Source of the DNA: Candidatus Sulfotelmatobacter sp.
Lineage (GTDB): Bacteria > Chloroflexota > Limnocylindria > Limnocylindrales > CSP1-4
Direction: 5' to 3'
Length of the DNA stretch: 64,000 nucleotides
Assembly: GCA_035622975.1 (NCBI GenBank)
Contig: DASPUH010000133.1
Location: 966 to 64,965, forward strand
The notes beneath the pieces were generated by a model, which saw nothing but the letters and a program-made list of their open reading frames with translations, was not told the DNA's origin and searched no databases. How positions within the stretch are numbered: the stretch's first letter is position 1; every line of letters begins with the position of its first letter. The position numbers were made by a program, and so were the translations under genes. This document shows, one piece after another, positions 1 through 64,000 of this stretch.

Positions 1-66
1 GCCGCGTCCGGGCTGGTGTGACCGTGCGCACGGGGCCGGCGGCACGGTCTGCTGACGCGGGCGGCG

Positions 67-252
67 CTAGATCGGACTCTCTTCGACCAGAAGGATGAAG
101 GCCGAGGCGGCCAGCCACGAGAGCAGCACCAGTTCGATCGAGCCGGGATTGCCCAGGATGACGACCGCCACCAGGTAGACGGCCGCGCCGAGGACGGCGG
201 CCGCCAGGGCCTTCGAGAGGCGCAGGAGGAGCTCGCCGATCAGGTTGCTCAT
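67..252 (-). CDS. small hydrophobic membrane protein (61 aa), possibly YaaL/BofA-like, downstream of recR
   Basis: ORF 67..336 trimmed to the internal ATG at 250-252 (MSNLIGELLL...). Two predicted hydrophobic helices. Position after recR mirrors Firmicute yaaL/bofA synteny. No domain recognised. Confidence 0.35.
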   Translation of the reverse strand: MSNLIGELLLRLSKALAAAVLGAAVYLVAVVILGNPGSIELVLLSWLAASAFILLVEESPI

Positions 253-268
253 GCGCCTTCCAGGATGC

Positions 269-922
269 TCACGGGCGGGCCGGCTCACGCTCCGCGTGCG
301 GCACCTCGTCCAGGACACGCCGCCCCTGCAGCGCACGCACGAGCGTCACTTCGTCCGCGTACTCCAGGTCGCCGCCGACCGGGATGCCGCGGGCGATGCG
401 CGTGACGGTGCCCACGAGCGGATCCAGCCGCTCGGCCAGGTACATCGCGGTCGCCTCGCCCTCGAGGGTCGGGTTCGTGGCCAGGATGACCTCCTCCCAC
501 GGCGTCCCGTCGGCCGCGGCGACCGTGGCCCGCTCGAGCAGCTCGTGGATGCGCAGGCGGTCGGGCCCGATGCCGTCCATCGGCGAGATGGCGCCCTGGA
601 GCACGTGGTAGAGGCCGCGATGCGCGCCGCTGCGCTCGATGGCCAGCACGTCCAAGGGCTCCTCCACCACGCAGATGCGGCCCTGGGCGCGCGACGAGTC
701 GAGGCAGATCGGGCAGCGCGGGCCGGCGCTGATGTTGAAGCAGACCTCGCAGAAGACGACCTCGTCGCGGACCGCGATGAGCGCCGCGGCGAGGGTGCGC
801 GCCTCGGCCTCGGGCGCCCGCAACAGGTGGTAGGTCAGGCGCTGGGCCGTCTTGGGGCCGATCCCGGGCAGGCGCGAGAAGGCCTCGATGAGGCGGGCGA
901 CGGGCTCGACGAGCGCGACCAC
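269..922 (-). CDS. recR: recombination protein RecR
   Basis: 217 aa. N-terminal HhH (GIGPKTAQRL), C4 zinc finger (CEVCFNISAGPRCPIC), Toprim region. Classic ybaB-recR pair. Confidence 0.92.
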   Translation of the reverse strand: MVALVEPVARLIEAFSRLPGIGPKTAQRLTYHLLRAPEAEARTLAAALIAVRDEVVFCEVCFNISAGPRCPICLDSSRAQGRICVVEEPLDVLAIERSGAHRGLYHVLQGAISPMDGIGPDRLRIHELLERATVAAADGTPWEEVILATNPTLEGEATAMYLAERLDPLVGTVTRIARGIPVGGDLEYADEVTLVRALQGRRVLDEVPHAEREPARP

Positions 923-929
923 CCCTGGA

Positions 930-1238
930 TCAGCCCAGGCCGGGGATGCGCAGGCCGCCGGTGATGGCCGCCATCTTCTGCTCGGCGACCTGGCGCGAGT
1001 TGCGCAGCGCCTCGTTGACGGCCGCGACGATGAGGTCCTGCAGCATTTCCACGTCCGATGGGTCGACGGCCGACGGATCGAGCGCCACGGACACGAGCTC
1101 CTGGTGGCCGGTGACGGTGGCCTTGACGGCCCCGCCGCCCGCGGTCCCTTCCATCGTCATCGTGCCCAGCTCTTCCTGCACGCGCGCCATCTGGGCCTGC
1201 ATCTGCTGGGCCATCCTGGCCAGGTTGCCCATGCTCAT
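930..1238 (-). CDS. ybaB: nucleoid-associated protein YbaB/EbfC
   Basis: 102 aa, MGNLARMAQQMQAQMARVQEEL... typical YbaB family. Sits between dnaX and recR. Confidence 0.88.
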   Translation of the reverse strand: MSMGNLARMAQQMQAQMARVQEELGTMTMEGTAGGGAVKATVTGHQELVSVALDPSAVDPSDVEMLQDLIVAAVNEALRNSRQVAEQKMAAITGGLRIPGLG

Positions 1239-1263
1239 GTGGTGGTGCTCCTATCGGTGGGGG

Positions 1264-2901
1264 TCAGCTGATCTCGGCCACGTCGGCCAGTTCGCCGGCG
1301 AAGATCTCCCGGAAGCGGGCCACGAGGTCGGGGTCGTCGGCCTTCACGGGCAGTGGCGGCAACGCCTCCAGGTTCGTCGTCACGCAGCGCACGCCATAGG
1401 CCCGCCCGAGGACGGCCTCGACGCCGGCTTCCAGGGCGGCCCGGCGCTGCTCGGCCTTCTCGCGATAGAACGGCGTCTCCTCGGGGAAGCCGAGGACCAC
1501 GATACCGTCGCGCACCTCCACGGGGCGGCAGGCCGCCACGACCGGCTTGAGCATGGGATTGGCGCTGACCCGCTCGACGAACTCGGGCCAGCCTTGGCGC
1601 AGGCGCTCCAGCGCCTCCTCGCCCGGAGCGGGTGCACTCGAAGCGGCCTGGGGTGCCGCGGCGAGCGGTGCCACGGCCACCGGCGCCGCCTTGGCCGTGG
1701 GGCCGGCCTTGGCAGGCGCGGCGGCGGCAGCCCTCGCCGGCTTCGGCGAGTCCGTCCTGGCGACGGGGGTCGTGACGGCGGAAGCGGCGACGGTCGCTTT
1801 TGCAGGCGCTGCGGCAGCCCCCGCTGGCACGACCGGCGCGTCGCCGCTCGACCCCTGTTCGAGCAGGATGAGCTCGAGCTGGAAGCGGTAGCCGCCGGCG
1901 CCGATGCGGTTGGCGTCGAGGGCCGCCAGCCGCCGCGCGATCTCGGCGATGCGCGTGGGCGCGACCGCCGCCAGCGTGGGGTCTTCCGTCGAGCGGCCGG
2001 CGAGGCGCTCCACGAGGAGTCGCCGCATGGCGACCACGACCTGGTCGGCGAAGCCGATGAGGTCGCGGCCCTGGGCTTCCAGGACGTCGAGCAACCGGAT
2101 GCCAGCCAGCGGATCGGGGCGGACGAGCGCCTCCACGAACGCGCGCACCGCCTGCTCATCCGCCAGGCCCAGCATGTCGCGCACGGCAGCGACGGTCAGC
2201 GTCTGGTCGTCGGCCGCGAGGAGCTGGTCCAGCATGGACTCGGCATCGCGCATGCCGCCCGCGGCGAGGTCTGCCACCAGGGCGACGGCGGCCGGCTCGG
2301 CGTTCCGCCCCTCGTCGGCCAGGATGCGCTCGAGCTTGCCCGAGATCTCCGCGACGGTCAGCGGCCGGAAGGTGAAGCGCTGGACTCGTGAGAGGACGGC
2401 CGGCCGGATCTTGCTGGGCTCGGTGGTGCAGAAGATGAAGAGGACGTCGTCGGGCGGGTCCTCCAGCGTGCGCAGGAGGACGTCCCAGCCCTGGGTGATG
2501 CGCTGGACCTCATCGATGATGAAGACCTTGCGGCGCAGGTCGGCTGTGGCCGTGTAGACCCGCGGCAGCAGCTCGCGCATGTCGTCGACGGTGTTGTTGG
2601 AGGCGGCGTCGATCTCCACCACGTCGAGGGCCCGGCCCTCGCGGATCGCGGCACAGGCCTCGCACGTGTCGTCCGGCTCGCCGTCGACGGCGTTCGGGCA
2701 GTTGACGGCCTTGGCCAGGATGCGCGCCATCGACGTCTTGCCCGTGCCACGCGGACCGACGAAGAGGAAGCCGTGGCTGAGCCGGTCCAGGCGAACGGCG
2801 TTGCGGAGCGTCTCGACGACCGCTGCCTGGCCCACCATCTGACCGAAGGTCTGGGCCCGCCAGCGGCGGTAGATGGCCAGGTGGGACGTCGCGCTGGGCA
2901 T
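1264..2901 (-). CDS. dnaX: DNA polymerase III subunit gamma/tau
   Basis: Walker A GPRGTGKTS, clamp-loader box motifs, Ala/Pro-rich tau linker. ORF 1264..3114 trimmed to ATG at 2899-2901 (MPSATSHLAIYRRW...). Confidence 0.9.
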   Translation of the reverse strand: MPSATSHLAIYRRWRAQTFGQMVGQAAVVETLRNAVRLDRLSHGFLFVGPRGTGKTSMARILAKAVNCPNAVDGEPDDTCEACAAIREGRALDVVEIDAASNNTVDDMRELLPRVYTATADLRRKVFIIDEVQRITQGWDVLLRTLEDPPDDVLFIFCTTEPSKIRPAVLSRVQRFTFRPLTVAEISGKLERILADEGRNAEPAAVALVADLAAGGMRDAESMLDQLLAADDQTLTVAAVRDMLGLADEQAVRAFVEALVRPDPLAGIRLLDVLEAQGRDLIGFADQVVVAMRRLLVERLAGRSTEDPTLAAVAPTRIAEIARRLAALDANRIGAGGYRFQLELILLEQGSSGDAPVVPAGAAAAPAKATVAASAVTTPVARTDSPKPARAAAAAPAKAGPTAKAAPVAVAPLAAAPQAASSAPAPGEEALERLRQGWPEFVERVSANPMLKPVVAACRPVEVRDGIVVLGFPEETPFYREKAEQRRAALEAGVEAVLGRAYGVRCVTTNLEALPPLPVKADDPDLVARFREIFAGELADVAEIS

Positions 2902-2997
2902 CCTCGGATGATACGGCCGGGCGCGCCGCGACCGGGCGGGAGGGTTGCCGTGCACCCTCCGTCGACCACGACGTCCGCGTGCCCACACGGGAGATCG

Positions 2998-3104
2998 GCT
3001 CGGATCAGGCCGGTCCGCGGCACCCGGCGAGCAGCGCTTATCGCTGCTTCCTTCCGGACCTGACGAGGTTCGCGCGTCGCCGCTGCGCGGGACCCGATCC
3101 TCAA
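2998..3104 (-). ncRNA. ffs: signal recognition particle RNA (4.5S/ffs-type, small)
   Basis: Minus strand carries the invariant domain IV motif GUCAGGUCCGGAAGGAAGCAGC (plus 3041-3062). A closing helix joins GGAUCGGGUCC with GGACCGGCCUGAUCC. Located immediately upstream of dnaX, the conserved position. Confidence 0.7.
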
Positions 3105-3231
3105 CGTCGATCACCCCGGCGGCATCCGCGAACGCGGGCCTCGGGAGGGGATTCAGTCCTGCTGGAGCGGATTGCAGGTACAGGGCACCGCTAGTTCCCC
3201 ACCTAGCACGGCCCGCGGATGATAGTCCCTC

Positions 3232-3987
3232 TCAGGCCGGACCGAGCAGGTAGAAGGTCTCCGTCGGCCCCTTGCCCTTCAGCTCCACCGTCCCGCGCGG
3301 TTCGAGCCGGTACCGCCCGCCCAAGGCCTCGGCGACCTCGGCCGAGACGTGGATGCGACCCGGCTGAGCCGTCGCCTCCAGCCGGCTGGCGACGTTGACG
3401 CTGTCGCCCCACAGGTCGTAGGCGAACTTGCGCCGGCCGATGACCCCGGCCACGACCGGCCCGAGGTGGATGCCCACCCGCATCCGCCAGGCGCCCCCGG
3501 TCGCCTCGACGGCCCGCACCATGGCCAGCCCCACCGCGGCCGCCGCACCGCACGGATCGGCGTCCTGGGACCGCAGGCCGGCCGCCGCCATGTACGCGTC
3601 CCCGATGGTCTTGATCTTCTCCATGCCGTGCTCGGCACAGGCCGCGTCGAAGGCGGAGAAGAGCGCGTCCAGTCGGTCCACGAGCTCGGCCGGGGCAAGA
3701 CGGGCGGCGATGCCGGTGAAGCCGACCAGGTCGCTGAAGAGCACCGCCACCCGCTCGTGGCGGTCGGCGATGCGGGTCTCGCCGGCGTCGAGCCGGGCCA
3801 CGATGTCCTCCGGCAGGACGTTGAGCAGGAGCTCTCGCGAGCGGGCTCGTTCGGCCGCCAGGTCCGCCATCAGGCGGCCCTGGAGGCGCATGTTCGTGTC
3901 GCGGATCGACTCGACCTGGGCGAGCGTTTCCTCGAGCCGGCGGACGCGGCGGGCCAGCCGCGCGACCTCGCGGTCCGGATCAGTCAT
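3232..3987 (-). CDS. class III adenylate/guanylate cyclase with N-terminal coiled coil
   Basis: 251 aa. Cyclase homology domain motifs (FSDLVGFT, KTIGDAYMAA, GIHLGPVVAGVIG, YDLWGDSVNVASRLE). Start overlaps the stop of the upstream FIST gene by 8 nt. Confidence 0.82.
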   Translation of the reverse strand: MTDPDREVARLARRVRRLEETLAQVESIRDTNMRLQGRLMADLAAERARSRELLLNVLPEDIVARLDAGETRIADRHERVAVLFSDLVGFTGIAARLAPAELVDRLDALFSAFDAACAEHGMEKIKTIGDAYMAAAGLRSQDADPCGAAAAVGLAMVRAVEATGGAWRMRVGIHLGPVVAGVIGRRKFAYDLWGDSVNVASRLEATAQPGRIHVSAEVAEALGGRYRLEPRGTVELKGKGPTETFYLLGPA

Positions 3988-5140
3988 CCGCGCCGAGGAG
4001 CACCGTCACGAACGTCTCGTTGAGGAAGCGTGCTGCGTGCGACTGGTCGACCGGCGCGATCTCGCCGGAACAGTACATCCCGGCCACAGGCAGGTCGGGG
4101 GGGAGCTGGGAGCGGGCCTCGCCCAGCTCCTGGCCCGTGCGTGTACCGAGGAGGAACTTGCGCACGGCGCACGAGAAGATGAGCGCCGCGCTCGGGGTCC
4201 TTCCGTCCGGGAACGCCTCGGCTGCCCGGCGCACGGTATCGGCGGTAGCGGCCACGATCTCGTCACTCGTCGCGGTGGTCAACTGGACCGTCGCCCCGGT
4301 GGGCACCGCTCCCACGACTTCGAGCGCGCCGGTGCCCTGATCCTGGCCGAGGAGGACGCGGAGGTAGGGCGCGGAGGCGCCCGCCTCGCAGACGGCGAGC
4401 GGGTTCCCGAACGTGGCGGGGCCGGCGACGTCAAGGTACGCCGAGGTGAAGGCGGTCGCCGGATGCCCATCGATGTCCTCGATGCGGCCGCGAACGGCAC
4501 GCGTCACGACGCCGGTCGGCCCGACCGGTCGGAGCCCCGTGCCGACGGCCACGCTGAAGGCCAGCGGCCCGGACATGAGGAGGAGGGCGATGCCGTGCTG
4601 CTGGACCGCGTCATCGCACGCCTGGAACGCGGGGCCGGACGAACCCAGGGTCACCGCGCTCGACCCGCCACCGACGACGACCGTGCCGGCGGGCAGCGCT
4701 CCGCGCACGGCATCTAGGGCGAACTGACCCTCGAAGGCGTCGGAGACCATGAAGCAGAGGCGCGGCGGCAGGTCGGTCGCGGCGAGGACCTCTCCCGCCG
4801 CGCGTCGGCAGGCCGCTTCGACGTCCCCAGCCTCCCAGGTCGCTGCCGCGGCCGTGAACCGCACGGTATCGGACGCGAAGACCGCCAGGGTGACCGAATC
4901 CTCGCGGTAGCCGACCACGGACGACATCTCGGCGGATGAGCTCGAACCGATCAGCCGGATGCCCGGGAACGCCCCCCGCACTTCGCGCACCAGGGTCGGC
5001 TCGAAGGCGTCGAAGGTGGCGAACATCAGCCCGGCTCGCGCCGTCGCACCCCCGAGCTGCTCGCGGCACTGTTCGATCGCCGCCCGGATCGCTTCGACCC
5101 CATCGACGTCGTCACTCTGACCGACGGCCATACGCAGCAT
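3980..5140 (-). CDS. FIST-domain sensor protein (FIST N + FIST C)
   Basis: 386 aa with FIST-like architecture (Gly-rich ligand-binding regions, C-terminal CSGEIAP motif). Translationally coupled to the downstream cyclase. Confidence 0.7.
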   Translation of the reverse strand: MLRMAVGQSDDVDGVEAIRAAIEQCREQLGGATARAGLMFATFDAFEPTLVREVRGAFPGIRLIGSSSSAEMSSVVGYREDSVTLAVFASDTVRFTAAAATWEAGDVEAACRRAAGEVLAATDLPPRLCFMVSDAFEGQFALDAVRGALPAGTVVVGGGSSAVTLGSSGPAFQACDDAVQQHGIALLLMSGPLAFSVAVGTGLRPVGPTGVVTRAVRGRIEDIDGHPATAFTSAYLDVAGPATFGNPLAVCEAGASAPYLRVLLGQDQGTGALEVVGAVPTGATVQLTTATSDEIVAATADTVRRAAEAFPDGRTPSAALIFSCAVRKFLLGTRTGQELGEARSQLPPDLPVAGMYCSGEIAPVDQSHAARFLNETFVTVLLGADD

Positions 5141-5167
5141 GGGCGGATTGTGACCTACCGGACGGGC

Positions 5168-5255
5168 TGGCGGAGAGGGAGGGATTCGAACCCTCGATGG
5201 GTTGCCCCATACCGCATTTCCAGTGCGGCGCCCTCGGCCACTAGGCGACCTCTCC
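5168..5255 (-). tRNA. tRNA-Ser (anticodon GGA), type II with long variable arm
   Basis: Minus-strand read GGAGAGGTCGCCTAGTGGCCGAGGGCGCCGCACTGGAAATGCGG...GGTTCGAATCCCTCCCTCTCCGCCA. 7-bp acceptor stem, CCA encoded, anticodon loop CTGGAAA. Confidence 0.85.
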
Positions 5256-5269
5256 GGGGGCTCGTGGAG

Positions 5270-5356
<87 letters not shown>

Positions 5357-5416
5357 GCGCGAAAGGATAGCAAAGGGGGTTCCGTGCTCCGGCGCCTGGG
5401 CCGGCTGGCGGGACGT

Positions 5417-5890
5417 TCAGTGCGCCGCGCGCGCGACCCTGGCGGGCCCCCCGACGGGCGTGGCCCCGGCGATGAACTCGAGCGCATCGGCCCCCAGGAT
5501 GCCCGACACGACCGTCAGCCGGCGCGGCAGGGAGGCCGCATCAGCCACCTGCACGGCGCCTCCGGCGGCTCCGCCGATGCGGTCCGGCACGGCGTAGACC
5601 AGGCCGTCCACGTCGCAGGCCAGCAGCGCCCCGACGCACATCACGCACGGCTCCTGGACGCAGAAGATCGTGACGCCACGGAGGGAGGTCGTGCCGAGCC
5701 GGCTGGCCGCCTCGCGCAACGTCACCATCACGGCGTGGGCCGTCGGGTCGCCGCTCTGGCGGACCTGGGCATGGCCGCCGGCCACGAGGGCCTCGTCCAT
5801 GACGGCCACCGCACCCTGCGGCCCTTCGTCGGCGGCGACCGCGTCGCGGGCCTCGGCCAGGGCGGCGGTCATGAACAACTCATAGTTCAT
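5417..5890 (-). CDS. tadA: tRNA-specific adenosine deaminase TadA
   Basis: 157 aa. CMP/dCMP deaminase zinc motifs (HAE...PCVMCVGAL). Starts at ATG 5888-5890 (MNYELFMTAALAEAR). The rest of ORF 5417..7009 is antisense to pfk and was rejected. Confidence 0.85.
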   Translation of the reverse strand: MNYELFMTAALAEARDAVAADEGPQGAVAVMDEALVAGGHAQVRQSGDPTAHAVMVTLREAASRLGTTSLRGVTIFCVQEPCVMCVGALLACDVDGLVYAVPDRIGGAAGGAVQVADAASLPRRLTVVSGILGADALEFIAGATPVGGPARVARAAH

Positions 5891-5932
5891 CGCCGGGCAT
5901 CGTAGCATCGGCACCATGAGACTCGACCGACC

Positions 5933-7114
5933 ATGACCGAACGACAGCGCATCGGCATCCTGACCGGCGGCGGTGACGTCCCCGGCCTCAACGCGGTCAT
6001 CAAGAGCGTCACCTTCCGGGCCACCGAGATGGGCCACCAGGTCGTCGGCCTGCGCCGTGGCTGGCAGGGCCTGACCCACGTCCGGCCCGGCAGCCCGCGC
6101 GAGCATGACTACGCCATCCCCCTCGACCGCACGATCACGCGGGCCATCGACCGCACCGGCGGGACGATGCTCCACACCTCGCGCACCAACCCCACCCGGA
6201 TGGGACGTGACGCCCTGCCGCCGTGGCTCACCGGTGCGCAGCGCAAGGCCATGGCCACCGGCCCGGCGGCGTGGGACCTGACACCGCTCGTGCTCGACCA
6301 TATCGCCCAGCTGGGCCTGGACTGCCTGGTGGCGATCGGCGGCGATGACACGCTGAGCTACGCCGCACGGCTTCACGCCGAGGGCGTGCCGCTCCTGGCC
6401 ATCCCCAAGACGATGGACAACGACGTGCCGGGCACGGAGTACTGCATCGGCTTCTCCACGGCCGTCACGCGGGGCAAGGAGCTGATCAACCGGCAGCGCA
6501 CCACGCTGGGGTCGCACGAGCGGATCGGCGTGTTCCGCATCTTCGGGCGCGACGCCGGGTTCACCGCGCTCTACACGGCCTTCGTGACCTCCGCGCGGTG
6601 CCTCATCCCCGAGGCGCCGTTCGACCTGGACCGCCTGTGCCAGATCCTGGTGGAGGATCGCAAGGGCAACCCCAGTGGCTATGCCTTCGTCATCGCCGCC
6701 GAGGGCGCGACGTGGACGGGCGGCGTCCTGGAGGAGCTGGGGCCAGCCGACGCCTTCGGCCACCGCCACAAGGCCAGCGTGGCCGACGTCCTGGCCGCCG
6801 AGATCCGCGGGCGCACGGGCATCGAGACGGTCGCCAGCGAGCTGACCTACGACCTGCGCAGCGGTGAGCCCGATTCGCTCGACCAGCTGGTCGCCATGAC
6901 CTATGCCAACGTGGCCATGGACCTCCTGGCAGACGGCGTCACCGGCCGCATGATGGCGGTGCGGGAGGGGCGCTACTCCACGGCTTCCCTGCCCGGCCCG
7001 GACCAGCACCCGAGGCGCGTCGACGTCGCGGTGCAGTACAACGCCGAGCGGTTCCGGCCCGGCTACGACGGGCTGCTCGGCCGGCCCCTGCTGCTGGGCA
7101 CGCCGCTCGTCTGA
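5933..7114 (+). CDS. pfkA: 6-phosphofructokinase with PPi-dependent-type signatures (GGDD, PKTMDND)
   Basis: 393 aa PFK-A family. GILTGGGDVPGLNA and IGGDDTLSYA (Asp where ATP-PFKs have GGDGS). IPKTMDNDV (Lys where ATP-PFKs have Gly). Confidence 0.85.
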   Translation: MTERQRIGILTGGGDVPGLNAVIKSVTFRATEMGHQVVGLRRGWQGLTHVRPGSPREHDYAIPLDRTITRAIDRTGGTMLHTSRTNPTRMGRDALPPWLTGAQRKAMATGPAAWDLTPLVLDHIAQLGLDCLVAIGGDDTLSYAARLHAEGVPLLAIPKTMDNDVPGTEYCIGFSTAVTRGKELINRQRTTLGSHERIGVFRIFGRDAGFTALYTAFVTSARCLIPEAPFDLDRLCQILVEDRKGNPSGYAFVIAAEGATWTGGVLEELGPADAFGHRHKASVADVLAAEIRGRTGIETVASELTYDLRSGEPDSLDQLVAMTYANVAMDLLADGVTGRMMAVREGRYSTASLPGPDQHPRRVDVAVQYNAERFRPGYDGLLGRPLLLGTPLV

Positions 7115-7758
7115 GCCGCCGAACGGTCGCGCTGGGTCCGCATCGCGTCTGCCATCGCCGCCTTGCCGCTCGACTCCAGACCGGCGATGGCGCCGTCGAC
7201 GTCCTCCGCCGAGCGGTTCTGGCTGAGCTTGGACTTGCCTTCCAGGCGGGTGATATGGAGCTCCACCCCCACGATCGCCCGCAGCTGCCCGGCGAGATAG
7301 GCGGCCGGCGCGTCATCGACCGACCAGCGATCCGGCCGGCCCGCCTCGTGGTGCTCGGTCAGCCGGCGCACGAGGGCCTCCACCCAGACGGGGTCGTCAT
7401 GGACGACGAGGCGGCCGTACACGTGGGCCGTGATGTAGTTCCACGTGGGCACCACCCGGCCGTGCTCGCGCTTGGTGGCGTACCACGCCGGACTGATGTA
7501 GGCATCCGGGCCGCGGACGATGACCAGCGCGTCGCCCACCGCCGGCTCACGCCACTGGTCGTTGTTGCGGGCCACGTGACCCAGGAGCACGCCGTGCTCG
7601 CCCGCGTCCGGCCGGCTGCCCGGCGCGTCGTAGACGAAGGGCAGCATCGTGGCCAGCATGCCCCGCGCGGTGACCGTGATGAGATCGGCCGCGCCGTGGT
7701 TGGCCAGCAGCTCCCGCACCTGGTCGGCGTCAGGCTTGAAGTGGGCCGGGACGTACAC
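7063..7758 (-). CDS. FMN-binding negative transcriptional regulator, PaiB family
   Basis: 231 aa, PaiB-like split-barrel (HFKPDADQVRELL...GHVARNN...PTWNY). The 3' end overlaps pfk convergently, so the true stop/start may differ. Confidence 0.65.
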   Translation of the reverse strand: MYVPAHFKPDADQVRELLANHGAADLITVTARGMLATMLPFVYDAPGSRPDAGEHGVLLGHVARNNDQWREPAVGDALVIVRGPDAYISPAWYATKREHGRVVPTWNYITAHVYGRLVVHDDPVWVEALVRRLTEHHEAGRPDRWSVDDAPAAYLAGQLRAIVGVELHITRLEGKSKLSQNRSAEDVDGAIAGLESSGKAAMADAMRTQRDRSAAQTSGVPSSRGRPSSPS

Positions 7759-7784
7759 GTGGGCGCCCTAGCCGCAGGTGCGCG

Positions 7785-8243
7785 TCATCGCCGTGCGTCG
7801 GCGGCGACTTCGCGGTCCAGGAGCCGGGCGAAGCGCTCGGCCGGCGAGAGGCGGCAGAGGGTCGCCGCTTCGCGGGTGTAGGCCGCGAAGAGCGGGACGT
7901 CGATGTCCTCTGGCGCGTCCGCCGTCAGCCAGCGGGCCTGCTTGGTGATGCCCTCACCGCTCATCCGACCCTCGTGATCGTCGAGCAGGACGCCCTTGGG
8001 GAAGCCCAGGTGGACATGGACCCGCTCCGGCATGACCCAGGCGAAGAAGACGGTCCGCCTTCGCGCGACCGGCAGGTCGTAGCCGATGATCCGCCAGCCC
8101 GGGCGCACCCGTTCGGTGGCCTCGGGCACGGCCTCGCGGACGATGCGGCGCAGGCGCCCGGCCAGGTCGGCCATGGGCGGCGGGTAGTCGGCCAGGAGCG
8201 CCTCCGGCGGGATCTGGTCGATGACGGTGCTGGTCGGCGCCAT
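7785..8243 (-). CDS. DUF1801 (YdhG-like) domain protein
   Basis: 152 aa. Weak similarity by eye to DUF1801 family proteins. Confidence 0.45.
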   Translation of the reverse strand: MAPTSTVIDQIPPEALLADYPPPMADLAGRLRRIVREAVPEATERVRPGWRIIGYDLPVARRRTVFFAWVMPERVHVHLGFPKGVLLDDHEGRMSGEGITKQARWLTADAPEDIDVPLFAAYTREAATLCRLSPAERFARLLDREVAADARR

Positions 8244-8268
8244 CGACGGAAGGTAGCACCACCCGCTG

Positions 8269-9627
8269 TCAAGGCGTGTCAGGCATGGCGATCCTTAACC
8301 GTTCCCGTGCGGCCGGGAGCGCAAGTTCGTCCGTCCAGCGCGCCAGCCCCACGAACGCCAGGGCCACGAGCCCGAGGATGGCGGCACAGCCAAGCCAGAG
8401 CATCGCGGCCTGACCCGCGTCCAGGATGGCGCCGGCGACCGGCGGCCCCACCGCCGAGCCGAGCCCCGTCGCGGCCTGGGCCAGCCCCTGGAACGCCCCG
8501 CGACGATGGACGGGCGCCAGGTCCGACACGAAGGCCGGCACGATCGGCATCAGGATGAGCTCGCCCAGCGTCACCAGCACGATCGTGGCCGCCAGGCCGG
8601 GCAGGGCCGACGCGGAGGACAGGAACGCGACCAGGCCCAGCCCGGCCATGTACAGCACCAGCGACAGGGCGATGAGGCGCGGCTTGGAGCGGCCCTCGAA
8701 CGAGCGCGCGACGCGCATCTGGAAGACCACGATGAGCAGGCCGTTGAGGCCGAACAACAGGCCCCACAGCGGGATCGGCAGGCCCAGGGCGCCGGCGGCG
8801 TAGATGGGCAGCGTCGTCACCCACAGGAAGGCCAACGCCTCGGTGAGGGCCAGCAGGGGCAGAAAGGCGATGAAGACGCGCAGGCGGGCCGGGTCGATCG
8901 CCTCGTCCGGACCGTCCCGGGGAAGCCTCCCCCCGCCGGCGGACGGCGGCGCGGTGCTGACCCCGGTCCGCTCATCGTTCGGAGTGGCGGCGGCCCCGCC
9001 GCGCGCGGGGTGCGTCTCCGGCAGCCAGCGGCCGGCGATGACCACGTACGCCCCGATGAGGAGGCCGCTGACGGCGAAGAGGAGCGGGTAGCCCAGGGTC
9101 GACAGCCCCGCCCCGATGACCGGTCCGGCGATCCAGCCCACGGCGTTGGCCACAGCCAGCAGCCCGAAGACCCGCGGTCGGCGCTCCTCCTCCACCGTGT
9201 CGGCCACCGCTGCTCGCGCGGCCGGCACGAAGGCGGGATCGATGCACCCCAGCAGCAGCATCACCAGGCCGACCTGCCACGCCTGGGTGACGAAGGCCAT
9301 GGAGAAGACCAGGACGGTCGAGCAGGAGACCGAACCGATCAGCACGGGGCGTCGCCCGATCCGGTCGGCCAGCCAGCCGCCCACGATGCCCGAGACGATC
9401 GAGCACAGCGAGTAGGCCGCGATCACCAGCCCCGCCTCGGCCGCGCTGGCTTTGAGGGTCTGGACGAGGTAGATGGTCAGGAATGGGAAGAAGAGGCTGA
9501 AGCCGAAGCTCGCCACGAGGTCGCCGACGGCCAGCACGAGCACCACGCGCGGGTACTCGCCTCGCAGCGCCACGAGGCCGCGCAACGGCCAGTGGCGGCC
9601 CAGCCGGGCTCCTCTATCCGCGGACAC
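8269..9627 (-). CDS. MFS transporter
   Basis: 452 aa, about 12 predicted TM helices. MFS signature GWLADRIGRRPVL between TM2 and TM3. Confidence 0.8.
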   Translation of the reverse strand: MSADRGARLGRHWPLRGLVALRGEYPRVVLVLAVGDLVASFGFSLFFPFLTIYLVQTLKASAAEAGLVIAAYSLCSIVSGIVGGWLADRIGRRPVLIGSVSCSTVLVFSMAFVTQAWQVGLVMLLLGCIDPAFVPAARAAVADTVEEERRPRVFGLLAVANAVGWIAGPVIGAGLSTLGYPLLFAVSGLLIGAYVVIAGRWLPETHPARGGAAATPNDERTGVSTAPPSAGGGRLPRDGPDEAIDPARLRVFIAFLPLLALTEALAFLWVTTLPIYAAGALGLPIPLWGLLFGLNGLLIVVFQMRVARSFEGRSKPRLIALSLVLYMAGLGLVAFLSSASALPGLAATIVLVTLGELILMPIVPAFVSDLAPVHRRGAFQGLAQAATGLGSAVGPPVAGAILDAGQAAMLWLGCAAILGLVALAFVGLARWTDELALPAARERLRIAMPDTP

Positions 9628-9689
9628 GGTCTATGGTCCCACGCGGCGCCCCTCCGGATCGGGCGGTGGCGCCGGACAAGGTGCCCCGC

Positions 9690-9710
9690 CCGGCGTGACG
9701 CGTCACGCCT
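9690..9710. terminator. perfect GC-rich palindrome GGCGTGACGCGTCACGCC just 3' of the tRNA cluster
   Basis: 18-bp perfect inverted repeat about 15 nt downstream (minus sense) of the tRNA-Arg 3' end. No U-tract. Confidence 0.35.
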
Positions 9711-9722
9711 CAGGTCAGGGAG

Positions 9723-9798
9723 TGGCGCGCCCGGCGAGACTCGAACTCACGGCCTTTAGGTCCGCAACCTAACGCTCTATCCACTGAGCTACGGGCGC
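9723..9798 (-). tRNA. tRNA-Arg, anticodon read as GCG (unusual)
   Basis: Minus-strand 76-nt cloverleaf GCGCCCGTAGCTCAGTGGATAGAGCGTTAGGTTGCGGACCTAAAGGCCGTGAGTTCGAGTCTCGCCGGGCGCGCCA. Anticodon stem TTAGG/CCTAA, loop TTGCGGA. Backbone nearly identical to E. coli tRNA-Arg. Confidence 0.75.
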
Positions 9799-9827
9799 AC
9801 GCGTGTCGCGGAGGGGCCCGGAGGGAG

Positions 9828-9920
<93 letters not shown>

Positions 9921-10162
9921 CTGGGCCCGAACGCGCCGGGATGATAGCACGCGACCCTGGGCCGACCGATGCGACCGGGCCGCCGTCGCGGGGTGAACAG
10001 CAGGGGTTCGTAGCGAGGACGATCGACCGGATCGAGTCCGTTCTGAGGGCTCGCCGGGCGGTTCGTTCGACGGCTCGAACATGAGGAATTCATGGTGGCG
10101 AGGCACGGGCCACCGCGTCCTCGCAATGAACGGCTGATGTTCAAGGACGGCCGGCGGACGTG

Positions 10163-10230
10163 GGACGAGGACTGCCCGCGGCGCCCGAGGGGACGAGGAC
10201 TGCCCGCGGCGCCCGAGGGGACGAGGACGC
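10163..10230. repeat. 28-nt tandem direct repeat (about 2.3 copies) GGACGAGGACTGCCCGCGGCGCCCGAGG
   Basis: GGACGAGGAC recurs at 10163, 10191 and 10219 (period 28) in the untranslated region upstream of the aro leader. Confidence 0.7.
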
Positions 10231-10319
10231 CACGCGAGACGCCCCGCGGGACCCGCGGCGGGACGCTCGAGGCGCCGCTGATTGACGCCCGGGCCACGCT
10301 CGATTACCGTTCGGGAGCC

Positions 10320-10358
10320 ATGCTCCGCACCTGGTACTTTCTCGGCCCGGCACGCTAG
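10320..10358 (+). CDS. putative aro-operon leader peptide MLRTWYFLGPAR (consecutive Trp-Tyr-Phe codons)
   Basis: ATG 10320, TGG-TAC-TTT at 10332-10340, TAG at 10356-10358. SD-like GGGAG 2 nt upstream (short spacer). A TTGACG-N17-TACCGT promoter-like pair at 10284-10312 would make the transcript nearly leaderless. It is the C-terminal part of a longer, unlikely 88-aa ORF (10092..10358). Confidence 0.5.
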   Translation: MLRTWYFLGPAR

Positions 10359-10423
10359 ACCGCGGGTGACCCGCGGGGACGGGTCGTGTCGGGCGAGCAG
10401 AGGTCTCGGACCTCTGCTTTTTT
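10359..10423 (+). promoter_or_regulatory. transcription attenuator for the aro operon: hairpin CCGCGGG-TGA-CCCGCGG then intrinsic terminator GCAGAGGTC-TCG-GACCTCTGC followed by TTTTTT
   Basis: 7-bp/3-nt-loop hairpin at 10360-10376 immediately after the leader stop. 9-bp/3-nt-loop hairpin at 10397-10417 followed by six T (10418-10423). This lies 65 nt upstream of the DAHP synthase start. A U-run terminator is conspicuous in a 70% GC genome. Confidence 0.6.
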
Positions 10424-10487
10424 GTTCCCCGGACGCTGGAAGGCCACCCGGGATCGGATCGCATCACCTGACGCCAAGGGGCGAGCG

Positions 10488-11567
10488 ATGTTCATCGTCA
10501 TGTCGACGCACGCGACGACCGAAGAGATCAACACCGTGAAGAGCCTCATCCTGGCCGAGGGGATGCAGCCGCATGAGAGCGTCGGCTCGGAGCGGGTCGT
10601 GATCGCCCTCGTAGGCGATGACATCGGGGCGCAGCGCGATCGGCTGGTGAGTCGCTTCTCGCAGCTGCCGGGGGTGGAGACGGTCACGCCCATCACGCGG
10701 CCCTTCAAGCTCGCCAGCCGCGAGTTCCACGCCGACGACACGGTCATCCGCGTGGGCCCGGCCACGATCGGCGACGGCTCGCTGACGGTCATGGCCGGCC
10801 CGTGCTCGGTGGAGAGCCGCGAGGTCGCCCTGGAGACGGCCGCGGCGGTCAAGGCCGCCGGCGCGACGATCCTGCGAGGCGGGGCGTTCAAGCCGCGCAC
10901 CAGCCCGTACTCCTTCCAGGGCCTGGGCGTGGAGGCCCTGCGCTACCTGGCGGAAGCGCGGGAGGCGACCGGGCTGCCGGTCATCACCGAGGTCATGGAG
11001 CCGAGCCAGGTGGAGGTCGTCAACCGCTACGCCGACATCCTCCAGATCGGCACGCGCAGCATGCAGAACTACTCGCTCCTCACGGCGGTCGGGCGAGTCG
11101 CCAAGCCGGTCATGCTCAAGCGTGGTTTCGGCGCGACGATCGAGGAATGGCTGATGTCGGCCGAGTACATCATCAGCAGCGGCAACCCCAACGTCATCCT
11201 CTGCGAACGCGGCATCCGCACCTTCGAGACCTACACGCGCAACACGATGGACATCACGGCCGTGCCGCTGCTGCACCACCTGACCCACCTGCCCGTCATC
11301 GTCGACCCGTCCCACGCCACGGGCAAGAGCTGGCTGGTCAAGCCGCTGGCGATCGCCGGCGTGGCCATCGGGGCGGACGGCGTCATGGTGGAGGTCCACC
11401 CTCGGCCGGAGGAGGCGCTCTCGGACGGTGAGCAGTCGCTCACCTTCGACGGCTTCCACGACCTGATGGCCGCGATCGTCCCGCTCCACGAGCAGATCAG
11501 CCGCCTGCCCCGCGACCCGCTCCTGTCAGGCGCCGCGCTCGCCGTGGGCAGCGCGTCCAAGCACTGA
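10488..11567 (+). CDS. 3-deoxy-7-phosphoheptulonate (DAHP) synthase, type I-beta, with N-terminal ferredoxin-like regulatory domain
   Basis: 359 aa from ATG 10488 ([20 protein letters not shown]...). Catalytic core [19 protein letters not shown]...IVDPSHATG matches KDO8P/DAHP synthase I-beta, with an N-terminal ACT-like extension as in Thermotoga-type DAHPS. Confidence 0.85.
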
Positions 11568-11580
11568 ACAGCACCGCCCC

Positions 11581-12942
11581 ATGAGTGCGACCACGACCCA
11601 TCCGGCCGACCTGGCCCTCGTGCCCCAGGCGACCCGCCTGCGTGGCCGGCTGCGCATGCCGCCCGACAAGTCGATCACCCACCGCGCCCTGCTCCTGGCC
11701 GCCATGGCGACGGGGGCCTCACGGATCGCCGACGCCTCCGGCGCCCTGGATCCACGCAGCACCGCGGCATGCCTCCAGGCCCTGGGCGTGCGCCTCGAGC
11801 CCACCCATCGGGGCGCAGGCGCGGTCGACTGGCGGGTCGAGTCGCCCGGCTGGTCGGCGTGGCAGGCCCCTCGCCAGCCGCTCGACTGCGGCAACTCCGG
11901 CACCACGATGCGCCTCCTCGCGGGCCTGCTGGCAGGCACGAACCTGGACGCGACGCTCGACGGCGACGCGTCGCTGCGCGGCCGGTCGATGCGACGCGTC
12001 GTGGAGCCGCTGCGCGCCATGGGGGCCACGATCGGCGCCGGCGGCGACACGGCCCTCCCCCCGCTACGGGTCGCAGGTCGGGCACCCCTCCGGCCGATCG
12101 TGTGGACGACCGAGGTGCCCAGCGCCCAGGTCAAGTCGGCGATCCTGCTGGCCGGCCTGGCCGCCGACGGCGTGACGTCGGTGACGGAGGCGACGGCCAC
12201 CCGGGACCACACCGAGCGGATGCTCCGCGCCCGCGGGGTCCAGATCCGGACGGCCACCGTCGGGGACGGCGCCCAGCGGGTCTCGGTCGCCGGCGGCCAG
12301 GCCGTCGGGACCCTGGACGAGACGATCCCCGGCGACATCTCCGCGGCCGCCTTCTGGCTGGTGGCCGGAGCCGTCCACCCGGACGCCGAACTGGTCCTCG
12401 AGGGCGTCGGCATCAACCCGACCCGGCGGGCCGTCATCGACCTGCTCCGAATGATGGGGGCGTCGATCGCGGAGCACCCGGCGGGCGGCGCCGATCTCGG
12501 CGAACCGACGGCCACGCTGACCGTGCGGAGCAGCGAGCTGGAGGCGCGGGACCTCTCGGCGGCCGACGTGGCTCGCTGCATCGACGAGATCCCGGTGCTC
12601 GCCCTCGCCGCCGCCTGCGCACGCGGCCGCTCCCGATTCAGCGGCGCGGGCGAACTGCGCCACAAGGAGAGCGATCGGCTCGTCGGCATCATGAAGGGGC
12701 TGTGTGCCCTGGGGGCCGACGTGACCCTGGACGGCGACGACCTGATCGTGCAGGGCGGCGCCGGACGGACGGCCTTCGGGCTCCGCGGTGCCGCGGTGCA
12801 GAGCCTCACCGACCACCGCCTCGCCATGACGTTCGCGGTCACGGGCCTGGTCGCCTCGGGTACCACGGCCATCGACGCCGCGTCGAGCGCGGCGATCTCA
12901 TATCCCGGTTTCTTCTCCGACCTGGAAAGGGTGCGCGCATGA
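11581..12942 (+). CDS. aroA: 3-phosphoshikimate 1-carboxyvinyltransferase (EPSP synthase)
   Basis: 453 aa. LDCGNSGTTMRLLAGL, ...RHKESDRL..., two-domain EPSPS fold motifs. Confidence 0.9.
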   Translation: MSATTTHPADLALVPQATRLRGRLRMPPDKSITHRALLLAAMATGASRIADASGALDPRSTAACLQALGVRLEPTHRGAGAVDWRVESPGWSAWQAPRQPLDCGNSGTTMRLLAGLLAGTNLDATLDGDASLRGRSMRRVVEPLRAMGATIGAGGDTALPPLRVAGRAPLRPIVWTTEVPSAQVKSAILLAGLAADGVTSVTEATATRDHTERMLRARGVQIRTATVGDGAQRVSVAGGQAVGTLDETIPGDISAAAFWLVAGAVHPDAELVLEGVGINPTRRAVIDLLRMMGASIAEHPAGGADLGEPTATLTVRSSELEARDLSAADVARCIDEIPVLALAAACARGRSRFSGAGELRHKESDRLVGIMKGLCALGADVTLDGDDLIVQGGAGRTAFGLRGAAVQSLTDHRLAMTFAVTGLVASGTTAIDAASSAAISYPGFFSDLERVRA

Positions 12943-13793
12943 GCAAGCGAGTCGTCCTCATCGGCCACCCCGTCGCTCACTCCATGTCCGCGACGATGCA
13001 GCAGGCCGCGTTCGACGCGGCAGGCCTGGACGTGCAGTACGAGCTGCTCGATCGCACGCCGCTGCAACTGGCCGCCACGGTGGAGGAGCTGCGCGACGAG
13101 GCGTACCTGGGCGCCAACGTCACGATCCCCCACAAGGAGCGCGTCGCCCCGCTCATGGATCGCGTGGCCGACGAGGCTCAGGCGACGGGCGCGGTCAACA
13201 CCGTGACCCGGGAGGGCAAGCGGCTCATCGGCCACAACACGGATGTGGGCGCCTTCCGCGTCGCGCTGGACTCGCTGGTAGGCCGCCAGAAGATGCCCCG
13301 CACGGCGGTCGTGCTGGGCGCCGGGGGCGGCGCCCGGGCGGTCGTCCACGGTCTCATCACCGAGGGCTTCCAGCGCATCATCGTCTTCAACCGCCACCTT
13401 CACCGGGCGGAGAACCTGGTCCGCTTCTTCGGCCGCAGCGCGGCCCACATGGAGCTCAAGGCGATGCCCTGGCACGAGTCGGTCATCGAGGCCGAGCTGG
13501 CCAAGGCCAAGGTGCTGGTCAACGCCTCCGCCGTCGGCCTGGGCACCGACGTCTCGCCCATCCCGGCCGAGCTGCTGCCGCCGGAGATGCTGGTCCTTGA
13601 CCTCATCTACACGCCGCGCGAGACCCGCCTGCTGCGCGACGCCAAGGCCGCAGGAGCCGCCGCGACGATGAACGGCGAGCTGATGCTGCTGCACCAGGGC
13701 GCGGCCGCCTTCCGGCTGTGGACGGGGCAGGAACCGCCCCTGGACCTGATGCGCGAGCGGCTGGACGAGGCCGAGCGCTCAACGGCCGCATGA
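12939..13793 (+). CDS. aroE: shikimate dehydrogenase
   Basis: 284 aa. IGHPVAHSMSATMQQAAF, NVTIPHK, GAGGGARAV Rossmann. ATGA overlap with the aroA stop. Confidence 0.88.
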   Translation: MSKRVVLIGHPVAHSMSATMQQAAFDAAGLDVQYELLDRTPLQLAATVEELRDEAYLGANVTIPHKERVAPLMDRVADEAQATGAVNTVTREGKRLIGHNTDVGAFRVALDSLVGRQKMPRTAVVLGAGGGARAVVHGLITEGFQRIIVFNRHLHRAENLVRFFGRSAAHMELKAMPWHESVIEAELAKAKVLVNASAVGLGTDVSPIPAELLPPEMLVLDLIYTPRETRLLRDAKAAGAAATMNGELMLLHQGAAAFRLWTGQEPPLDLMRERLDEAERSTAA

Positions 13794-15043
13794 CCTTCCG
13801 CTTCCTGACCGCGGGGGAGTCGCACGGCCAGGCGCTGGGGGTGATCCTGGAGGGCCTGCCGGCGGGGGTGCCCCTCGGCGCGGACGCGATCGCGGCCGAC
13901 CTGGCCCGCCGCCAGCGCGGCCATGGCCGCGGCGCCCGCATGACGATCGAGCAGGATCGCGCCAGGATCCTCTCCGGCGTTCGGCACGGCCGGACGCTGG
14001 GCTCGCCGATCCTCCTGGAGGTGGCCAACCGCGACTGGGCCGACTGGACGCACGTCATGCAGGTCGAGCGCCTGAGCGACGAGGAGGCCGCCGAGCTCGC
14101 GGCGCTGGCCGCCGGCGGCGACAAACGGGCGCGGCCCGTGACGCGGATCCGGCCCGGCCATGCCGACCTGGCCGGCGCCGTGAAGTACGACTTCGACGAC
14201 GTGCGCGACGTGCTGGAGCGCGCCTCCGCGCGTGAGACGACGATGCGCGTCGCGGCGGGCGCCGTCTGCCGAGCTTTCCTGGCCCAGCTGGGTATCGACG
14301 TCTGGAGCTACACCGTCTCGGTGGGTGACGTGACCGCCGACCCGGCGGCACCCACGCGCGCTCGCGAGGAGGCCGAGGCGAGCCCGCTGCGCTGCCTGGA
14401 CGCCGCCGCGGAGGACCGCATGGTGGCCGCCATCGACGAGGCGCGGTCCGCCGGTGACACGCTGGGCGGGGTGTTCGAGGTGGTGGCCACGGGCGTACCG
14501 CTTGGCCTGGGCAGCCACGTGCAATGGGACCGCCGGCTCGACGGAGCGCTGGCCCAGGCCATCGTGTCCATCAACGCCGTCAAGGGCGTGGAGTTCGGCC
14601 TGGGCTTCGAGCAGACCCGGCGTCGTGGCTCGGCCGTGCACGACGTCATCACCGGTCGGAAGGATGGCCGCTGGCACCACGGCAGCAACAATGCCGGGGG
14701 TCTCACGGGCGGCATCAGCAACGGCGAGCCGATCGTGGTGCGAGGTGCGGTCAAACCGATCTCCACGCTGGCCCGTCCCCTCCCCTCCGCCGACCTGCTG
14801 ACCGGCCTGCCGGTCGACGTGGCCCACTACGAGCGCAGCGACATCAGCGTGGTGCCGGCGGCCGGCGTCATCGGCGAGGCGATGGTGCTGCTCACCCTGA
14901 CCCGCTTCCTGCTGGAGAAGACCGGCGGCGACTCGCTGGCCGAGGTGCGGGACAACCTGGCGCGCTTCCAGGCCCGCGCGGCTACCGCCATGGCATCCGT
15001 ACCCGGTGCCGAACCCGAGGCCGGCTCGGGCGGCGACGACTGA
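13790..15043 (+). CDS. aroC: chorismate synthase
   Basis: 417 aa from ATG 13790 (MTFRFLTAGESHGQALGVILEGLPAG...). Conserved GESHG and RSDISVVPAAGVIGEAM. ATGA overlap with the aroE stop. Confidence 0.9.
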   Translation: MTFRFLTAGESHGQALGVILEGLPAGVPLGADAIAADLARRQRGHGRGARMTIEQDRARILSGVRHGRTLGSPILLEVANRDWADWTHVMQVERLSDEEAAELAALAAGGDKRARPVTRIRPGHADLAGAVKYDFDDVRDVLERASARETTMRVAAGAVCRAFLAQLGIDVWSYTVSVGDVTADPAAPTRAREEAEASPLRCLDAAAEDRMVAAIDEARSAGDTLGGVFEVVATGVPLGLGSHVQWDRRLDGALAQAIVSINAVKGVEFGLGFEQTRRRGSAVHDVITGRKDGRWHHGSNNAGGLTGGISNGEPIVVRGAVKPISTLARPLPSADLLTGLPVDVAHYERSDISVVPAAGVIGEAMVLLTLTRFLLEKTGGDSLAEVRDNLARFQARAATAMASVPGAEPEAGSGGDD

Positions 15044-15052
15044 GGCGCGGCT

Positions 15053-16675
15053 GTGGAGCTGGTCCTCATCGGCCTGCCCGGCAGCGGCAAGAGCGCCGTC
15101 GGGCGCCGCATCGCCCACGCTCATCACGCCGAGTTCGTGGACCTGGACGCGGCGATCGAAGCACGCGCCGGGGCGCCGCCGGCGGCCATCTTCGAACGCG
15201 AGGGCGAGGCGGCCTTCCGGGTCCATGAGGCAGCGGCGATCGACGCCCTGGGAGAGCCCGACCGCAGCCACCCGCTGAGGCGGGTCGTCGCCACGGGCGG
15301 CGGGGCGGTCGTCGCGCCGCGCAACCGGTGGCGGCTGTTCCGCGACCGCCGCGTGGTGTGGCTCGATGCCGCCGATGGGGTCCTGGCCCGCCGGCTGGAG
15401 CGAAGTGCCACCCCGCGGCCGCTCCTCGTGGGCCGCGATCCGGTCCGCGCCCTGGAGGCGTTGCGGGCGGCGCGCCTGCGCTTCTACGCGGCGGCGCCCC
15501 GGGTCGACGCGACGGGCCGCCCGGACGAGGTCGCGCCACGCGTCGAGCGATCGCTGCGAGGCGGCGCGCCGGCCCTCACCCTGCTCGACGCGCACACCCG
15601 CGTCGGCGAGCTCGTCCTGGGCCTGGACATGGCCGGGGGCACCGTGGCCCGCGTGCTGGACGACCTGCGCGCCACGCGTGTCGCGGTCGTGTCGGAGCCC
15701 GCCGCGTGGCGCCTCCACGGGGAGCGGCTGACGGTGAGCCTGGCGGCGCCCGGTCGCCTCGTCGAACCGCTGCTGCTGCCGCGGGGCGAGCGGGCCAAGT
15801 CGTTCGCCGCCCTGGAACGCGCCGTGCGCGAACTCGCCCGGCGGCAGCACGAACGCGGCGACCCCCTGGTCACCATCGGCGGCGGAGCGGTCGGCGACAC
15901 CGGCGGCCTGGTGGCGGCGCTGTACGCGCGCGGTGTGCCCTTCATCCAGGTGCCGACGACCCTGCTCGGCCAGATCGACTCGTCCATCGGGGGCAAGACG
16001 GCCATCGACATCCCCGAGGGCAAGAACCTCGTGGGGGCCTTCCACCAGCCAAGAGCCATCGTGCTCGACGTGGGTCTGCTGGCCACGCTGCCACCGCGTC
16101 AGCGACGCGCCGCCCTGGGCGAGGCGGTCAAGATGGCCGCCCTGGGCGACGAGGCGCTCTTCGACCTGCTCGAGCGTGAGGGCCGCGCGCTCGCCGCGGG
16201 CAGCCCGGCGGCCGTGGCGTCGGGCGCGCTTGCCGAGCTCGTGGAGCGCTGCGCGTGGGCCAAGGTGGAGGTCGTGCTGGCCGACGAACGCGAGGCCGAC
16301 CGGCGGATGGCCCTGAACCTGGGCCACTCGATCGGCCACGCCCTGGAAAGCGCCAACGGTTACCACGGCCTCCTGCACGGCGAGGCGGTGGCGCTCGGGC
16401 TGCGCGGGGCGGTGGCCGTGGGCCTGGCCCTCGGCGTGACACCGGCGGCCCGCGGCCGGCGCATCGTCGCCCTGCTGGACCACCTGGGCCTCGGCATGGC
16501 CGCGCCGGCGGTCCCCGCCGAGGAGGTGCGCGTCCGCCTCGCCAGGGATAAGAAGGTCGCCGGCGGACGTCTGCGCTGGGTGCTGCCGACGGCCACCGGG
16601 ATCGCGGTCCGAGCCGACGTACCGGACGGAGCCGTGGACGCGGGACTCGCGGCGGCCCTGCGGGGCGCGGCCTGA
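15053..16675 (+). CDS. aroKB: bifunctional shikimate kinase / 3-dehydroquinate synthase (AroK-AroB fusion)
   Basis: 540 aa, GTG start. N-terminal P-loop LIGLPGSGKSAVGRRIA (shikimate kinase, about 170 aa). C-terminal DHQ synthase core (GGGAVGDTGGLVAALYARGVPFIQVPTTLLGQIDSSIGGKTAID...HGEAVALG). Confidence 0.85.
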   Translation: MELVLIGLPGSGKSAVGRRIAHAHHAEFVDLDAAIEARAGAPPAAIFEREGEAAFRVHEAAAIDALGEPDRSHPLRRVVATGGGAVVAPRNRWRLFRDRRVVWLDAADGVLARRLERSATPRPLLVGRDPVRALEALRAARLRFYAAAPRVDATGRPDEVAPRVERSLRGGAPALTLLDAHTRVGELVLGLDMAGGTVARVLDDLRATRVAVVSEPAAWRLHGERLTVSLAAPGRLVEPLLLPRGERAKSFAALERAVRELARRQHERGDPLVTIGGGAVGDTGGLVAALYARGVPFIQVPTTLLGQIDSSIGGKTAIDIPEGKNLVGAFHQPRAIVLDVGLLATLPPRQRRAALGEAVKMAALGDEALFDLLEREGRALAAGSPAAVASGALAELVERCAWAKVEVVLADEREADRRMALNLGHSIGHALESANGYHGLLHGEAVALGLRGAVAVGLALGVTPAARGRRIVALLDHLGLGMAAPAVPAEEVRVRLARDKKVAGGRLRWVLPTATGIAVRADVPDGAVDAGLAAALRGAA

Positions 16676-17100
16676 TGCGCGTCCTCGTCCTCGACGGCCC
16701 CAACCTGGACCTGCTTGGCGAGCGGGAGCCGGAGATCTATGGCCACGACACGCTGGCCGCGATCCACCAGCGGACGCGCGCCCATGCCGACGAGCTGGGC
16801 CTCCAGGTGGACTTCTTCCAGTCGAACCACGAGGGCGCCCTGATCGACCGCCTGCACCTCAGGGATTTTGACGCGGCCGTCGTCAACGCCGGTGGCCTGA
16901 CCCACACCTCCGTCGCGCTGCGTGACGCCCTGCTGGGCGTGGCGCGCCCCTTCGTGGAGGTCCACCTGACGGACCCGGCCACGCGCGAGGCCTTCCGGCG
17001 CATCAACTTCCTGCAGGACATCGCCGTTGCGTCGATCGTCGGCCACGGGCCGCGCGGCTACCTGGAGGCGCTGGACCTGCTCGCGGCACGGGCCGCCTGA
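16675..17100 (+). CDS. aroQ: type II 3-dehydroquinate dehydratase
   Basis: 141 aa, VLDGPNLDLLGEREPEIYG...FQSNHEGALID...NAGGLTHTSVALRDA. TGATG overlap with aroKB. Confidence 0.9.
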   Translation: MRVLVLDGPNLDLLGEREPEIYGHDTLAAIHQRTRAHADELGLQVDFFQSNHEGALIDRLHLRDFDAAVVNAGGLTHTSVALRDALLGVARPFVEVHLTDPATREAFRRINFLQDIAVASIVGHGPRGYLEALDLLAARAA

Positions 17101-17441
17101 TGCCGCGCGTCCGGCCCGGCGAGACGATCGAGATGCGCCGCGTGCGCCGCCGCATCGACGCGCTCGACCGGCGCATCGTGGAGCTGCTCAACGAACGTGC
17201 CCGCCTGGGGATGGCCATGGGCGAAGCGAAGGCCGAAGCCGGCAAGGCCGTCACGGACCCGGAGCGCGAGCGCGAGGTGCTGCTCCGCGTGGCCACCACC
17301 AACGACGGCCCGCTCCTGCAGGCCGACCTCATCGCCGTCTACCGCCGCATCATCGCCGCCACGCGACACCTGGAACGCAGCGCGCGCGGCCGGGGTCGCG
17401 GGCCGGCCCGGGACCGCGACGACGCCGACCCGGAACCCTGA
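17100..17441 (+). CDS. chorismate mutase (AroQ-class, monofunctional)
   Basis: 113 aa. R..ID.LDRRIVELLNERARL....K and REREVL helical chorismate-mutase signature. 1-nt overlap with the aroQ stop. Confidence 0.75.
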   Translation: MPRVRPGETIEMRRVRRRIDALDRRIVELLNERARLGMAMGEAKAEAGKAVTDPEREREVLLRVATTNDGPLLQADLIAVYRRIIAATRHLERSARGRGRGPARDRDDADPEP

Positions 17442-17447
17442 CCGGAC

Positions 17448-18524
17448 ATGATCGAACGGCTGGCCGACCGGGCCCTCAACCGCACGGTCGGCCGGCCCCT
17501 GCCACCGGTACGCGAGGACGTCGCCGCCTTCCACGCGTCCATCCCGGTGGTCGACCTGCTGGTGGGCACCCTCCTCTTCCGCCGCGCGGTCGACCGACGC
17601 CTGCAGCACGGCCATGTCGACCTGCCACGGGCGCGCGAGGGTGGCCTGGACCTGGCCGGGTTCACCATCGCGACGCGGTTCCCGGACGAGCGAGGGGTCC
17701 TCTCCGCACCGCATTTCGCCACGCTAGGCCTCGCTCCGTGGCGGGGCTCGCCGATCGAGCTGGTGGAGGCGCTGGTCCACCGGCTCGAGGGCTGGGCGGC
17801 CGGGTCGGGCGGCCGGTTCGTGCTGGCTCGCGCGGCGGCCGACCTCGGGGCGGTCGGCCGGGATGGGGCGCTGCGCGCGTTCATCGGCGTGCAGGGCGGC
17901 CAGGCGGTCGGCGGCGACCTGCGCAACGTGGCCCGCCTCCGGGCGCTGGGCGTGCGCATGCTGGGCCTCGCCCACATCATGGACTCGGCGCTGGCCGGCT
18001 CCGGCTCCGGCCGGGACGCAGGCGGCCTCACGGGCTTCGGCCGCGAGGCGGTCGCCGAGTGCGAGGCCCAGGGCATCCTCGTCGACCTGGCCCACGCTTC
18101 GCCGGCCACGATCCGTGACGCCGTGCCGCTCCTGAGCCGGCCGTTCCTCGTCAGCCACACCGGGTTCACGGCGCTGGCCGGTGGCCGCAGCGGGTGGCGC
18201 CGCTACAGCCCGGCCACGCGGAACATCGCGGACGCGGAGGCGCACCTCGTGGCGGAGGCCGGCGGGCTCATCGGCGTGACGCTCGCGGCTCCCCTGATCG
18301 GCGGGGCGACGGTGGAGGCGGTGGTGCGAAGCTTCGAGCACGCCCTGGAGCTGGCCGGCCCTGCCCAGGTGGCGCTGGGCTCCGACTTCGACGGCGCCCT
18401 GACCATGCCATTCGACGTGCGCGGGCTGCCCTCGCTGACGCAGGGCCTCCTGGACGCGGGGCTGGGCCCCGACGTGGTAGCCGCCGTGATGGGCGGCAAC
18501 GCCCTACGGGTGCTGCGCGCCTGA
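17448..18524 (+). CDS. membrane dipeptidase, peptidase family M19
   Basis: 358 aa. HGHVDLPRAREGGLDLAGF, GVRMLGLAHIMDSALAGS, LVDLAHASPATIRDAV, LVSHTG, ALGSDFDG match the renal-dipeptidase family pattern. Last gene in line with the aro operon (7-nt gap). Confidence 0.7.
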   Translation: MIERLADRALNRTVGRPLPPVREDVAAFHASIPVVDLLVGTLLFRRAVDRRLQHGHVDLPRAREGGLDLAGFTIATRFPDERGVLSAPHFATLGLAPWRGSPIELVEALVHRLEGWAAGSGGRFVLARAAADLGAVGRDGALRAFIGVQGGQAVGGDLRNVARLRALGVRMLGLAHIMDSALAGSGSGRDAGGLTGFGREAVAECEAQGILVDLAHASPATIRDAVPLLSRPFLVSHTGFTALAGGRSGWRRYSPATRNIADAEAHLVAEAGGLIGVTLAAPLIGGATVEAVVRSFEHALELAGPAQVALGSDFDGALTMPFDVRGLPSLTQGLLDAGLGPDVVAAVMGGNALRVLRA

Positions 18525-19361
18525 CCAGCGTCCGGCGCGGGCGAGCTGCCCCGCGAGCCGCGCCATCCGTGGTACGTCGCGACCGTCGGGGCCGAGCGCG
18601 TCCACCAGCGCGGACGCGACGATGACCCCATCGACCGAGCGGGCCAGGCGCCGCACGTGGGCCGGCCGCGAGACACCAAAGCCGACCGCCACCGGGCCGT
18701 GGGCGACCGCGCGGACCTGGCCCAGGAACTGCGTCACGTCACGCGGCAGCCGGCTGCGGGCGCCGGTAACGCCGACGAGCGAGACGGTGTACAGGAAGCC
18801 GCCCGTGGTGGCGGCGATGTGGGCGCGGCGGGTGGGCGGGGTCGTCGGGGTGACGAGGTAGACGAGCGCGAGGCCCGCCTCGCGCGCCGCGGCCTCCACC
18901 GGTGCGCCCTCGTCCGGCGTCAGGTCAGCCAGGATGACGCCACTGGCCCCGGCCGCCGCCAGCCGCCCGAGGCGGCGAGCAGGATCGCCGTCGCCGAGCG
19001 CCTGGTTGACATAGGCCATCGGCACGAGCGGCGTGTCCGGCCGCGCCTGGTGGATCGCCCCCAGCAGCTCCACCGAGCGATCGAACGTCGCCCCGTTCCG
19101 CAGTGCCACCGCGGAGGCGCGCTGGAGCGTGGTGCCGTCGGCGAGCGGGTCGCTGTACGGCAGGCCCAGCTCCATGGCGTCCGCTCCGGCATCGATCGAG
19201 GCGAGCGCCACCTCCAGGCTGGTGGCGGCGTCGGGGTAGCCGGCCACGACGTAGGGCACGAACGCGACGCGGCGGTCGCGGGCGGCGCGGGCGAACGCGG
19301 CGTGCAGACGCTCCGCGCCGGGCGTCTCATCGGTCCCCCGCACGGCGGTGGTGGCGGTCAC
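18504..19361 (-). CDS. trpA: tryptophan synthase alpha chain
   Basis: 285 aa. FVPYVVAGYPD, MELGLPYSDPLADG, GFGVS. The 3' end overlaps the convergent dipeptidase by 21 nt. Confidence 0.9.
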   Translation of the reverse strand: MTATTAVRGTDETPGAERLHAAFARAARDRRVAFVPYVVAGYPDAATSLEVALASIDAGADAMELGLPYSDPLADGTTLQRASAVALRNGATFDRSVELLGAIHQARPDTPLVPMAYVNQALGDGDPARRLGRLAAAGASGVILADLTPDEGAPVEAAAREAGLALVYLVTPTTPPTRRAHIAATTGGFLYTVSLVGVTGARSRLPRDVTQFLGQVRAVAHGPVAVGFGVSRPAHVRRLARSVDGVIVASALVDALGPDGRDVPRMARLAGQLARAGRWSGAQHP

Positions 19362-22162
19362 GCCGACCCGCCTGCGCCATCGCCCAGCACGCCGAGATCC
19401 TTGTCGCCGCGTCCGGACAGGCCCAGCAGGACGACCGAGCCGCCGGCCAGCGGCGGCCGGCCGGCCGAGCCGGTCAGCAGGCGGGGCAGGGCGGCGATGG
19501 CATGGGCGGGCTCCAGGGCCGGGATGATGCCCTCGGTGCGGGTCAGCAGGCGCATCGCGTCCACCGCCTCCGTGTCGGTCGCAGCCAGCACCTCAAGCCG
19601 CCCCGCGGCGTAGAGCGCGGAGAGCTGGGGCCCGATGCCGGGGTAATCGAGCCCGGCGCTGAGCGAGACGGCCTCCACGACCTGGCCGTCGGCGTCCTGG
19701 AGCATGTACGAGCGGGAGCCGTGGAGGATGCCCGGTGTGCCGCCGGCCAGCGCCGCCGCGTGCCGCCCGGTGGCCAGTCCCTCCCCGGCCGCCTCCACCC
19801 CTACGAGGCGGACGGCCGGCTCGCCGATGAAGCGTGACAGGAGCCCGAGCGCGTTCGAGCCGCCGCCGAGGCACGCGACCGCCACGGCCGGCAGCCGACC
19901 CTCCATCTCGAACAGCTGCACCGCGGCCTCGTCACCGATGCGACGCTGGAGGTCGCGCACGATCAGCGGGTAGGGATGCGGCCCGACCGCCGACCCCAGG
20001 ACGTAGTGGGTGGTGGCCACGTTGGTGACCCAGTCGCGCATCGCCTCGTTGACCGCGTCCTTCAGCGTGGCGCTGCCGCTCGTGACGGTCACCACGTCAG
20101 CCCCCAGGGCCCGCATGCGCAGCACGTTGGGCGCCTGGCGCCGGATGTCCTCGGCACCCATGTAGACGACGCATGGCAGGTCCAGCAGGGCGCAGGCGGT
20201 GGCCGTCGCGACGCCGTGCTGCCCGGCGCCCGTCTCGGCGATGACCCTGGTCTTGCCCAGGCGGCGAGTGAGGAGGGCCTGGCCGAGCGCGTTGTTGATC
20301 TTGTGGGCCCCAGTGTGGTTCAGGTCCTCGCGCTTGAGCCAAAGGTGGATCGCGCCCGCGTCCCGTCCCGCTTGGCGAGCCACGGCCGCGGCGAGCCGAT
20401 CCGCCCGGTAGAGCGCCGACGGACGACCGACGTACCGCGTCCCGAGCTCCCGGAGCTGGGCCCAGTAGCGGGGATCGGCGCGGACGGTCGACCAGGCTGC
20501 CTCGAGCTGCTCGAGCGCGTTGACCAGCGTCTCAGGCACGTACCGGCCGCCGAACGCGCGGTCCGTGCCCCATCGGCCGTGGTCATCCACCTCCACCAGG
20601 CCGGGCGCGACGGGGCTCGGCCGCGCGGCGACCGTCGGGCGGTCGAAGCGGGCGGCCCTGGCGCGCTTGACGAAGAGGGCCGTCCGGAACGGGTCCTTGC
20701 GCGGGCGCTGGCCCGGCCGGCGCGGCAGGTCGGTGCCCGACGCCACGTCGACGCCGGTGGCGGACACGGCCAGCACCGCCTCACCGACGGTGGCGGGATC
20801 AAGGCCGCCAGCGAGGATGACCGGCACCTCGCGGGCGACGGCCGCCGCGACGGCGCGATCCACCGCCACGCCGGTTCCCCCGGCGTGCAGCCCGCCGGCG
20901 GCGTCCAGCAGCACTCGCTCGACCGGCGGCAGCGCGAGCCAGCCCTGGATGCTCGCCACGAGCTCCGGTGCGGCCCGGTCGGCATGGACCGTCTTCCAGA
21001 CGGGTCGCCCGACGGCGGCCACGACCTCCGGCGGCTCGTCCCCTGAGCACTGCACGGCGTCGGGATCGAGGGCGTCGACGAGGGCTGCCAGGTCGGCCGC
21101 CGACGCGTCCGCCGTGACCGCCACGAGGCGCGGCGTCGACCCTGTGCGAGACGCCCGCAGCAGGCCGGCGAGGGCCGCGGCCCCCGGCAGCTCCAGGCAA
21201 CGGGGCGTGCCTGGCACCACGTTGAGGCCGACCGCGTCGGCACCGGCACGGACGGCGGCCAGCAGCCCGTCCTCGTCGGTGACGCCGCAGATCTTGACGA
21301 GCGGCCCGCGGGCGTACGCGGCCGCGTCATCTGGCACCGCGCCGGCTGCCTCGAGGACGCGGGCAGCGGCTTCCGGCTCCCCCGCCCGCATGAGCGCCTC
21401 GCCGACTAGCACCGCGTCCACGCCGAGCGCGCGCAGGTCGCGCACGGCCGCCGCGTCACGGATCCCCGACTCGGCCACCACGACCCGGTCACGGGGCACG
21501 CAACCGACCAGGGCCACCACCCGCACGGGGTCGACCGCGAGGGTCCGCAGGTCCCGCGCGTTGAGGCCGATGACCCGGGCCGGCGTGCCGAGCGCTCGTT
21601 CCAGCTCCCGCTCGTCATGGGCCTCGACCAGCGGCTCCAGGCCCAGGTCCAGGGCCTGGCGCACGAGCCGCGCCAGCCGGGCCGCCGGATGGAGCGCGGC
21701 CAGCAGCAGGACGGCGTCCGCGCCGGCCAGCCGCAGCTGCGGCAGCTGGCGGGGGTCGACCACGAACTCCTTGGCCAGCACCGGCAGGGCCACGGCCGCG
21801 CGCACGAGGCGCACGTCATCCAGTGAGCCCCCGAAGTGGCGGGGCTCGCACAGCACCGAGATGGCGGCGGCGCCCCCGGCCGCGTACGCGCGCGCCCGCT
21901 CCGCCACGTCGAGGTCTGCGCCAGCCAGCCGGCCCGCGGACGGCGAGGCACGCTTGACCTCCGCGATCAGACGCGTGCCTGGCGCCGCCAGGCGCTCCGC
22001 GAAGGGGCGCGGCGGAGCCGCTCGGCGCGCGTCCCGCCGCAGCTCGTGGAGCGAGGCCCCGCCGAGCTCAGCCAGCACGTCGGCCTGTCGCTGCGCGGCG
22101 ATCCGGCCGAGCACGCCGAGGCGCGCGGCCGGCGGCCGGACGCGAGGCGCGACCACGGTCAT
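19358..22162 (-). CDS. trpCFB: single ORF encoding indole-3-glycerol-phosphate synthase (TrpC), phosphoribosylanthranilate isomerase (TrpF) and tryptophan synthase beta (TrpB)
   Basis: 935 aa from ATG 22160-22162 (overlaps the trpD stop as ATGA). TrpC region: LIAEVKRASPSAG...ESGI. TrpF region: LVKICGVTDEDG...VDVASG. TrpB region: FGGRYVPETL...LNHTGAHKINN...GGGSNA. No stop codon between domains. The upstream 130 aa of ORF 19358..22552 were rejected. Confidence 0.8.
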   Translation of the reverse strand: MTVVAPRVRPPAARLGVLGRIAAQRQADVLAELGGASLHELRRDARRAAPPRPFAERLAAPGTRLIAEVKRASPSAGRLAGADLDVAERARAYAAGGAAAISVLCEPRHFGGSLDDVRLVRAAVALPVLAKEFVVDPRQLPQLRLAGADAVLLLAALHPAARLARLVRQALDLGLEPLVEAHDERELERALGTPARVIGLNARDLRTLAVDPVRVVALVGCVPRDRVVVAESGIRDAAAVRDLRALGVDAVLVGEALMRAGEPEAAARVLEAAGAVPDDAAAYARGPLVKICGVTDEDGLLAAVRAGADAVGLNVVPGTPRCLELPGAAALAGLLRASRTGSTPRLVAVTADASAADLAALVDALDPDAVQCSGDEPPEVVAAVGRPVWKTVHADRAAPELVASIQGWLALPPVERVLLDAAGGLHAGGTGVAVDRAVAAAVAREVPVILAGGLDPATVGEAVLAVSATGVDVASGTDLPRRPGQRPRKDPFRTALFVKRARAARFDRPTVAARPSPVAPGLVEVDDHGRWGTDRAFGGRYVPETLVNALEQLEAAWSTVRADPRYWAQLRELGTRYVGRPSALYRADRLAAAVARQAGRDAGAIHLWLKREDLNHTGAHKINNALGQALLTRRLGKTRVIAETGAGQHGVATATACALLDLPCVVYMGAEDIRRQAPNVLRMRALGADVVTVTSGSATLKDAVNEAMRDWVTNVATTHYVLGSAVGPHPYPLIVRDLQRRIGDEAAVQLFEMEGRLPAVAVACLGGGSNALGLLSRFIGEPAVRLVGVEAAGEGLATGRHAAALAGGTPGILHGSRSYMLQDADGQVVEAVSLSAGLDYPGIGPQLSALYAAGRLEVLAATDTEAVDAMRLLTRTEGIIPALEPAHAIAALPRLLTGSAGRPPLAGGSVVLLGLSGRGDKDLGVLGDGAGGSA

Positions 22163-23211
22163 GCGGTGGCTGCCGGGGCCGCGGCTTCGGCGGCGGCCCG
22201 CCGGGCGCGCAGGCGGGTGAGGAGCGCTGCGGCCGCCCCCGAGTCGATGGTCCGGGCGGCCAGCTGGGTGCCGGCGCGCAGCGTCGCCGCCCGGCCGGCG
22301 ACCTGCAGCGCGGCCGCCGCGTTGAGCACGACGACCGCGCGGCGCGGGCCCTCCGCACCGCCGAGCAGGGCCTCGATGAGGCGCGCGTTCTCGGCCGGCG
22401 TGCCGCCGCGCAGGGCCTCCGTCGGCACGACCGGCAGGCCCAGTTGGCGCAGGTCGGCGGCCGTCACAGCCTGTCGGGTGATGCCGCCCGGCCTCACGTC
22501 GTGGATGATCCCGCTGCCGTCCAGCGGCAGCTCGTCGACGCGGTCGCCGCACACCACGAACGTGCGCTCGGTGCCCAGCTCGCGGGCTACCGCCGCGATG
22601 GCCGCGGCTACGGTGACGTCGGCCACGCCCAGGAGTTGACGGCGCACGCCGGCCGGGTTGGTCAGCGGACCGACCAGGTTGAACGCGGTTCGAACGCCGA
22701 TCTCGCGGCGCGTCGGTCCCGCGTGACGCATCGCAGGGTGGAAGCCAGGCGCGAACAGGAAGGCGAAGCCGTCCTCGCGCAGCGCCTCGGCCGCCGCGTC
22801 GGGGGTCTGCTCGACCGTCACGCCGAGGGCGTCGAGGACGTCCGTGGAGCCGGACGCGGAGGTGATCGCCCGGTTGCCGTGCTTGGCCACCGGCACACCC
22901 GTGGCGGCCACGACGAGCGCCGCGGCGGTGCTGATGTTGAACGTGCCGCTCCCGTCACCCCCGGTGCCCACCACGTCGATCGCCCCTGCGGGCGCAGTGA
23001 CCCGCAGGACGCGCTCGCGCATGACGGTGGCGAACCCGGTCAGCTCCTCCACCGTCTCACCGCGCACCCGCAACGCCATGAGGAGCGCCGCGATCTGGGA
23101 CGGCGTCGCCTCGCCGTCCATGACCTGGGTCATCGCGGCGCGAGCCTCCTCGCGCGTCAGGCTCTGGCCCTCGACGATCGCTGCCAGCGCGGCGCGGACC
23201 GCGTCGCTCAT
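22159..23211 (-). CDS. trpD: anthranilate phosphoribosyltransferase
   Basis: 350 aa. GTGGDGSGTFNISTAAALVVAATGVPVAKHGNR. Confidence 0.9.
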   Translation of the reverse strand: MSDAVRAALAAIVEGQSLTREEARAAMTQVMDGEATPSQIAALLMALRVRGETVEELTGFATVMRERVLRVTAPAGAIDVVGTGGDGSGTFNISTAAALVVAATGVPVAKHGNRAITSASGSTDVLDALGVTVEQTPDAAAEALREDGFAFLFAPGFHPAMRHAGPTRREIGVRTAFNLVGPLTNPAGVRRQLLGVADVTVAAAIAAVARELGTERTFVVCGDRVDELPLDGSGIIHDVRPGGITRQAVTAADLRQLGLPVVPTEALRGGTPAENARLIEALLGGAEGPRRAVVVLNAAAALQVAGRAATLRAGTQLAARTIDSGAAAALLTRLRARRAAAEAAAPAATA

Positions 23212-23918
23212 CTGGTCGCACCGGCGGGCGCCGCCAGCCCGTGCGTGGCGAAGCCCGTCGCGGCCGCCGCGTCAAGGATGTCGGCATGGCCCTGGCCGGT
23301 CAGGCGGAGGAAGTTGGCCAGGATGCGCGGCCCGGCCGGCGTGAGGACGGACTCGGGGTGGAACTGCACGCCCTCCAGTGGCAGGGTCCGGTGGCGCATC
23401 GCCATGACCACTCCGTCGGCGGTGCGACCGGTGACCTCGAGGGTCACCGGCAGGGTGCCCTCATCGACCGTCAGCGAGTGGTATCGCGCGGCGGGAAAGG
23501 GCGAGGGCAGGCCCTCCAGCAGGCCCCGGCCGTCATGGATGATCTCGCTGGCCTCGCCGTGGACCAGCGTCGGCGCACGAGCGATGGTCGCCCCGAAAGC
23601 GGCACCCAGGCACTGGTGGCCCAGGCACACCCCGAGCAGCGGGATCCCCCATGCCGCCGCGACCTCCACGGCGGCCACGGAGACGCCGGCCGAGCCCGGC
23701 TCACCGGGTCCGGGCGAGATGACGATGCCCGCCAGGCGGTCGTCATGTGGCCCGGCGCCTGCCGCCTCCCGCGCCAGGGCCTCCAGGCTCTCCCGATCGA
23801 GGGCGTCGTTACGGACGACGCGCAGGGCGGCTCCGGCGACCTCGAGCGCCTGGACGAGGTTGAAGGTGAAGCTGTCGTAGTTGTCGATGACGAGGATCAC
23901 CCGTTCACCCCGCTCCAT
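23208..23918 (-). CDS. trpG: anthranilate synthase component II (glutamine amidotransferase)
   Basis: 236 aa class I GATase. GVCLGHQ catalytic Cys, HPES. Overlaps trpD and trpE by 4 and 14 nt. Confidence 0.88.
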   Translation of the reverse strand: MERGERVILVIDNYDSFTFNLVQALEVAGAALRVVRNDALDRESLEALAREAAGAGPHDDRLAGIVISPGPGEPGSAGVSVAAVEVAAAWGIPLLGVCLGHQCLGAAFGATIARAPTLVHGEASEIIHDGRGLLEGLPSPFPAARYHSLTVDEGTLPVTLEVTGRTADGVVMAMRHRTLPLEGVQFHPESVLTPAGPRILANFLRLTGQGHADILDAAAATGFATHGLAAPAGATR

Positions 23919-25551
23919 GGTGCGTCACGAGCGACGGGCCGTTCGTCGCGCCGGTCGCCTCGGCGGCCGCCGCGAGCGCGCCGCGCATGGCCGCCGCCTT
24001 GTGCTCGGTCTCCTCGAACTCGCTGGAGGGGACGCTGCCCGCCACGATCCCCGCTCCGGCGTGCAGGTGGAGCGCGCCGTCGCGCAGGACCGCCGAGCGG
24101 ATGGCGATGGCTGTATCCAGGTTGCCGTCGTAGCCCAGGTAGCCGACGGCGCCCCCGTAGATGCCGCGCCGCTCGCCCTCGAGCTGGGCGATGAGTTGCA
24201 TCGCGCGGACCTTCGGGGCGCCGGACAGCGTGCCGGCCGGGAACACGCTGCGCAGCGCATCCAGCGCGTCGAGGCCCGGCCGCAGGCGGCCCTCCACGTG
24301 GCTGACCAGGTGCAGGACGTGGCTGTAGCGCTCGACCTCCATGTACCGCGTGACCGCCACCGATCCGGCCACCGCCACCCGGCCCAGGTCGTTGCGCCCG
24401 AGGTCGACCAGCATGACGTGCTCGGCGCGCTCCTTGGGGTCGCGCTGCAACTCGTCGGCGATGCGCTCGTCCTCGCGCTCGTCGGCGCCCCGCGGGCGCG
24501 TGCCCGCGATGGGGTGCGTGGTGAGCGCATCACCCTCGACCCGCAGGAGGAGTTCGGGGCTCGCGCCGACGACCTCGAATGCCGGATGGCGCACGTAGAA
24601 GAGGTACGGGCTGGGGTTGATGCGCCGCAGCGCACGGTACAGGTCCAGGCCGCCGAGGGGCCGACCGTCGGGCCGCGTCGGGAGGGCCATCGTCTGGCGG
24701 CGGGCGAGCACGATCTGGATCGCCTCGCCGGCGGCGATGGCCTGCTTGGCGGCGACGACCGCCGATTCGTACGCGTCGCGGCTCAGGCTTGCCTCGACCG
24801 CAGCCGTGCGGCCGGGGGCGCCGCCCGTTCCGGGCCGGGCCACGACCTCCTCGAGCTCCGATCGGCTCGGCCGCCGGGTCCGTTCCAGGGCCTCGAAGAT
24901 GGCCCGCTCGGCGACGCGGTAGCGGCCTTCGAGGTCGGGTGCCGCGGTATGGAGCGACGCGATCGCCGAGAGGGTCTGGGTCAGGTGGTCGAAGACCAGC
25001 ACGAGATCGGTCTCCAGGAACGCGGCGAGCGGCACCGCGACGGGATCCCGGGCCGGCTGCGTCACGGGCTCGAAGCAGCCGACGGCGTCATAGGCCAGCA
25101 CCCCGACGGCGCCCCCCGTGAACCGCGGCATCTCGCTGGTGGGCGCGACGCGGCGGCGAGGCGCAAAAGCCCGCAGCGCGGCCAGCGGGTCGGTCGCTTC
25201 GGCCGTCGTGGTCGGCAGGTCGGGCGTGTACGTGTCGACCGAGAGGGGGCGCGTGGTGATGCGCGCGCTGGCGCCCGTGACCTCCAGGACGCGACGCGGC
25301 GAGACACCCAGGAAGGAATAACGGCCCACCCGCTCGCCACCCTCCACCGACTCGAGCAGGTAGCACGGCCCGCCGTCGTCCAGGCGCAGGAGGGCGCCCA
25401 TCGGCGTCTCCAGGTCGGCCGCCCGCGACGCGCGCAGCAGGATCGTGTCGGCGTTGCCGGCCAGGCGGCGCGTCTCGGTGATGCTCAGCGGGTCGGGCAG
25501 GGCCATGGCGGTGCGTGTTCCTTCAGTGCGCCGGATGAGGCCGGGAATCAC
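23905..25551 (-). CDS. trpE: anthranilate synthase component I
   Basis: Chorismate-binding enzyme motifs (LESVEGGERVGRYSF, GAVGYLGYDG, IRS). Start placed at GTG 25549-25551 with SD GAAAGG 5 nt upstream. An internal ATG at 25506 is the alternative start. Confidence 0.85.
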   Translation of the reverse strand: MIPGLIRRTEGTRTAMALPDPLSITETRRLAGNADTILLRASRAADLETPMGALLRLDDGGPCYLLESVEGGERVGRYSFLGVSPRRVLEVTGASARITTRPLSVDTYTPDLPTTTAEATDPLAALRAFAPRRRVAPTSEMPRFTGGAVGVLAYDAVGCFEPVTQPARDPVAVPLAAFLETDLVLVFDHLTQTLSAIASLHTAAPDLEGRYRVAERAIFEALERTRRPSRSELEEVVARPGTGGAPGRTAAVEASLSRDAYESAVVAAKQAIAAGEAIQIVLARRQTMALPTRPDGRPLGGLDLYRALRRINPSPYLFYVRHPAFEVVGASPELLLRVEGDALTTHPIAGTRPRGADEREDERIADELQRDPKERAEHVMLVDLGRNDLGRVAVAGSVAVTRYMEVERYSHVLHLVSHVEGRLRPGLDALDALRSVFPAGTLSGAPKVRAMQLIAQLEGERRGIYGGAVGYLGYDGNLDTAIAIRSAVLRDGALHLHAGAGIVAGSVPSSEFEETEHKAAAMRGALAAAAEATGATNGPSLVTHHGAG

Positions 25552-25805
25552 GACGACCTTTCGTCCTCCGGGACGAAAGGTCGTGCCTTCCGCGGTGCCA
25601 CCCGCCTTCGACGACCAGTCCGGTCGTCGCGCTCTGCCGACGGACCGCGCGGCGGTCGATCGGTGCTGCCCTGGTAACGCTGGCGCCCTGCGCCGGAGCC
25701 TACCGGGCGGACCTTGGTCCGCCGTTCGGTCCGGGGCTCACGGGTCCATTCCCCGCCGCCCTCGCTCCGGCTTGCACCAGCCGCCGGTTCTCTTGGCCGA
25801 GGATC
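25549..25805 (-). promoter_or_regulatory. T-box riboswitch leader, Trp-specific (UGG specifier); its 3' helix overlaps the trpE SD and GTG start (translation-level, actinobacterial-type)
   Basis: Minus-strand RNA carries T-box sequence GGGUGGCACCGCG (plus 25591-25603), where UGGC would pair with NCCA of a G73 tRNA. A 14-bp helix CACGACCUUUCGUCC/GGACGAAAGGUCGU (plus 25549-25585) contains AAAGG and the GUG start. Upstream there are Stem I-like elements: AGAGA, GGUGCAA distal loop, specifier loop GGGAAUGGAC. Confidence 0.65.
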
Positions 25806-25973
25806 GTCGGGTACTCGTCCCGTTCACAGCCGTCTTCAGTTGTGGAGCGCGAGTCTAGGCGGGGCCCGGAAGGGTGTCAACGACGACATGCCGTGTGGTG
25901 GCCGGCGACTCGGTCTGGCCAGCGGATGCGCGGTGCGCTAACGTCCGACCGGCATGCTGACGGTGGTGGGCAG

Positions 25974-28900
25974 ATGACCTGCGGCAACTGCGGGGCCGAG
26001 AACCGGGCCGGGCGCAAGTTCTGCGCCGAGTGCGGCATGGCCCTCACGCCGCCGTGCCCCAGCTGCGGCGCCTATAACGAGCCGGGCGAGAAGTTCTGCG
26101 GCGAGTGCGGGACGGCCCTCGGCGGCGGCGCCGCGGTCGCGCCGGCCGCGAAGGCCGCGGCGGCGTCGGCTCCCCAGGCCGAGCGTCGCCTGGTCTCCAT
26201 CCTGTTCGTCGATCTCGTGGGGTCGACCGCGCTCGCCGAGGGCCGCGATCCGGAAGAGACGCGCGATCTGCTGACCCGTTACTTCGACCTGGCCCGCGAC
26301 GTCATCGTCCGCTACGGCGGGTCGGTGGAGAAGTTCATCGGCGACGCCGTGATGGCGATGTGGGGCGCCCCGACGGCGCACGAGGACGACGCGGAGCGGG
26401 CCGTGCGCGCCGGGCTGGAGCTGGTGGCGGCGGTCAGGACGATCGGGCCGTCGATCCGGGCGCGGGCGGGCATCCTGACCGGCGAAGCTGCGGTGACCAT
26501 CGGTGCGGTGGGCCAGGGCATGGTCGCCGGCGACCTGGTCAACACGGCGAGCCGCCTCCAGAGCGTCGCGCCGCCGGGCGCCGTGCTCGTGGGCGAAGCG
26601 ACGCAACGCGCGGCGGCCGGGGCGATCGCGTTCGAGCCGGCCGGCGACACCATCCTCAAGGGCAAGGCCGCGCCCGTGCCGGCGTGGCGCGCCGTGCGCG
26701 TCGTCGCAGAGCGAGGTGGGCGCAATCGCGCCGAGACCCTGGAAGCGCCGTTCGTGGGCCGTGACGACGAGCTGCGCCTGCTCAAGGACCTCTTCCACGC
26801 CACCACGCGGGAGGGTCGTGCACGCCTCGTGTCGGTCATCGGGCCGGCCGGCATCGGCAAGACGCGCCTGGCCTGGGAGTTCCTCAAGTACCTCGACGGC
26901 CTCGTCGAGACCGTCTGGTACCACGACGGCCGCAGCCCGGCGTATGGCGACGGCATCAGCTTCTGGGCGCTCGGCGAGATGGTGCGGCGGCGAGCGGGCC
27001 TGCTCGAGGGCGACGACGAGGCCACCACGCGCCACAAGATCGCCGAGTTGCTCGCCGAGCACGTGCCCGACGAGGAGGAGCGGCGCTGGATCGAGCCGGC
27101 CCTGCTGACGCTCCTCGGCGTGGGTTCGGGCGTGGGCTCGGACCAGCTGTTCGGCGCCTGGCGCACGTTCTTCGAGCGGCTCGCGGCCTCCGCACCGGTC
27201 GTCCTCGTGTTCGAGGACTTCCACTTCGCCGATAGCGGCCTCCTGGATCTCGTCGACCATGTCATGGAATGGAGCCGCAACGTCCCCATCTACGTCGTGA
27301 CGCTGGCGCGCCCGGAGCTCCTGGAGAAGCGGCCGGACTGGGGCGCCGGCAAGCGCAACTTCACCTCGCTCTACCTGGAGCCGCTGGCCGAGCCGGCCAT
27401 GCGCGAGTTGCTCGCCGGGCTGGTGCCCGGCCTGCCGGCGCCGGCCGTCCGCGCCATCGTGGCCCGTGCCGACGGCGTGCCCCTCTACGCCGTGGAGACG
27501 GTCCGGATGCTCGTGGCCCAGGGCCGCCTCCGGCTGGAGGGCGATGCCTATGTCCCGACCGGGGACCTCAGCACGCTCGATGTGCCCGAGACGCTCACGG
27601 CGCTCATCGCGAGCCGCCTCGACAGCCTGGAGGCGGCCGACCGGGCGCTCGTGGCGGACGCCGCCGTGCTGGGCCAGAGCTTCACCATCGCCGGACTCAT
27701 CGCCGTGGCGGGTCGTCCCCAGGGCGAACTCGAGCCCGGCCTGCGGGCCCTCGTCCGCCGCGAGATCCTGACCCTGGAGGCCGACCCGCGCAGCCCCGAG
27801 CGCGGCCAGTATTCCTTCGTCCAGGCGCTCATCCGCGAGGTCGCCTACCACACCCTGGCGCACGGTGACCGGAAGGTCCGCCACCTGGCTGCGGCGCGCT
27901 TCTTCGAGTCGCTCGGCAGCGACGAGCTGGCGGGGGCGCTCGCCGGCCACTACCTGGCCGCCCACGCCAACGCCCCCGACGGACCGGAGCGGGATGCCCT
28001 CGCTGGACAGGCCCGCATCGCGCTGCGTGCGGCGGGCGAACGGGCCTCCGCGCTCGGGTCGCATGACCAGGCGATCACGTTCTTCGAGCAGGCCCTGTCG
28101 ATCACGAGTGACCCCGCGGACCGAGCAGGCCTTCACCTGGCAGCCGCCACCGCGGCGAAGGCGGTGGGGCGCACCGACGACGCCGAACGGCACTACCGAG
28201 CGGCCCTCGAGTACCACAGCGCGACCGGCGACCGGTCGGCGCAGGCCGCGACCATCGCCAGCCTCGCGGACGCCCTGTTGACGGCCTACCGCACCGCGCC
28301 GGCACTCGAGATGCTGATCCAAGCGGACGGCGCGCTGGCCGACCTGGGCGACGATCCCCAGTTCATCCGGCTGCGCGGCCAGCTGGCCCGCGCGTATTTC
28401 TTCAGCGACGAGGACGCGCGCGCGGTGGCCATCGCGGACGGGGTCCTCGAGGCGGCGGAGCGACTCGACCTGATCGCCGTCGTCGCCGACACGCTGATCA
28501 CCCGCGGCAGCGCGCTGGCGGGCCTCGGTCGCCCCTATGAGGGCCTCGGGGCGATCGAGGCGGGCAGTCGCCTGGCGGCCAACCATGGCCTCCTGCGCAC
28601 CCAGATGCGGGGCCTCATCAACCTGTGCTCGCTCTCGGTCGACATCGACCCGCGTGCCGCCCTGGCGGCCATCCGCCAGGCCATCGCCATCGCCGAACGG
28701 CTCGGCGAGCGGGGGTTCCAGCTGTTCGACAACGCCTTCACGGCCGCCCTGGCCATCGGCGACTGGGATCCGCTGGACGGGCTCCTGGAACCGATGCTCG
28801 CCCTCGAGACGCGATCGATCTGGGCCGTCGCGGCGAACGACACGCTGACCCTGCGGGCGTTCCGCGGCGAGCCCTACGGCGATCTGTGGCCACGCCTCCA

Positions 28901-29459
28901 GGGGCTGCCCGACGTGCAGGGCGACACGGTCAAGCCGGCCCTCCTGGCCTGGCTGCAGACGATCATGGCCTTCTCCGCCGGTGACCATGTGACCGCTCGA
29001 GTGCACGCCCACGACTACGCCGGGGTGTACAGCCAAGGGGTCGCGGACGGCTACCTGATGGCCGCCCGCTGCGCGCTGGCGCTGGGCGACGCGCACGCAG
29101 CACGCGCCGACCTGGACCGTTCCCAGCCCTCCATCCGCCGCGGTCGGGCCATCGAGGCTGAGCGATCCGGCATCCGGGCGGGGATCGCGGCGCTCGAGGG
29201 GCGGCCCGATGAGGCGAAGGCTCTGTTCCGCGCGGCGCTGGCGGACGACCGCGAGCTGGGCCTGGAATGGTCCGAAGCCCTCTGCACGCTCGTCGTCGCG
29301 CCGCTCCTTGACCCGGAGGACCCGGAGGTCCAGGCGCAGGTGGAGCGGGCGCGCCACATCCTGATCCGCCTGCGCGCCGCTCCCTTCATCGCCCGGCTGG
29401 ACAGCCTGACCGCGTCCGCGCCGACTGATCTCGCCGAGGCGAGAAGCGGCCGGTCCTGA
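25974..29459 (+). CDS. multidomain signalling protein: double zinc ribbon, class III adenylate/guanylate cyclase, AAA (STAND-like) ATPase and TPR-like domains
   Basis: 1161 aa from ATG 25974. CxxC x4 (MTCGNCGAEN...CAECG...CPSCG...CGECG). CHD motifs FVDLVGST, FIGDAVMAMWGAP, VNTASRLQ. P-loop GPAGIGKTRLAWEF. Long helical repeat-rich C-terminus. Confidence 0.8.
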   Translation: MTCGNCGAENRAGRKFCAECGMALTPPCPSCGAYNEPGEKFCGECGTALGGGAAVAPAAKAAAASAPQAERRLVSILFVDLVGSTALAEGRDPEETRDLLTRYFDLARDVIVRYGGSVEKFIGDAVMAMWGAPTAHEDDAERAVRAGLELVAAVRTIGPSIRARAGILTGEAAVTIGAVGQGMVAGDLVNTASRLQSVAPPGAVLVGEATQRAAAGAIAFEPAGDTILKGKAAPVPAWRAVRVVAERGGRNRAETLEAPFVGRDDELRLLKDLFHATTREGRARLVSVIGPAGIGKTRLAWEFLKYLDGLVETVWYHDGRSPAYGDGISFWALGEMVRRRAGLLEGDDEATTRHKIAELLAEHVPDEEERRWIEPALLTLLGVGSGVGSDQLFGAWRTFFERLAASAPVVLVFEDFHFADSGLLDLVDHVMEWSRNVPIYVVTLARPELLEKRPDWGAGKRNFTSLYLEPLAEPAMRELLAGLVPGLPAPAVRAIVARADGVPLYAVETVRMLVAQGRLRLEGDAYVPTGDLSTLDVPETLTALIASRLDSLEAADRALVADAAVLGQSFTIAGLIAVAGRPQGELEPGLRALVRREILTLEADPRSPERGQYSFVQALIREVAYHTLAHGDRKVRHLAAARFFESLGSDELAGALAGHYLAAHANAPDGPERDALAGQARIALRAAGERASALGSHDQAITFFEQALSITSDPADRAGLHLAAATAAKAVGRTDDAERHYRAALEYHSATGDRSAQAATIASLADALLTAYRTAPALEMLIQADGALADLGDDPQFIRLRGQLARAYFFSDEDARAVAIADGVLEAAERLDLIAVVADTLITRGSALAGLGRPYEGLGAIEAGSRLAANHGLLRTQMRGLINLCSLSVDIDPRAALAAIRQAIAIAERLGERGFQLFDNAFTAALAIGDWDPLDGLLEPMLALETRSIWAVAANDTLTLRAFRGEPYGDLWPRLQGLPDVQGDTVKPALLAWLQTIMAFSAGDHVTARVHAHDYAGVYSQGVADGYLMAARCALALGDAHAARADLDRSQPSIRRGRAIEAERSGIRAGIAALEGRPDEAKALFRAALADDRELGLEWSEALCTLVVAPLLDPEDPEVQAQVERARHILIRLRAAPFIARLDSLTASAPTDLAEARSGRS

Positions 29460-29462
29460 CCG

Positions 29463-30493
29463 TCAGGACGCCGCGGTCGGGTTCAGCAGGCTCGGCGTGC
29501 TCCAGGAATGGAGCGTGCGCATGTAGTTGGCCCGATCGTAAGCCCCGGGGTCGGCCACCGCAGCCTGGCTGGCGCTCCCCCGCAACTGGCTCACCGACTC
29601 GTACTCGTGATCGGCCATCCACGACCGCAACTCGGCCTCCACGGTGCGGACGTGTTCCGGACCCTCGCGCAGGAGGACCGAGGTCATCATCGCTACGTCA
29701 GCGCCGACCATGAGCGCCTTGAGGGCATCCGTGCCCGAGTGGATCCCCGATGTCGCCGCCAGCCCGACGCCGCGCCCCAGTTGTGGTCGCAGGACGGCGA
29801 TCCACCGCAGTGGCAGCCGCAGTTCCCAGGGCCGGCTCAGCTCGACGCGGTTGACCACCTCGAGCGCCTCCAGGTCCAGGTCCGGCTGGTAGAAGCGGTT
29901 GAAGAGGACGAGCCCGTCGGCGCCCTGGGCGACGACCCGGGCGGCGAAGTCGGCCATCGCGGTGTAGTAGGGGCTGAGCTTGACGGCGAGGGGGATGGTC
30001 ACCGCGGCGCGCACCGCAGCGATGAGCGCCAGGTCGGCTGATTCCATCGCGTCGGCCCCGCGGCCGGGATCCGTCGCCAGGCGGTAGACGTTGAGCTCGA
30101 GCGCATCCGCGCCCGCCTCGGCGATCCGGCGGGCGTAGCCGACCCAACCGCCGGTGGAAGTGGCGTTGAGGCTGGCGATGACGGGGACCGATGCCTGGTG
30201 CCGGATGGCCTCCAGGCGCCGGAGGTAGCGCTGGCCGGCATCGGCGAACTCCCGGACCTCAGGGAAGTAGTCGAGCGCCTCGGCGAACTGCTCCGCGCCC
30301 GCCTCCAGCGAGCGATTCAGTTCGATCTCCTCGTTGAGGATCTCCTCCTCGAAGAGGGAGGGCAGGACGAGGGCCCCGACCCCGGCATCCTCCAGCCGGC
30401 GCGCGGTGGGCGTCTCGCCAGTGAGCGGCGAGGCGGACGCCACGAGCGGCGAGCGGAGGTGCAGGCCGAGGTAGTCGGTACGGAGGTCGATGG

Positions 30494-30497
<4 letters not shown>
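29463..30497 (-). CDS. dihydroorotate dehydrogenase-like (class 1 DHOD family) protein, downstream partner of PFOR
   Basis: 344 aa TIM-barrel, DHOD-like (VIASLNATSTGGW, ELNVY, LFNRFYQPDLD, GIHSGTDALKALMVGA). 4-nt overlap with the nifJ stop. Confidence 0.6.
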
Positions 30498-34225
<3,728 letters not shown>

Positions 34226-34467
34226 GGTGAGCTTCGGACCTGCCGACCGGCGCCACCATTGTCCTTCGACTCACGATCCGGGGCCCATCGGCCCTTTCAG
34301 GTCCTGTCGGTGATCCGCGTCGCCGGCCCGGTCCGTTCGTCCGTGGCGGGCCGGGCCTGAAGGTCGGGTTGCCAAAGGCGGCTATCGGGGGTAGGGTGCC
34401 CCCGCCGACGGAAGCCTGCGGGCCGACGCCGGCAAGTCCTGCGATCCTGGCGAACCGGAGCGACTTC

Positions 34468-36588
34468 ATGTCCGACCAGCGCCCCCGGCCGCACGCCGTG
34501 CGCCCCCGCTCCAGCGGTCGCCCTCGCGTCACCCTCCGCCTGCTGGCGGTCGCGCTCCTCGGCGCCTCCCTCCTGTCCCTGAGCGGCCCAGGAGCGACGC
34601 TCGCGACGACCGGACAAGCACCTGCGGCAGCCCCTGCCGTCGCCCAGACCTCGACGCCGGCGCCCAAGGGCCTGACCGGGGAGGTCTACGGCTTCCTGCC
34701 GTACTGGGAGATCGACAGCGGCGTCGACGCGTACCTGCGCTACGACCTGCTCACGACCATCGCCCTCTTCGCCGTCTACTACGACGCCTCGGGCAACCTC
34801 GACACGACGACGCTCCTCGGCAGTGGTCGGGCGGACCTCATCAGCACGATCGTGCAGCACGCCCATGCCCAGGGCGTGCGGGTCGATCTGACGCTGCGTC
34901 CGTCGAACGACACGGCCAGCGCCAACCAGGCGTTCTTCGCCAACGCTCCCGCTCAGGCGGCCGCCATCGCCAACATGGCTGCGCAAGTGGCGTCGCTCGG
35001 GCTGGACGGCGCGAACATCGACATCGAGTCGCTCTACAACAGCGACTTCGCGGCCTACGGCGCCTTCGGGGCGGCCCTGCGGGCGTCGCTCGTCAAGGCC
35101 GACGCCGCCGCTCGCGTGACGGTCTCGACCAACGCCAACGTATCCGGCTCGGGCATGGCGGCGCAGGCCATCTCCGACGGCGTGGACCGTGCCTTCCTCA
35201 TGGGCTACAACTACCGCGGCGCCACCAGCAGCCCGGTCGGCTCGATCTCGCCGCTCGTCAGTTCGGTCGACGGCCTGAGCCTGAGCTGGTCGATCGGCCA
35301 GTACGACAAGCTGGATGTGCCGCGGGATCGCATCATCCTCGGCCTGCCGTACTACGGCATGACCTGGCCGACCACGTCGGGTCTCCTCCACGCCACCCGT
35401 TCGGGCACCGGGGTGGCCTTCTTCCCGACCGACAGCCTGCCACCGCCGTCCGGCACGACGATCAACTACGACGCGGTCGAACGCGCGGCCTGGTTCGCCG
35501 TCCAGGACCCCACCACCAAGGCCTGGTCCGAGACCTACTTCGATGACGAGACCTCGCTGCGCGCGAAGTACGGCCTGGCCGTCACCGACGGCCTTGCCGG
35601 GGTGGGCATGTGGGCCCTGGGCTACGACGCTGGCCAGCCCGGTTACTGGGAGGCGATCGCGTCGACGTTCGGGGTGTTGCGCCTCGCCGGTGCCGATCGG
35701 TACGGCACGGCCGTGGCCGTCTCGGCCAACCTCCTGCAGCCTGGCGCCGGGACGGTGATCGTAGCCAGCGGGCTGGGCTTCGCCGACGCCCTTGGTGGGA
35801 GCGCGGCGGCCGGCCACCTGGGCGGCTCGCTTCTGCTCACGGCGCCCACTGCCCTGCCGGCGAGCGTCGCGCTGGAGCTCTCCCGGGCCGATCCGGCCAA
35901 CGTCATCGTGCTTGGCGGCAAGAGCGTCGTGTCAGACGCGGTCCTTGACGCCATCCAGGCGCGTCTGCCGCATGCGACCGTTACCCGCGTCGGCGGTTCG
36001 GATCGGTACGCCACCGCTGCCGATCTGTCCAAGGCCGTCTACCCGGGTGGGGCCAGCACGGTCTTCATCGCCTCCGGGGCGAACTACCCCGACGGCCTCG
36101 CCGGCGGCGCCGAAGCGGCCAGGTTGGGAGCGCCCCTGCTCCTGAGCGACCCCGCGCGGCTCTCGCCGGCCACGCGGACGGAGCTGCAGCGGCTGGCGCC
36201 CACGACCGTCTACCTGCTGGGCAGCACGGCATCGCTCTCGAGCGCGGTCGCCACCGCGGTCAGTACGGCCCTGCCGTCGGCCACCGTGAACCGACTCGGC
36301 GGCGACGACCGCTATGCCACCGCGGTCGCGATCTCGGGCCTGCAGGACCCGGGCGTGCCGGTCGTGTATGTCGCCGCCGGGACGAACTTCCCCGACGGCC
36401 TCACCGGGTCCGCGGCGGCCGGCGAGCTCGGCGGACCGCTGCTCCTGACACAGCCGGGCGGGTTGCCGGTCATCGTGGCCACCGAGCTGGCCCGGCTCGA
36501 GCCGCGGCGCGTGGTCGTCCTGGGCGGCACCAGCGCGGTGAGCGATGCGGTGGTGGCGCAACTGCGTGGGTACCTCGCCCTGCCCTGA
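34468..36588 (+). CDS. secreted glycoside hydrolase family 18 protein with three C-terminal CWB2 cell-wall-binding repeats
   Basis: 706 aa from ATG 34468. Signal peptide (RVTLRLLAVALLGASLLSLS). GH18 catalytic motif LGLDGANIDIE (DxxDxDxE). Three ADRYATA...DGLAGG..APLLL repeats. Confidence 0.75.
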   Translation: MSDQRPRPHAVRPRSSGRPRVTLRLLAVALLGASLLSLSGPGATLATTGQAPAAAPAVAQTSTPAPKGLTGEVYGFLPYWEIDSGVDAYLRYDLLTTIALFAVYYDASGNLDTTTLLGSGRADLISTIVQHAHAQGVRVDLTLRPSNDTASANQAFFANAPAQAAAIANMAAQVASLGLDGANIDIESLYNSDFAAYGAFGAALRASLVKADAAARVTVSTNANVSGSGMAAQAISDGVDRAFLMGYNYRGATSSPVGSISPLVSSVDGLSLSWSIGQYDKLDVPRDRIILGLPYYGMTWPTTSGLLHATRSGTGVAFFPTDSLPPPSGTTINYDAVERAAWFAVQDPTTKAWSETYFDDETSLRAKYGLAVTDGLAGVGMWALGYDAGQPGYWEAIASTFGVLRLAGADRYGTAVAVSANLLQPGAGTVIVASGLGFADALGGSAAAGHLGGSLLLTAPTALPASVALELSRADPANVIVLGGKSVVSDAVLDAIQARLPHATVTRVGGSDRYATAADLSKAVYPGGASTVFIASGANYPDGLAGGAEAARLGAPLLLSDPARLSPATRTELQRLAPTTVYLLGSTASLSSAVATAVSTALPSATVNRLGGDDRYATAVAISGLQDPGVPVVYVAAGTNFPDGLTGSAAAGELGGPLLLTQPGGLPVIVATELARLEPRRVVVLGGTSAVSDAVVAQLRGYLALP

Positions 36589-36612
36589 GGCCCCCTGCTA
36601 TCGTGGCAGGCG

Positions 36613-37383
36613 ATGACCCCAGCGCCGACCGGAACCGCTGGCGAGCCCGACACCTCGGTCGCGAGCACGTCGCATGACCCGGGCAGCGCGCGTGTTGCCG
36701 AGCAGATCCGCCGCGACTTCGCCGAGGCGTGGGGTGACATGGGCGCGGCCTGGGGCGTGCCGCCGTCCGTCGCCCGGGTCCACGGCTACATCCTGGCCCA
36801 CGCCAGCCCGCTCACCGAGCGGGAGGTCCGCGAAGCCCTCGGCCTCAGCCACCGGGCGGCCAGCCTGGCGCTCGCCGAGTGCGAGGCTTGGGGCCTCGTG
36901 GAGCGGGTGGCCGACCCACGACGGGTCGGCCGGCGCGGCCCCAGTGCGGTCGCCTACGCCAAGGTCGGCGACCACTGGGTCTGGTTCCAGCGCATCGCCG
37001 AGCAGCGCAAGCTGCGCGAGACCGACCCGCTGCTGCCGCTCATCGCGAACGCCGTGCGCGAGGCTGACCGGGTCGCCGCCGGGTCGCCGCCGGACAGCGA
37101 GCTTGGCCAGCTACGGGAGTGGCTGACCGAATTCGAGGGCTTCGTCCGTCTCTTCGACCGCGCGGTGGCGCTCGTCGCCCGGGCCGAGACGACCGAGCTC
37201 GCCCGCGGCTTCGCCGTCCTGGCGCGGCTCTCGGACGAGACACTGGACCGCCTGCTGGGCCTGTTCGGGTCGCTGCCGGAGGAGGAGCTGGCCCAGACCC
37301 TGCAGAGCATCTCGCGCGTCTCGCCGACGACCGCGCGTCGCGTCCTGAGCGCGGCCGCCAGGGTCGCCCGTCTCGGCCGCTGA
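36613..37383 (+). CDS. winged-helix transcriptional regulator, GbsR/MarR-like
   Basis: 256 aa. wHTH (ARVHGYILAHASPLTEREVREALGLSHRAASLALAECEAWGLVERV) plus an uncharacterised C-terminal domain. Confidence 0.55.
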   Translation: MTPAPTGTAGEPDTSVASTSHDPGSARVAEQIRRDFAEAWGDMGAAWGVPPSVARVHGYILAHASPLTEREVREALGLSHRAASLALAECEAWGLVERVADPRRVGRRGPSAVAYAKVGDHWVWFQRIAEQRKLRETDPLLPLIANAVREADRVAAGSPPDSELGQLREWLTEFEGFVRLFDRAVALVARAETTELARGFAVLARLSDETLDRLLGLFGSLPEEELAQTLQSISRVSPTTARRVLSAAARVARLGR

Positions 37384-37743
37384 GGGACCGAACGGGGCCG
37401 GGGAGAGGCCGCCAGCGGCGGTCATCCACGCCATGCTGCAGCCGGACCACGGCTACCTGCCGCGGGGGCGTTCATCCTCCAGGGCCGCTGATCCTCTCGC
37501 CCACCAGCCCGTGTGGTGGTACGCAGATGCGGGAGGTGCCGCGGCGACGTCAGCCCACCGTCAACCGCCTCCACCCGATCGTGGCGAACGTTCCCCAGCG
37601 ACCCCGGTGGGCGGCACGGCGGCCAGGCGCGGCACGTACCACCATCCCCACTGGTGAGCGACAGGAACGCCGCGCTGCCGACGGCCGTCCCGGACAAGCG
37701 CGGCGCGCCGACTCGGGTGCCACCCATCCCGCGCTCATGACAT

Positions 37744-37829
37744 TGGCGGAGAGGGTGGGATTCGAACCCACGAGGCTTTCGCCCGGCGGTTTTCAAGACC
37801 GCTGCCATCAACCACTCGGCCACCTCTCC
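37744..37829 (-). tRNA. tRNA-Ser (anticodon TGA), type II
   Basis: 86-nt minus-strand read GGAGAGGTGGCCGAGTGGTTGATGGCAGCGGTCTTGAAAACCGCCGGGCGAAAGCCTCGTGGGTTCGAATCCCACCCTCTCCGCCA. Anticodon loop CTTGAAA. Confidence 0.85.
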
Positions 37830-37854
37830 GCGGCAGAGGATACCCCGGGGTGCC

Positions 37855-37921
37855 CGGCGCTCAGATGCGCCTGGCGTGCAGATGCGCCTGGCGTGCAGAT
37901 GCGCGTGGCGCTCAGATGCGC
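37855..37921. repeat. four tandem copies of a 17-nt unit CAGATGCGCNTGGCGNN covering the RDD gene stop codon
   Basis: CAGATGCGC at 37862, 37879, 37896 and 37913 (period 17). The last copy supplies the real RDD stop (TCA at 37912-37914). Each copy contains an antisense TGA. Lies between the RDD 3' end and the tRNA-Ser 5' flank. Confidence 0.7.
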
Positions 37922-38394
37922 TTGATGACGACGGTGCCGGCGATCAGGTCGTGCCAGCCGCGCTTGCGGCTGTCGATGAGGATCCAGATGTAGCCCAGGT
38001 AGAACACGACGCCGTCGATCCAGTAGCCGATCAGGCGCAGGATGGCCTGGCCCGTGGTGATCGGGCCGCCGTCTCGATCCCGCACCACGTAGAGCTGGAA
38101 CGGGCGCATGCCCGGCGTCTGGCCGCGGGTCGCCCAGAAATAGGGGAAGTAGGCCAGGTCGACCACGAAGATGGCCAGGAAGACAAGGAGTCCCAAGGGC
38201 AGGGCCAGGATGACGAGCGCGATGGCGGCCAGGAAGAGGCCGATGTTCGCAGCCAGGACGACCAGGCCGTCGATGAGGTAGGCCAGCAACCGTTCCCCGG
38301 CCCCGCCGAAGGCGACCCCGGGCGCCGGCCCCTCGGGCTCGACCGGGCGAGCCCAGGCGGATGGGGGCATCTGGTCGGGGGGTCGGGACTCCAC
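37912..38394 (-). CDS. RDD family membrane protein
   Basis: 160 aa, 3 TM helices. RDD-type motifs (RLLAYLIDGLVV...RGWHDLIAGTVVIK). Confidence 0.7.
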   Translation of the reverse strand: MESRPPDQMPPSAWARPVEPEGPAPGVAFGGAGERLLAYLIDGLVVLAANIGLFLAAIALVILALPLGLLVFLAIFVVDLAYFPYFWATRGQTPGMRPFQLYVVRDRDGGPITTGQAILRLIGYWIDGVVFYLGYIWILIDSRKRGWHDLIAGTVVIKRI

Positions 38395-38403
38395 GGGCCC
38401 AGT

Positions 38404-39705
38404 CTACGCCCCGAGGCGGGCCGTCCCCATGGCGTCCCGCAGCACTTCCGGGACGACGACCGTGCCATCCGGCTGCTGATGGACCTCCAGGATGGCGGCC
38501 ACCGTCCGCGCCAGAGCCAGGCCCGAGCCGTTGAGCGTATGCAGGACCTCCGGCCGTGCCCCCGGCTCCGGCCGCCAGCGGATGTTCATGCGCCGGGCCT
38601 GGTAGTCGCGGAAGTTGGAGACGGAGCTCACCTCCAGCCAGCGCTCCACGCCCGGCGCCCACACCTCGAGGTCGTACTTCTTGGCCTGCACGAAGCCCAT
38701 GTCGCCGGTCGCCATCAGCTTCACCCGGTAGGGCAGCTCCAGCCGCTGCAGGACCACCTCTGCCCGCGCCGTGAGCCACTCCAGCGTGGCGTTCGAATCT
38801 GCCGGCCGCTCGAAGCAGACCATCTCCACCTTGTCGAACTGGTGGACGCGGAGGATGCCGCGCGTGTCCCGGCCGGCCGCCCCTGCCTCGCGACGGAAGC
38901 ACGGCGAGTAGGCCACGTAACGGATGGGCATCCGCTCCGCCTCGATGATCTCGTCGCGATGGATGTTCGTGACGGGCACCTCGGCGGTCGGCACGAGGTA
39001 CAGGTCGTCGCGCGTCACGACGTACATGAGGTCTTCCTTGTCGGGGATCTGGCCCGTCCCCCGCGCCGACGCCTGGTTGACCAGGGCCGGCGGCCAGATC
39101 TCCGTCATGCCGTGCTCGCGCACGTGCAGGCCGACCATGAAGTCGATCAACGCCCGCTGCAGGGCCGCGCCCGCGGCGCGGTAGATGGGGAAGCCCGACC
39201 CGGTCACCTTGGCCCCTGCCTGGAGGGCCAGGATGCCCTGCGCCTCGCCGACCTCCCAGTGCGGTCGCACGGTCGACCCATCGGCCCGTTCGTGGGAGGC
39301 GGCCTCACCCCAGGTGCGGACGATGACGCTGGCATCCTCCCCGCCAACGGGGACATCCGGATCGGCCGGGTTGGGGATGCGCAGGAGGAGCTCCTCCAGC
39401 TCGTGCTCGGCGGTGGCGATCCGCGCCCCCATCGCCGTGATGGCGGTGCCGAGCGCATCGGCCCGCCGGCGCGTCTCCGCGAGCGCGGGGTCGTCCGGGC
39501 TGGCCCCCCCGCGGATGGCCGTGCCGACCTCCGCGCTCAGGCGGTTGCGTTCGGCCTTGAGTGCGTCGGCCTCGCTGGTCAGCCGCCGCCGGTCCGCGTC
39601 GAGCTCGAGGGCCTGGTCCACGATGGATGCATCCTCGCCCTTGTCGAGCGCTCCCTGGCGCACCCGCGCCGCGTCCTCGCGCAGTCGTTGCAGGCCGACG
39701 CTCAT
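38404..39705 (-). CDS. serS: serine--tRNA ligase
   Basis: 433 aa. N-terminal coiled coil, class II motifs (FRREAG, GLALARTVAAILE). Confidence 0.9.
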   Translation of the reverse strand: MSVGLQRLREDAARVRQGALDKGEDASIVDQALELDADRRRLTSEADALKAERNRLSAEVGTAIRGGASPDDPALAETRRRADALGTAITAMGARIATAEHELEELLLRIPNPADPDVPVGGEDASVIVRTWGEAASHERADGSTVRPHWEVGEAQGILALQAGAKVTGSGFPIYRAAGAALQRALIDFMVGLHVREHGMTEIWPPALVNQASARGTGQIPDKEDLMYVVTRDDLYLVPTAEVPVTNIHRDEIIEAERMPIRYVAYSPCFRREAGAAGRDTRGILRVHQFDKVEMVCFERPADSNATLEWLTARAEVVLQRLELPYRVKLMATGDMGFVQAKKYDLEVWAPGVERWLEVSSVSNFRDYQARRMNIRWRPEPGARPEVLHTLNGSGLALARTVAAILEVHQQPDGTVVVPEVLRDAMGTARLGA

Positions 39706-41318
39706 GCCGGCACCCCGGCCGTTGCCGCCTCGATGGGCCGCCAGCCGGCCGCCTCGCGCAGGCGTGCCACCACCGCCTCCTGGGGCTGGGCCGCCAGGAG
39801 CCAGCCGGCACGGGGCCCGTTGGGCCGACCCAGGAACGCGACGTAGATCGCGGCGAACGCCTTGCCGGACGGCAGCCCGCCCTCATGGGCCACGCGGAAG
39901 ATGAGGTCCTGCCACGCGTCACCGGCCGTCGGGCGGGCCTGCTCGGCGGCGACGGCGAGGGCGCCCAGGTAGACCCGCTGGTCATCGCCCAGTTCGCGCA
40001 CCTCTCCCGGCAGGGTCGTCCGCACCGCCACCTTGTAACGGTCGGGGGCCAGGGCGGCCAGCCACGCCCGCGCCACGGTCACCCGCTGGGCCTGGATGGC
40101 GCGCTCGGCGGCGTCGAGGGGGGCACCCTTCTCCGCCTCCAGCTGGGCCGCCAGGTCCACGCCCGGCACCTGGGCGAGGAGGGCCAGGTGGCGGAAGGCC
40201 GGCCGGAAACGGGCCGCCTCCGCCGCCGGATCGGCCTCGGCATCCACCAGGCTCATGCGGAAGATGCGGCCGGGATCGGGCGGCAGTTCGCCGCGGACCT
40301 CGTGGCCGGCGGCAGCCCCGGCGATGCGGTCGAACTCATCGAACAGGCCGGGGACGGTGTCGCCCTCCGGATCGAATTCGAGGTGCTTGCGCGGCCTGTG
40401 GCGCAGGAACAGGAATCGCAGCAGCTCGGGCGGCAGCAACTCGGCGATCTCGTGGGCGGCGGCGCCGGAGCCCTTGCTGGTGCTCATCTTCTTGCCCCCG
40501 ATGGTGAGGAACTCGTACGGCACGTTGGTCGGCGGTTCCCTGTCGAAGACCCGCCGGCTGATGGCGTCGGCGCGGTCGCGCGAGCCGCCCTTCGTGGCCA
40601 GGTCCTTGCCGCACCCTTCGATCGTCGCCCCCACGAGGCCCCAGCGAGCGGCCCAGTCGACGTTCCACACCAGCTTGGCACGTCCGCCGAAGGGCGAGAC
40701 CCGGCCGTGGAAACCGCAGCCCCTGGCCCACTCGACAAGGTCCGCCCGGCACTCGTACGTCACCTCCCGGCCGTCCCAGTCGCTGGCGATGGTCGTGCCG
40801 CTGCGGCCACAGGCCTCGCAGATGACGCTGATCGGCAACCAGTGGGCCGGGTGGTCGACGGTGCTGACCGTGCGGTAGATGTCGCGGATGACGTCGGCGT
40901 GGTCAAGGGCCCGGCTGATGTAGGGGTCCATGTCGCCGGCCGCGTACCGCTCACTCATCCAGTAGAGCTCCGGCCGGATCCCCAGACCCTCGAAGGTGCC
41001 CAGGAAGAGGCCCACGAAGTGCCGCGCGTAGTTGGGGGCGCTGCTCCCGGCAGGAGCCGGGACGTTCGCCAGGGGCACGCCCATGTAGCGCTCGACGGCG
41101 TCGGGCGTGAGCAGCGCCTGCGCGTCCATGGGGTCCAGGTCCTCCACGCCGTAGCGGAAGGTGACCGGGGTCTCGCGGTCCAGGAGCGCCCGGCGGATGG
41201 CGTCGTGCAGCACGACGCCCCGCAGGCTGCCCACGTGGACGGTGCCCGACGGCGTCTTGGAGTCGTTGACGACCTGCGGTCCCTGCGCCACGGCCGCCAG
41301 TTCGTCGGCCCAGTACAT
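39702..41318 (-). CDS. lysK: lysine--tRNA ligase, class I (archaeal/spirochaete type)
   Basis: 538 aa. HIGH-like HVGSLRG, KMSKS as KMSTSKGS, zinc-binding CEACGRSG. Length and order typical of class I LysRS. 4-nt overlap with serS. Confidence 0.75.
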   Translation of the reverse strand: MYWADELAAVAQGPQVVNDSKTPSGTVHVGSLRGVVLHDAIRRALLDRETPVTFRYGVEDLDPMDAQALLTPDAVERYMGVPLANVPAPAGSSAPNYARHFVGLFLGTFEGLGIRPELYWMSERYAAGDMDPYISRALDHADVIRDIYRTVSTVDHPAHWLPISVICEACGRSGTTIASDWDGREVTYECRADLVEWARGCGFHGRVSPFGGRAKLVWNVDWAARWGLVGATIEGCGKDLATKGGSRDRADAISRRVFDREPPTNVPYEFLTIGGKKMSTSKGSGAAAHEIAELLPPELLRFLFLRHRPRKHLEFDPEGDTVPGLFDEFDRIAGAAAGHEVRGELPPDPGRIFRMSLVDAEADPAAEAARFRPAFRHLALLAQVPGVDLAAQLEAEKGAPLDAAERAIQAQRVTVARAWLAALAPDRYKVAVRTTLPGEVRELGDDQRVYLGALAVAAEQARPTAGDAWQDLIFRVAHEGGLPSGKAFAAIYVAFLGRPNGPRAGWLLAAQPQEAVVARLREAAGWRPIEAATAGVPA

Positions 41319-41325
41319 GACCGCC

Positions 41326-41790
41326 TCAGCGGATGGCGACGACGGTGTAGGTCGAGTCCCCGCCGGGCACCGAGATGATCACCCTGTCGCCCTTGCGGCG
41401 GCCGATGAGGGCCCGCCCCACCGGCGACTCGTTGGAGATGCGCCCATCGCGCGGGGCTGCTTCGGCCGACCCGACGATGGTATAGGTCTCCTTGCCGTCG
41501 GCCGACTCGACGTCCACCGTGGACCCGATCTGCACGAAATCGGTCGAGTGGTGCTCGTCGATGATGATGGCGTTCTTGATGAGCGCCTCCAGGGATTGGA
41601 CACGTCCCTCCACGAAGGCCTGCTCGTTCTTGGCGTCCTCGTACTCCGCGTTCTCGCTCAGGTCGCCGTGCTCCTTGGCGTCCGAGATCCGCGCGGCCAC
41701 TTCGGGGCGGCGCACGTTCTTGAGCTCCTCGAGCTCGTCGCGCAGCTTGGCCAGGCCATCCCTGGAGAGGTAGCTGGGCTTGTTGTTCAC
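41326..41790 (-). CDS. greA: transcription elongation factor GreA
   Basis: 154 aa from GTG (plus CAC 41788-41790) with SD GGGAGGGAG upstream. LRDELEEL...DLSENAEYEDAK...G..V.V. The upstream part of ORF 41326..42138 was rejected. Confidence 0.85.
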   Translation of the reverse strand: MNNKPSYLSRDGLAKLRDELEELKNVRRPEVAARISDAKEHGDLSENAEYEDAKNEQAFVEGRVQSLEALIKNAIIIDEHHSTDFVQIGSTVDVESADGKETYTIVGSAEAAPRDGRISNESPVGRALIGRRKGDRVIISVPGGDSTYTVVAIR

Positions 41791-42052
41791 GAGGGGGCTC
41801 CCTCCCGGGTGACGCGGCCAGCGGCCCGACGGCACGGCCGTCACGGGCCACGAGGTGGTCGTGATAAGCAGAACGAACCCCCGATCGCGCATGGGTCTTG
41901 CGCGTGGGAGTTCGACCGTGCGCGGATTGTAGGAGGGCGCACCCGGAGCGTCAATCGAGCGCCCCCTTCCGACGGGCGCGTTCGGGCCGATGGGCCCTTG
42001 CGGGCCGCGACCGGCCGGTGCTAGAACGACGCCACGGTCAGGAGGTCCGCCA

Positions 42053-42256
42053 ATGGCTGCCAAGGTCGGAGACAGGATCATCGTCGAGTCGGAGAAGGTG
42101 GGCACGCGAGCCCGGGAGGGCGAGATCCTCGAGGTCATCTCCTCGCCGCTCGGAGACCACTACACGGTGCGCTGGGCGGATGGTCACGAGAGCGGGTTCC
42201 GCCCGAGCGCGGGCAGCACCACGATCGTGGCGCCGCGGAGCCCCAAGCCCGCCTGA
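42053..42256 (+). CDS. DUF1918 domain protein
   Basis: 67 aa, MAAKVGDRIIVESEKVGTRAREGEILEV...YTVRWADGHES. AGGAGG SD 7 nt upstream of ATG 42053. Confidence 0.6.
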   Translation: MAAKVGDRIIVESEKVGTRAREGEILEVISSPLGDHYTVRWADGHESGFRPSAGSTTIVAPRSPKPA

Positions 42257-42281
42257 GCCCTTCCGGCAGACGCCTCGGAGG

Positions 42282-43916
42282 TCAGCGAGTGACGGTGGGG
42301 CGGGCGAGGGCGCTCGGACCCACGTCGACGCGATAGAGCGGGCGCAGGTACGGCGCGCTGATGCCGCCGTAGGGCACGTAGATGTCGGCCACGACCGTCA
42401 ACTGGTAGTGGGCGCGGATGGCCTCCACGCCGGCATCGAAGACCTGTAACACGTAGACCTGCCGGCCCGCGGCCGCGTACGCGAGGGCCTTGCCGGCGTT
42501 CTCGGTCAGGGTCAGACCCCTCCCCCTGCCCTCGATCTGCTGGGCATACTCCAGCGGCGTGCGGACGTCCCACAGGTCGAACAGCACGGCGTTCGGGGGC
42601 AGGTCGGCGAGGACCGTGTTCACGAACTGCTGGCCCTGGTCGTTGACGCTCTGGTCGGCCGTCGGCACGGTGTCGACGAACAGGAGGAGCGGCGCCGCCG
42701 CCAGCAGGCCGATGGCGACGCCCCGCGCCAGGTCCAGGGCCCGCCAGCCCTGCCAGGCGCGCTCGACCCGCGCCACGAAGGCTTCGGCCGCCACCCCGAG
42801 GTACAGGGCCATCACCGCCGAGGACGTGAAGAGGTACTGGTCGCGGCGTCCCGGGTCCTCGTTGTTGTCCAGGTAGGCACCGATGAGGAAGACGGCCAGC
42901 AGGATCACCGTGTAGGCGCGATGGGTTCGCCACATGACCGCCAGCCCGAACACCGCCAGGGCCACGGCCGCGATCGCGACGTAGCCGCCGGGCGGGGCGA
43001 GCCAGGTCTGGATCTGGGCGTAGAAGCGGGCTGGCCCGTCGGCCGTGAAGGCGGTCGACTGGCTCGTGAACTGGGAGCCGCTGACGTGGGTCACGAGCGT
43101 CGCCAGGTTGCTCAGGTCGGCGTACATCACCGGCGGCTTGTCCAGCGAGCGCAGCGGCAGGTAGAGGTAGACCGACAGGCCGACCAGGAACTCGAAGGCC
43201 GCCGGCAGCAGGATCCGCGGCTGCTCCATGATCGTGCGCCGCCCCAACCAGAGGGCCCCCAGCACGATCTCGGGGGCCAGCGTGAGCGTGAGCATGTGGT
43301 TGCCGAAGGAGAGGCCAAGCAGCAGGCCGCCCAGCCAAAGGTCGCGCGGCCGTCGGTCCTGCGCCCACACGAGGAGGCGGTGCAGCAGGAGGGCCACGAA
43401 CAGCAGGTGCAGCGTGTGCACCTCGGCGTGGATGGAGTTGAGCCAGATATCGCTCGTGAAGCCCAGGGCCAGCGCGACCGGGGCCGCCACGAGCGGCCGC
43501 ACGTTGAGCCGGGCCAGGATCAAGGTCAGGGTCGCCAGTGCGGCTGCGGTGCAGGCGCCGGACAGCAGGTTCGCCTTGAAGGCCGGTGAACCGGCCGGGA
43601 TCAGGCTGACGAGCGCCCCGAGCAGCGTGTAGGTGGGATAGCCGGTGGGATGCATGATGCCCAGGGTGGCTGGCACGACCTGCGCCTCCGCCCAGTCGCC
43701 GAAGCTGACGCCGCGGATCGCCGTGGCCGCGTAGACGGCGAATGCCAGCCCGCCGACCCCGAGAGCGAACGCACCAGCCACGCCGGGGCGCCGGAGCCAG
43801 GCGGCCCGGAAGAGGTCGCGGACCGGCCGGCCGATGCCGCTCGCCGGCCGTCGCTCAGCTGCCCGCCGCAAGCCGCCTGAGCCGCTGCTGGAGGAGTTGG
43901 CGGGCCGCACGGTCAC
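42282..43916 (-). CDS. DUF2723-family (TMEM260-like) integral membrane protein, putative glycosyltransferase
   Basis: 544 aa, many TM helices. Conserved MHPTGYPTYTLLG motif. The start is uncertain: it overlaps argR by about 60 nt and no alternative start codon was found in the first 40 codons. Confidence 0.55.
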   Translation of the reverse strand: MTVRPANSSSSGSGGLRRAAERRPASGIGRPVRDLFRAAWLRRPGVAGAFALGVGGLAFAVYAATAIRGVSFGDWAEAQVVPATLGIMHPTGYPTYTLLGALVSLIPAGSPAFKANLLSGACTAAALATLTLILARLNVRPLVAAPVALALGFTSDIWLNSIHAEVHTLHLLFVALLLHRLLVWAQDRRPRDLWLGGLLLGLSFGNHMLTLTLAPEIVLGALWLGRRTIMEQPRILLPAAFEFLVGLSVYLYLPLRSLDKPPVMYADLSNLATLVTHVSGSQFTSQSTAFTADGPARFYAQIQTWLAPPGGYVAIAAVALAVFGLAVMWRTHRAYTVILLAVFLIGAYLDNNEDPGRRDQYLFTSSAVMALYLGVAAEAFVARVERAWQGWRALDLARGVAIGLLAAAPLLLFVDTVPTADQSVNDQGQQFVNTVLADLPPNAVLFDLWDVRTPLEYAQQIEGRGRGLTLTENAGKALAYAAAGRQVYVLQVFDAGVEAIRAHYQLTVVADIYVPYGGISAPYLRPLYRVDVGPSALARPTVTR

Positions 43917-44328
43917 GGCAGGCGACGAAGACGGTGTCGTCGCCGGCGATGGTCCCGATCACCTCGGGCCATGGCGTCCGGTCCAGGGCGTTGGCCAGCG
44001 CGTGGGCCGAGCCGGGCAGCGTCCGCACGACGAGCAGCAGCCCGGCCGCCCGCACCTCGAAGGGCAGATCGCGCACGAGGGCCCGGAGGCGCTCCTCCGC
44101 CGTGGCCTCGGCATCCGCACCGCGGGCGGGCAGGGCGTACGCCAGCACGCCCTCGCGCGGTGTCTTGTGCAGCCCGAGCTCGCTGACGTCGCGGCTGATC
44201 GTGGCCTGGGTCGCGCGGAAGCCCCGCTCGCGCAGGGCGGCCGCGAGTTCCAGCTGCGTGCGGATGCGCCGGCGCGTGATCAGGTCGCGGATGGCCTGGT
44301 GCCGCAGGCCCTTCATGACTTCCACCAC
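43855..44328 (-). CDS. argR: arginine repressor
   Basis: 157 aa. N-terminal wHTH (RHQAIRDLITRRRIRTQLELAAALRERGFRATQATISRDVSELGL) and C-terminal oligomerisation/arginine-binding domain (GTIAGDDTVFV). Confidence 0.85.
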   Translation of the reverse strand: MVEVMKGLRHQAIRDLITRRRIRTQLELAAALRERGFRATQATISRDVSELGLHKTPREGVLAYALPARGADAEATAEERLRALVRDLPFEVRAAGLLLVVRTLPGSAHALANALDRTPWPEVIGTIAGDDTVFVACRDRAARQLLQQRLRRLAAGS

Positions 44329-44374
44329 GACAGCCTAGCGCGACCGGCGTCACGGCCTCAGGCGGATCAGCGCC

Positions 44375-45205
44375 TCAGCGGGCCAGGAGCCACACCACCA
44401 CGACGGCCGCGGCGACGAGGCGGTAGCCCACGAAGATGTCGTAGCTGTGCCGGCGGAGGTACCCCAGCATGCCCACGATGGCGATCACGCCGGCCACGAC
44501 GGCGGCCAGGAAGCCTACCGCGAGCGGCCCCACGTCGGCGCCGGCAAGTCCCCCGCCCAGCAGCTCGCGGCCCTTCCAGACGCCGGCCCCGGCGATGATC
44601 GGGACGGCCATGAGGAACGAGAAGCGCGCCGCGGCCTCCCGCGTGAGGCCCAGGTAGAGGCCGCTGGAGATGGTGATACCCGAACGGGAGATGCCCGGGA
44701 AGAGGGCCAGCGCCTGGGCCGCGCCGATGACGACCGCGTCGCGGATGCCCAGCCCCTCGAGCTGCCGGGACTGGGTGCCGATGCGGTCGGCCAGCCACAG
44801 GATCGCCGCGCCGACCAGCATGAGCACGACCAGGAAGGCGGCGCTGTGCTCACGGAAGAAGGTGTCGAAGAAGTTCTCGCCGAGGGCCCCCAGCAGGGCC
44901 CCGGGGATGATCGTGATCAGCAGCAGCCAGGAGAGGCGGCGGTCCGGATCGTCGCCGATGCGCCGTTCGGCGAGCGACGCCAGCCAGGCGCGCAGGTAGC
45001 GCCACAGGTCGGCCCAGAAGTAGAGCAGCAGGGCCACCAGGGTGCCCATGTGGAGCATCACGTCGAAGGCGGCCGAGTTGATGAACGGGTCGTTCCAGCC
45101 CAGCAGCTCGGGCGCCACGATGAGGTGCCACGACGACGAGATGGGCAGGAACTCGGTCAGGCCCTGCACGATGCCGAGCACGGCGGCCTGGATGAGCAGA
45201 TCCAT
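44375..45205 (-). CDS. uppP: undecaprenyl-diphosphate phosphatase
   Basis: 276 aa. UppP/BacA motifs (QGLTEFLPISSSWHL, PGISRSG), 8 TM. Confidence 0.88.
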   Translation of the reverse strand: MDLLIQAAVLGIVQGLTEFLPISSSWHLIVAPELLGWNDPFINSAAFDVMLHMGTLVALLLYFWADLWRYLRAWLASLAERRIGDDPDRRLSWLLLITIIPGALLGALGENFFDTFFREHSAAFLVVLMLVGAAILWLADRIGTQSRQLEGLGIRDAVVIGAAQALALFPGISRSGITISSGLYLGLTREAAARFSFLMAVPIIAGAGVWKGRELLGGGLAGADVGPLAVGFLAAVVAGVIAIVGMLGYLRRHSYDIFVGYRLVAAAVVVVWLLAR

Positions 45206-45229
45206 GGGTGTTCCCTTGGCGGGGCGCGA

Positions 45230-47452
45230 CTAGCGGATGAAGAGCGGCGCCAGGACCAGCGTCAGGGTGGCCAGCAGCTTGACCAGCACGTGCAGCGACG
45301 GACCGGCGGTGTCCTTGAAGGGGTCACCCACGGTGTCGCCCACGACAGCCGCCGCGTGGGCGTCGGTCTTCTTGCCGATGACCGCCCCGGTGGCGTCCTT
45401 GAGCTGCCCCGACTCGATGTACTTCTTGGCGTTGTCCCACGCGCCGCCACCGTTGTTGAGGACGGTGGCCAGCATCACGCCCGCGATGGTGCCCACGATC
45501 AGCAGGCCGGCCGCGGCCTGGTAGCCCAGGAGCACGCCGACGATGATCGGGGTCGCGACCGCGACGGCGCCCGGGGCGATCATCTCGCGCAGCGCGGCGC
45601 GCGTCGTGATATCGACGACCCGCGCGTAGTCGGGCCGCTGCTTGTACTCCATGATGCCGGGCATCTCGCGGAACTGGCGCCGCACCTCGACGATGATCGA
45701 GCCGGCCGCACGACCCACGGCGCGGATGGCCAGCGAGCTGAAGAAGAAGGTCAGCATGGCCCCGATCAGGGCCGCGGCGAAGACCGGCACCTCGTCCACG
45801 TTGACGGCCGTCATCAGGTGCACGTTGGTCGCCCCGCCGGCGATCTGGCGGCTGAGGATCAGGTTGACCTTGTCGATGTAGGCGTTGAAGAGCAGGAACG
45901 CGGCAAGGCTGGCGGAGGCGATGGCGTAGCCCTTGGTGAGAGCCTTGGTCGTGTTGCCCACGGCGTCCAGCCGGTCGGTGATCTCGCGCGCGCCGCCCTC
46001 CGCCTGGGCGAACTCGGCGATGCCGCCGGCGTTGTCGGTGATCGGCCCGAAGGTGTCCATGGCCAGGATGTAGGCGGTCGTCATGAGCATGCCCATGGTG
46101 GCCACGGCGGTGCCGAAGATGCCGCCGACATCATTGCCGCTGGCGTCGACGAGGTGCGCCTGCTGGCCCAGGAAGTGGCTCAGGAGCAGTGCCGCGCCGA
46201 TGCTCAGGGCGGTCATGCCGGTCGTCTCGAAGCCGACCGCGGTGCCGGCGATGATGTTGGTGGCGGGGCCGGTCTTGCTGGCCTCGGCGATGTCCTTGAC
46301 CGGGCGGTGGGCCCCCGCGGTGTAGTACTGGGTGATGTAGACGAAGGCGATGCTCGTGGCCAGGCCGACCACGCCGCAGCCGAAGAACCAGACCCAGGCG
46401 GGGATGCCGTTGGCGCCGTTGACCGAGCCCGTCTGCATCATCACGTTGGTCACGATGAGCAGCCCCACCGCGGACAGGGCGGTCGTCACCCAGTAGCCCC
46501 GGTTGAGCATGTTCATGGGGTCCTCATCCTCGCGGCCGCGGATGAAGAAGATCGACACGATGGTCGCCAGCAGGCCGAAGCCGCGCACGACGAGGGGGAA
46601 GAAGATCCACGACTCGGGGTTGGGCCAGCCGGCCGCCTGGGCGATGCCGTAGACGGCGACGCCCAGGATCATGGCCCCGATGTTCTCGGCCGCCGTGGAC
46701 TCGAAGAGGTCGGCCCCGCGGCCGGCGCAGTCGCCCACGTTGTCGCCCACCAGGTCGGCGATCACCGCGGCGTTGCGCGGGTCGTCCTCCGGGATGCCCT
46801 TCTCCACCTTGCCCACGAGGTCGGAACCCACGTCAGCGGCCTTGGTGTAGATGCCGCCGCCGAGCTGCGCGAAGAGGGCCACGAACGAGGCGCCGAAGCC
46901 GTAGCCCACGATGAGGAAGGGCGCCTGCGACGGCTTGTCCAGCCCGCCGAAGAGCACGAACATCGACCACACGCCCAGGAGCGACAGGGCCACCACGAGG
47001 AAGCCGGAGACGGCGCCCCCGCGCATCGCCACCTGCACCGCCGTGACGAGGCTGGAGCGGGCGGCCGCGGCCGTCCGGACGTTGGACTTGACGCTGATGA
47101 ACATGCCGATGATGCCGGACGCCATGGAGCACGCCGCGCCGACCAGGAAGGCGATGCCGGTGCGGATGCCCAGGTCCACGCCGTAGATGTCGGTGTCCGC
47201 GACGGCCTTGCCCTCCACGAGGCTGATGACCACGGCCACCACGACCGCCACCACGAGGGCCAGGAGGGCGATCGTCATGTACTGGCGGCGGATGAACGCG
47301 ATGGCGCCCTCGTAGATCGTGCCCGCCACGTCCTGCATCGCCGCCGTGCCCTGGTCGCGCGACAGCACGTCGCGGGCCAGGTAGATGGCGAAGAGGACCG
47401 CGGCGAGACCCGCGACCGGGATGATCCATTGGATCGCGGATGCGATCTGCAC
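45230..47452 (-). CDS. hppA: membrane-bound H+(or Na+)-translocating pyrophosphatase
   Basis: 740 aa, about 16 TM. Signature motifs GGGIYTKAADVGSDLVGK, DNVGDCAGRGADLFES, GDTVGDPFKDT. Confidence 0.9.
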   Translation of the reverse strand: MQIASAIQWIIPVAGLAAVLFAIYLARDVLSRDQGTAAMQDVAGTIYEGAIAFIRRQYMTIALLALVVAVVVAVVISLVEGKAVADTDIYGVDLGIRTGIAFLVGAACSMASGIIGMFISVKSNVRTAAAARSSLVTAVQVAMRGGAVSGFLVVALSLLGVWSMFVLFGGLDKPSQAPFLIVGYGFGASFVALFAQLGGGIYTKAADVGSDLVGKVEKGIPEDDPRNAAVIADLVGDNVGDCAGRGADLFESTAAENIGAMILGVAVYGIAQAAGWPNPESWIFFPLVVRGFGLLATIVSIFFIRGREDEDPMNMLNRGYWVTTALSAVGLLIVTNVMMQTGSVNGANGIPAWVWFFGCGVVGLATSIAFVYITQYYTAGAHRPVKDIAEASKTGPATNIIAGTAVGFETTGMTALSIGAALLLSHFLGQQAHLVDASGNDVGGIFGTAVATMGMLMTTAYILAMDTFGPITDNAGGIAEFAQAEGGAREITDRLDAVGNTTKALTKGYAIASASLAAFLLFNAYIDKVNLILSRQIAGGATNVHLMTAVNVDEVPVFAAALIGAMLTFFFSSLAIRAVGRAAGSIIVEVRRQFREMPGIMEYKQRPDYARVVDITTRAALREMIAPGAVAVATPIIVGVLLGYQAAAGLLIVGTIAGVMLATVLNNGGGAWDNAKKYIESGQLKDATGAVIGKKTDAHAAAVVGDTVGDPFKDTAGPSLHVLVKLLATLTLVLAPLFIR

Positions 47453-47713
47453 CGTGGAACGCCTCCTCGTGTCGACCGTTCAGGCGGGCCGGTCATCCGA
47501 CCGGCGACGTGGGATCCGTGAGGGTCCGCTCGGGCTGACGGGCCGCGTCCCTCATGCGGCCACCAGTGCCCCGCAGACAAGCAACGAGACCCCCGACGGG
47601 GGCCTCGCACACCGGGCGGAGTGTAGCAACGCCGCACGGCGACGGTCAAACCGCGTCATGCGGGACCCGGCTGCCGCGGTCGAAGGGGATGCCGCCCGTA
47701 TACTCCTCGTCCT

Positions 47714-48388
47714 GTGGATAGACGCCAGTGGGGTTGCCTCTTCGAGGTCCTCGAAACCCTCGTCCTCACGATCGTGATCTTCCTGCTCATCCAGAACTTC
47801 GTCGCTCAGCCCTACCAGGTCGAGCAGCAGAGCATGGAGCACACGCTCGAGCCCGGGCAGTACGTGCTCGTCGACAAGCTCACGCCCCGCTTCAACGACT
47901 ACCAGCGCGGCGACATCATCGTCTTCGACCCGCCCGGCTCGGCCGCGTCCGATCCGACCCAGGTGCCCTTCATCAAGCGCATCATCGGCCTGCCGGGCGA
48001 TCGCATCGACTTCCGCAACGGCGATGTCTACGTCAACGGCGTCCAGCTCGACGAGCCGTACATCTACGACGGCCAGCCCACGCAGGCGGGGGCCCAGGGC
48101 TCGACCGTGGTCGTGCCCGCCGGGTCCTACTTCGGCCTGGGCGACCACCGGGCGAACTCCACCGACTCGCGGGTCTTCGGCTTCATCCCCCGGGCGAACA
48201 TCATCGGGCGGGCGTGGTTGCGCTACTGGCCCCTCAATGACCTCGGCATCCTGAGCACGCCGACCTACGCCAACGTGCCGCCGGCCGGCTCGGCGTTCGA
48301 TCCCGCGGCAGGCCTGGCCATCCTGAGCTTCGGGCTGGCCGGGGTGGCCATGGCCGGCATCCGCGGAATCCGCGCCCGCATCGCCTGA
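47714..48388 (+). CDS. lepB: signal peptidase I
   Basis: 224 aa, GTG start. N-terminal TM, then catalytic Ser box SMEHTL. GDIIVF, KRIIGLPGD, GDHRANSTDSR (Lys/Asp boxes). Extra C-terminal hydrophobic segment. Confidence 0.85.
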   Translation: MDRRQWGCLFEVLETLVLTIVIFLLIQNFVAQPYQVEQQSMEHTLEPGQYVLVDKLTPRFNDYQRGDIIVFDPPGSAASDPTQVPFIKRIIGLPGDRIDFRNGDVYVNGVQLDEPYIYDGQPTQAGAQGSTVVVPAGSYFGLGDHRANSTDSRVFGFIPRANIIGRAWLRYWPLNDLGILSTPTYANVPPAGSAFDPAAGLAILSFGLAGVAMAGIRGIRARIA

Positions 48389-48399
48389 CGCCTCGCCCG

Positions 48400-49020
48400 A
48401 TGCCTGTCGTGCCCGTGCTCGCCGCGCTGGTGGCCATCACCGGCGCCGTGGTGGCGGTCCTGGCCACCGACTCGCGCCGCATGACGGTGGCGACCGGCAC
48501 GGCCCTCCTCGCAGCGCCATTCGTGGCCGACCCGCTGCCCCAGCCACTGGCCCTCGGCGCCCGCCTCGTCGGCGCCGCCCTCGCCGCCTACCTGCTGTGG
48601 ACGGCCACGCGACAGGCGGCGCCACTCCTGGGCCCGCTCCCGTTGGCGGGGCGCGGGGAAGCCGCCTTCGTGGTCGCCGCCGTCGCCATCGGGCTGCTGG
48701 CCGACTCCGTCACGTCCGAGGCGCTCGGGCCGATGGCCGCCCTCGCCGCGGGCGGTGGCCTCCTCATCGGCGGGCTGGATCTCCTCGCCTTCGGCCATGA
48801 CGGGATGCGCCTGGGCATCGGCGCGCTGCTCGCCCTGACCGGCGCCTCCCTCGTCCTCGTGGAGCTGGGCGGCACGCCGGGTGCGGGCCTGGAGGCGGGC
48901 CTCGCCGTCGCCACGGCGGCGGTCGCCGGCGCGGCCGCATGGCTGACCGTGACGACCGTGGGCAGCCGTCGCGAGATGCGGCTGGCGGACCGACACGGCG
49001 ACCTGCGCGACATCGGCTGA
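48400..49020 (+). CDS. hypothetical integral membrane protein
   Basis: 206 aa, Ala/Leu-rich, 5-6 predicted TM helices. No motif recognised. 12-nt gap after lepB. Confidence 0.4.
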   Translation: MPVVPVLAALVAITGAVVAVLATDSRRMTVATGTALLAAPFVADPLPQPLALGARLVGAALAAYLLWTATRQAAPLLGPLPLAGRGEAAFVVAAVAIGLLADSVTSEALGPMAALAAGGGLLIGGLDLLAFGHDGMRLGIGALLALTGASLVLVELGGTPGAGLEAGLAVATAAVAGAAAWLTVTTVGSRREMRLADRHGDLRDIG

Positions 49021-49041
49021 AGCGACCACCCCCGCCCGCCC

Positions 49042-50661
49042 GTGATGCTCCTCGCCTTCATCGTCACGGCCGGGGCGGGCACCGCTGCCTGGTGGCTGGC
49101 GGGCCGCTCGCCAGCGGCGCGGACCGTGGTGAGCCTCGTGGCCCTGGCCGCGTGCGTGGCGTTGGCTCGCGCCATGCCGAGCGGTGGCGTGAGCCTCTTC
49201 GGCGATGATGCCCTCCAGGCGACCGACTACCTGCGCCTCTGGCTGCTGAGCGGCTCGACGGCGGCCCTCCTCCTGGCCCTGCTGGCCGGCGTCCTCGGCC
49301 GCTCATCGCGCCTGGTGCCCGCGGCCCTCCTCCTGCTCGGCGGCACGGCCGCGGCACTCTCCCTGACCGATGCCGGCGGCGCGCTGCTTTTGGTCGTGGC
49401 CACGACGACCCTGGTCGGCGTCCTGGCCCTCAGCGATGGCTCGGGACGCCAGGGCGCGGGATCACTGAACGTGCTGCGCCTGCCCGTCACGGTGGCGGTG
49501 CTGGGCCTGCTGGGCGTCGCCTGGGCCTCGGTCGGCGGCCTGGGCGAGCAACCGACCACGATGCTGGCGGCCTTCGCCCTGGGCGGGGCAGCGCTCATCA
49601 TCGGTACCGGAGCGGTGCCCTTCCACCTGCCCCTGGCCCGCCAGGGCGAGGCCGTGGCACGGCCGCTCCTGCCGCTCATCCTCGGTTGGCTGCCGGCGGT
49701 GCTGGCGGTGGTCCTGCTCGAGTGGTCGGGGGCCCGGCTGGTGCCGCTCACGCCGGAGCTGGGGCTGGTGCAGGCGGCCGTCATGGGGCTGGCGCTGCTC
49801 ACGCTCGCGGCAGCGACGGTCGCCATGCTGCTCCAGGAGGACCTGGGTCACGTCGTCACGTACGCGGGCCTGCAGGGCCTGGCTTTCGGGCTGCTGGGCT
49901 ACGCCAGTGTCGACGGCCAGGCCCAGGCGAGCGCCCGCCAGGTGCTGCTGCTGCTGCCCCTCTGGCTGGCCGCCCTCGTCGGCGTGCTGCTCGTCCTGGA
50001 GACCGTGGGCGGCGGCTCGCAGCTGAAGGCGTTGGCGGGCTGGGTGCGCCGGGCGCCGGTGACCGCCGTGGCGCTGGCGATCGCCGTGGCAGTGGCGATC
50101 GGCCTGCCCGGCTCGGCCGCCTTCGCCGCCCGCAGCTCGGTCGCCGACCTGGCCCTGGGCCCTACCCTCGGCTCGATCGCGCTCCTGCTGTCCGTCGCCT
50201 CGGTAGCAGCCTGGGTGCGGCTCGCGTGGGAGGGCCTGCGGCCGACGGGGACAGGCTGGGGCGCCGCGGAGCGGCCGGTCCTGGCGGTCGCCTCGAACGG
50301 GGGCAAAGCCGGCGGCCTCGCCGCCAGCTTCGCCCGCGCCCAGGGATCGCTGGCCGCCAACCGCATCCCGATCGCGGCCGTGCTGGCCCTGCTCCTCGCC
50401 ATCCTGCCGCTCGCCATGAGCCTGGGCTTCGGCCATCTCGACGCGGCCGCGGCGGGACCGCTGCCGGTCGCCAGCGTGCGTCCCGTCCCGCCGACCGCGT
50501 CCCCGAGCCCGACGATCACGCCCGAGCCCACGCCCACGCCCACCCCGACGCCACCGAGCGGCTTCCCGCCGACCCCGACGCCGGGCCCGTCCAGTTCCCC
50601 TTCGCCGACCGCGGTGCCCGTGCCGTCGAGCCCCGTGCCCACCTCGTCGATCGGCGACTAG
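49042..50661 (+). CDS. divergent proton-conducting membrane transporter (NuoN/MnhD-like) family protein with Pro/Thr-rich C-terminal tail
   Basis: 539 aa polytopic. Segment GTGAVPFHLPLARQGEAVARPLLPLILGW resembles the NuoN/L/M signature VPFHxWLPDAxxGxPTPVSALI but is degenerate. Last about 80 aa is a PT-rich low-complexity tail (PTPTPTPTPPSGFPPTPTPGPSSSPSPT). Confidence 0.4.
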   Translation: MMLLAFIVTAGAGTAAWWLAGRSPAARTVVSLVALAACVALARAMPSGGVSLFGDDALQATDYLRLWLLSGSTAALLLALLAGVLGRSSRLVPAALLLLGGTAAALSLTDAGGALLLVVATTTLVGVLALSDGSGRQGAGSLNVLRLPVTVAVLGLLGVAWASVGGLGEQPTTMLAAFALGGAALIIGTGAVPFHLPLARQGEAVARPLLPLILGWLPAVLAVVLLEWSGARLVPLTPELGLVQAAVMGLALLTLAAATVAMLLQEDLGHVVTYAGLQGLAFGLLGYASVDGQAQASARQVLLLLPLWLAALVGVLLVLETVGGGSQLKALAGWVRRAPVTAVALAIAVAVAIGLPGSAAFAARSSVADLALGPTLGSIALLLSVASVAAWVRLAWEGLRPTGTGWGAAERPVLAVASNGGKAGGLAASFARAQGSLAANRIPIAAVLALLLAILPLAMSLGFGHLDAAAAGPLPVASVRPVPPTASPSPTITPEPTPTPTPTPPSGFPPTPTPGPSSSPSPTAVPVPSSPVPTSSIGD

Positions 50662-50670
50662 CCCGAAGGG

Positions 50671-51135
50671 TCAGCCCTCGTCGGGAGCGATGACCCAGCG
50701 ATCGATGTCGCGGTCGTAGGGCAGGAGCTCGTCCGGCCGGAACCACAGCGCCAGTTCCTGCACCGCCGTCTCCGGGCCGTCCGAGGCATGGACCAGGTTC
50801 TGCGCCGTTTCCAGGGCGAAGTCGCCGCGGATCGTGCCGGGAGCGGCCTGCACAGGGCGTGTCGCGCCGTTGATGGTGCGCACGTTGGCGATCGCGTCGG
50901 GTCCTTCGAGCGCGACGGCCACGAGCGGCCCGGTGGTGATGAAGGCGACGAGGCCGGCGAAGAACGGCTTGTCGCGGTGCACGGCGTAGTGGGCCTCGGC
51001 CATGGCCCGGTCGATGTGGACGAGCTTGAGGCCGATGATCTTGAGCCCGCGCTCCTCGTAGCGCGTCAGGACGCGTCCGACGAGCTGGCGCTGCACGCCA
51101 TCCGGCTTGATGAGGACGAGGGTGCGTTCGATCAC
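50671..51135 (-). CDS. ndk: nucleoside-diphosphate kinase
   Basis: 154 aa. ERTLVLIKPDGVQR...NVRTINGATRP..GTIRGDF...N.VHASD (active His). Confidence 0.92.
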   Translation of the reverse strand: MIERTLVLIKPDGVQRQLVGRVLTRYEERGLKIIGLKLVHIDRAMAEAHYAVHRDKPFFAGLVAFITTGPLVAVALEGPDAIANVRTINGATRPVQAAPGTIRGDFALETAQNLVHASDGPETAVQELALWFRPDELLPYDRDIDRWVIAPDEG

Positions 51136-51950
51136 GTGGCTTCCTCTCGTGTAGCCGCGTCGACGAGGGCACGGCGGGATCCCTGGAACGCGGCCGACGC
51201 CTCACCGGCACGGCCCAGCAGCCGGAGGGCGTCGCCGCGGACGAGCTGGAAGGCCGCCGCCGCCGATCCCACGGGTTCGGACGAGGCCAGGCCACGCTCG
51301 GCGACCGACAGGGTCATCGCAGCCAGGGCGGGCTCCTCGCGCAGCGCGACGGCCAGCAGCCCGGCCGCCGCGAGCGTTTCGCCTCGAGCCAGGGCCGCTT
51401 CTGCGGCAGCGATGTCGTCACCCGGACGGGCGGAACCAGGGGCGGCATCCAAGCCGCCGCGCGGGGCCCGCGGGGTCGCGCGCGCCGCGGGCCCAGCACG
51501 AACCCCCGTGGGCGCAGCTGCGATGCCGGTCGCTGCCGCGACGGGGGTCACGGCGGCACCACGCCGGGCGGGCCAGGCGGCGGACCGCGGATGCCCGGCG
51601 AATGCCCGGTCGAGGACGACCTCATCCACGTCGGCCCGGGCGAGGACACGCTGGGCCAGCCGCCGGGCTTCACGGTGATCCCCGGCGGCGGCCAGCGCCT
51701 CGACGGCCACGACCTCGGCCATGACATCGTCCCCGCCCTGGTCCAGGTGGGCCCGCGCGGCGTCGGCCGCGGCGCTCAGGTCGCCGCCCCGCCAGCGCGC
51801 CTCGGCCAGGTCCGTCCAGGCTCGCGTATCGAGCTCGCCGCGACCGGCCAGCGTCTCCAGCTCGACCAGGGCGAGGGCCGGCAGCCCGGTGCGCAGGTGC
51901 AGGTGAGCCATGCGCCTGGCAAGGGTGGCCTCGTCGGCTGCGGAGCTCAT
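51132..51950 (-). CDS. hypothetical Ala-rich helical repeat (TPR-like) protein
   Basis: 272 aa from ATG 51948-51950 (MSSAADEATLARRMAHLHL...). The upstream 65 aa of ORF 51132..52145 were rejected. Overlaps the M16 peptidase stop. Confidence 0.4.
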   Translation of the reverse strand: MSSAADEATLARRMAHLHLRTGLPALALVELETLAGRGELDTRAWTDLAEARWRGGDLSAAADAARAHLDQGGDDVMAEVVAVEALAAAGDHREARRLAQRVLARADVDEVVLDRAFAGHPRSAAWPARRGAAVTPVAAATGIAAAPTGVRAGPAARATPRAPRGGLDAAPGSARPGDDIAAAEAALARGETLAAAGLLAVALREEPALAAMTLSVAERGLASSEPVGSAAAAFQLVRGDALRLLGRAGEASAAFQGSRRALVDAATREEAT

Positions 51951-53215
51951 GGCAGGCGGAGCGCCGGCTCGAGGTCGGGCACCCTGGTGCCGTGCGGGGC
52001 CACGACGGCAAGGCACATGCCCTCGTCCACGAAGAGGCGCCCGGCCAGGGCCTGGATGCTGGCGGCGGAGACCCCGTCCAGCGCGGCCAGGGCGTCGTCC
52101 AGCGTCAGCACGCGGTCGTGAAGCGCTTCCTGGACACCCAGCCACGAGACCAGGTGGCGACCTTCCTCGAGGCGCAGCTCCAGGTGTCCCGCGGCGAACC
52201 GCTTGGCCTTCTCCAGCTCGGCCTCGGGGACCGGCTCGTCGCGCATCCGGGCCAGCTCGGTCGTGATGGCGCGAACGGCCCGGCCCAGGTCGTCCGGATC
52301 CACGCCGGCGTAGATCTGGAGCGTGCCGCAGTCGGCGTAGTCGGCCTGGAAGCTGTGCACGTCGTAGGCGAGCCCGGCGTCCTCGCGCAGGCTGAGGAAG
52401 AGCCGGCTGCTGGAACCGTCGCCGAGGACGGTGTTGAGCACCTCCAGCGTCCAGGTGTCGGGGTGGTCGCGGCGCAGGGCCGGCAGCCCGACGACGAGAT
52501 GGGCCTGCTGCCCCTCCCGCTCGTCCAGCCGGACGCGCGGGCCGACCGGGCCGGCCGGCGCCGGGGCCCAGTCGGGGACGGGCCCGTTGCCACGCCCGAA
52601 GGCCTCGGCCACGAGGCCCACCGCCTCGTCATGGGCCATGTCCCCGGCCACCGCCACGACGGTGTTGGCGGGGCGGTAGCTGGAGGCCCAGAAGGAGCGG
52701 ATCTCGTCACCGCTCAGGCCGCGCACGGTGGCCTCGTCGCCGGCGATCTCGCGACCCAGGCCGGAGTCGCCGAAGAACTGCTCGTCGAAGACGTTGAAGA
52801 CGAACTGGCTGGCGTCATCGTGGTAGGAGCGGATCTCCTCCACGATGACGTCCCGCTCGCGGTCGATCTCCTGGTCCCGCAGCAGCGGGCGGACGATCAG
52901 CTCGCCCAGCATCTGGACGCCGCGCTGCGCCTCGCGGAGCGGCAGGCGGGCCCAGTAGACGGTCGACTCGCGGTCGGTCGCCGCGTTGCTGGTGCCGCCG
53001 ACCCCTTCGATCGCCTCGGATACGGCGCGGGTGCTGGGGAAGGCGGCCGTGCCGCGGAACGTGAGGTGCTCCATGAAGTGGGCCACGCCCGCCTGCTCCC
53101 GCCGCTCCAGGCGGGACCCGGCCAGCACGTAGGCAGCCACGGCAAAGGCGCGCGAGCCCGGCAGGCGCGCCGTGATGACGCGCGGCCCGTCGGGCAACGC
53201 GGTCCGTTCGTACAT
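51947..53215 (-). CDS. M16 family zinc metallopeptidase (pitrilysin/insulinase-like)
   Basis: 422 aa. Inverted zincin motif HFMEH (HxxEH) and ...E..G. downstream. Confidence 0.8.
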   Translation of the reverse strand: MYERTALPDGPRVITARLPGSRAFAVAAYVLAGSRLERREQAGVAHFMEHLTFRGTAAFPSTRAVSEAIEGVGGTSNAATDRESTVYWARLPLREAQRGVQMLGELIVRPLLRDQEIDRERDVIVEEIRSYHDDASQFVFNVFDEQFFGDSGLGREIAGDEATVRGLSGDEIRSFWASSYRPANTVVAVAGDMAHDEAVGLVAEAFGRGNGPVPDWAPAPAGPVGPRVRLDEREGQQAHLVVGLPALRRDHPDTWTLEVLNTVLGDGSSSRLFLSLREDAGLAYDVHSFQADYADCGTLQIYAGVDPDDLGRAVRAITTELARMRDEPVPEAELEKAKRFAAGHLELRLEEGRHLVSWLGVQEALHDRVLTLDDALAALDGVSAASIQALAGRLFVDEGMCLAVVAPHGTRVPDLEPALRLP

Positions 53216-53275
53216 CGCCGCGGATGGTACAGGACTGCGCCGGCGCCCCCGCAGGCGGCGCCGGCACCGGCCGCC

Positions 53276-54616
53276 CTACTTGGGCAGGACCGAGGAGATC
53301 CAGTCCTGGGCGAAGAAGATGACGAAGCCGGCCGAGACGAGCCACATGAGCCAGTGGACCTCGGCGAACTTGCCGCGCACGACCTTGATGAGCACCCAGC
53401 TGATGAAGCCGGCCCCGATGCCCACCGTGATGTCGTACGTGAGGGGCATCAGGACGATCGTCAGCAGGGCGGGCAGGCCGTCCTCGAAGTCGGCCACGTT
53501 GATGTCCTTGACCAGGGTGAACATCAGGTAGCCCACCAGCACCAGGGCCGGCGCCGTGGCCTGCGCCGGCACGATGCCGGCGATCGGCGACAGCAGGATG
53601 GCCAGCAGGAAGAGCACGCCGGTGACGACCGCCGTGAGGCCGGTCTTGCCGCCCTCCGCGACGCCCGCCGCACTCTCGATGTACGTCGTGTTGGAGCTGA
53701 CGCCGGCGAGGCCGCCGGCGACCGCGGCGAGGCTGTCCACGAACAGGATGCGCCCGATACCGGGCACCGAGCCGTCGGACTTGGCGAGGCCGGCTTCCGC
53801 GGCGATGCCCGTCACCGTGCCCATGGTGTCGAAGAAGTCCGACAGCATGACCGCGAAGACGATCAGGACGGCGGACAGGAGGCCGAGCTTGGCGAAGGCC
53901 TGGAAGGGGTCCTGCAGGCCCAGCCCGAGCGTGTCGAAGCTGACCGTCGCCGTGAGGCCGCTGGGGATCGTCGAGACGCCGAGTGCCAGGGCGATGACGG
54001 TGGTCACCAGGATGCTGATGATCAGGGCCGCCCGGATGCGGAGGGCCCACAGGGCGAACGTGATGACCAGGCCGAGCAGGAAGACGAACTGGCCGATCGA
54101 GGTGGGGAACGCCAGGCCCACGATCGGTGCGCCGCCCGCGGGCGTGACGATCAGGCCGCCGTTGACGAAGCCGATGAACAGGATGAAGAGACCGATGCCG
54201 ACCCCGATCGACCGCTTCAGGGCGAGCGGGACGGCGTTCATGATCGCTTCCCGGGCGCCAAGCACGACCAGGATCGTGATGGCCACGCCCTCGAGCACGA
54301 TGACGCCCATCGCGCCGGCCGGCGTCAGCCCCTTGGCGGGCAGGGTGAAGGCCACGATGGCGTTGATGCCCAGGCCGGCGGCCAGGGCGAACGGGTAGTT
54401 CGCCACGAGGCCCATGCTGATGGTCATGATGCCGGCCACCAGCGCGGTCCCTGCGGCCACGGAGGCCGGGTCAAGACCAAGCGGCTTGGCGATGATATTG
54501 GGGTTCAGGAAGATGATGTAGGACATGACCATGAAGGTGGTCAGGCCCGCACGGACTTCCGTGCCCACGCTCGTGCCGCGTTCGGACAGCTTGAAGAATG
54601 ACGCGATCGCGTCCAC
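53276..54616 (-). CDS. NCS2-family nucleobase permease (AzgA/PbuG-like)
   Basis: 446 aa, about 13 TM. FFDTMGTVTGIA and N-terminal MVMSYIIFLNP typical of AzgA-like purine permeases. Confidence 0.75.
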   Translation of the reverse strand: MDAIASFFKLSERGTSVGTEVRAGLTTFMVMSYIIFLNPNIIAKPLGLDPASVAAGTALVAGIMTISMGLVANYPFALAAGLGINAIVAFTLPAKGLTPAGAMGVIVLEGVAITILVVLGAREAIMNAVPLALKRSIGVGIGLFILFIGFVNGGLIVTPAGGAPIVGLAFPTSIGQFVFLLGLVITFALWALRIRAALIISILVTTVIALALGVSTIPSGLTATVSFDTLGLGLQDPFQAFAKLGLLSAVLIVFAVMLSDFFDTMGTVTGIAAEAGLAKSDGSVPGIGRILFVDSLAAVAGGLAGVSSNTTYIESAAGVAEGGKTGLTAVVTGVLFLLAILLSPIAGIVPAQATAPALVLVGYLMFTLVKDINVADFEDGLPALLTIVLMPLTYDITVGIGAGFISWVLIKVVRGKFAEVHWLMWLVSAGFVIFFAQDWISSVLPK

Positions 54617-54685
54617 CGACCTCGTGCCCTCCTATCCCTCTGCTGCGCAGCCGGCGACCCATCCGCCGACTCGGCGCTCCCTCCG

Positions 54686-55149
54686 CTAGGTCGACCCTCC
54701 GGTCGGCGGTCCGCCCTCGGGCCCGCTCGGCGCATCGCCGCTGTCGAGCCCGCTGAGCTCCATCTGGACGAAGCCATCCGGCTGGAAGCGGAACGTCTGC
54801 TGGACCCCGGGCTCGGTCGCCAGCGATGGCGCGAACTCGACGACGACCTTCTCATCCCCCTGGACGAGGGTGTAGACCAGCAGCTGGTCGGGCCGTGTCT
54901 CGAACTCGAGGTGCTCGAAGGAATCGACGTTGAGGCAGATCGAGAGCGGGGTGAAGAAGGTCGAGATCGCGGGGTGGTCCGACACGATCCGTTCGACCCA
55001 GCCCGTGCCGTGGGCGATGAGCGCCGACCCGCGGTAGTAGCGGTAGCCGACCGTCTGGCGGAGCAGGGGCCGCAGCAGGTTGTGGATGTCGGTTCGACTC
55101 GAGACCAGGCCGCTGTTGACGAAGAACTTGGCGGGCTGGTCGAGCGACA
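54686..55149 (-). CDS. hypothetical protein (154 aa), divergent from coaX
   Basis: GTG start (plus CAC 55147-55149) preceded by AGGAG with a 4-nt spacer. No domain recognised. The longer ORF to 55300 was rejected (it would overlap the coaX start). Confidence 0.35.
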
Positions 55150-55241
55150 CGCTACTCCTCAGCGGGGCGCAGACATCGGATCGGGGAACGCCATGATGGT
55201 AGCCCAGGGCGGCGGGCCGGACAAGGCGTCCGCGTATCATC

Positions 55242-56054
55242 GTGCCCATGCTCCTGGCCGTCGACGCGGGCAACACGAACCTGACGCTGGCGCTGGCCAC
55301 GAGTGGCGAGCCCGCGTCCCTGGGTCACCTGCGACGGGCCGCCAGCCGGCGCGACGTGACCGCCGACGAACTCGAGGCATCGCTCGATGGGCTGCTGCGC
55401 CTGGACGGCCACGGCCTGGCCGACGTGCAGGCCATCGTCGCCGCCTCGGTCGTGCCCGCCTATGCGGCCGCGCTGGATGCCATCGCCGCCCGCCGGGGCC
55501 TCGCCATCCTGCAGGCCAGCGCCGCGACGGTCCCCATCGGCGTGCGCCTAGACCGGCCGGACGAGGCGGGAGCCGACCGCCTGGTCAACGCCTACGCCGT
55601 TGGTCGCCTCTACGGCCGGCCGGCCATCGTCCTGGACTTCGGCACGGCCACCACCCTCGACGTCGTGGGCCCCGACGGAACGTACCTGGGTGGTTCGATC
55701 GCACCCGGCCTGGAGCTGGGCATGGAGGCCCTCGCCACGCGCACCGCGCGCCTGCCGCGCATCGAGTTGCGGCGCCCCGAGCGGGCCATCGGGCGGGACA
55801 CCGTCAGCGCCATGCAGGCAGGCACCGTCCTGGGCTACCTGGGCCTGACCCGTGAGCTGCTGGCCCGGACCCGCGACGAGCTGGTGGCCGAATTCGGGAC
55901 CCAGCGCATCCACGTCGTGCTGACCGGCGGGCTGGCCAACGCGCCATGGGTGGAGGGCCTGGAGGACGTCGAGGCGATCGATGCCGCCCTCACGCTCAAG
56001 GGCCTCGTGCTGCTGTACGCCGAGGTCGGCGCGGACCGCCGACGCGCCCGGTGA
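55242..56054 (+). CDS. coaX: type III pantothenate kinase
   Basis: 270 aa. LLAVDAGNTNLTLAL, DRLVNAY, IVLDFGTATTLDVV, GGLA (acetate/sugar kinase fold, CoaX signature). Confidence 0.85.
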   Translation: MPMLLAVDAGNTNLTLALATSGEPASLGHLRRAASRRDVTADELEASLDGLLRLDGHGLADVQAIVAASVVPAYAAALDAIAARRGLAILQASAATVPIGVRLDRPDEAGADRLVNAYAVGRLYGRPAIVLDFGTATTLDVVGPDGTYLGGSIAPGLELGMEALATRTARLPRIELRRPERAIGRDTVSAMQAGTVLGYLGLTRELLARTRDELVAEFGTQRIHVVLTGGLANAPWVEGLEDVEAIDAALTLKGLVLLYAEVGADRRRAR

Positions 56055-57355
56055 GCGCCAGCGAGCCGGGGGGTGCCTTGCCGCTCGAGGGACGCTTCAT
56101 CGTCCTTGGCGTGACGGGCTCGATCGCGGCCTACAAATCGGCGGAAGTGGCGCGGGCGCTGCAGGCCGCGGGCGCGGAGGTGCAAGCGGTGATGACGGTC
56201 AGCGCGACACACTTCCTGGGGCCGCTCACGCTGGCCGCGCTGACCCGCCGCCAGGTGCAGCTTGACCCCCTGGAGCTGCTCCCGGACGAGCGCATCGCCC
56301 ACATCGTGGCCGCCGACGCCGCCGATGCCGTGCTGGTCGCGCCGGCGACGGCCCACTGGCTGGCGGCCATGGCCAACGGCCTGGCCGGTGACGCGCTCAC
56401 CGCCATCTGCCTGGCCACGGACGCGCCGGTCATCGTGGCCCCGGCCATGGACGCCGGGATGTACGGCCATCCGGCCACCCGTGCCAACGTCACCACGCTG
56501 CGGGGGTACGGCTACACCGTCGTCGAACCCGAGATGGGCGCGCTCGCCTCGGGGCAGACGGGGCAGGGTCGCCTGGCGGACACGCCGCGCCTCGTGGCCG
56601 CCGTCGTCGAGGCCACGGCCGGCCGGCCGGTGCGGGCCCCCGATCCCACCGCGCGTCCGCCACTGGACCCCAGCCTGCATGGACAGGACCTCGAGGGGCG
56701 CCGGGTGCTCGTGACCGCCGGCGGCACGGCCGAACCGATCGATCCCGTGCGCTACATCGGCAACCGCTCCACGGGTCGCATGGGCGTGGCGGTGGCGCAG
56801 GCGGCCCTCGCCCGGGGCGCGGTCGTGACGCTCATCGCCGGCCACACCTCGGTGGACCTGCCACGCGAGGCGACGATCGTCGCGGCCGAGACCACGGCGG
56901 CGATGGAGGCGGCCGTCCTGGAGGCCCTGCCGGGTTGCGACGTGCTGGTCATGGCCGCAGCCGTGGCCGACTTCCGGCCGCGCTCCGCTTCGACGACGAA
57001 GCTGACGCGTGAGGCCGGGCTGACCCTGGAGCTGGAACCGACCGACGACATCCTGGCGGCCGCCTCGGCGCTGGCGCACGAACGGCCGGGGCCGCGCCCC
57101 GTGATCGTGGGCTTCGCGGCCGAGACCGGCTCGCTGGACCGGGTCGCCGGCAAGGCGGCCCGCAAGCGCGTCGACCTGATGGTCGCCAACGACGTCAGCG
57201 AGGCGGGCTCGGGCTTCGGCACGCCGACCAATCGCGTCACCCTGGTGACGCCGGGCGAGGCGCCGGAGCCGTGGCCCATGCTGACCAAGCGCGAGGTCGC
57301 CGACCAGCTGCTCGACCACGTCGCGGCGATGCTGGAGCGTCGCGACCGCCGCTGA
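56051..57355 (+). CDS. coaBC: bifunctional phosphopantothenoylcysteine decarboxylase / phosphopantothenate--cysteine ligase
   Basis: 434 aa from GTG 56051 (GTGA overlap with the coaX stop). N-terminal flavoprotein IVLGVTGSIAAYKS...PAMD..M. C-terminal CoaB (ITAGGTAEPIDPVRYIGNRSTGRMG, ...AAAVADF). Confidence 0.85.
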   Translation: MSASEPGGALPLEGRFIVLGVTGSIAAYKSAEVARALQAAGAEVQAVMTVSATHFLGPLTLAALTRRQVQLDPLELLPDERIAHIVAADAADAVLVAPATAHWLAAMANGLAGDALTAICLATDAPVIVAPAMDAGMYGHPATRANVTTLRGYGYTVVEPEMGALASGQTGQGRLADTPRLVAAVVEATAGRPVRAPDPTARPPLDPSLHGQDLEGRRVLVTAGGTAEPIDPVRYIGNRSTGRMGVAVAQAALARGAVVTLIAGHTSVDLPREATIVAAETTAAMEAAVLEALPGCDVLVMAAAVADFRPRSASTTKLTREAGLTLELEPTDDILAAASALAHERPGPRPVIVGFAAETGSLDRVAGKAARKRVDLMVANDVSEAGSGFGTPTNRVTLVTPGEAPEPWPMLTKREVADQLLDHVAAMLERRDRR

Positions 57356-57377
57356 CCGTCCCGCCCGGAGCCGCGCC

Positions 57378-58520
57378 TCAGCGAGCGCGAACGGGCTCCG
57401 CGAATGCGCCCAGGATGCGGTCCACGTCGAGGTGCTGCGCCACGAGGGTCTTGATGAGCTCGATCTTGTCGCGGTCGTCGGGATGCGTCTTGACCAGCAG
57501 GTCGTGCACCTCCGACGCGGCGTCGTAGGTGTCCTCGCGCACGGCGTACATGAAGAGGTCGGCGTGCCGCGCGCTGGCGACGACGTCAGGGCTGGGCAGG
57601 TAGCCGCCCGTCAGCACCACGCCGGCCATCGCCGAACCCTGCAGGGCCGGATCCCGGTTGGCCCACCGGCGCGGCAGCGTGCCCGTACGCACGGCGGCCA
57701 CGGTCGCCCGCAGCACGTCGACCCGGTCGCCGGGCACGATGAGCAGGCTGCCCGGGCCCAGGCGCTCCATGACGTGCTCGGCCTGCATGGCCCCGATGGC
57801 CACGTGCTCGATGACCCGCCCCAGGTCCGGCCCGGGGTGGAGCAGCTGGCCCGCCAGCTGCTCGGTGAGCATCGAGAGGGTCGGGTTCGACAGGAGGGGC
57901 CGGTAGGGCAGCACGCCGAGAAGCTCGATGCCGTGCCGGGCGAGGCCGCGCTCCAGCACGTCGGCCAGGCTGGGGTGGATGTCCAGGTCGACCTTGTTGA
58001 CCACCGCCCCGACGACCTCCACGCCATGGCGCTGGAAGAGCGCGTGGTTGAGCACGATCTCGTCGATCGGCCGGCCCACCCCGGCCTCGCTGACGATGAT
58101 GGCCCGCGCCCCCAGCATGGCCGCGACCTGCGCGTTGGAGAGGTCGACCACCGACCCGACCCCGGCGTGGCCGGTGCCCTCCACGAGCAGGACGTCGCGG
58201 CCCTGTGCCACGCGCTCATACGCGGCGCGGATCCGCGCCCCGAGGTCCTCCACGACTTCGCCGCCGATATACGCCTTGGTGAAGCCGCGGGGGATGTGGA
58301 CCGGGCTCAGGGCGTCCAGCGGATCCGGCAGGTCGAAGGCGCTCTTGACCAGGATCGCGTCCTCGTCGGCCGGCGTGCCGTCGACCATGGCATAGCGCTG
58401 GCCGACGGGCTTGATGAAGCCGGTGCGCAGGCCGCGCCCGAAGAGCGCCGCGAGCAGGCCGAGCGACACCGTCGTCTTGCCGCGGTTCATGCCGGTCGCC
58501 GCGAGGTACAGCTGGCGCAT
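57378..58520 (-). CDS. P-loop (BioD/CobQ-like AAA) plus DRTGG domain protein, resembling the N-terminal half of phosphotransacetylase
   Basis: 380 aa. GMNRGKTTVSLGL P-loop, EGTGHAGVG, C-terminal PGDRVDV...VVLTGG (DRTGG). No PTA catalytic domain. Confidence 0.6.
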   Translation of the reverse strand: MRQLYLAATGMNRGKTTVSLGLLAALFGRGLRTGFIKPVGQRYAMVDGTPADEDAILVKSAFDLPDPLDALSPVHIPRGFTKAYIGGEVVEDLGARIRAAYERVAQGRDVLLVEGTGHAGVGSVVDLSNAQVAAMLGARAIIVSEAGVGRPIDEIVLNHALFQRHGVEVVGAVVNKVDLDIHPSLADVLERGLARHGIELLGVLPYRPLLSNPTLSMLTEQLAGQLLHPGPDLGRVIEHVAIGAMQAEHVMERLGPGSLLIVPGDRVDVLRATVAAVRTGTLPRRWANRDPALQGSAMAGVVLTGGYLPSPDVVASARHADLFMYAVREDTYDAASEVHDLLVKTHPDDRDKIELIKTLVAQHLDVDRILGAFAEPVRAR

Positions 58521-58607
58521 CGGGCAACACTAACCGCCGCACCGCAGAGGTGCGCACCGGGTCGCCCCTCCATGATCGCCTTGCCCCTGGCCCGCCCGTC
58601 CCGACCG

Positions 58608-58772
58608 GCGGTCACTGACAGTGAACAGAATGGGGTCGAGCGGCCGGATGGCATCGCATTCGGGTCCGTTCGGGGTCGGTGTGTTCACTGCCAGCGACCA
58701 GTCGAGGCGCAACCGGCCACGGAACGGCTCGTCGGGGCCCTTCGACCCCGAATCGTTCACTGGCAGCAACAG
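58608..58772. promoter_or_regulatory. operator-like repeats TTCACTG-N-CAG (one perfect palindrome GTCACTGACAGTGAAC) in the 318-nt region upstream of the DRTGG gene
   Basis: GTCACTGACAGTGAAC at about 58613-58628 (7-1-7 palindrome). Related half-sites GTTCACTGCCAGC (about 58683) and GTTCACTGGCAGC (about 58757). Short ORFs there look spurious. Confidence 0.4.
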
Positions 58773-58837
58773 GGCGGTCGCCCAGAGCTGGCATGGGCCC
58801 TCGTGGCCCCACCCGTGGGGCCGAGGTGTCGAGCGGC

Positions 58838-59449
58838 CTAGGTGCGCTCCCGGGGCGTGGCACGTCGTTCGATAAGGGCCACGGCGTCCTTGAGCCGGGT
58901 CAGGACCTCCGCCTCGATGGTCTCGGTGTCCGTGTACGGGCCCAGGCGCTCGAGGAGGTCGGCGATGAGGCCGTAGTAGACCTGGGCGTCGGCCAGGAAG
59001 AACTGCGGCTCGTTGTTGTAGCGGACCAGCGTGAGACGGCCCTGGAGGACGCGGCGATCGTCCACGTGGGCGATCTGGGTGGCGAAGTTGTGGCCCTGGA
59101 TGCCGTCGGGGTTGTTGAGGAAGTTCAGGGCGTTGTCGATGGCCAGACCGAAACGCGCCCGCCAGGCCACGAGGCGCTCGTGGATCTCCGGCGGGACGCG
59201 GACCTCGGCAACTTCATCGAAGACGTCCGGAGCCACGGTCAGCAGGCCCACGAGGGTGCTGCCGGCGCGTGGCCCGAGCATGACCTGGAGGCTCCGCTCG
59301 AGGGTGAACACCTCCGAGTCGAAGCGGGGGCTGGTGATGACATCGGTCAGGAGATCCTCCACGTTGTCCAGCGCCCCTGGCTCGGCCATGGACGTGGCGA
59401 GGTGGAGGATCTCCTCCTTGAAGAGGAACTTCTCTTCGTGATCGAGCAT
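58838..59449 (-). CDS. hypothetical protein (203 aa) immediately downstream of gdh
   Basis: Clean ORF with balanced composition (MLDHEEKFLFKEEILHLATSMAEPG...). 15-nt gap to the gdh stop. No motif recognised. Confidence 0.45.
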   Translation of the reverse strand: MLDHEEKFLFKEEILHLATSMAEPGALDNVEDLLTDVITSPRFDSEVFTLERSLQVMLGPRAGSTLVGLLTVAPDVFDEVAEVRVPPEIHERLVAWRARFGLAIDNALNFLNNPDGIQGHNFATQIAHVDDRRVLQGRLTLVRYNNEPQFFLADAQVYYGLIADLLERLGPYTDTETIEAEVLTRLKDAVALIERRATPRERT

Positions 59450-59464
59450 CAGCGCGCGGCCGGC

Positions 59465-60730
59465 CTACGGATAGAGGCCGCGCAGGGCGGTGGCAGAGGC
59501 GACGCGATCGACGGCCAGCAGGTAGGCGCCGACGCGGTTGTTGACCTCGTTCGCCTGCGCCAGCCGCAGCACCTCGTGGAAGGCCTTCACCATGATGACC
59601 TTGAGCTTCTGGTTGACGACTTCCTCGGTCCAGTGGTCGCGGTTGAGGTCCTGGACCCACTCGAAGTAGCTCACCGTGACGCCACCGGCGTTGCACAGGA
59701 TGTCGGGGATGAGGAAGATGCCGCGCTCGAAGAGCCGCTCGTCGGCCTCCGGCGTGGTGGGCCCATTGGCCGCCTCGGCCACGATGCGGGCCTTGATGTC
59801 ATCGGCGTTCTTGGCCGTGATCTGGTTCTCCAGGGCGGCCGGGATGAGGATGTCGCACTCGGTGGCAAGCACGTCCATGTTGGAGACGTCGCGCGAGCCC
59901 GGGAAGCCCTGGACCGTGCCGTGCTCCTTCTTCCAGGCGATGACCCGCTCGATGTCGAGCCCCTCCGGGCGGTGGATGCCACCGGTCGAGTCGGACACGG
60001 CAACGACGCGGGAGCCCTCGGCCACCATCAGCTGCGCGGCGATCGAGCCGGCGTTGCCGAAGCCCTGGATGGCGACCGTGCTCTTGTGCAGGTCCATGCC
60101 CAGGTGATCGGCGGCCTCGACGATGCAGTACACGGCGCCGCGGGCGGTCGCCTCGTTGCGCCCCTCCGACCCGCCCAGGCTGATCGGCTTGCCCGTGACG
60201 ACGCCGGGGACGGTGTACCCGGTGTGCATGGAGTACGTGTCCATGATCCAGGCCATCGTCTGGGCGTTGGTGTTGACGTCCGGGGCCGGGATGTCGCGCT
60301 CGGGACCGATCAGCACGCTGATCTCGGTCGCGAAGCGGCGGGTCAGGCCCTCGAGCTCCTTGAGCGACAGCTTCTTGGGATCGACGATCACGCCGCCCTT
60401 GCCGCCGCCATAGGGGATGCCCACCACGGCGCACTTCCAGGTCATCCACATCGAGAGGGCCTTGACCTCGTCGAGCGTGACGTCCTGGTGGTAGCGGATG
60501 CCGCCCTTGGCCGGTCCGCGCCCCAGGTTGTGCTGCACACGGAAGCCGGTGAAGACCTGTACCGAACCGTCGTCCATGTGGACGGGGAAGTGGACGGTGA
60601 GCTCGCGGCGGGGCTCGCGGAGGACGCGGCGGAGGCCGGGATCCAGGTTGAGTTTCTCGGCGGCGAGGTCGAACTGGCGCTGGGCCACCTGCCACGGGTT
60701 GATGTGCGTGGCGACCTGCTCGGTAGTCAT
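59465..60730 (-). CDS. gdhA: Glu/Leu/Phe/Val dehydrogenase family protein (glutamate dehydrogenase)
   Basis: 421 aa. GGIRYH, catalytic-Lys region PYGGGKGG, Rossmann GFGNAGS. Confidence 0.88.
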   Translation of the reverse strand: MTTEQVATHINPWQVAQRQFDLAAEKLNLDPGLRRVLREPRRELTVHFPVHMDDGSVQVFTGFRVQHNLGRGPAKGGIRYHQDVTLDEVKALSMWMTWKCAVVGIPYGGGKGGVIVDPKKLSLKELEGLTRRFATEISVLIGPERDIPAPDVNTNAQTMAWIMDTYSMHTGYTVPGVVTGKPISLGGSEGRNEATARGAVYCIVEAADHLGMDLHKSTVAIQGFGNAGSIAAQLMVAEGSRVVAVSDSTGGIHRPEGLDIERVIAWKKEHGTVQGFPGSRDVSNMDVLATECDILIPAALENQITAKNADDIKARIVAEAANGPTTPEADERLFERGIFLIPDILCNAGGVTVSYFEWVQDLNRDHWTEEVVNQKLKVIMVKAFHEVLRLAQANEVNNRVGAYLLAVDRVASATALRGLYP

Positions 60731-60849
60731 CGAGTGGAACCCTCAAAGCGCGAGCGCCGGGCCCCTGACGATCGGAGCGGGCCGACTCGCTAGACGACGC
60801 CGGCAGTCTACACCGGGCCTCCGGACGCCCGGATGGGCCGAAGGTCCCG

Positions 60850-61695
60850 TCAGGACGGGCGGTATAGACACACCGCGCCGTACGCCCCGGGGCCCACGTG
60901 CGGCCCGATGCTGGCGCCGATGACGGCCGTGGACACACGCTCCGGCGCGATGCCGCTGCGGGCCATCACCTCCTCGCGGAAGGCCTCGATGTCCGCCGTC
61001 CTGGCGTGCAGGATGGCGACCCGATCGAGCGGCCTGGCGGTGATCAGCTCCAGCAGCCGTTCCCTGGCCCGGCTCCGGGTGCGCACCCGATCGACGGCCT
61101 CCACGACCCCGTCCTTGATGGTGATGATGGGCTTGACCGCGAGCACCGAACCGATAGCCGCCTGCGCGCCGCTGATGCGGCCGCCGCGACGCAGGTATTC
61201 GAGCGTCTCCAGGGCCACGTAGAAGCTTAGGTCGGCGGCTCGGGCCACAGTCCGCTCGGCGATCACAGCGGCGGGCTCGCCCGCTTCACGCAGGGCGGCC
61301 GCCACCTGCAGCAGGAGGCCCTCCCCCATCGAGGCACATTCGCTGTCGATGACGTAGATCTCACGCGGGGCCAGCTGCTGGGCCGCGATCTGGGCGCTCT
61401 TGAGGGTCGCCGACAGCTTGCCCCCCACGGTGACGCAGATGATCGCCTCGGCGCCGCCATCGAAGCAGGCCTGGAACGCCGTGAGGAAGTCGGCCGGGCT
61501 GCACGCCGCGGTCCGCGGCAGGGGCGCGCCCGGCGTGGCCATGCGCTCCCAGAACGCCAGCGGCGGGAGGTCACTGGCCCGGATCTCCTCCTCCCCGAAG
61601 TAGACGAGGAGGGGCACGACGGTGGCCCCGAGGGCCGCGGCCAGGTCGTCCGGCAGGTCGGCCGCCGAGTCGGTGACAAGGGCGATGCGCTGCAT
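60850..61695 (-). CDS. DegV family fatty-acid-binding protein
   Basis: 282 aa from ATG 61693-61695 (MQRIALVTDSAADLP...). DegV fold motifs (YVIDSECASMGEG, SGAQAAIGSVLAVKPII). Confidence 0.75.
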   Translation of the reverse strand: MQRIALVTDSAADLPDDLAAALGATVVPLLVYFGEEEIRASDLPPLAFWERMATPGAPLPRTAACSPADFLTAFQACFDGGAEAIICVTVGGKLSATLKSAQIAAQQLAPREIYVIDSECASMGEGLLLQVAAALREAGEPAAVIAERTVARAADLSFYVALETLEYLRRGGRISGAQAAIGSVLAVKPIITIKDGVVEAVDRVRTRSRARERLLELITARPLDRVAILHARTADIEAFREEVMARSGIAPERVSTAVIGASIGPHVGPGAYGAVCLYRPS

Positions 61696-61703
61696 AGGTC
61701 TCC

Positions 61704-62945
61704 TCAGACGCGCTCGAAGGCCATGGCGACGGAGCCGCCGCCGCCCAGGCACAGGGTCGCCAGCCCATAGTGTCCTTGCCGGCGCCGCAGCTCGTGGACG
61801 AGCGTCGCGACGATACGGGCGCCACTTGCCCCGATGGGGTGCCCGAGCGCGATGGCGCCCCCGTTGACGTTGACGCGCGACCAGTCGAAACCCAGCTCGC
61901 GGCCGTCGGCGAGGACCTGCGCCGCGAAGGCCTCATTGATCTCGATGAGGTCGAAGGCCTCGAGCGGCAGTTCCACGCGGGCCAGCAGCCGCCTGACGCC
62001 CTGGACCGGGGCGAGGAAGAGCCAGCGCGGCGCGACCTCGGCCTGGGCATAGCCGACGATGCGGGCCAGTGGCTGGAGGCCCAGCCGCTCCACGGCGCGC
62101 TCGCTGGCGACCACCGTGGCCGCTGCCCCATCGGTGATGCCCGGGGCATTGCCGGCCGTCACCGTGCCCTGCCCGTCCGCTGGGCCCTCATCGCCGACCG
62201 GCAGGTCGAAGGCGGGCTTGAGGCGAGCGAGGGCCTCGGCGGACGTGTCGCGCCGGGGTCCTTCGTCGACGCTGAAGAGGACCTCCTCGCGGCCGTGGCG
62301 GACCGGCACGGGCACGATCTCATCGGCGAAACGCCCGGCGTCGATGGCCGCGATGGCCTTCTGGTGGCTGGCCAGCGCGAACGCGTCCTGATCGGCCCGG
62401 CTGACCCGCTCGTGGACCGCGACCCGCTCGGCATGGGTGCCCATGTGGCAGCCCTCGATGGCGCACCACAGGCCGTCGGTGACCGTGCTGTCGACCAGCT
62501 CGCCGGCGCCCAGACGGTAGCCGAAGCGGGCCTTCCGCAACAGGTACGGTCCCTGGTCCATGTTCTCCATGCCGCCCGCGACGGCCACCTCGGCGTCGCC
62601 GGCCCGGATCTCCGCGGCGGCCAGCATGATGGCCTTCAGGCCGGACCCACAGACGCGGTTGATGGTCGTGGCGCTGGTCGTGTCGGCCAGTCCGGCCGCC
62701 AGCGCCGCCTGGCGCGCCGGCGCCTGGCCGGCTCCGCCCTGCAGGACCTGGCCCATGAGGACCTCGTCGACCCCATCGCGCGCCACGCCGGCCCGCTCCA
62801 CGGCGGCGCCGATGGCGATGCCGCCGAGGGTCGTGGCCGGGACGTCGGCGAGGGCACCGCCGAAGCGGCCGATCGGCGTGCGGACGGCCGAGACGATGAA
62901 GACGTCGCCACTGCGACCTGCGGCCATCGCGCGCGGGGCGCTCAT
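61704..62945 (-). CDS. acetyl-CoA C-acetyltransferase (thiolase II)
   Basis: 413 aa. Active-site Cys in NRVCGSGLKA, NVNGGAIALGHPIGASGAR, C-terminal CLGGGGSVA. Confidence 0.88.
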   Translation of the reverse strand: MSAPRAMAAGRSGDVFIVSAVRTPIGRFGGALADVPATTLGGIAIGAAVERAGVARDGVDEVLMGQVLQGGAGQAPARQAALAAGLADTTSATTINRVCGSGLKAIMLAAAEIRAGDAEVAVAGGMENMDQGPYLLRKARFGYRLGAGELVDSTVTDGLWCAIEGCHMGTHAERVAVHERVSRADQDAFALASHQKAIAAIDAGRFADEIVPVPVRHGREEVLFSVDEGPRRDTSAEALARLKPAFDLPVGDEGPADGQGTVTAGNAPGITDGAAATVVASERAVERLGLQPLARIVGYAQAEVAPRWLFLAPVQGVRRLLARVELPLEAFDLIEINEAFAAQVLADGRELGFDWSRVNVNGGAIALGHPIGASGARIVATLVHELRRRQGHYGLATLCLGGGGSVAMAFERV

Positions 62946-63874
62946 CGTCCGGGCTCCCGCGCTGGGCGGGGGTACACGTAGAAGCCGCGGCCCGACTTCT
63001 GGCCCAGGTACCCGGCGTCCACCAACTGGCGCAGCACCGGCGGCGGCGCCATGTGCGGCGCGCCGAAACCCTCGTGAAGCACCTCCATGACGTGGAGGCA
63101 GACGTCCAGGCCGATGAAGTCGGCCAGCTCCAGCGGGCCCATCGGGTGGCGCAGCCCAAGGCGGGCGCCAGTGTCGATGTCCTCCGCCGTGCCGACCCCC
63201 TCCTCGTACGCCCGCATCGCCTCGCCCAGCAGGGGCATCAGGATGCGGTTGACCAGGAAGCCCGGCCGGTCGCGGCTGACGATGAGCTCCTTGCCGGTCG
63301 CTGCCGCGATGGCGCGGACGTGGCGCGCCGTGGCGTCGCTGGTCTCGGCGCCCATGACCATCTCCAGGAGCGGCATGACCGGCACCGGGCTGAAGAAGTG
63401 GGTGCCCACGACGCGCGGCCGGCGCGCCGGCGACACCGCGCGGGCCAGCCGGGTGATGGAGATCGAGCTGGTGTTGCTGCCGATGATCGCCCGCGCCGGC
63501 AGGAACGCATCCAGGTCGGCCAGCAGGGTGGCCTTCACGTCCGCGTCCTCGAACACGGCCTCGATGGCCAGCGAGGCGCCGGCCGCCGCCTCGGACAGCG
63601 AGTCGGACGTGCGGATGCGGGCCAGCTGGGCGGCCGCGTCGGCCTGCGCCAGGCGGCCCTTGGCCACGGCCCGTTCGAGGTTGCCGGCGATGCGCGCCCG
63701 GCCCGCCTCCGCGCGCGCGATCTCGGGCTCATACAGGGCGACGCGGTGACCTGCCGCGGCCAGGACCTGGGCGATGCCGTGGCCCATGAGCCCGGCGCCA
63801 CAGACGACGGCCGCGCCCGGACCGGCCGGGGCGGCGGCGCGGCGGGTAGTGGCAGCCGACCTGGTGGGGGCCAT
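62942..63874 (-). CDS. hbd: 3-hydroxybutyryl-CoA / 3-hydroxyacyl-CoA dehydrogenase
   Basis: 310 aa. NAD Rossmann VVCGAGLMGHGIAQV. 3HCDH motifs (IGSNTSSISIT, THFFSPVPVMPLLE). 4-nt overlap with thiolase. Confidence 0.85.
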   Translation of the reverse strand: MAPTRSAATTRRAAAPAGPGAAVVCGAGLMGHGIAQVLAAAGHRVALYEPEIARAEAGRARIAGNLERAVAKGRLAQADAAAQLARIRTSDSLSEAAAGASLAIEAVFEDADVKATLLADLDAFLPARAIIGSNTSSISITRLARAVSPARRPRVVGTHFFSPVPVMPLLEMVMGAETSDATARHVRAIAAATGKELIVSRDRPGFLVNRILMPLLGEAMRAYEEGVGTAEDIDTGARLGLRHPMGPLELADFIGLDVCLHVMEVLHEGFGAPHMAPPPVLRQLVDAGYLGQKSGRGFYVYPRPAREPGR

Positions 63875-63878
63875 GTGC

Positions 63879-64000
63879 TCAGCCTACCGCCAGCGCAGCC
63901 AGCAGACGATCCGCCGCCGCATAGGGATCCAGGCGATGGGCGGCGATCTCGGCCGTCAACTGGTCCACGACGGGGGCGAGCCCCGGCTCGTCGAGGCGGT
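63879..64000 (-). CDS. partial CDS (C-terminal about 40 codons), gene upstream of hbd, product unknown
   Basis: Open frame reading ...LDEPGLAPVVDQLTAEIAAHRLDPYAAADRLLAALAVG* ending at TGA (plus 63879-63881), 4 nt before the hbd start. Truncated by the window edge. Confidence 0.3.
   Translation of the reverse strand, partial: RLDEPGLAPVVDQLTAEIAAHRLDPYAAADRLLAALAVG

Follow-up and report, generated by a model that had tools for sequence, protein, structure and literature searches.

A conserved aromatic leader peptide, hairpin and terminator as a candidate ribosome-dependent attenuator of the shikimate operon in Limnocylindria

The operon that encodes the common aromatic pathway in the 64-kb stretch of DNA analyzed here (the window) is preceded by a short leader that probably acts as a ribosome-dependent (leader-peptide) transcription attenuator, in which the closed state of a hairpin, P1-P2, corresponds to read-through into the shikimate/chorismate genes. 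The parts and the geometry of this leader are conserved. An equivalent layout is found before the orthologous DAHP synthase (DAHPS) gene in 31 species of the Chloroflexota class Limnocylindria, which together with the window make up the 32 leaders described below. In the window, the P1 helix surrounds a smaller hairpin, P2, and adjoins an intrinsic terminator without a spacer (Table 1). The sense of the switch, with a closed hairpin meaning read-through and an open one termination, is our best guess, based on distant relatives and on the logic expected for control of a biosynthetic pathway. The arrangement would place a single switch over the entire common aromatic pathway, and the Pfam assignments agree with the initial annotation, which had recognized a whole shikimate pathway operon downstream.

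Table 1. Features of the leader and of the operon that it precedes (positions in the window)
Feature	Position	Strand	Remarks
-35 box TTGACG	10282..10287	+	TTGAC[AGT] at the equivalent place in 32/32 orthologous leaders
-10-like box TACCGT	10305..10310	+	17-nt spacing from the -35 box and 9-nt spacing to the ATG
Leader ORF1 MLRTWYFLGPAR	10320..10358	+	ATG 10320, TAG 10356-10358; 12 codons
Regulatory aromatic codons TGG TAC TTT (leader ORF1)	10332..10340	+	Conserved aromatic positions
P1 5′ strand GCCCGGCACGCT	10345..10356	+	Last leader codons and first base of stop; pairs with 10382-10394 in the MFE structure
P2 hairpin CCGCGGG-TGA-CCCGCGG	10360..10376	+	Tip of P1-P2
P1 3′ strand GGTCGTGTCGGGC	10382..10394	+	Ends right at the first terminator pair, 0-nt spacer
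Intrinsic terminator stem-loop GAGCAGAGGTC-TCG-GACCTCTGCTT	10395..10419	+	11 bp, 3-nt loop
U-tract TTTTTTGTTC	10418..10427	+	T6 at 10418-10423
Controlled operon, DAHPS to chorismate mutase	10488..17441	+	Pfam
DAHPS I-beta with ferredoxin-like domain	10488-11567	+	Pfam; ATG at 10488
EPSPS	11581-12942	+	Pfam
Shikimate dehydrogenase	to 13793	+	Pfam
Chorismate synthase	13718-15043	+	Pfam
Shikimate kinase-DHQ synthase fusion	15053-16675	+	Pfam
Type II dehydroquinase	16675-17100	+	Pfam
Chorismate mutase	17100-17441	+	Pfam

The leader ORF and its three adjacent aromatic codons, already pointed out in the initial annotation, are present as described there. All 32 Limnocylindria leaders contain an ORF of 11-12 codons in the same frame and position, with its start and stop also kept, and the nucleotides of these ORFs are variable although frame, start, stop and aromatic positions are constant. 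Each ORF carries two to five aromatic codons and terminates in an invariant Pro-Ala followed by the stop. Relative to this Pro (position 0), with the residues before it given negative numbers, an aromatic residue occupies position -3 in all 32 leaders, position -5 in 31 and position -4 in 27. The resulting motifs include WYF, FYF, FWFY, YFWY, YWF, and IYRF, with F-Y-F the commonest. Aromatic residues make up 33% of the 32 orthologous leaders vs 3.7% of the operon proteins; a short ORF enriched in end-product codons is one of the features by which leader-peptide attenuators are recognized, and one whose translation is predicted is found here.

Codon choice within the leaders suggests which tRNAs are sensed. 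Phe and Tyr codons are universal and TGG occurs only five times across the 32 leaders, a distribution on which the attenuator may be read as responding mainly to Phe- and Tyr-tRNA, with Trp codons the exception; the single sensor for all three aromatic aminoacyl-tRNAs proposed earlier is peculiar to this genome. The rare codon TTT is present in every leader, the TTT:TTC ratio of the operon genes being 1:52, and slow wobble decoding is the likelier, if putative, reason. An explanation of the universal TTT by pairing with the 5′ arm of the terminator was discarded because TTC would pair at least equally well in the main register (judged by eye in L005). In 30 of the 32 leaders the stop overlaps an AUG (AUGA) and thereby opens a second ORF, which is six codons long in 26 of these 30 and ends in UAG, UGA, or UAA within the P2 loop. 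In these relatives it would hold a ribosome inside P1-P2 when aromatic tRNAs are replete; the AUGA re-initiation site is absent from the leader of the window.

Automatic gene callers misannotate the leader, absorbing it into an ORF of 88 aa (10092-10358). The reading behind this annotation, in which the aromatic ORF forms the C-terminal end of a longer protein gene, is almost certainly wrong, even though the long ORF is open in the window and was called as an 88-residue gene on a metagenome contig (L201). The start of such a gene would lie upstream of the conserved promoter, no Pfam hit was recorded for its product, and at least 10 relatives have only the 11-12-codon form open, the longer forms differing in length and sequence.

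The promoter pair TTGACG-N17-TACCGT reported in the initial annotation exists with the spacing of 17 given there, although its boxes occupy the positions in Table 1 and not 10284-10312. Spacing between the -35 and -10 boxes is 17-18 in 32/32 leaders, and TACCGT is the most frequent -10 hexamer (13/32); the -35 box TTGACG scored under the threshold of a generic sigma-70 scan. Throughout the 32 leaders, 9-13 nt lie between the end of the -10 box and the start codon, so that the 5′ UTR would comprise only a few nt, and no conserved SD was seen in them. This arrangement fits a near-leaderless transcript, as had been suggested, with a transcription start predicted from the promoter elements.

The intrinsic terminator and the oddity of its T-run had likewise been correctly described. 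T6 is the only run of five or more T in the window, which contains no run of five or more A either, and the terminator is the sole strong plus-strand match within 5-24 kb, in a class whose genomes almost never use U-tract terminators. The lower 7 bp of its stem (GCAGAGG/CCTCTGC) are invariant in 32 species, and the upper stem and loop vary. The distance from the end of the leader ORF to the terminator is 38 nt in the window and 38-51 nt over the 32 leaders, and the U-tract and the DAHPS start are 64 nt apart; among relatives the gap between terminator and gene is mostly 25-50 nt (range 25-124 nt), with no second conserved promoter between them. A terminator located between ORF and first gene without an intervening promoter, a further mark of leader-peptide attenuators, is therefore present. 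The genes upstream of the leader are tRNA genes on the minus strand, so the terminator is not the end of an upstream plus-strand gene.

Between the aromatic codons and the terminator lies P1-P2. The 7-bp hairpin noted initially at 10360-10376 is present but is only its tip, the key helix P1 having been missed. P1 pairs in 92% of the cells of the 32-sequence alignment. P2 is represented by 29 distinct sequences, all of which fold, chimeric arms being weaker by 3.2 kcal/mol, and double compensatory changes occur at 6/10 of its pairs. Over P1, P2, and the terminator together, 88.5% of cells pair vs at most 46% in slid controls, and 12 pairs show double changes, a number matched in 1/500 shuffles. 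The folding energy of the 119-nt leader is -64.4 kcal/mol, with z = -4.2 relative to shuffles. Conservation and covariation in orthologous aro leaders, proposed as a check with the original claim, are both observed, in the aromatic positions of all 32 leaders and in P1-P2-terminator, respectively. Within Limnocylindria, neither P1 nor the lower part of the terminator stem shows variation or covariation, which hints at some further constraint. In divergent lineages an unrelated P1 sequence occupies the equivalent position, and despite this, every lineage has 0-5 nt between the aromatic codons and P1, 0-5 nt between P1 and the terminator, and a leader ORF that ends within the 5′ half of P1-P2.

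An element that is this large, very stable and conserved, that lies beside a terminator without an antiterminator, and that shows no variation across the class in P1 and in the lower part of the adjoining terminator stem might instead be a ligand- or protein-binding RNA, either riboswitch-like or a cis element modifying RNA polymerase, with the short ORF secondary. Such a function is quite improbable. Unlike those of an aptamer, the sequences of P1 and P2 show no relationship from one lineage to another, and the loops and junctions are freely variable. With E values of up to 10 allowed, no Rfam family matched the region 9900-10700, and in the window none reached its gathering score. Besides the helices, the only feature common to all lineages is the aromatic codon cluster in an ORF ending inside the hairpin.

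A central part of the original attenuator claim, the expectation of mutually exclusive structures, did not hold; the conserved aromatic leader ORF and the terminator stand as its control element. The 32 leaders were folded with a ribosome mask at the last aromatic codon or over the whole P1 5′ strand, and as transcripts cut before the 3′ arm of the terminator. No conserved alternative partner for either terminator arm emerged in any ribosome-mask scenario, in the window or in the 31 relatives, and the classical model of 1:2, 2:3, and 3:4 pairing was rejected on this ground. The MFE structure contains both the hairpin at 10360-10376 and the terminator, and RNA thermodynamics predicts that the terminator forms in every modelled state. 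The ribosome-dependent antiterminator sharing nucleotides with the terminator that typifies leader-peptide attenuators was not found in these folds. Pairing of the aromatic codons with the terminator 5′ arm, as an extension of P1, is possible in ~27/32 leaders and no better than in codon-, synonymous-, or base-shuffled controls, its logic would be wrong, and a stalled ribosome would cover it. Further candidates were dismissed by eye: pseudoknot or slipped pairing among four CCGG-containing strands gave alternative hairpins with a ribosome inside P1-P2, none of them touching the terminator; an ORF running from the conserved GTG of the P1 3′ strand through the terminator is not conserved and stops early in L005; and sequence after the U-tract that pairs with the P1 3′ strand would do so too late to influence termination.

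The same folds bear on a switch of inverse logic, in which the aromatic codons and the P1 5′ strand would pair with the P1 3′ strand and the terminator 5′ arm as an antiterminator helix, so that any ribosome on the leader would lead to termination and an untranslated leader alone would read through. In transcripts cut before the 3′ arm, the MFE structure does pair the terminator 5′ arm with the aromatic-codon region in ~27/32 leaders, CUUCUACUUU is similar to the terminator 3′ arm CCUCUGCUUU, and a continuous helix would likewise be compatible with the short linkers that flank P1. However, the gain of -6.3 kcal/mol is equal to that of codon-shuffled heads (-6.3), base-shuffled heads reaching -7.0. 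L001, L009, L020, and L029 show this pairing weakly or not at all, and by eye it is weak in L042 and missing from L063. The terminator state is also the more stable one, by ~7 kcal/mol (e.g., L005), and under inverse logic a biosynthetic operon would be turned off on starvation, contrary to the explicit logic of two distant relatives, L036 and L044. Inverse control is accordingly judged unlikely.

In L036 (a Rokubacteria MAG) and L044 (an uncultured bacterium), the identical procedure did find an antiterminator. An extra segment 3 between hairpin and terminator can pair with either the hairpin 3′ strand or the terminator 5′ arm. In the fold with a ribosome stalled on YFYF, hairpin 1:2 is closed and segment 3 pairs with the terminator 5′ arm, and in that with the ribosome at the stop, 2:3 and the terminator form. 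These folds make the sign of regulation explicit, a stall giving antitermination and a ribosome at the stop giving termination. Both leaders resemble the window type in the DAHPS type downstream, in an aromatic cluster (SSYFYFTPE, WRFYFYYF) shortly upstream of a hairpin that contains the ORF end, and in the succession of hairpin and terminator with U-tract. They differ from it in that the window type, with 0-5 nt available, has no room for segment 3.

In the attenuation mechanism that is favored here, transcription would begin a few nt before the ATG at 10320, and translation of the 12-codon leader would proceed as RNA polymerase moves through the following ~100 nt. With charged Phe-, Tyr- and, in this genome, also Trp-tRNA scarce, the ribosome would park on codons 5-7, 4 nt upstream of P1-P2 (10345-10394), which would remain closed, and the polymerase would pass the terminator (10395-10423) into the operon. 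With the aromatic tRNAs charged, the ribosome would continue into the last codons and the stop, and because these form the P1 5′ strand, it would unzip P1-P2, after which the terminator would act and the transcript end near 10423. A constitutive, partly leaky terminator, which would set a low basal level or release a functional small RNA or peptide and in which the aromatic codons are no sensor, is very unlikely. It agrees with a terminator that forms thermodynamically in all modelled states, and trans functions of attenuator-derived sRNAs and leader peptides have been described in Sinorhizobium (PMC6614838, PMC7298713). It leaves unexplained both the working antiterminator of the relatives and the fixed distance to P1 at which aromatic codons, and rare TTT/TAT codons, occur before an aromatic-pathway operon in many lineages.

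P1-P2, which would disable the terminator when closed, shares no nucleotides with it. This recurrent design, a hairpin wedged between stall site and terminator with no competing helix, raises the question of how the position of the ribosome is conveyed to the polymerase. The working idea is bridged occlusion, in which P1-P2, when closed and bearing a ribosome at the base, would lie 0-5 nt from the terminator 5′ arm and keep the last terminator pairs from closing inside the polymerase unless P1 is opened; the variability of the spacer between P1 and terminator, from 0 to 5 nt, counts against it. That a bridged ribosome-hairpin complex prevents closure of the terminator inside RNA polymerase, giving antitermination without an antiterminator helix, is put forward tentatively, as a possibility short of a probability. 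Steric occlusion, an expressome-like contact, or an effect of P1-P2 on the polymerase resembling that of put may be the route, and a ribosome finishing the leader (re-initiating at AUGA in most relatives) would open the hairpin and license termination. Termination is prevented without a competing helix in pyrBI and pyrE, by a ribosome physically near the polymerase, and in phage HK022 put, by folded nascent RNA acting on the polymerase. Both are functional analogies only, mechanisms of such kinds being the only ones left for the window type; the pyr leader ORF runs through its terminator, whereas that of the window ends 38 nt before. If the link is not base pairing, translation would here be coupled to termination in a new way.

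The closest precedent is Corynebacterium glutamicum aroR, whose transcript is said to have been found leaderless by Neshat in 2014, and the concept of an aromatic leader before DAHP synthase is already known. The aroR gene encodes an F-Y-F leader peptide immediately upstream of the DAHP synthase gene aroF and responds to Phe, with read-through increasing on Phe limitation (Mentz 2013, PMC4046766; PMC11802643, which summarizes Neshat 2014). The leaders described here conform to the aroR type in having an FYF or related aromatic triplet, a predicted near-leaderless transcript, and DAHPS downstream, and the resemblance is functional. They differ in their phylum, in the presence of the whole common pathway plus chorismate mutase downstream, and in the Trp codons that some of them, including that of the window, carry. 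To our knowledge, neither the abutting of P1 on the terminator nor the AUGA second ORF is known from aroR, with which the comparison is by description only.

With enterobacterial trpL, pheL-pheA, hisL, and thrL, the window leader shares regulatory codons within a leader ORF, an intrinsic terminator, and putative control by ribosome position. Unlike these attenuators, it has no Rfam match (RF00513, RF01859 and others), the covariance models of Phe_leader, Trp_leader and other curated leaders included, and no 2:3-type antiterminator; its first hairpin lies downstream of the regulatory codons instead of containing them, an SD is absent, and the transcript would be near-leaderless. The first hairpin touches the terminator here, compared with a predicted gap of 11 nt in E. 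coli thrL and with the known C:D hairpin of hisL, located about 17 nt before its terminator. T-box aro leaders of Bacillota similarly sense tRNA charging before an orthologous DAHPS gene; they bind tRNA directly and without a leader peptide, unlike the window leader. A T-box (RF00230; specifier loop, T-box sequence) had no match in the window, and the match at Paludifilum halophilum L051 (110 bits) served as positive control for the search.

Divergent leaders before the same DAHPS gene were identified by covariance model and pattern scan on metagenome contigs, in a Rokubacteria MAG, and in Chloroflexota outside Limnocylindria. The locus of the window itself is also carried by JGI 3300017974 and 3300017961, from peat/soil samples. 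The pattern applied to metagenomes proved too loose, only ~6/120 loci being true family members, and because it included the terminator core, terminator conservation among its matches is no evidence. A published description of this leader family was not found in the literature searched. The family now comprises more than 40 natural variants of an aromatic leader from uncultured Chloroflexota and relatives, and would extend leader-peptide attenuation to Limnocylindria, an abundant uncultured class of soil and freshwater Chloroflexota. Aromatic short ORFs before DAHPS at Syntrophomonas-type loci (MKGFFYY and similar) were set aside, as these are T-box leaders and the ORFs within them fortuitous.

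A DAHP synthase (DAHPS) protein search with one genome per species returned 34 loci at 66–77% identity, 33 of them titled Chloroflexota, Chloroflexia, or Limnocylindria. The leader was found at 31 of these loci, with its aromatic codons and hairpins kept; of the others, one is truncated by a contig end, and L030 and L031 have another gene directly 5′. These last two loci, which carry uncultured-Chloroflexia titles and DAHPS identities of 66–68%, are without the leader, and the other reading frame reaches to ~50 nt from the DAHPS start.

The 12-codon ORF and the adjacent Trp, Tyr, and Phe codons described in the initial annotation are present as claimed (peptide MLRTWYFLGPAR; see table). Both promoter hexamers also exist, although two bases to the left of where they had been placed. 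All 32 leaders (the window and its 31 orthologs from class Limnocylindria) share TTGAC[AGT] followed after 17–18 nt by a TAnnGT/CACACT hexamer. This –10-like hexamer ends 9–13 nt before the start codon, so that the 5′ UTR would comprise only a few nucleotides and the transcript, as proposed, is probably near-leaderless. A conserved Shine-Dalgarno sequence was not found in the 32 leaders. The ORF is 11–12 codons long, starts with ATG in 30 leaders and GTG in two, and follows the pattern M-x-x-(x)-[FYW]2-5-x-x-P-A-stop. Counting back from the invariant Pro, an aromatic residue stands at –3 in 32/32, –5 in 31/32, and –4 in 27/32 leaders, and the aromatic share is 33% of leader residues vs. 3.7% in the operon proteins. 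Because aromatic residues replace one another (WYF, FYF, FFYF, FWFY, YFWY, YWF, IYRF, and IYLF) while the nucleotides differ, the comparison points to selection on the meaning of the aromatic codons. A TTT codon occurs in every leader, with a TTT:TTC ratio of 1:52 in the window operon genes, and TAT is also over-used in the leaders; the universal TTT is only partly accounted for. The idea of a single sensor for all three aromatic aminoacyl-tRNAs fits the window, which has a Trp codon, but not the family, in which Trp codons total five among 32 leaders. The family appears to be a Phe/Tyr sensor, with the window among the few members adding Trp.

The predicted intrinsic terminator (T) was confirmed as an 11-bp stem-loop running into T6. 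No other strong match to a plus-strand terminator occurs in 19 kb, and T6 is the only run of at least five T residues in the 64-kb window, which has no run of at least five A residues. Judged by these runs, the genome is essentially without canonical U-tract terminators save that of the aro leader. The window leader folds 4.2 standard deviations better than its shuffles, and the terminator-bearing leader is not a chance feature. The 7-bp hairpin reported after the stop codon exists but forms only the tip (P2) of a longer helix, in which the last leader codons and first stop base pair with downstream sequence (P1); in the window, the end of P1 meets the first terminator pair directly. In the 32-sequence alignment, 88.5% of P1-P2-T cells pair vs. 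at most 46% with partners slid, and compensatory double changes occur at 12 pairs, a result matched in 1 of 500 shuffles. This covariation lies mostly in P2, whose 29 different sequences all fold and whose arm-swapped chimeras are 3.2 kcal/mol weaker. No variation within the class is seen in P1 (CCCGGCAUGA / UCGUGCCGGG) or in the bottom 7 bp of the terminator stem (GCAGAGG / CCUCUGC), an invariance accounted for only in part. Just 3′ of the U-tract, many leaders contain GGCCCGAC, GCCCGG, or CCCCGG, whose pairing with the P1 3′ strand would be possible in transcripts that read through.

More divergent leaders, sought with a leader covariance model and a loose metagenome pattern scan that was filtered afterwards, also encode aromatic peptides and precede the same type of DAHPS gene (see table). 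Except in L036 and L044, these lineages keep the window layout with wholly different P1 sequences. In this layout, 0–5 nt separate the aromatic codons from P1 and P1 from the terminator, and the ORF ends within the 5′ half of P1-P2. The leader matched no Rfam family even at E = 10.

In a classical attenuator, the terminator must have a competing helix. Mutually exclusive structures had been anticipated here, but P1, P2, and T coexist in the full-length fold. Leaders were folded with a mask for the ribosome, set either at the final aromatic codon or across the entire P1 5′ strand, and pairing of the terminator 5′ arm was assessed in transcripts truncated ahead of the 3′ arm; neither arm had a conserved alternative partner. 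The sole candidate, which was rejected, was a downward extension of P1, which joins the pyrimidine-rich aromatic codons to the purine-rich terminator 5′ arm in ~27/32 truncated folds. Its gain of –6.3 kcal/mol is the same as for codon-shuffled heads (–6.3; base-shuffled, –7.0), and the helix is weaker than the terminator and would be covered by a stalled ribosome, giving the wrong regulatory sign. The mask-and-fold procedure can detect an antiterminator where one exists, as L036 and L044 illustrate. Their leaders comprise five segments, with hairpin 1:2 just 3′ of the aromatic codons and enclosing the ORF stop, and with segment 3 able to pair with either segment 2 or the terminator 5′ arm. A stalled ribosome is predicted to give 1:2 plus a 3:4 antiterminator, and a ribosome at the stop codon 2:3 plus the terminator, as in textbook five-segment attenuators preceding DAHPS. 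A closed first hairpin would thus mean read-through, the normal biosynthetic logic; as modeled, these distant relatives settle the regulatory sign, not the mechanism.

The window-type leader combines a conserved, near-leaderless aromatic ORF with a strong terminator abutting a hairpin that any ribosome beyond the aromatic codons must unzip, and with no second promoter. A ribosome held on hungry Phe/Tyr (or Trp) codons would leave P1-P2 closed and the operon would be read, whereas one completing the leader would open P1-P2 and transcription would stop. In most relatives, the completing ribosome would restart at AUGA and proceed to the P2 loop. The UGA stop overlaps an AUG in 30/32 leaders (L004–L032, L040, and L048; the window and L002 instead end …GCA CGC TAG/TGA). 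The resulting second ORF has six sense codons in 26/30 and always stops in frame within the P2 loop (UAG, UGA, or UAA), an arrangement that suggests termination-reinitiation holding the ribosome inside the hairpin. As speculation, closed P1 with a ribosome at its base might tether the terminator 5′ arm 0–5 nt from a bulky complex, such that its lowest pairs could not enter the polymerase exit channel; a put-like action of P1-P2 on polymerase is a speculative alternative to such tethering.

Leader-peptide attenuation is classical, and the aroR transcript of Corynebacterium glutamicum is reportedly leaderless. Published accounts describe aroR as an F-Y-F leader peptide preceding the DAHPS gene aroF, with read-through increasing under Phe limitation (PMC4046766; Neshat, 2014, via PMC11802643, PMC6892785), and the idea of leader-peptide control before DAHPS is therefore not new. 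The 0–5 nt spacing of window-layout leaders differs from that of Escherichia coli thrL, with 11 unpaired nt before the terminator in its predicted fold, and of hisL, whose known C:D hairpin lies ~17 nt 5′ of the terminator. In Bacillota, a T-box instead precedes the orthologous DAHPS gene, as in Paludifilum halophilum (L051). Syntrophomonas-type loci L055, L058, and L074 have T-box-like GGGTGGTACCACGG motifs at the corresponding place. No description of such leaders in Chloroflexota was found in the literature searched, nor was an Rfam model. New here are the leader family and its proposed control over the entire common pathway, and most of all a design in which the hairpin abuts the terminator without any antiterminator, together with the AUGA second ORF.

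Coordinates and peptides of features in the window and in related DAHPS loci
Feature	Location	Strand	Remarks
SRP RNA	2948-3211	minus	
tRNA-Arg(GCG) + tRNA-Ser(GCT)	9723-9920	minus	divergent from aro leader
88-aa ORF	10092-10358; L201 (metagenome contig) 1087-1353		automatic gene calling; ends at leader stop codon
Tandem repeat	10162-10236		28-bp unit GGGACGAGGACTGCCCGCGGCGCCCGAG; 2.7 copies, 95% identity
TTGACG	10282-10287		promoter hexamer
TACCGT	10305-10310		promoter hexamer
Leader ORF	10320 (ATG) to 10358 (TAG)		12 codons
TGG-TAC-TTT	10332-10340		aromatic codons
P1	10345-10356 / 10382-10394		long helix
P2	10360-10376		tip hairpin
Terminator stem-loop	10395-10419	plus	
T6	10418-10423		
Region 3′ of U-tract	10424-10440		
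First structural gene	10488 (start)		
L042			MNTFFWYYT*
L072			MVRYWSFS*
L045			…YSYWFTYG…
L063			…DWFYAFYFTPP…
L134			…FAFYFTWSPPV*
L180			…YFWFWRCPPA*
L087			MVNRFLFRYPA*
L036 (Rokubacteria MAG)	2895-3046		…SSYFYFTPE…; MGTLTRTTSSYFYFTPESAHRL*
L044 (uncultured bacterium)	about 2334-2511		…WRFYFYYF…; MGKGIARSWRFYFYYFAHVCPPALK*
L051 T-box	2707-2955		110 bits; directly upstream of DAHPS

Pfam assignments bore out the complete shikimate operon below the leader, which encodes DAHP synthase I-beta with an N-terminal ferredoxin-like domain, EPSP synthase, shikimate dehydrogenase, chorismate synthase, a shikimate kinase-dehydroquinate synthase fusion, type II dehydroquinase, and chorismate mutase; an M19 dipeptidase gene follows. 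Since the upstream neighbors are tRNA genes on the opposite strand, the terminator lies within the aro 5′ leader and is not the end of another gene. By eye, a sequence resembling this same tRNA gene is also located just 5′ of the leader in several relatives. The 88-aa ORF has no Pfam match and is not conserved among relatives, and for these reasons is almost certainly spurious. The 28-bp tandem repeat has the divergent tRNA genes on one side and the aro promoter on the other, and the locus in a second metagenome copy shows a single-base difference within the repeat.

What the first reader, a model, noticed from the sequence alone, without database searches (positions are those of the whole stretch)
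19358..22162. TrpC, TrpF and TrpB encoded as one continuous 935-codon ORF
The six-frame translation runs without any stop from the TrpC start (ATG 22160) through a complete TrpF domain (LVKICGVTDEDG ... VDVASG) and an about 30-aa Pro/Ala-rich linker into a complete TrpB (FGGRYVPETL ... HTGAHKINN ... GGGSNA). TrpC-TrpF fusions are well known (E. coli TrpCF). A TrpF-TrpB junction, giving a single polypeptide carrying three consecutive pathway activities, appears uncommon to me. TrpA follows as a separate gene (4-nt overlap).
Basis: seen in the sequence. Interest (0 to 1): 0.6.

Follow-up and report, generated by a model that had tools for sequence, protein, structure and literature searches.

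The report
Fused TrpC-TrpF-TrpB tryptophan enzyme
One real gene here encodes three tryptophan-making enzymes (TrpC, TrpF, TrpB) as a single 96-kDa protein; this fusion is standard in one group of Chloroflexota soil bacteria and extends known trp gene fusions, so it is not a new kind of system.

Summary
Minus strand 22162..19358 is one 934-codon ORF with complete IGPS (TrpC), PRAI (TrpF) and TrpB domains. Codon-position GC is continuous across both junctions, and the ORF has ATGA and GTGA overlaps with trpD and trpA.

It is not an assembly artefact. An identical protein is in NCBI nr (HXX61716.1, annotated only as "tryptophan synthase subunit beta"). Three other contig records (ENA, JGI) carry copies differing by 2-5 residues. 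The best 120 homologue clusters (65-87% identity) all have the same three-domain architecture. About 50 Limnocylindria-type Chloroflexota species genomes carry it in the same trpE-G-D-(CFB)-A operon.

No conserved internal start exists for TrpB. Catalytic residues of all three domains are invariant across the family. The true TrpF-TrpB connector is about 15 residues, not 30. It has fixed length and a conserved sequence (DRPxxxxRPxPVxPG).

The fused pair is not unprecedented. NCBIfam has TrpF/TrpB and TrpC/TrpB bifunctional models, and a 2024 survey calls trpF-trpB fusion rare but present in bacteria and archaea. Larger fusions also exist (D-C-F-B, and eukaryotic A-F-B-D-C).

Verdict: a real, lineage-wide, uncharacterised trifunctional variant of known trp fusions, of modest interest. 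A Trp-specific T-box leader precedes trpE.

The parts
25566..25836 (-). T-box leader with a UGG (Trp) specifier, upstream of trpE. Its 3' hairpin covers the GGAGG Shine-Dalgarno of trpE. It is the likely regulator of the whole operon.
   Evidence: Rfam RF00230 scores 64 bits, E=1.2e-13, full-length model match, but below the gathering score of 93. Sequence read.
23905..25551 (-). trpE (anthranilate synthase component I)
   Evidence: ORF. Pfam Chorismate_bind and Anth_synt_I_N.
23208..23918 (-). trpG (glutamine amidotransferase component II)
   Evidence: ORF. Pfam GATase.
22159..23211 (-). trpD (anthranilate phosphoribosyltransferase). Its stop overlaps the trpCFB ATG as ATGA.
   Evidence: Pfam Glycos_transf_3 and Glycos_trans_3N. 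Overlap read.
19358..22162 (-). trpC-trpF-trpB fused ORF, 934 aa, 96.3 kDa
   Evidence: Mass.
21347..22114 (-). TrpC (IGPS) domain, residues 17-272. Catalytic E68, K70, K131, E180, N201, E231 and S232 are present.
   Evidence: Alignment to M. tuberculosis IGPS 3qja. All except S232 are invariant across 61 family members; S232 is conserved in at least 90%. Numbering.
21305..21346 (-). TrpC-TrpF junction, residues 273-286 (AAGxxPxDPxxxAR). Predicted to be structured.
   Evidence: Alignment. AF2 pLDDT 94-98 across residues 261-300.
20651..21304 (-). TrpF (PRAI) domain, residues 287-504. C292 and D420 are present, and the C-terminal helix KDPxRxALFVKRARAA is intact.
   Evidence: Alignment to PRAI structures 4wui and 5lhf. 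C292 and D420 are invariant.
20603..20650 (-). TrpF-TrpB connector, residues 505-520 (RFDRPTVAARPSPVAP). Fixed length. R508, P509, P515, P517 and V518 are nearly invariant in the family.
   Evidence: No stop and no conserved start or SD in 39 loci.
19385..20602 (-). TrpB (PLP-dependent beta subunit, TrpB1 type), residues 521-926. PLP lysine K621 lies in HTGAHKINN; GGGSNA is at 766-771.
   Evidence: TIGR00263 scores 533 bits against a cutoff of 392. PDB 5ey5 and 5tcf alignments. Foldseek TMt 0.82-0.84.
18504..19361 (-). trpA (tryptophan synthase alpha), a separate gene. Its GTG start overlaps the trpCFB TGA stop as GTGA.
   Evidence: Pfam Trp_syntA at 228 bits. Overlap read.

Best explanation
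This is a genuine fused gene. It arose when the stop codons and intergenic gaps between the adjacent trpC, trpF and trpB genes of a canonical trpE-G-D-C-F-B-A operon were lost. It was then fixed in the Limnocylindria-type Chloroflexota lineage.

The gene is translated as one 96-kDa polypeptide carrying three intact active sites. The reaction sequence is:
- TrpF converts PRA to CdRP.
- TrpC converts CdRP to indole-3-glycerol phosphate (IGP).
- The separately encoded TrpA, translationally coupled to the fusion, cleaves IGP to indole.
- The TrpB domain condenses indole with serine to give tryptophan.

Inferred, not shown: the protein dimerises through its TrpB domains and binds two TrpA. That would give a roughly 250-kDa (CFB)2A2 assembly holding four consecutive activities at fixed 1:1:1:1 stoichiometry. 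The domain order C-F-B reflects gene order, not reaction order. The operon as a whole appears to be controlled by a tRNA-Trp-sensing T-box leader.
For: Shown in the sequence:
- A single frame with no stop, and continuous GC3 phase.
- All three domains are full length against Pfam and NCBIfam models.
- Catalytic residues are present; most are invariant and S232 is at least 90% conserved across 61 homologues at 66-87% identity.

Shown by comparison:
- An identical protein is in NCBI (HXX61716.1). Three other contig records carry copies differing by 2-5 residues.
- The top 120 clusters at 90% identity all have IGPS+PRAI+PALP and lengths of 927-983 aa.
- About 50 Chloroflexota species genomes have the same single frame. 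The 7 exceptions, all long-read 'MFD' MAGs, break frame inside domains while homology continues in another frame. That pattern is what indel errors would give, not gene boundaries.
- The operon order E-G-D-(CFB)-A is conserved. Dehalococcoidia and Ktedonobacteria have the same order with separate genes.
- Among 39 loci, 21 have no in-frame ATG/GTG/TTG in the 30 codons before the GRWG motif, and none has one preceded by an SD-like word.
- The connector has fixed length and a conserved sequence.
- The AF2 model has mean pLDDT 84 and pTM 0.89 for the whole 934-residue chain. That value implies confidently placed domains.
- The T-box with a UGG specifier lies upstream of trpE.
Against: There is no protein-level evidence. 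Nothing was shown about proteolytic processing, activity of each domain, oligomeric state or TrpA binding.

Only 64 kb of the genome is visible. Stand-alone trpC, trpF or trpB paralogues elsewhere in the genome cannot be excluded; none lies in the window.

Parts of the TrpB domain have low pLDDT in the AF2 model (residues 531-541 and 806-832). The pTM rests on a shallow alignment of one family.

No kinetic advantage or substrate channelling was tested.
Confidence: 0.85

Rival explanations
1. Assembly or sequencing artefact: a missed stop or frameshift between trpF and trpB (or between trpC and trpF) falsely joins separate genes.
For: High-GC DNA (72-81% here) has few chance stops, so long false ORFs are common; many appear. 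Seven related long-read MAG loci do show frame breaks.
Against: The GC3 phase is unbroken through the junctions. The same uninterrupted ORF appears on four different contig records of near-identical sequence, in more than 120 homologue clusters and in about 45 species genomes. The connector is conserved in length and sequence with no stop in 39 of 39 loci. The frame breaks in MFD MAGs fall inside domains, not at junctions.
Confidence: 0.02
2. One ORF but more than one protein: internal translation initiation, or post-translational cleavage in the connector, yields a free TrpB (and TrpCF) in addition to, or instead of, the fusion.
For: The window has in-frame GTG codons at positions -6 and -4 relative to GRWG, and a GGAGG within GTGGAGGTG. 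Pro-rich connectors can be protease-accessible. AF2 confidence drops at residues 521-541.
Against: The in-frame start codons are not conserved: 21 of 39 loci have none in the 30 codons upstream, and none has an SD-like word at proper spacing. In the window the GGAGG abuts the GTG with no spacing. The connector is under sequence and length constraint, which suggests a structural role and not a disposable spacer.
Confidence: 0.08
3. The fusion is real but one domain is a non-catalytic scaffold (pseudo-enzyme), and a stand-alone paralogue elsewhere supplies that activity.
For: The TrpF domain is the most divergent: 52-62% identity within the family against 70-75% for TrpB, and weak matches to PDB PRAIs (E about 1e-12). 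Only the window is visible.
Against: The catalytic Cys292 and Asp420 of TrpF, the IGPS catalytic set and the TrpB PLP lysine are present across the family; all are invariant except S232, which is at least 90% conserved. No paralogue lies in the window. The gene sits in the only visible trp operon, under a Trp T-box.
Confidence: 0.05

Closest known systems
E. coli-type bifunctional TrpCF (IGPS-PRAI; NCBIfam NF006945/PRK09427; PDB 7etx, and 1PII from my own knowledge)
   Same: Same N-to-C order of the IGPS barrel and then the PRAI barrel in one chain, joined by a short structured junction. The match covers residues 17-479.
   Different: Here the chain continues into TrpB. The score is 262 bits against the family cutoff of 380, so it is not an equivalog member. 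The Alteromonas and Treponema loci show TrpCF with a separate TrpB.
Bifunctional PRAI/TrpB (NCBIfam NF010376/PRK13803); trpF-trpB fusions reported as rare in bacteria and archaea (PMC11237513)
   Same: The same TrpF-to-TrpB junction direction. The match covers residues 288-925 in one stretch. Natural examples are P0141, P0142, P0156, P0189 and Verrucomicrobia locus L063.
   Different: The score is 596 bits against a cutoff of 819. The connectors are unrelated and shorter. TrpB-domain identity is 47-54%, no higher than to stand-alone TrpBs at 57-60%, so the fusion event was probably independent. Those proteins lack TrpC.
Bifunctional IGPS/TrpB (NCBIfam NF010375/PRK13802; e.g. P0127, P0132)
   Same: TrpC and TrpB lie on one chain with TrpA separate.
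   Different: No TrpF domain lies between them. The score is 599 bits against a cutoff of 1386.
Other three-domain TrpC-F-B clusters (P0125, 893 aa, Chloroflexota MEX1072759.1; P0126, 818 aa; P0144, 948 aa)
   Same: Identical Pfam architecture and domain order.
   Different: Identity is only 41-51%. The junctions are different: almost no connector in P0125 and P0126, and a long low-complexity Pro/Ala linker in P0144. Their TrpB domain is no closer than stand-alone TrpBs. This suggests recurrent fusion.
Larger trp super-fusions: marine TrpD-C-F-B (P0146, 1220 aa); Paulinella A-F-B-D-C (P0145, 1502 aa); a 2214-aa E-G-A-F-B-D-C protein from the eukprot source (P0154); the Euglena five-domain polypeptide (cited in PMC2395257)
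   Same: They contain an F-then-B adjacency and several trp activities on one chain.
   Different: They have more domains and a different order. P0145 and P0154 come from eukaryotic sources, while P0146 comes from marine metagenome contigs of unknown organism. TrpA is included in the two eukaryotic ones, whereas here TrpA stays separate.

Membership tests
Tryptophan synthase beta subunit, TrpB1 type (TIGR00263) | Full-length match above the curated equivalog cutoff | tested here: met
   533.3 bits against a cutoff of 392.45, residues 536-924.
Tryptophan synthase beta subunit, TrpB1 type (TIGR00263) | PLP-binding lysine in HTGAHKINN and the GGGSNA phosphate loop | tested here: met
   K621 and residues 766-771 are present and invariant in the family.
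Tryptophan synthase beta subunit, TrpB1 type (TIGR00263) | Forms an alpha2-beta2 complex with TrpA and channels indole | not testable with these tools
   Only indirect evidence: trpA is adjacent and overlaps by GTGA. The TrpB2-like model scores far lower (147 bits).
Indole-3-glycerol phosphate synthase (Pfam PF00218) | Full-length domain above the gathering score, with the catalytic Glu/Lys/Lys/Glu/Asn/Glu-Ser set | tested here: met
   241.5 bits against a cutoff of 27, covering profile positions 1-252 of 254. E68, K70, K131, E180, N201, E231 and S232 align with M. tuberculosis IGPS.
Phosphoribosylanthranilate isomerase (Pfam PF00697) | Domain above the gathering score, with the catalytic Cys (beta1) and Asp (beta6) | tested here: met
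   73.7 bits against a cutoff of 22.7. C292 and D420 align and are invariant.
Bifunctional PRAI/TrpB (NF010376, PRK13803) | Score above the curated equivalog cutoff (819 bits) | tested here: not met
   595.8 bits. The architecture also differs by an extra N-terminal IGPS domain.
Bifunctional IGPS/TrpB (NF010375, PRK13802) | Score above the curated equivalog cutoff (1386 bits), with IGPS directly joined to TrpB | tested here: not met
   599.4 bits in two stretches. A PRAI domain intervenes.
Bifunctional TrpCF (NF006945, PRK09427) | Score above the curated equivalog cutoff (380 bits) | tested here: not met
   262 bits.
T-box leader (Rfam RF00230), for the operon leader | Score above the Rfam gathering score; specifier codon and T-box sequence present | tested here: inconclusive
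   64 bits, below the gathering score of 93, but E=1.2e-13 with a full-length model match. GAA-UGG-A sits at the specifier position and GGGUGGCACCGCG is present.

The most novel reading that the evidence does not exclude
The fixed-length, sequence-conserved connector and the high whole-chain pTM (0.89) may mean the three domains are rigidly docked. With TrpA bound, the (CFB)2A2 particle would then be a defined four-step 'tryptophan metabolon'. The IGPS active site would be positioned to hand IGP to TrpA, extending the classical indole tunnel into a longer channelled route from labile PRA to tryptophan.
Probability: 0.15. Interest if true: 0.6.

Novelty: new variant of a known kind. Interest (0 to 1): 0.3.

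Why it matters
Tryptophan synthase is the textbook case of substrate channelling, and trp gene fusions are a classical system for studying how operons and multi-enzyme proteins evolve.

This is a natural, lineage-wide protein that tethers the two enzymes upstream of TrpA to TrpB while leaving TrpA free. It offers a ready test of whether fusion serves channelling, stoichiometry or assembly.

It also gives a compact three-in-one part for pathway engineering.

On the practical side, public annotation calls these roughly 950-aa proteins simply 'tryptophan synthase subunit beta'. Pathway reconstructions for Limnocylindria may therefore wrongly score trpC and trpF as missing.

Tried and rejected
- **Frameshift or stop at the junction:** rejected by the GC3 phase plot and by comparison with other genomes.
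- **Internal start for TrpB:** I scanned 39 loci for in-frame ATG/GTG/TTG with an SD-like word. None was conserved.
- **Apparent 'split' versions in 7 Limnocylindria MAGs:** these turned out to be mid-domain frame breaks in long-read assemblies, not fissions.
- **Apparent full-length matches in other phyla** (Actinomycetota, Lachnospiraceae, Alteromonas, Treponema and others): these are adjacent separate genes, or TrpCF plus TrpB.
- **Literature:** searches for trpCFB, trpFB and trpF-trpB names and for Limnocylindria plus tryptophan gave no description of this triple fusion. The Xie/Jensen 2003 MMBR review is not held.
- **NCBI organism label:** 'Candidatus Sulfotelmatobacter sp.' is doubtful. 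Protein identities and trp-aroQ-chorismate mutase synteny match Limnocylindria-type Chloroflexota.
Full report
**1. Observation**

On the minus strand, a stop-free frame runs from 22552 to 19358. The ATG at 22162-22160 overlaps the trpD stop as ATGA. It opens a 934-aa ORF, or 935 codons with the stop. The TGA of that ORF overlaps the GTG start of trpA as GTGA.

Pfam finds three full-length domains:
- IGPS at residues 18-268
- PRAI at residues 289-476
- PALP at residues 597-898

The NCBIfam trpB equivalog TIGR00263 passes its cutoff, 533 against 392 bits.

The DNA is 72-81% G+C, so long chance ORFs are common. I therefore checked codon phase. Third-position GC stays at 0.85-1.00 in the ORF frame along the whole gene. 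It is 0.95-1.00 exactly across the TrpF-TrpB junction at 20780-20541.

**2. Not an artefact**

- The translated protein is identical to NCBI HXX61716.1, which is annotated only as 'tryptophan synthase subunit beta'.
- Three further contig records (ENA and JGI) hold copies that differ by 2-5 residues and have no stop.
- The best 120 clusters at 90% identity in a 5.8-billion-protein collection all carry IGPS+PRAI+PALP. They are 927-983 aa long and 65-87% identical to the query.
- A scan of one genome per GTDB species returned about 50 Chloroflexota loci, labelled Limnocylindrales, Limnocylindria or Chloroflexia. In about 45 of them one open frame spans the whole match.
- The seven exceptions are all 'MFD' long-read MAGs. 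Each breaks frame inside a domain, with homology continuing in another frame. That pattern is what indel errors would give, not gene boundaries.

In other phyla the same query matches adjacent but separate trpC, trpF and trpB genes, or TrpCF plus TrpB.

**3. Anatomy**

The operon is trpE (23905-25551), trpG (23208-23918), trpD (22159-23211), trpCFB (19358-22162) and trpA (18504-19361). This order is conserved in every family locus examined. Dehalococcoidia and Ktedonobacteria have the same order with unfused genes. That fits an origin by loss of the stops between neighbouring genes, and it explains why the domain order (C-F-B) follows gene order and not reaction order (F, C, A, B).

No paralogue of any trp gene lies elsewhere in the window.

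Alignment to solved structures places the domains as follows:
- The IGPS domain spans residues 17-272. The M. tuberculosis catalytic set is intact: E68, K70, K131, E180, N201, E231 and S232.
- The PRAI domain spans residues 287-504, with C292 and D420. Its C-terminal helix KDPxRxALFVKRARAA is intact.
- TrpB homology begins at residue 520 against M. tuberculosis TrpB. The PLP lysine is K621 and the GGGSNA loop is at 766-771.

These catalytic residues are invariant in a 61-sequence family alignment, except S232, which is conserved in at least 90%.

**4. The connector**

The stretch that belongs to no domain covers residues 505-520, about 15 aa and not 30. It is not a variable, floppy linker. Within the family it has no length variation, and R508, P509, P515, P517 and V518 are nearly invariant. 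The motif is DRPxxxxRPxPVxPG.

AlphaFold2, run with the family alignment, gives mean pLDDT 84 and pTM 0.89 for the whole 934-residue chain. By my inference, a chain of three independently tumbling domains would not reach that value. The TrpC-TrpF junction is modelled at pLDDT 94-98. The connector is at 77-93. The first 20 residues of TrpB and a few TrpB loops are modelled poorly. Foldseek confirms the TrpB fold (TMt 0.82-0.84 to 5tcf and 5ey5), but it could not address the inter-domain geometry.

**5. One protein or several?**

I looked for a conserved internal start for TrpB in 39 loci with a recognisable connector:
- None has a stop in the connector.
- 21 have no in-frame ATG, GTG or TTG in the 30 codons before the GRWG motif.
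- None has such a codon preceded by a Shine-Dalgarno-like word.

The amino-acid positions that happen to be GTG in the window vary among V, L, I, F and A elsewhere. Internal initiation is therefore unlikely. Proteolytic processing cannot be tested here.

**6. Mechanism**

Shown: one cistron, three intact catalytic domains, and a translationally coupled separate trpA.

Inferred from established knowledge of tryptophan synthase: TrpB1-type beta subunits dimerise and bind alpha subunits. On that basis the polypeptide would dimerise through TrpB and recruit two TrpA. This would give a (CFB)2A2 particle of about 251 kDa (component masses) that carries out four consecutive steps from PRA to tryptophan.

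The likely benefits are fixed stoichiometry, co-assembly and proximity for labile intermediates. True channelling beyond the known indole tunnel is speculative.

**7. Comparison with what is known**

- TrpCF fusions are classical.
- NCBIfam holds curated models for bifunctional PRAI/TrpB (NF010376) and IGPS/TrpB (NF010375). The query is their best-scoring kind of hit but falls below both cutoffs (596 against 819, and 599 against 1386), and below the TrpCF cutoff (262 against 380).
- A 2024 survey states that trpF-trpB fusion is rare but present in bacteria and archaea (PMC11237513).
- An exhaustive HMMER scan of 1.84 billion representatives at 50% identity collapses the Limnocylindria family into one cluster (P0121).
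- That scan also reveals three other C-F-B clusters (P0125, P0126, P0144), several F-B and C-B proteins, a marine D-C-F-B protein (P0146), and A-F-B-D-C and E-G-A-F-B-D-C giants from eukaryote sources. The five-domain Euglena protein is cited in PMC2395257.
- The other fusions have unrelated junctions. Their TrpB domains are no closer to this one than stand-alone TrpBs are. This points to recurrent, independent fusion.
- I found no paper describing the Limnocylindria triple fusion, and no solved structure of any F-B or C-B fusion.

**8. Lineage**

The NCBI label on the identical protein, 'Candidatus Sulfotelmatobacter sp.', is probably a binning or naming error. All trp proteins are 52-75% identical to Limnocylindria-type MAGs. 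The convergent aroQ-chorismate mutase pair downstream of trpA is also conserved in about 30 of those loci.

**9. Verdict**

This is a real, conserved, uncharacterised trifunctional TrpC-TrpF-TrpB enzyme. It is a new architectural variant within the well-known family of trp fusions, it is already present in databases in large numbers, and it is under-annotated there.

Interest is modest (0.3). It would rise if the conserved connector proves to organise a channelled four-enzyme complex.

Noticed in passing
window 25566-25836 (minus strand), just upstream of trpE: A T-box leader scores 64 bits (E=1.2e-13), below Rfam's gathering score of 93, so the default scan missed it. The specifier position reads UGG (Trp). 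The 3' hairpin CGACCUUUCGUCC-CGGAGG-ACGAAAGGUCG encloses the trpE Shine-Dalgarno and has no U-run. This suggests a translational (SD-sequestering) T-box and not a terminator type.
   Followed up: partly
window 16675-18524 (+ strand): aroQ (type II dehydroquinase), a CM_2 chorismate mutase (4-nt overlap with aroQ) and an M19 dipeptidase converge on the 3' end of the trp operon. The aroQ-CM pair is syntenic in about 30 Limnocylindria loci; the dipeptidase is not.
   Followed up: partly
NCBI HXX61716.1 (identical to window 19358-22162): The public record assigns this contig to 'Candidatus Sulfotelmatobacter sp.' (Acidobacteriota). Sequence identity and synteny place it with Limnocylindria-type Chloroflexota, so the bin or label is probably wrong. 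The 934-aa protein is named only 'tryptophan synthase subunit beta', which hides TrpC and TrpF.
   Followed up: partly
P0146 (1220 aa, marine/Tara contigs), P0145 (Paulinella, 1502 aa), P0154 (2214 aa, eukprot source): Still larger trp fusions turned up: TrpD-C-F-B on marine metagenome contigs of unknown organism, A-F-B-D-C in Paulinella, and a single chain with all seven activities (E-G-A-F-B-D-C).
   Followed up: no
L002 8790-9241, L004 8847-9278 (and similar loci): In some family members trpA starts about 430-450 nt after the end of the trpCFB match, instead of overlapping it. This leaves room for an extra small ORF or an N-terminal extension. I did not examine it.
   Followed up: no
L036, L039, L040, L043, L044, L050, L056: Long-read 'MFD' MAGs show one to three frame breaks inside the trpCFB gene, with homology continuing in another frame. 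This pattern is what residual indel errors would give, and gene callers would split or truncate such genes.
   Followed up: yes
window 2948-3211 (-), 5171-5356 (-), 9726-9920 (-), 37747-37829 (-): A large bacterial SRP RNA and five tRNA genes, two of them in tandem pairs. Ordinary housekeeping features.
   Followed up: no

Follow-up and report, generated by a model that had tools for sequence, protein, structure and literature searches.

The window, meaning the whole 64,000-nucleotide stretch of DNA analyzed here, carries a tryptophan biosynthesis operon on its minus strand. Its first gene, trpE, encodes anthranilate synthase I (533 aa; 23905..25506), an assignment based on Pfam domains, a conserved N terminus, third-position GC content (GC3) and the product record. 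It is followed by trpG (glutamine amidotransferase; 23208..23918), trpD (anthranilate phosphoribosyltransferase; 22159..23211), a single open frame with trpC (IGPS), trpF (PRAI) and trpB domains (19358..22552) and trpA (tryptophan synthase alpha; 18504..19361). The true start of the trpC-F-B frame is probably near 22150, and the predicted TrpC-F-B fusion is conserved, the three domains also lying in one frame in loci L196 and L093. Upstream of trpE, a -35 box TTGACA (25875..25880, minus strand) and a -10 box TAGACT (25852..25857, minus strand), separated by 17 nucleotides, match the promoter consensus at 10 of 12 positions. This is the sole promoter-like site between 25300 and 26000, where shuffled sequences yield 0.1 on average, and a TA(G/T/C)ACT box is found 104 to 110 nt upstream of the specifier described below in 17 relatives.

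The closest TrpE relatives (67 to 81% identity) all belong to Chloroflexota/Ca. Limnocylindrales, and the window has a GC content of about 73% and encodes a large-type SRP RNA. The sequence thus identifies the host as a high-GC member of the Chloroflexota, in the Ca. Limnocylindrales group. An actinobacterial origin was rejected from the TrpE relatives and the SRP RNA, and the actinobacterial context invoked in the initial annotation is not supported.

The region between the promoter and trpE matches the T-box model RF00230 over its full length (25566..25836, minus strand; model positions 1 to 219 of 219; 64 bits), with E = 1.8e-13 in a local scan and 1.4e-11 over the full 64-kb window. The leader had been called a T-box from motifs seen on the minus strand, the core, AGAGA, the distal loop and a UGG specifier followed by A. 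All of them are present, and the covariance-model search suggested as a check returned this significant match. The score is below the Rfam 15 gathering score of 93, and therefore a default Rfam scan, which applies this cutoff, reported no T-box in the window; detection required running the RF00230 search in E-value mode. Orthologous matches in eight relatives likewise score 44 to 76 bits, all below 93, and wherever the DNA preceding trpE is available from a close relative, it contains an orthologous T-box. We attribute the low scores to high GC content and lineage-specific insertions. As the 10 T-boxes of the clade that were scored, window and relatives together, all reach only 44 to 76 bits, threshold-based annotation misses them in high-GC Chloroflexota.

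An RNAalifold consensus computed for the complete leader reproduced Stem I, but spurious long-range pairing gave a wrong 3′ domain; we therefore wrote the canonical structure by hand onto an alignment of 24 leaders and counted pairs on it. Paired cells amounted to 97.5% over the 24 leaders, compared with 27 to 52% when the partners were slid, and 11 pairs were changed on both sides, as against 3.7 ± 1.2 in shuffles, none of 500 of which equaled the observed number. The leader is identical across three metagenome contigs, which made a comparison of strain variants uninformative.

Stem I (25735..25831, minus strand) consists of a GA/K-turn base, GGCUGUGAA...GUGAGCC, the specifier loop, an AG bulge, AGAGA (25793..25789, minus strand), and the distal loop UGGUGCAAG (25779..25771, minus strand). 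The bulge and the distal loop are both conserved and flanked by covarying helices, and together they are predicted to form the platform for the tRNA elbow. Stem I is thus of full length with both elbow-binding loops, an architecture typical of transcriptional T-boxes (PMC7583486). Seven of its pairs are changed on both sides in the alignment, for example columns 35-74 (UA in 14 leaders, CG in 7), 52-65 (CG in 13, UA in 11) and 47-70 (CG in 10, UA in 9).

The specifier is UGG (25746..25748, minus strand), followed by the purine A at 25745. It lies in the context GGGGAAUGGACCC (25754..25742, minus strand), which the model aligns as GAA-UGG-A-CC, the GAA-UGG-A segment spanning 25751..25745. The sequence GAAUGG(A/C)CCC is kept in each of the 33 relatives whose available sequence extends far enough upstream. 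UGG is the Trp codon, in agreement with the downstream trpEGD(CFB)A pathway. The Trp specificity proposed for the leader, and its position as the control element of a trp operon, are therefore upheld.

Stem I is followed by Stem II (CCGGACCGAA...GGUAGGCUCCGG; 25693..25734, minus strand), with invariant base pairs and a distal part of variable length, and by a region aligned to the IIA/B element of RF00230 (CGCAGGGCGCCAGCGUUA; 25675..25692, minus strand) that is nearly invariant in 23 of the 24 leaders. Between Stem IIA/B and Stem III, 23 of the 24 leaders carry a lineage-specific extra hairpin (25637..25663 in the window, minus strand), an insertion relative to the Rfam model. Its base, CCGAUC...GUCGG, is constant, while its top, 29 to 84 nt long, is variable but forms a helix in every one of them. 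Stem III is extended to 8 bp (CGACGACC/GGUCGUCG; 25609..25632, minus strand; columns 300-318, GC in 23 leaders and AU in 1).

The T-box core GGGUGGCACCGCG (25591..25603, minus strand) contains the UGGC bulge, which is predicted to pair with the 3′ GCCA of the tRNA. It is invariant among relatives except for UGGU in L010 and L169. The discriminator of tRNA-Trp is G, which pairs with C or wobbles with U according to TBDB (PMC7778990), and the UGGC bulge would fit a tRNA-Trp with such a discriminator. A search for a tRNA-Trp gene in the window and 37 related loci found none; the G73 discriminator of this lineage is thus taken from the general literature.

The core lies within an antiterminator (25569..25604, minus strand) composed of helix A1 (CGGG/CCCG), a 7-nt bulge and helix A2 (GCGGA/UUCGU). 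It can pair in 24 of 24 leaders, with a stability of only -6.9 kcal/mol on its own. The antiterminator and the adjacent hairpin (25553..25584, minus strand; -24.0 kcal/mol) overlap, the 3′ strand of the former and the 5′ arm of the latter having CCUUUCGUCCC in common, and the two structures are therefore mutually exclusive. The hairpin was initially described as a perfect 14-bp helix at 25549-25585, an extent that includes a GUG codon. The 14 bp, closed by a 4-nt CGGA loop, are indeed perfect, but the helix ends at 25553 and leaves the GUG outside. All 35 relatives folded form such a hairpin, with energies of -16 to -25 kcal/mol, that of the window being among the strongest of the family, surpassed only by L193. 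Compensatory changes fall in the part of the hairpin outside the antiterminator, with ACGACC/GGUCGU replaced by ACGGCC/GGCCGU in four loci and CG/GC by AU/AU in L168. For the 3′ domain (69 nt), the predicted folding energy is -38.2 kcal/mol (z = -4.1 relative to shuffles).

Directly after the helix lies a degenerate U-rich tail, CGUGAUUCCCGG (25541..25552, minus strand), which holds the in-frame GUG at 25551..25549. The consensus of this segment among relatives is UYUUGAUUCUC. Each of the 23 aligned relatives has a tail whose best 8-nt segment contains at least five U residues; with 13.4% T in the window DNA, the chance probability of five or more in eight is about 0.002. The tail of the window, with only three or four, is the weakest in the family, and its first 9 nt differ from those of L003 and L004 by a single T-to-C change. 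The TBDB rule for terminators, five U in seven, holds for just 9 of the 24 leaders in the alignment and not for the window, and a consensus terminator scan of the leader found no terminator-like site and no canonical U-tract. Thus, the reported lack of a U-tract is accurate for a canonical tract, but the tail is U-rich in the relatives. The trpE loci of lower-GC Chloroflexota (L012, L023, L042 and L050) combine a T-box core and a hairpin with a clean U-tract. Over the whole window, canonical terminators are not enriched, with 11 found where about 9 are expected, and intrinsic termination is thus poorly characterized in this lineage. Alternatively, a GGAA lying 5′ of the helix can pair with the tail, extending the helix by GGAA:UUCC. 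We take the hairpin to be a probable intrinsic terminator; termination at this site may be inefficient in the source genome, whose U-tract has eroded further than any other in the family.

The position of the trpE start bears on the role of this hairpin. AAAGG, at 25561..25557 (minus strand) in the 3′ arm, is followed 5 nt further on by GUG 25551..25549, which is open in frame to ATG 25506. It had been proposed that trpE starts at GTG 25551 rather than ATG 25506 and that the helix sequesters this Shine-Dalgarno (SD) sequence. We compared 36 orthologous leaders, of which 35, window included, entered the frame analysis, having set aside 91 metagenome loci with a T-box core but no trpE downstream. 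In nearly all relatives, trpE starts 69 to 143 nt past the T-box core with its own SD and start codon. Both lie 17 to 90 nt further downstream, outside the helix and at a variable distance from it, with GGAGG, GAGG or AAGG upstream of the conserved start. The relatives start three to five codons ahead of a (D/S)P(L/I)S motif that is conserved among them, a position equivalent to ATG 25506, as illustrated by the N termini MALPDPLSI in the window and MALTDPLSL in L006. The corresponding SD in the window is GAAGGA (25519..25524, minus strand), and the SD-to-start segment has homologous counterparts in L007, L107 and L111. This SD is predicted to be mostly unpaired, about 30 nt past the helix, and no conserved pairing that would sequester it, with the tail or another element, was found.

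Conversely, the features of the upstream site are not those of a translation start. An NTG flanks the helix in 21 of the 35 leaders, and in six, window included, it is in frame and open, close to the one third expected by chance; in L003 and L004 this GUG is present but out of frame. The peptide between GTG 25551 and ATG 25506 is conserved neither in length nor in sequence. GC3 is 10/15 (67%) over these 15 codons compared with 93% in trpE, where none of 519 sliding 15-codon windows is as low. The database record contains the 533-aa TrpE product and not a 548-aa product. The frame analysis, the conservation of the N terminus, GC3 and the gene-call record all argue against GTG 25551 as the trpE start, and by comparison with its orthologs trpE begins at ATG 25506, with its own SD outside the helix. 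AAAGG is the complement of the 5′-arm sequence CCUUUC, which is altered in only 1 of the 24 aligned leaders, while the 3′ arm varies among relatives (AUCGG, AACGG, ACGG, GAGAGG). The initial annotation was correct that AAAGG and an in-frame GUG are present at the helix in the window, but the orthologs argue that they do not serve trpE, and a variable 3′ arm, a conserved U-rich tail and an SD and start outside the helix speak against an SD-sequestering function.

The tails of the orthologs, the layout of the SD and start, and GC3 lead us to favor a class I, transcription-attenuating, Trp-specific T-box riboswitch with a weakened U-tract ahead of the trpE-trpG-trpD-trp(CFB)-trpA operon, an interpretation that we consider likely. 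In the corresponding model, transcription would begin just 3′ of the TTGACA-17-TAGACT promoter. The UGG specifier in Stem I would read the anticodon of tRNA-Trp, while the AG bulge and the distal loop contact its elbow. With uncharged tRNA-Trp, the 3′ GCCA would pair with the UGGC bulge and stabilize the weak antiterminator (25604..25569), allowing RNA polymerase to read through into trpE. With charged tRNA-Trp, the far more stable 14-bp hairpin (25584..25553) would form instead and transcription would halt in the U-rich tail. Translation of trpE would proceed from its own SD, GAAGGA, and ATG 25506, about 46 nt beyond the hairpin.

Other outputs of the switch were weighed against this model. 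A T-box acting on translation, with the helix hiding AAAGG beside a GUG 25551 start until uncharged tRNA-Trp frees it and TrpE gaining 15 N-terminal residues, would account for an SD-like sequence 5 nt before an open in-frame GUG, for its complete pairing in the predicted fold, and for a tail that lacks a canonical U-tract and is the weakest of the family. We nevertheless regard it as very unlikely: AAAGG is the forced complement of a nearly invariant 5′ arm, the 3′ arm is not kept as an SD in relatives, and the in-frame NTG occurs at chance level and is out of frame in L003 and L004. Moreover, the 15-residue extension is unconserved and has a GC3 unmatched in trpE, an SD and start of their own adjoin the conserved N terminus in nearly all relatives, the long Stem I is atypical of translational T-boxes (PMC7583486), and the host is no actinobacterium. 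Just as improbable in our view is a conversion restricted to this genome, in which erosion of the U-tract, the AAAGG of the 3′ arm and a GUG that happens to be in frame would together have created a dual or translational switch that also gates a TrpE isoform longer by 15 residues. If true, it would represent a natural intermediate in the origin of translational T-boxes from transcriptional ones, and a case outside Actinobacteria on a biosynthetic operon.

Less improbable, but still unlikely, is a T-box that switches as described while its hairpin, owing to the eroded U-tract, acts mainly otherwise, be it by pausing with Rho-dependent termination, mRNA stability or processing, weak occlusion of the downstream ribosome-binding region, or action on both transcription and translation. 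The contrast between the weak tail and a hairpin that only L193 surpasses, the possible extension of the helix by GGAA:UUCC pairing and the rarity of canonical terminators in a window of 73% GC are consistent with such an output. However, the tail is one substitution away from that of L003 and L004 over its first 9 nt in a family whose consensus is clearly U-rich, the real SD is predicted to be mostly unpaired about 30 nt past the helix, no conserved element points to Rho or an RNase target, and another attenuator of the same genome, that of the aro operon, has a clean intrinsic terminator. Finally, the degenerate U-tract and the sub-threshold Rfam score might be those of a decaying, non-functional relic, with the trp operon constitutive or under another factor. 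This is extremely improbable, as all functional motifs are intact in more than 30 diverged relatives (TrpE 66 to 75% identical), the helices show compensatory changes, and the low score, shared by orthologs at 44 to 76 bits, is traced to high GC and lineage-specific insertions.

The favored attenuating T-box is nothing new in kind, since Trp T-boxes upstream of trpE have already been reported in Chloroflexi, namely in Dehalococcoides CBDB1 and D. ethenogenes 195 (Wels et al. 2008, PMC2494555). The phylum, regulated gene, riboswitch family and amino-acid specificity are the same; among the lower-GC loci of our comparison, L042 and L050 have the core just upstream of trpE, and L012 and L023 further upstream. 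The window differs by its Ca. Limnocylindrales host of about 73% GC, the extra hairpin between IIA/B and III, the eroded U-tract and the sub-threshold Rfam score. Firmicute examples include the T-box of the Lactococcus lactis trp operon (van de Guchte 1998, as cited in PMC2494555) and the tandem T-boxes of Bacillus trpE mentioned in the same article. They similarly are class I elements with a long Stem I, Stem II, IIA/B, Stem III, an antiterminator/terminator switch and a UGG specifier, ahead of a complete trp operon. In contrast, the window has one T-box and no tandem arrangement, a much higher GC content, and an interrupted U-tract, UYUUGAUUCUC in the family and CGUGAUUCCC in the window, in place of a clean poly-U.

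The actinobacterial ileS T-boxes, translational elements of Sherwood, Grundy and Henkin (2015) as described in PMC7583486, also set a stable helix, not followed by a clean U-tract, in competition with a tRNA-stabilized helix, and in the source genome only, the likeness extends to an SD-like AAAGG and an NTG in and beside the 3′ arm. Unlike in those T-boxes, the SD and start at the helix are unconserved and the real start lies 46 nt downstream with its own SD. The long Stem I retains both elbow loops, whereas a shortened Stem I without them is typical, though not obligatory, of the translational ileS type (PMC7583486), and the phylum, amino acid and gene are others. Among the relatives, the Trp T-box of L010 has no Stem II, Stem I running straight to Stem III. 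This is the layout of glyQS T-boxes lacking Stem II (PMC7583486), with a specifier of UGG (Trp) and not Gly; the window T-box, having Stem II and IIA/B, differs from that type.

The corrected reading of the locus is that of a trp operon from an uncultured Chloroflexota lineage of soil or peat, probably under an ordinary tRNA-Trp T-box, with trpE translated from the annotated ATG; it leaves existing knowledge of T-box mechanisms unchanged. The family illustrates the decay of a terminator U-tract in a genome of 13% T, the rest of the riboswitch remaining intact.

The same genome was also said to control its aro operon by a different, peptide-based attenuator, and such an element is present. A leader peptide, MLRTWYFLGPAR, containing Trp-Tyr-Phe, is encoded at 10321-10359 on the plus strand, followed by the attenuator hairpin and U-tract at 10395-10425 and the aro operon at 10.4-16.7 kb. 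A location of the aro operon near 40 kb was rejected, as that region holds greA, class I lysS and serS. An attenuator made of a hairpin and a U-tract is thus in use in the source genome, which combines two attenuation systems for aromatic amino acids, the trp T-box and the aro Trp-Tyr-Phe leader peptide.

The leader features listed in the initial annotation were all found on the minus strand, within 25900..25480. Read directly from the sequence, they comprise the T-box core GGGUGGCACCGCG with its UGGC bulge (25603..25591), the AGAGA of the Stem I region (25793..25789), the distal loop UGGUGCAAG (25779..25771), the specifier context GGGGAAUGGACCC with UGG (25748..25746) followed by A (25745), and a perfect 14-bp hairpin with a CGGA loop (25584..25553). 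A GUG lies 5 nt past the AAAGG of the hairpin 3′ arm (25551..25549), in the trpE frame, which is open as far as ATG 25506. An Rfam scan with E-value reporting gave a match to the T-box model RF00230 over its whole length (positions 1-219; E = 1.8e-13 in a local scan and 1.4e-11 over the whole window and both strands), though its 64 bits are below the gathering score of 93 bits in Rfam 15, and the default scan at gathering thresholds reported no T-box for the window. UGG falls at the specifier position in the alignment to the model, with the conserved purine next to it. The predicted folding energy of the 69-nt 3′ domain is -38.2 kcal/mol (z = -4.1 relative to dinucleotide shuffles). The discriminator base of tRNA-Trp is G, and its partner in the bulge is C or a wobble U (PMC7778990); the UGGC bulge of the window and the UGGU bulges of the related loci L010 and L169 fit this base.

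Scanning metagenomes for the shared T-box core enlarged the set of loci with trpE downstream to 38, including 36 close relatives. Wherever a close relative has DNA upstream of trpE, a T-box match is found there, with scores of 44-76 bits that never reach the gathering score. As the same is true of the window and of nine relatives in the L001-L010 set, ten of ten Limnocylindrales trp T-boxes scored (44-76 bits versus 93), threshold-based annotation would miss the whole clade. GAAUGG(A/C)CCC was found in all 33 relatives with sufficient upstream sequence. We aligned 24 distinct leaders (alignment A1) and counted pairs on the canonical structure (Stem I, Stem II base, Stem III and lower terminator stem). 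Paired cells amounted to 97.5%, versus 27-52% after sliding the partners by 1-3 columns, and two-sided changes occurred at 11 pairs, versus 3.7 ± 1.2 in shuffles, none of 500 being as high. The antiterminator helices are invariant, yet fully pairable across the aligned leaders.

Stem IIA/B and Stem III are separated by an extra, lineage-specific hairpin outside the Rfam model (25663..25637, minus strand, in the window), which is present in 23 of the 24 leaders. The CCGAUC...GUCGG at its base does not change, while the top, of 29 to 84 nt, remains paired whatever its length. The Trp T-box of L010 (JANWLH010000113.1, a Ca. Limnocylindrales MAG; 2769-2940, plus strand) takes up just 172 nt. Its Stem III follows Stem I almost directly, without Stem II, Stem IIA/B or the extra hairpin, and its specifier and T-box are 46 nt apart, versus 142-193 nt in the other measured leaders (32 relatives and the window). 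This is the minimal architecture of glyQS T-boxes, but with UGG as the specifier.

T-boxes are recognized in Firmicutes, Actinobacteria, Chloroflexi and Deinococcus-Thermus (PMC3766115), and those on trpE and a trpB-like gene in Dehalococcoides, also Chloroflexi, were reported in 2008 (PMC2494555). The window element is a member of this known kind, with minor particularities: its lineage, the extra hairpin, an eroded U-tract and the sub-threshold Rfam score. No mention of Limnocylindria together with riboswitches was found in the literature searched.

The conserved N terminus, the chance-level occurrence of NTG, codon composition and recorded products argue against the proposal that trpE starts at GTG 25551. 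In all relatives a conserved (D/S)P(L/I)S motif is preceded, 3-5 codons earlier, by an ATG or GTG. This start is 69-143 nt away, measured from where the T-box core begins, and in nearly all relatives GGAGG, GAGG or AAGG is found shortly 5′ of it. The N terminus from ATG 25506 is MALPDPLSI (MALTDPLSL in the related L006), and the segment from the Shine-Dalgarno (SD) sequence to this start, GAAGGAACACGCACCGCCAUG, has visible homology to those of the relatives L007, L107 and L111. This SD sequence is predicted to be mostly unpaired. An in-frame, open NTG adjoins the helix in 6 of 35 leaders, the window included; since 21 have any NTG there, this is about the one third that chance predicts. The same GUG is out of frame in the related L003 and L004, and the would-be N-terminal extensions vary in both length and sequence. 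The 15 codons from GTG 25551 to ATG 25506 have a GC3 of 10/15 and a flat GC content of 67% at the three codon positions, whereas GC3 is 93% in trpE, where none of 519 sliding 15-codon windows is as low. Three metagenome contigs have the 533-aa TrpE as their recorded product, whereas the 548-aa product is not on record; this is no more than the choice of a gene caller, but it accords with the ATG 25506 start.

The juxtaposition of AAAGG and GUG had suggested a translational switch, in which the helix hides the SD sequence and the GTG start. We consider this very improbable. AAAGG is simply complementary to the 5′-arm CCUUUC, which is nearly invariant, and it is replaced in other leaders by AUCGG, AACGG, ACGG or GAGAGG; it is therefore not maintained as an SD sequence. 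Each of the 35 relatives folded forms a hairpin (-16 to -25 kcal/mol), and directly 3′ of it the relatives carry a conserved U-rich tail (consensus UYUUGAUUCUC), with at least 5 U in the best 8-nt stretch in 23 of 23 aligned relatives. With 13.4% T in the window DNA, the chance of at least 5 U in 8 nt is about 0.002. The variants UUUCGUUUUCUU, UUUCUAUUUCCC, UUUGUUUCCC and UCUUGUUGUUC keep the U-richness but not the sequence. Compensatory changes are seen in the 5′-arm portion beyond the antiterminator: ACGACC/GGUCGU has changed to ACGGCC/GGCCGU in four loci, and two pairs have switched to A-U in L168. The lower-GC Chloroflexota loci L012, L023, L042 and L050, with a T-box core upstream of a trpE match, have a hairpin followed by a clean U-tract. 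Transcriptional T-boxes are described as requiring a Stem I that is long and has both elbow-binding loops, as found in the window, whereas translational ones mostly have a truncated Stem I (PMC7583486).

The tail of the window itself, CGUGAUUCCCGG, is the weakest of the family: its richest 8-nt stretch has 4 U and its richest 7-nt stretch 3, and a consensus scan identified no terminator-like site after the hairpin. Among the 24 aligned leaders, just 9 satisfy the strict rule of the T-box database (TBDB), 5 U in 7, and canonical terminators are not enriched in the window (11 found versus about 9 expected). For these reasons we infer termination at the T-box from the family pattern rather than regard it as demonstrated. 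A hybrid or termination-independent output would accord with such a tail beside a hairpin among the strongest of the family (-24.0 kcal/mol), but appears unlikely. In its first 9 nt the tail differs from that of L003 and L004 by a single T-to-C change (UCGUGAUUC versus UUGUGAUUC).

The nearest TrpE relatives (67-81% identity) all belong to Chloroflexota / Ca. Limnocylindrales MAGs, and the window encodes a large-type, Bacillus-like SRP RNA (2948-3211, minus strand; 182 bits), which is in keeping with Chloroflexota as the host but not with Actinobacteria. The leader is therefore not actinobacterial. The Trp T-box of the initial annotation stands; support is lacking for its sequestered SD sequence, its GTG start and its analogy with Actinobacteria.

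The best promoter-like site of the region, TTGACA-17-TAGACT, is located at 25880..25852 on the minus strand, and its -10 box is present at equal distance in 17 relatives. Downstream follow trpE, trpG, trpD, a single open frame with trpC, trpF and trpB domains, and a separate trpA. The IGPS, PRAI and PALP domains are encoded in one unbroken frame (19358-22552, minus strand) with a linker of about 40-60 residues ahead of the TrpB part. They also share a single frame in two relatives, L196 (9690-12845, plus strand) and L093 (922-4959, minus strand), and a long open frame occupies the equivalent position in L111; a trifunctional TrpC-F-B fusion is predicted to be conserved in the lineage.

The divergent gene upstream encodes zinc-ribbon, cyclase, AAA and TPR domains. 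Many relatives have a tRNA-Ser(UGA) at 0.1-4 kb from their trp T-box, mostly on its upstream side. In the window the two are 12 kb apart, and tRNA-Ser(UGA) is in a cluster with greA, a class I lysyl-tRNA synthetase gene (PF01921) and serS (37744-42138, minus strand), which suggests a rearrangement or insertion that left the cyclase/AAA/TPR gene adjoining the trp promoter. Three tRNA-Ser genes have sub-threshold matches to RF04351 (Plastid-psbl-rps4 3′UTR) antisense to them, at 5171-5220, 5273-5321 and 9832-9885 (plus strand); these matches are almost certainly artefactual and due to tRNA-like sequence within that model.

The same genome carries a putative peptide attenuator ahead of the aro operon, with genes for DAHP synthase, shikimate dehydrogenase, chorismate synthase and a shikimate kinase-DHQ synthase. 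In this leader region (10321-10425, plus strand), 12 codons specify the peptide MLRTWYFLGPAR and include Trp, Tyr and Phe codons in direct succession; GGGAG lies upstream of them. An 11-bp hairpin (10395-10419) followed by TTTTTTGTT forms a textbook hairpin plus U6 (10395-10425), and the leader looks like a classic ribosome-mediated attenuator that would sense all three aromatic amino acids.
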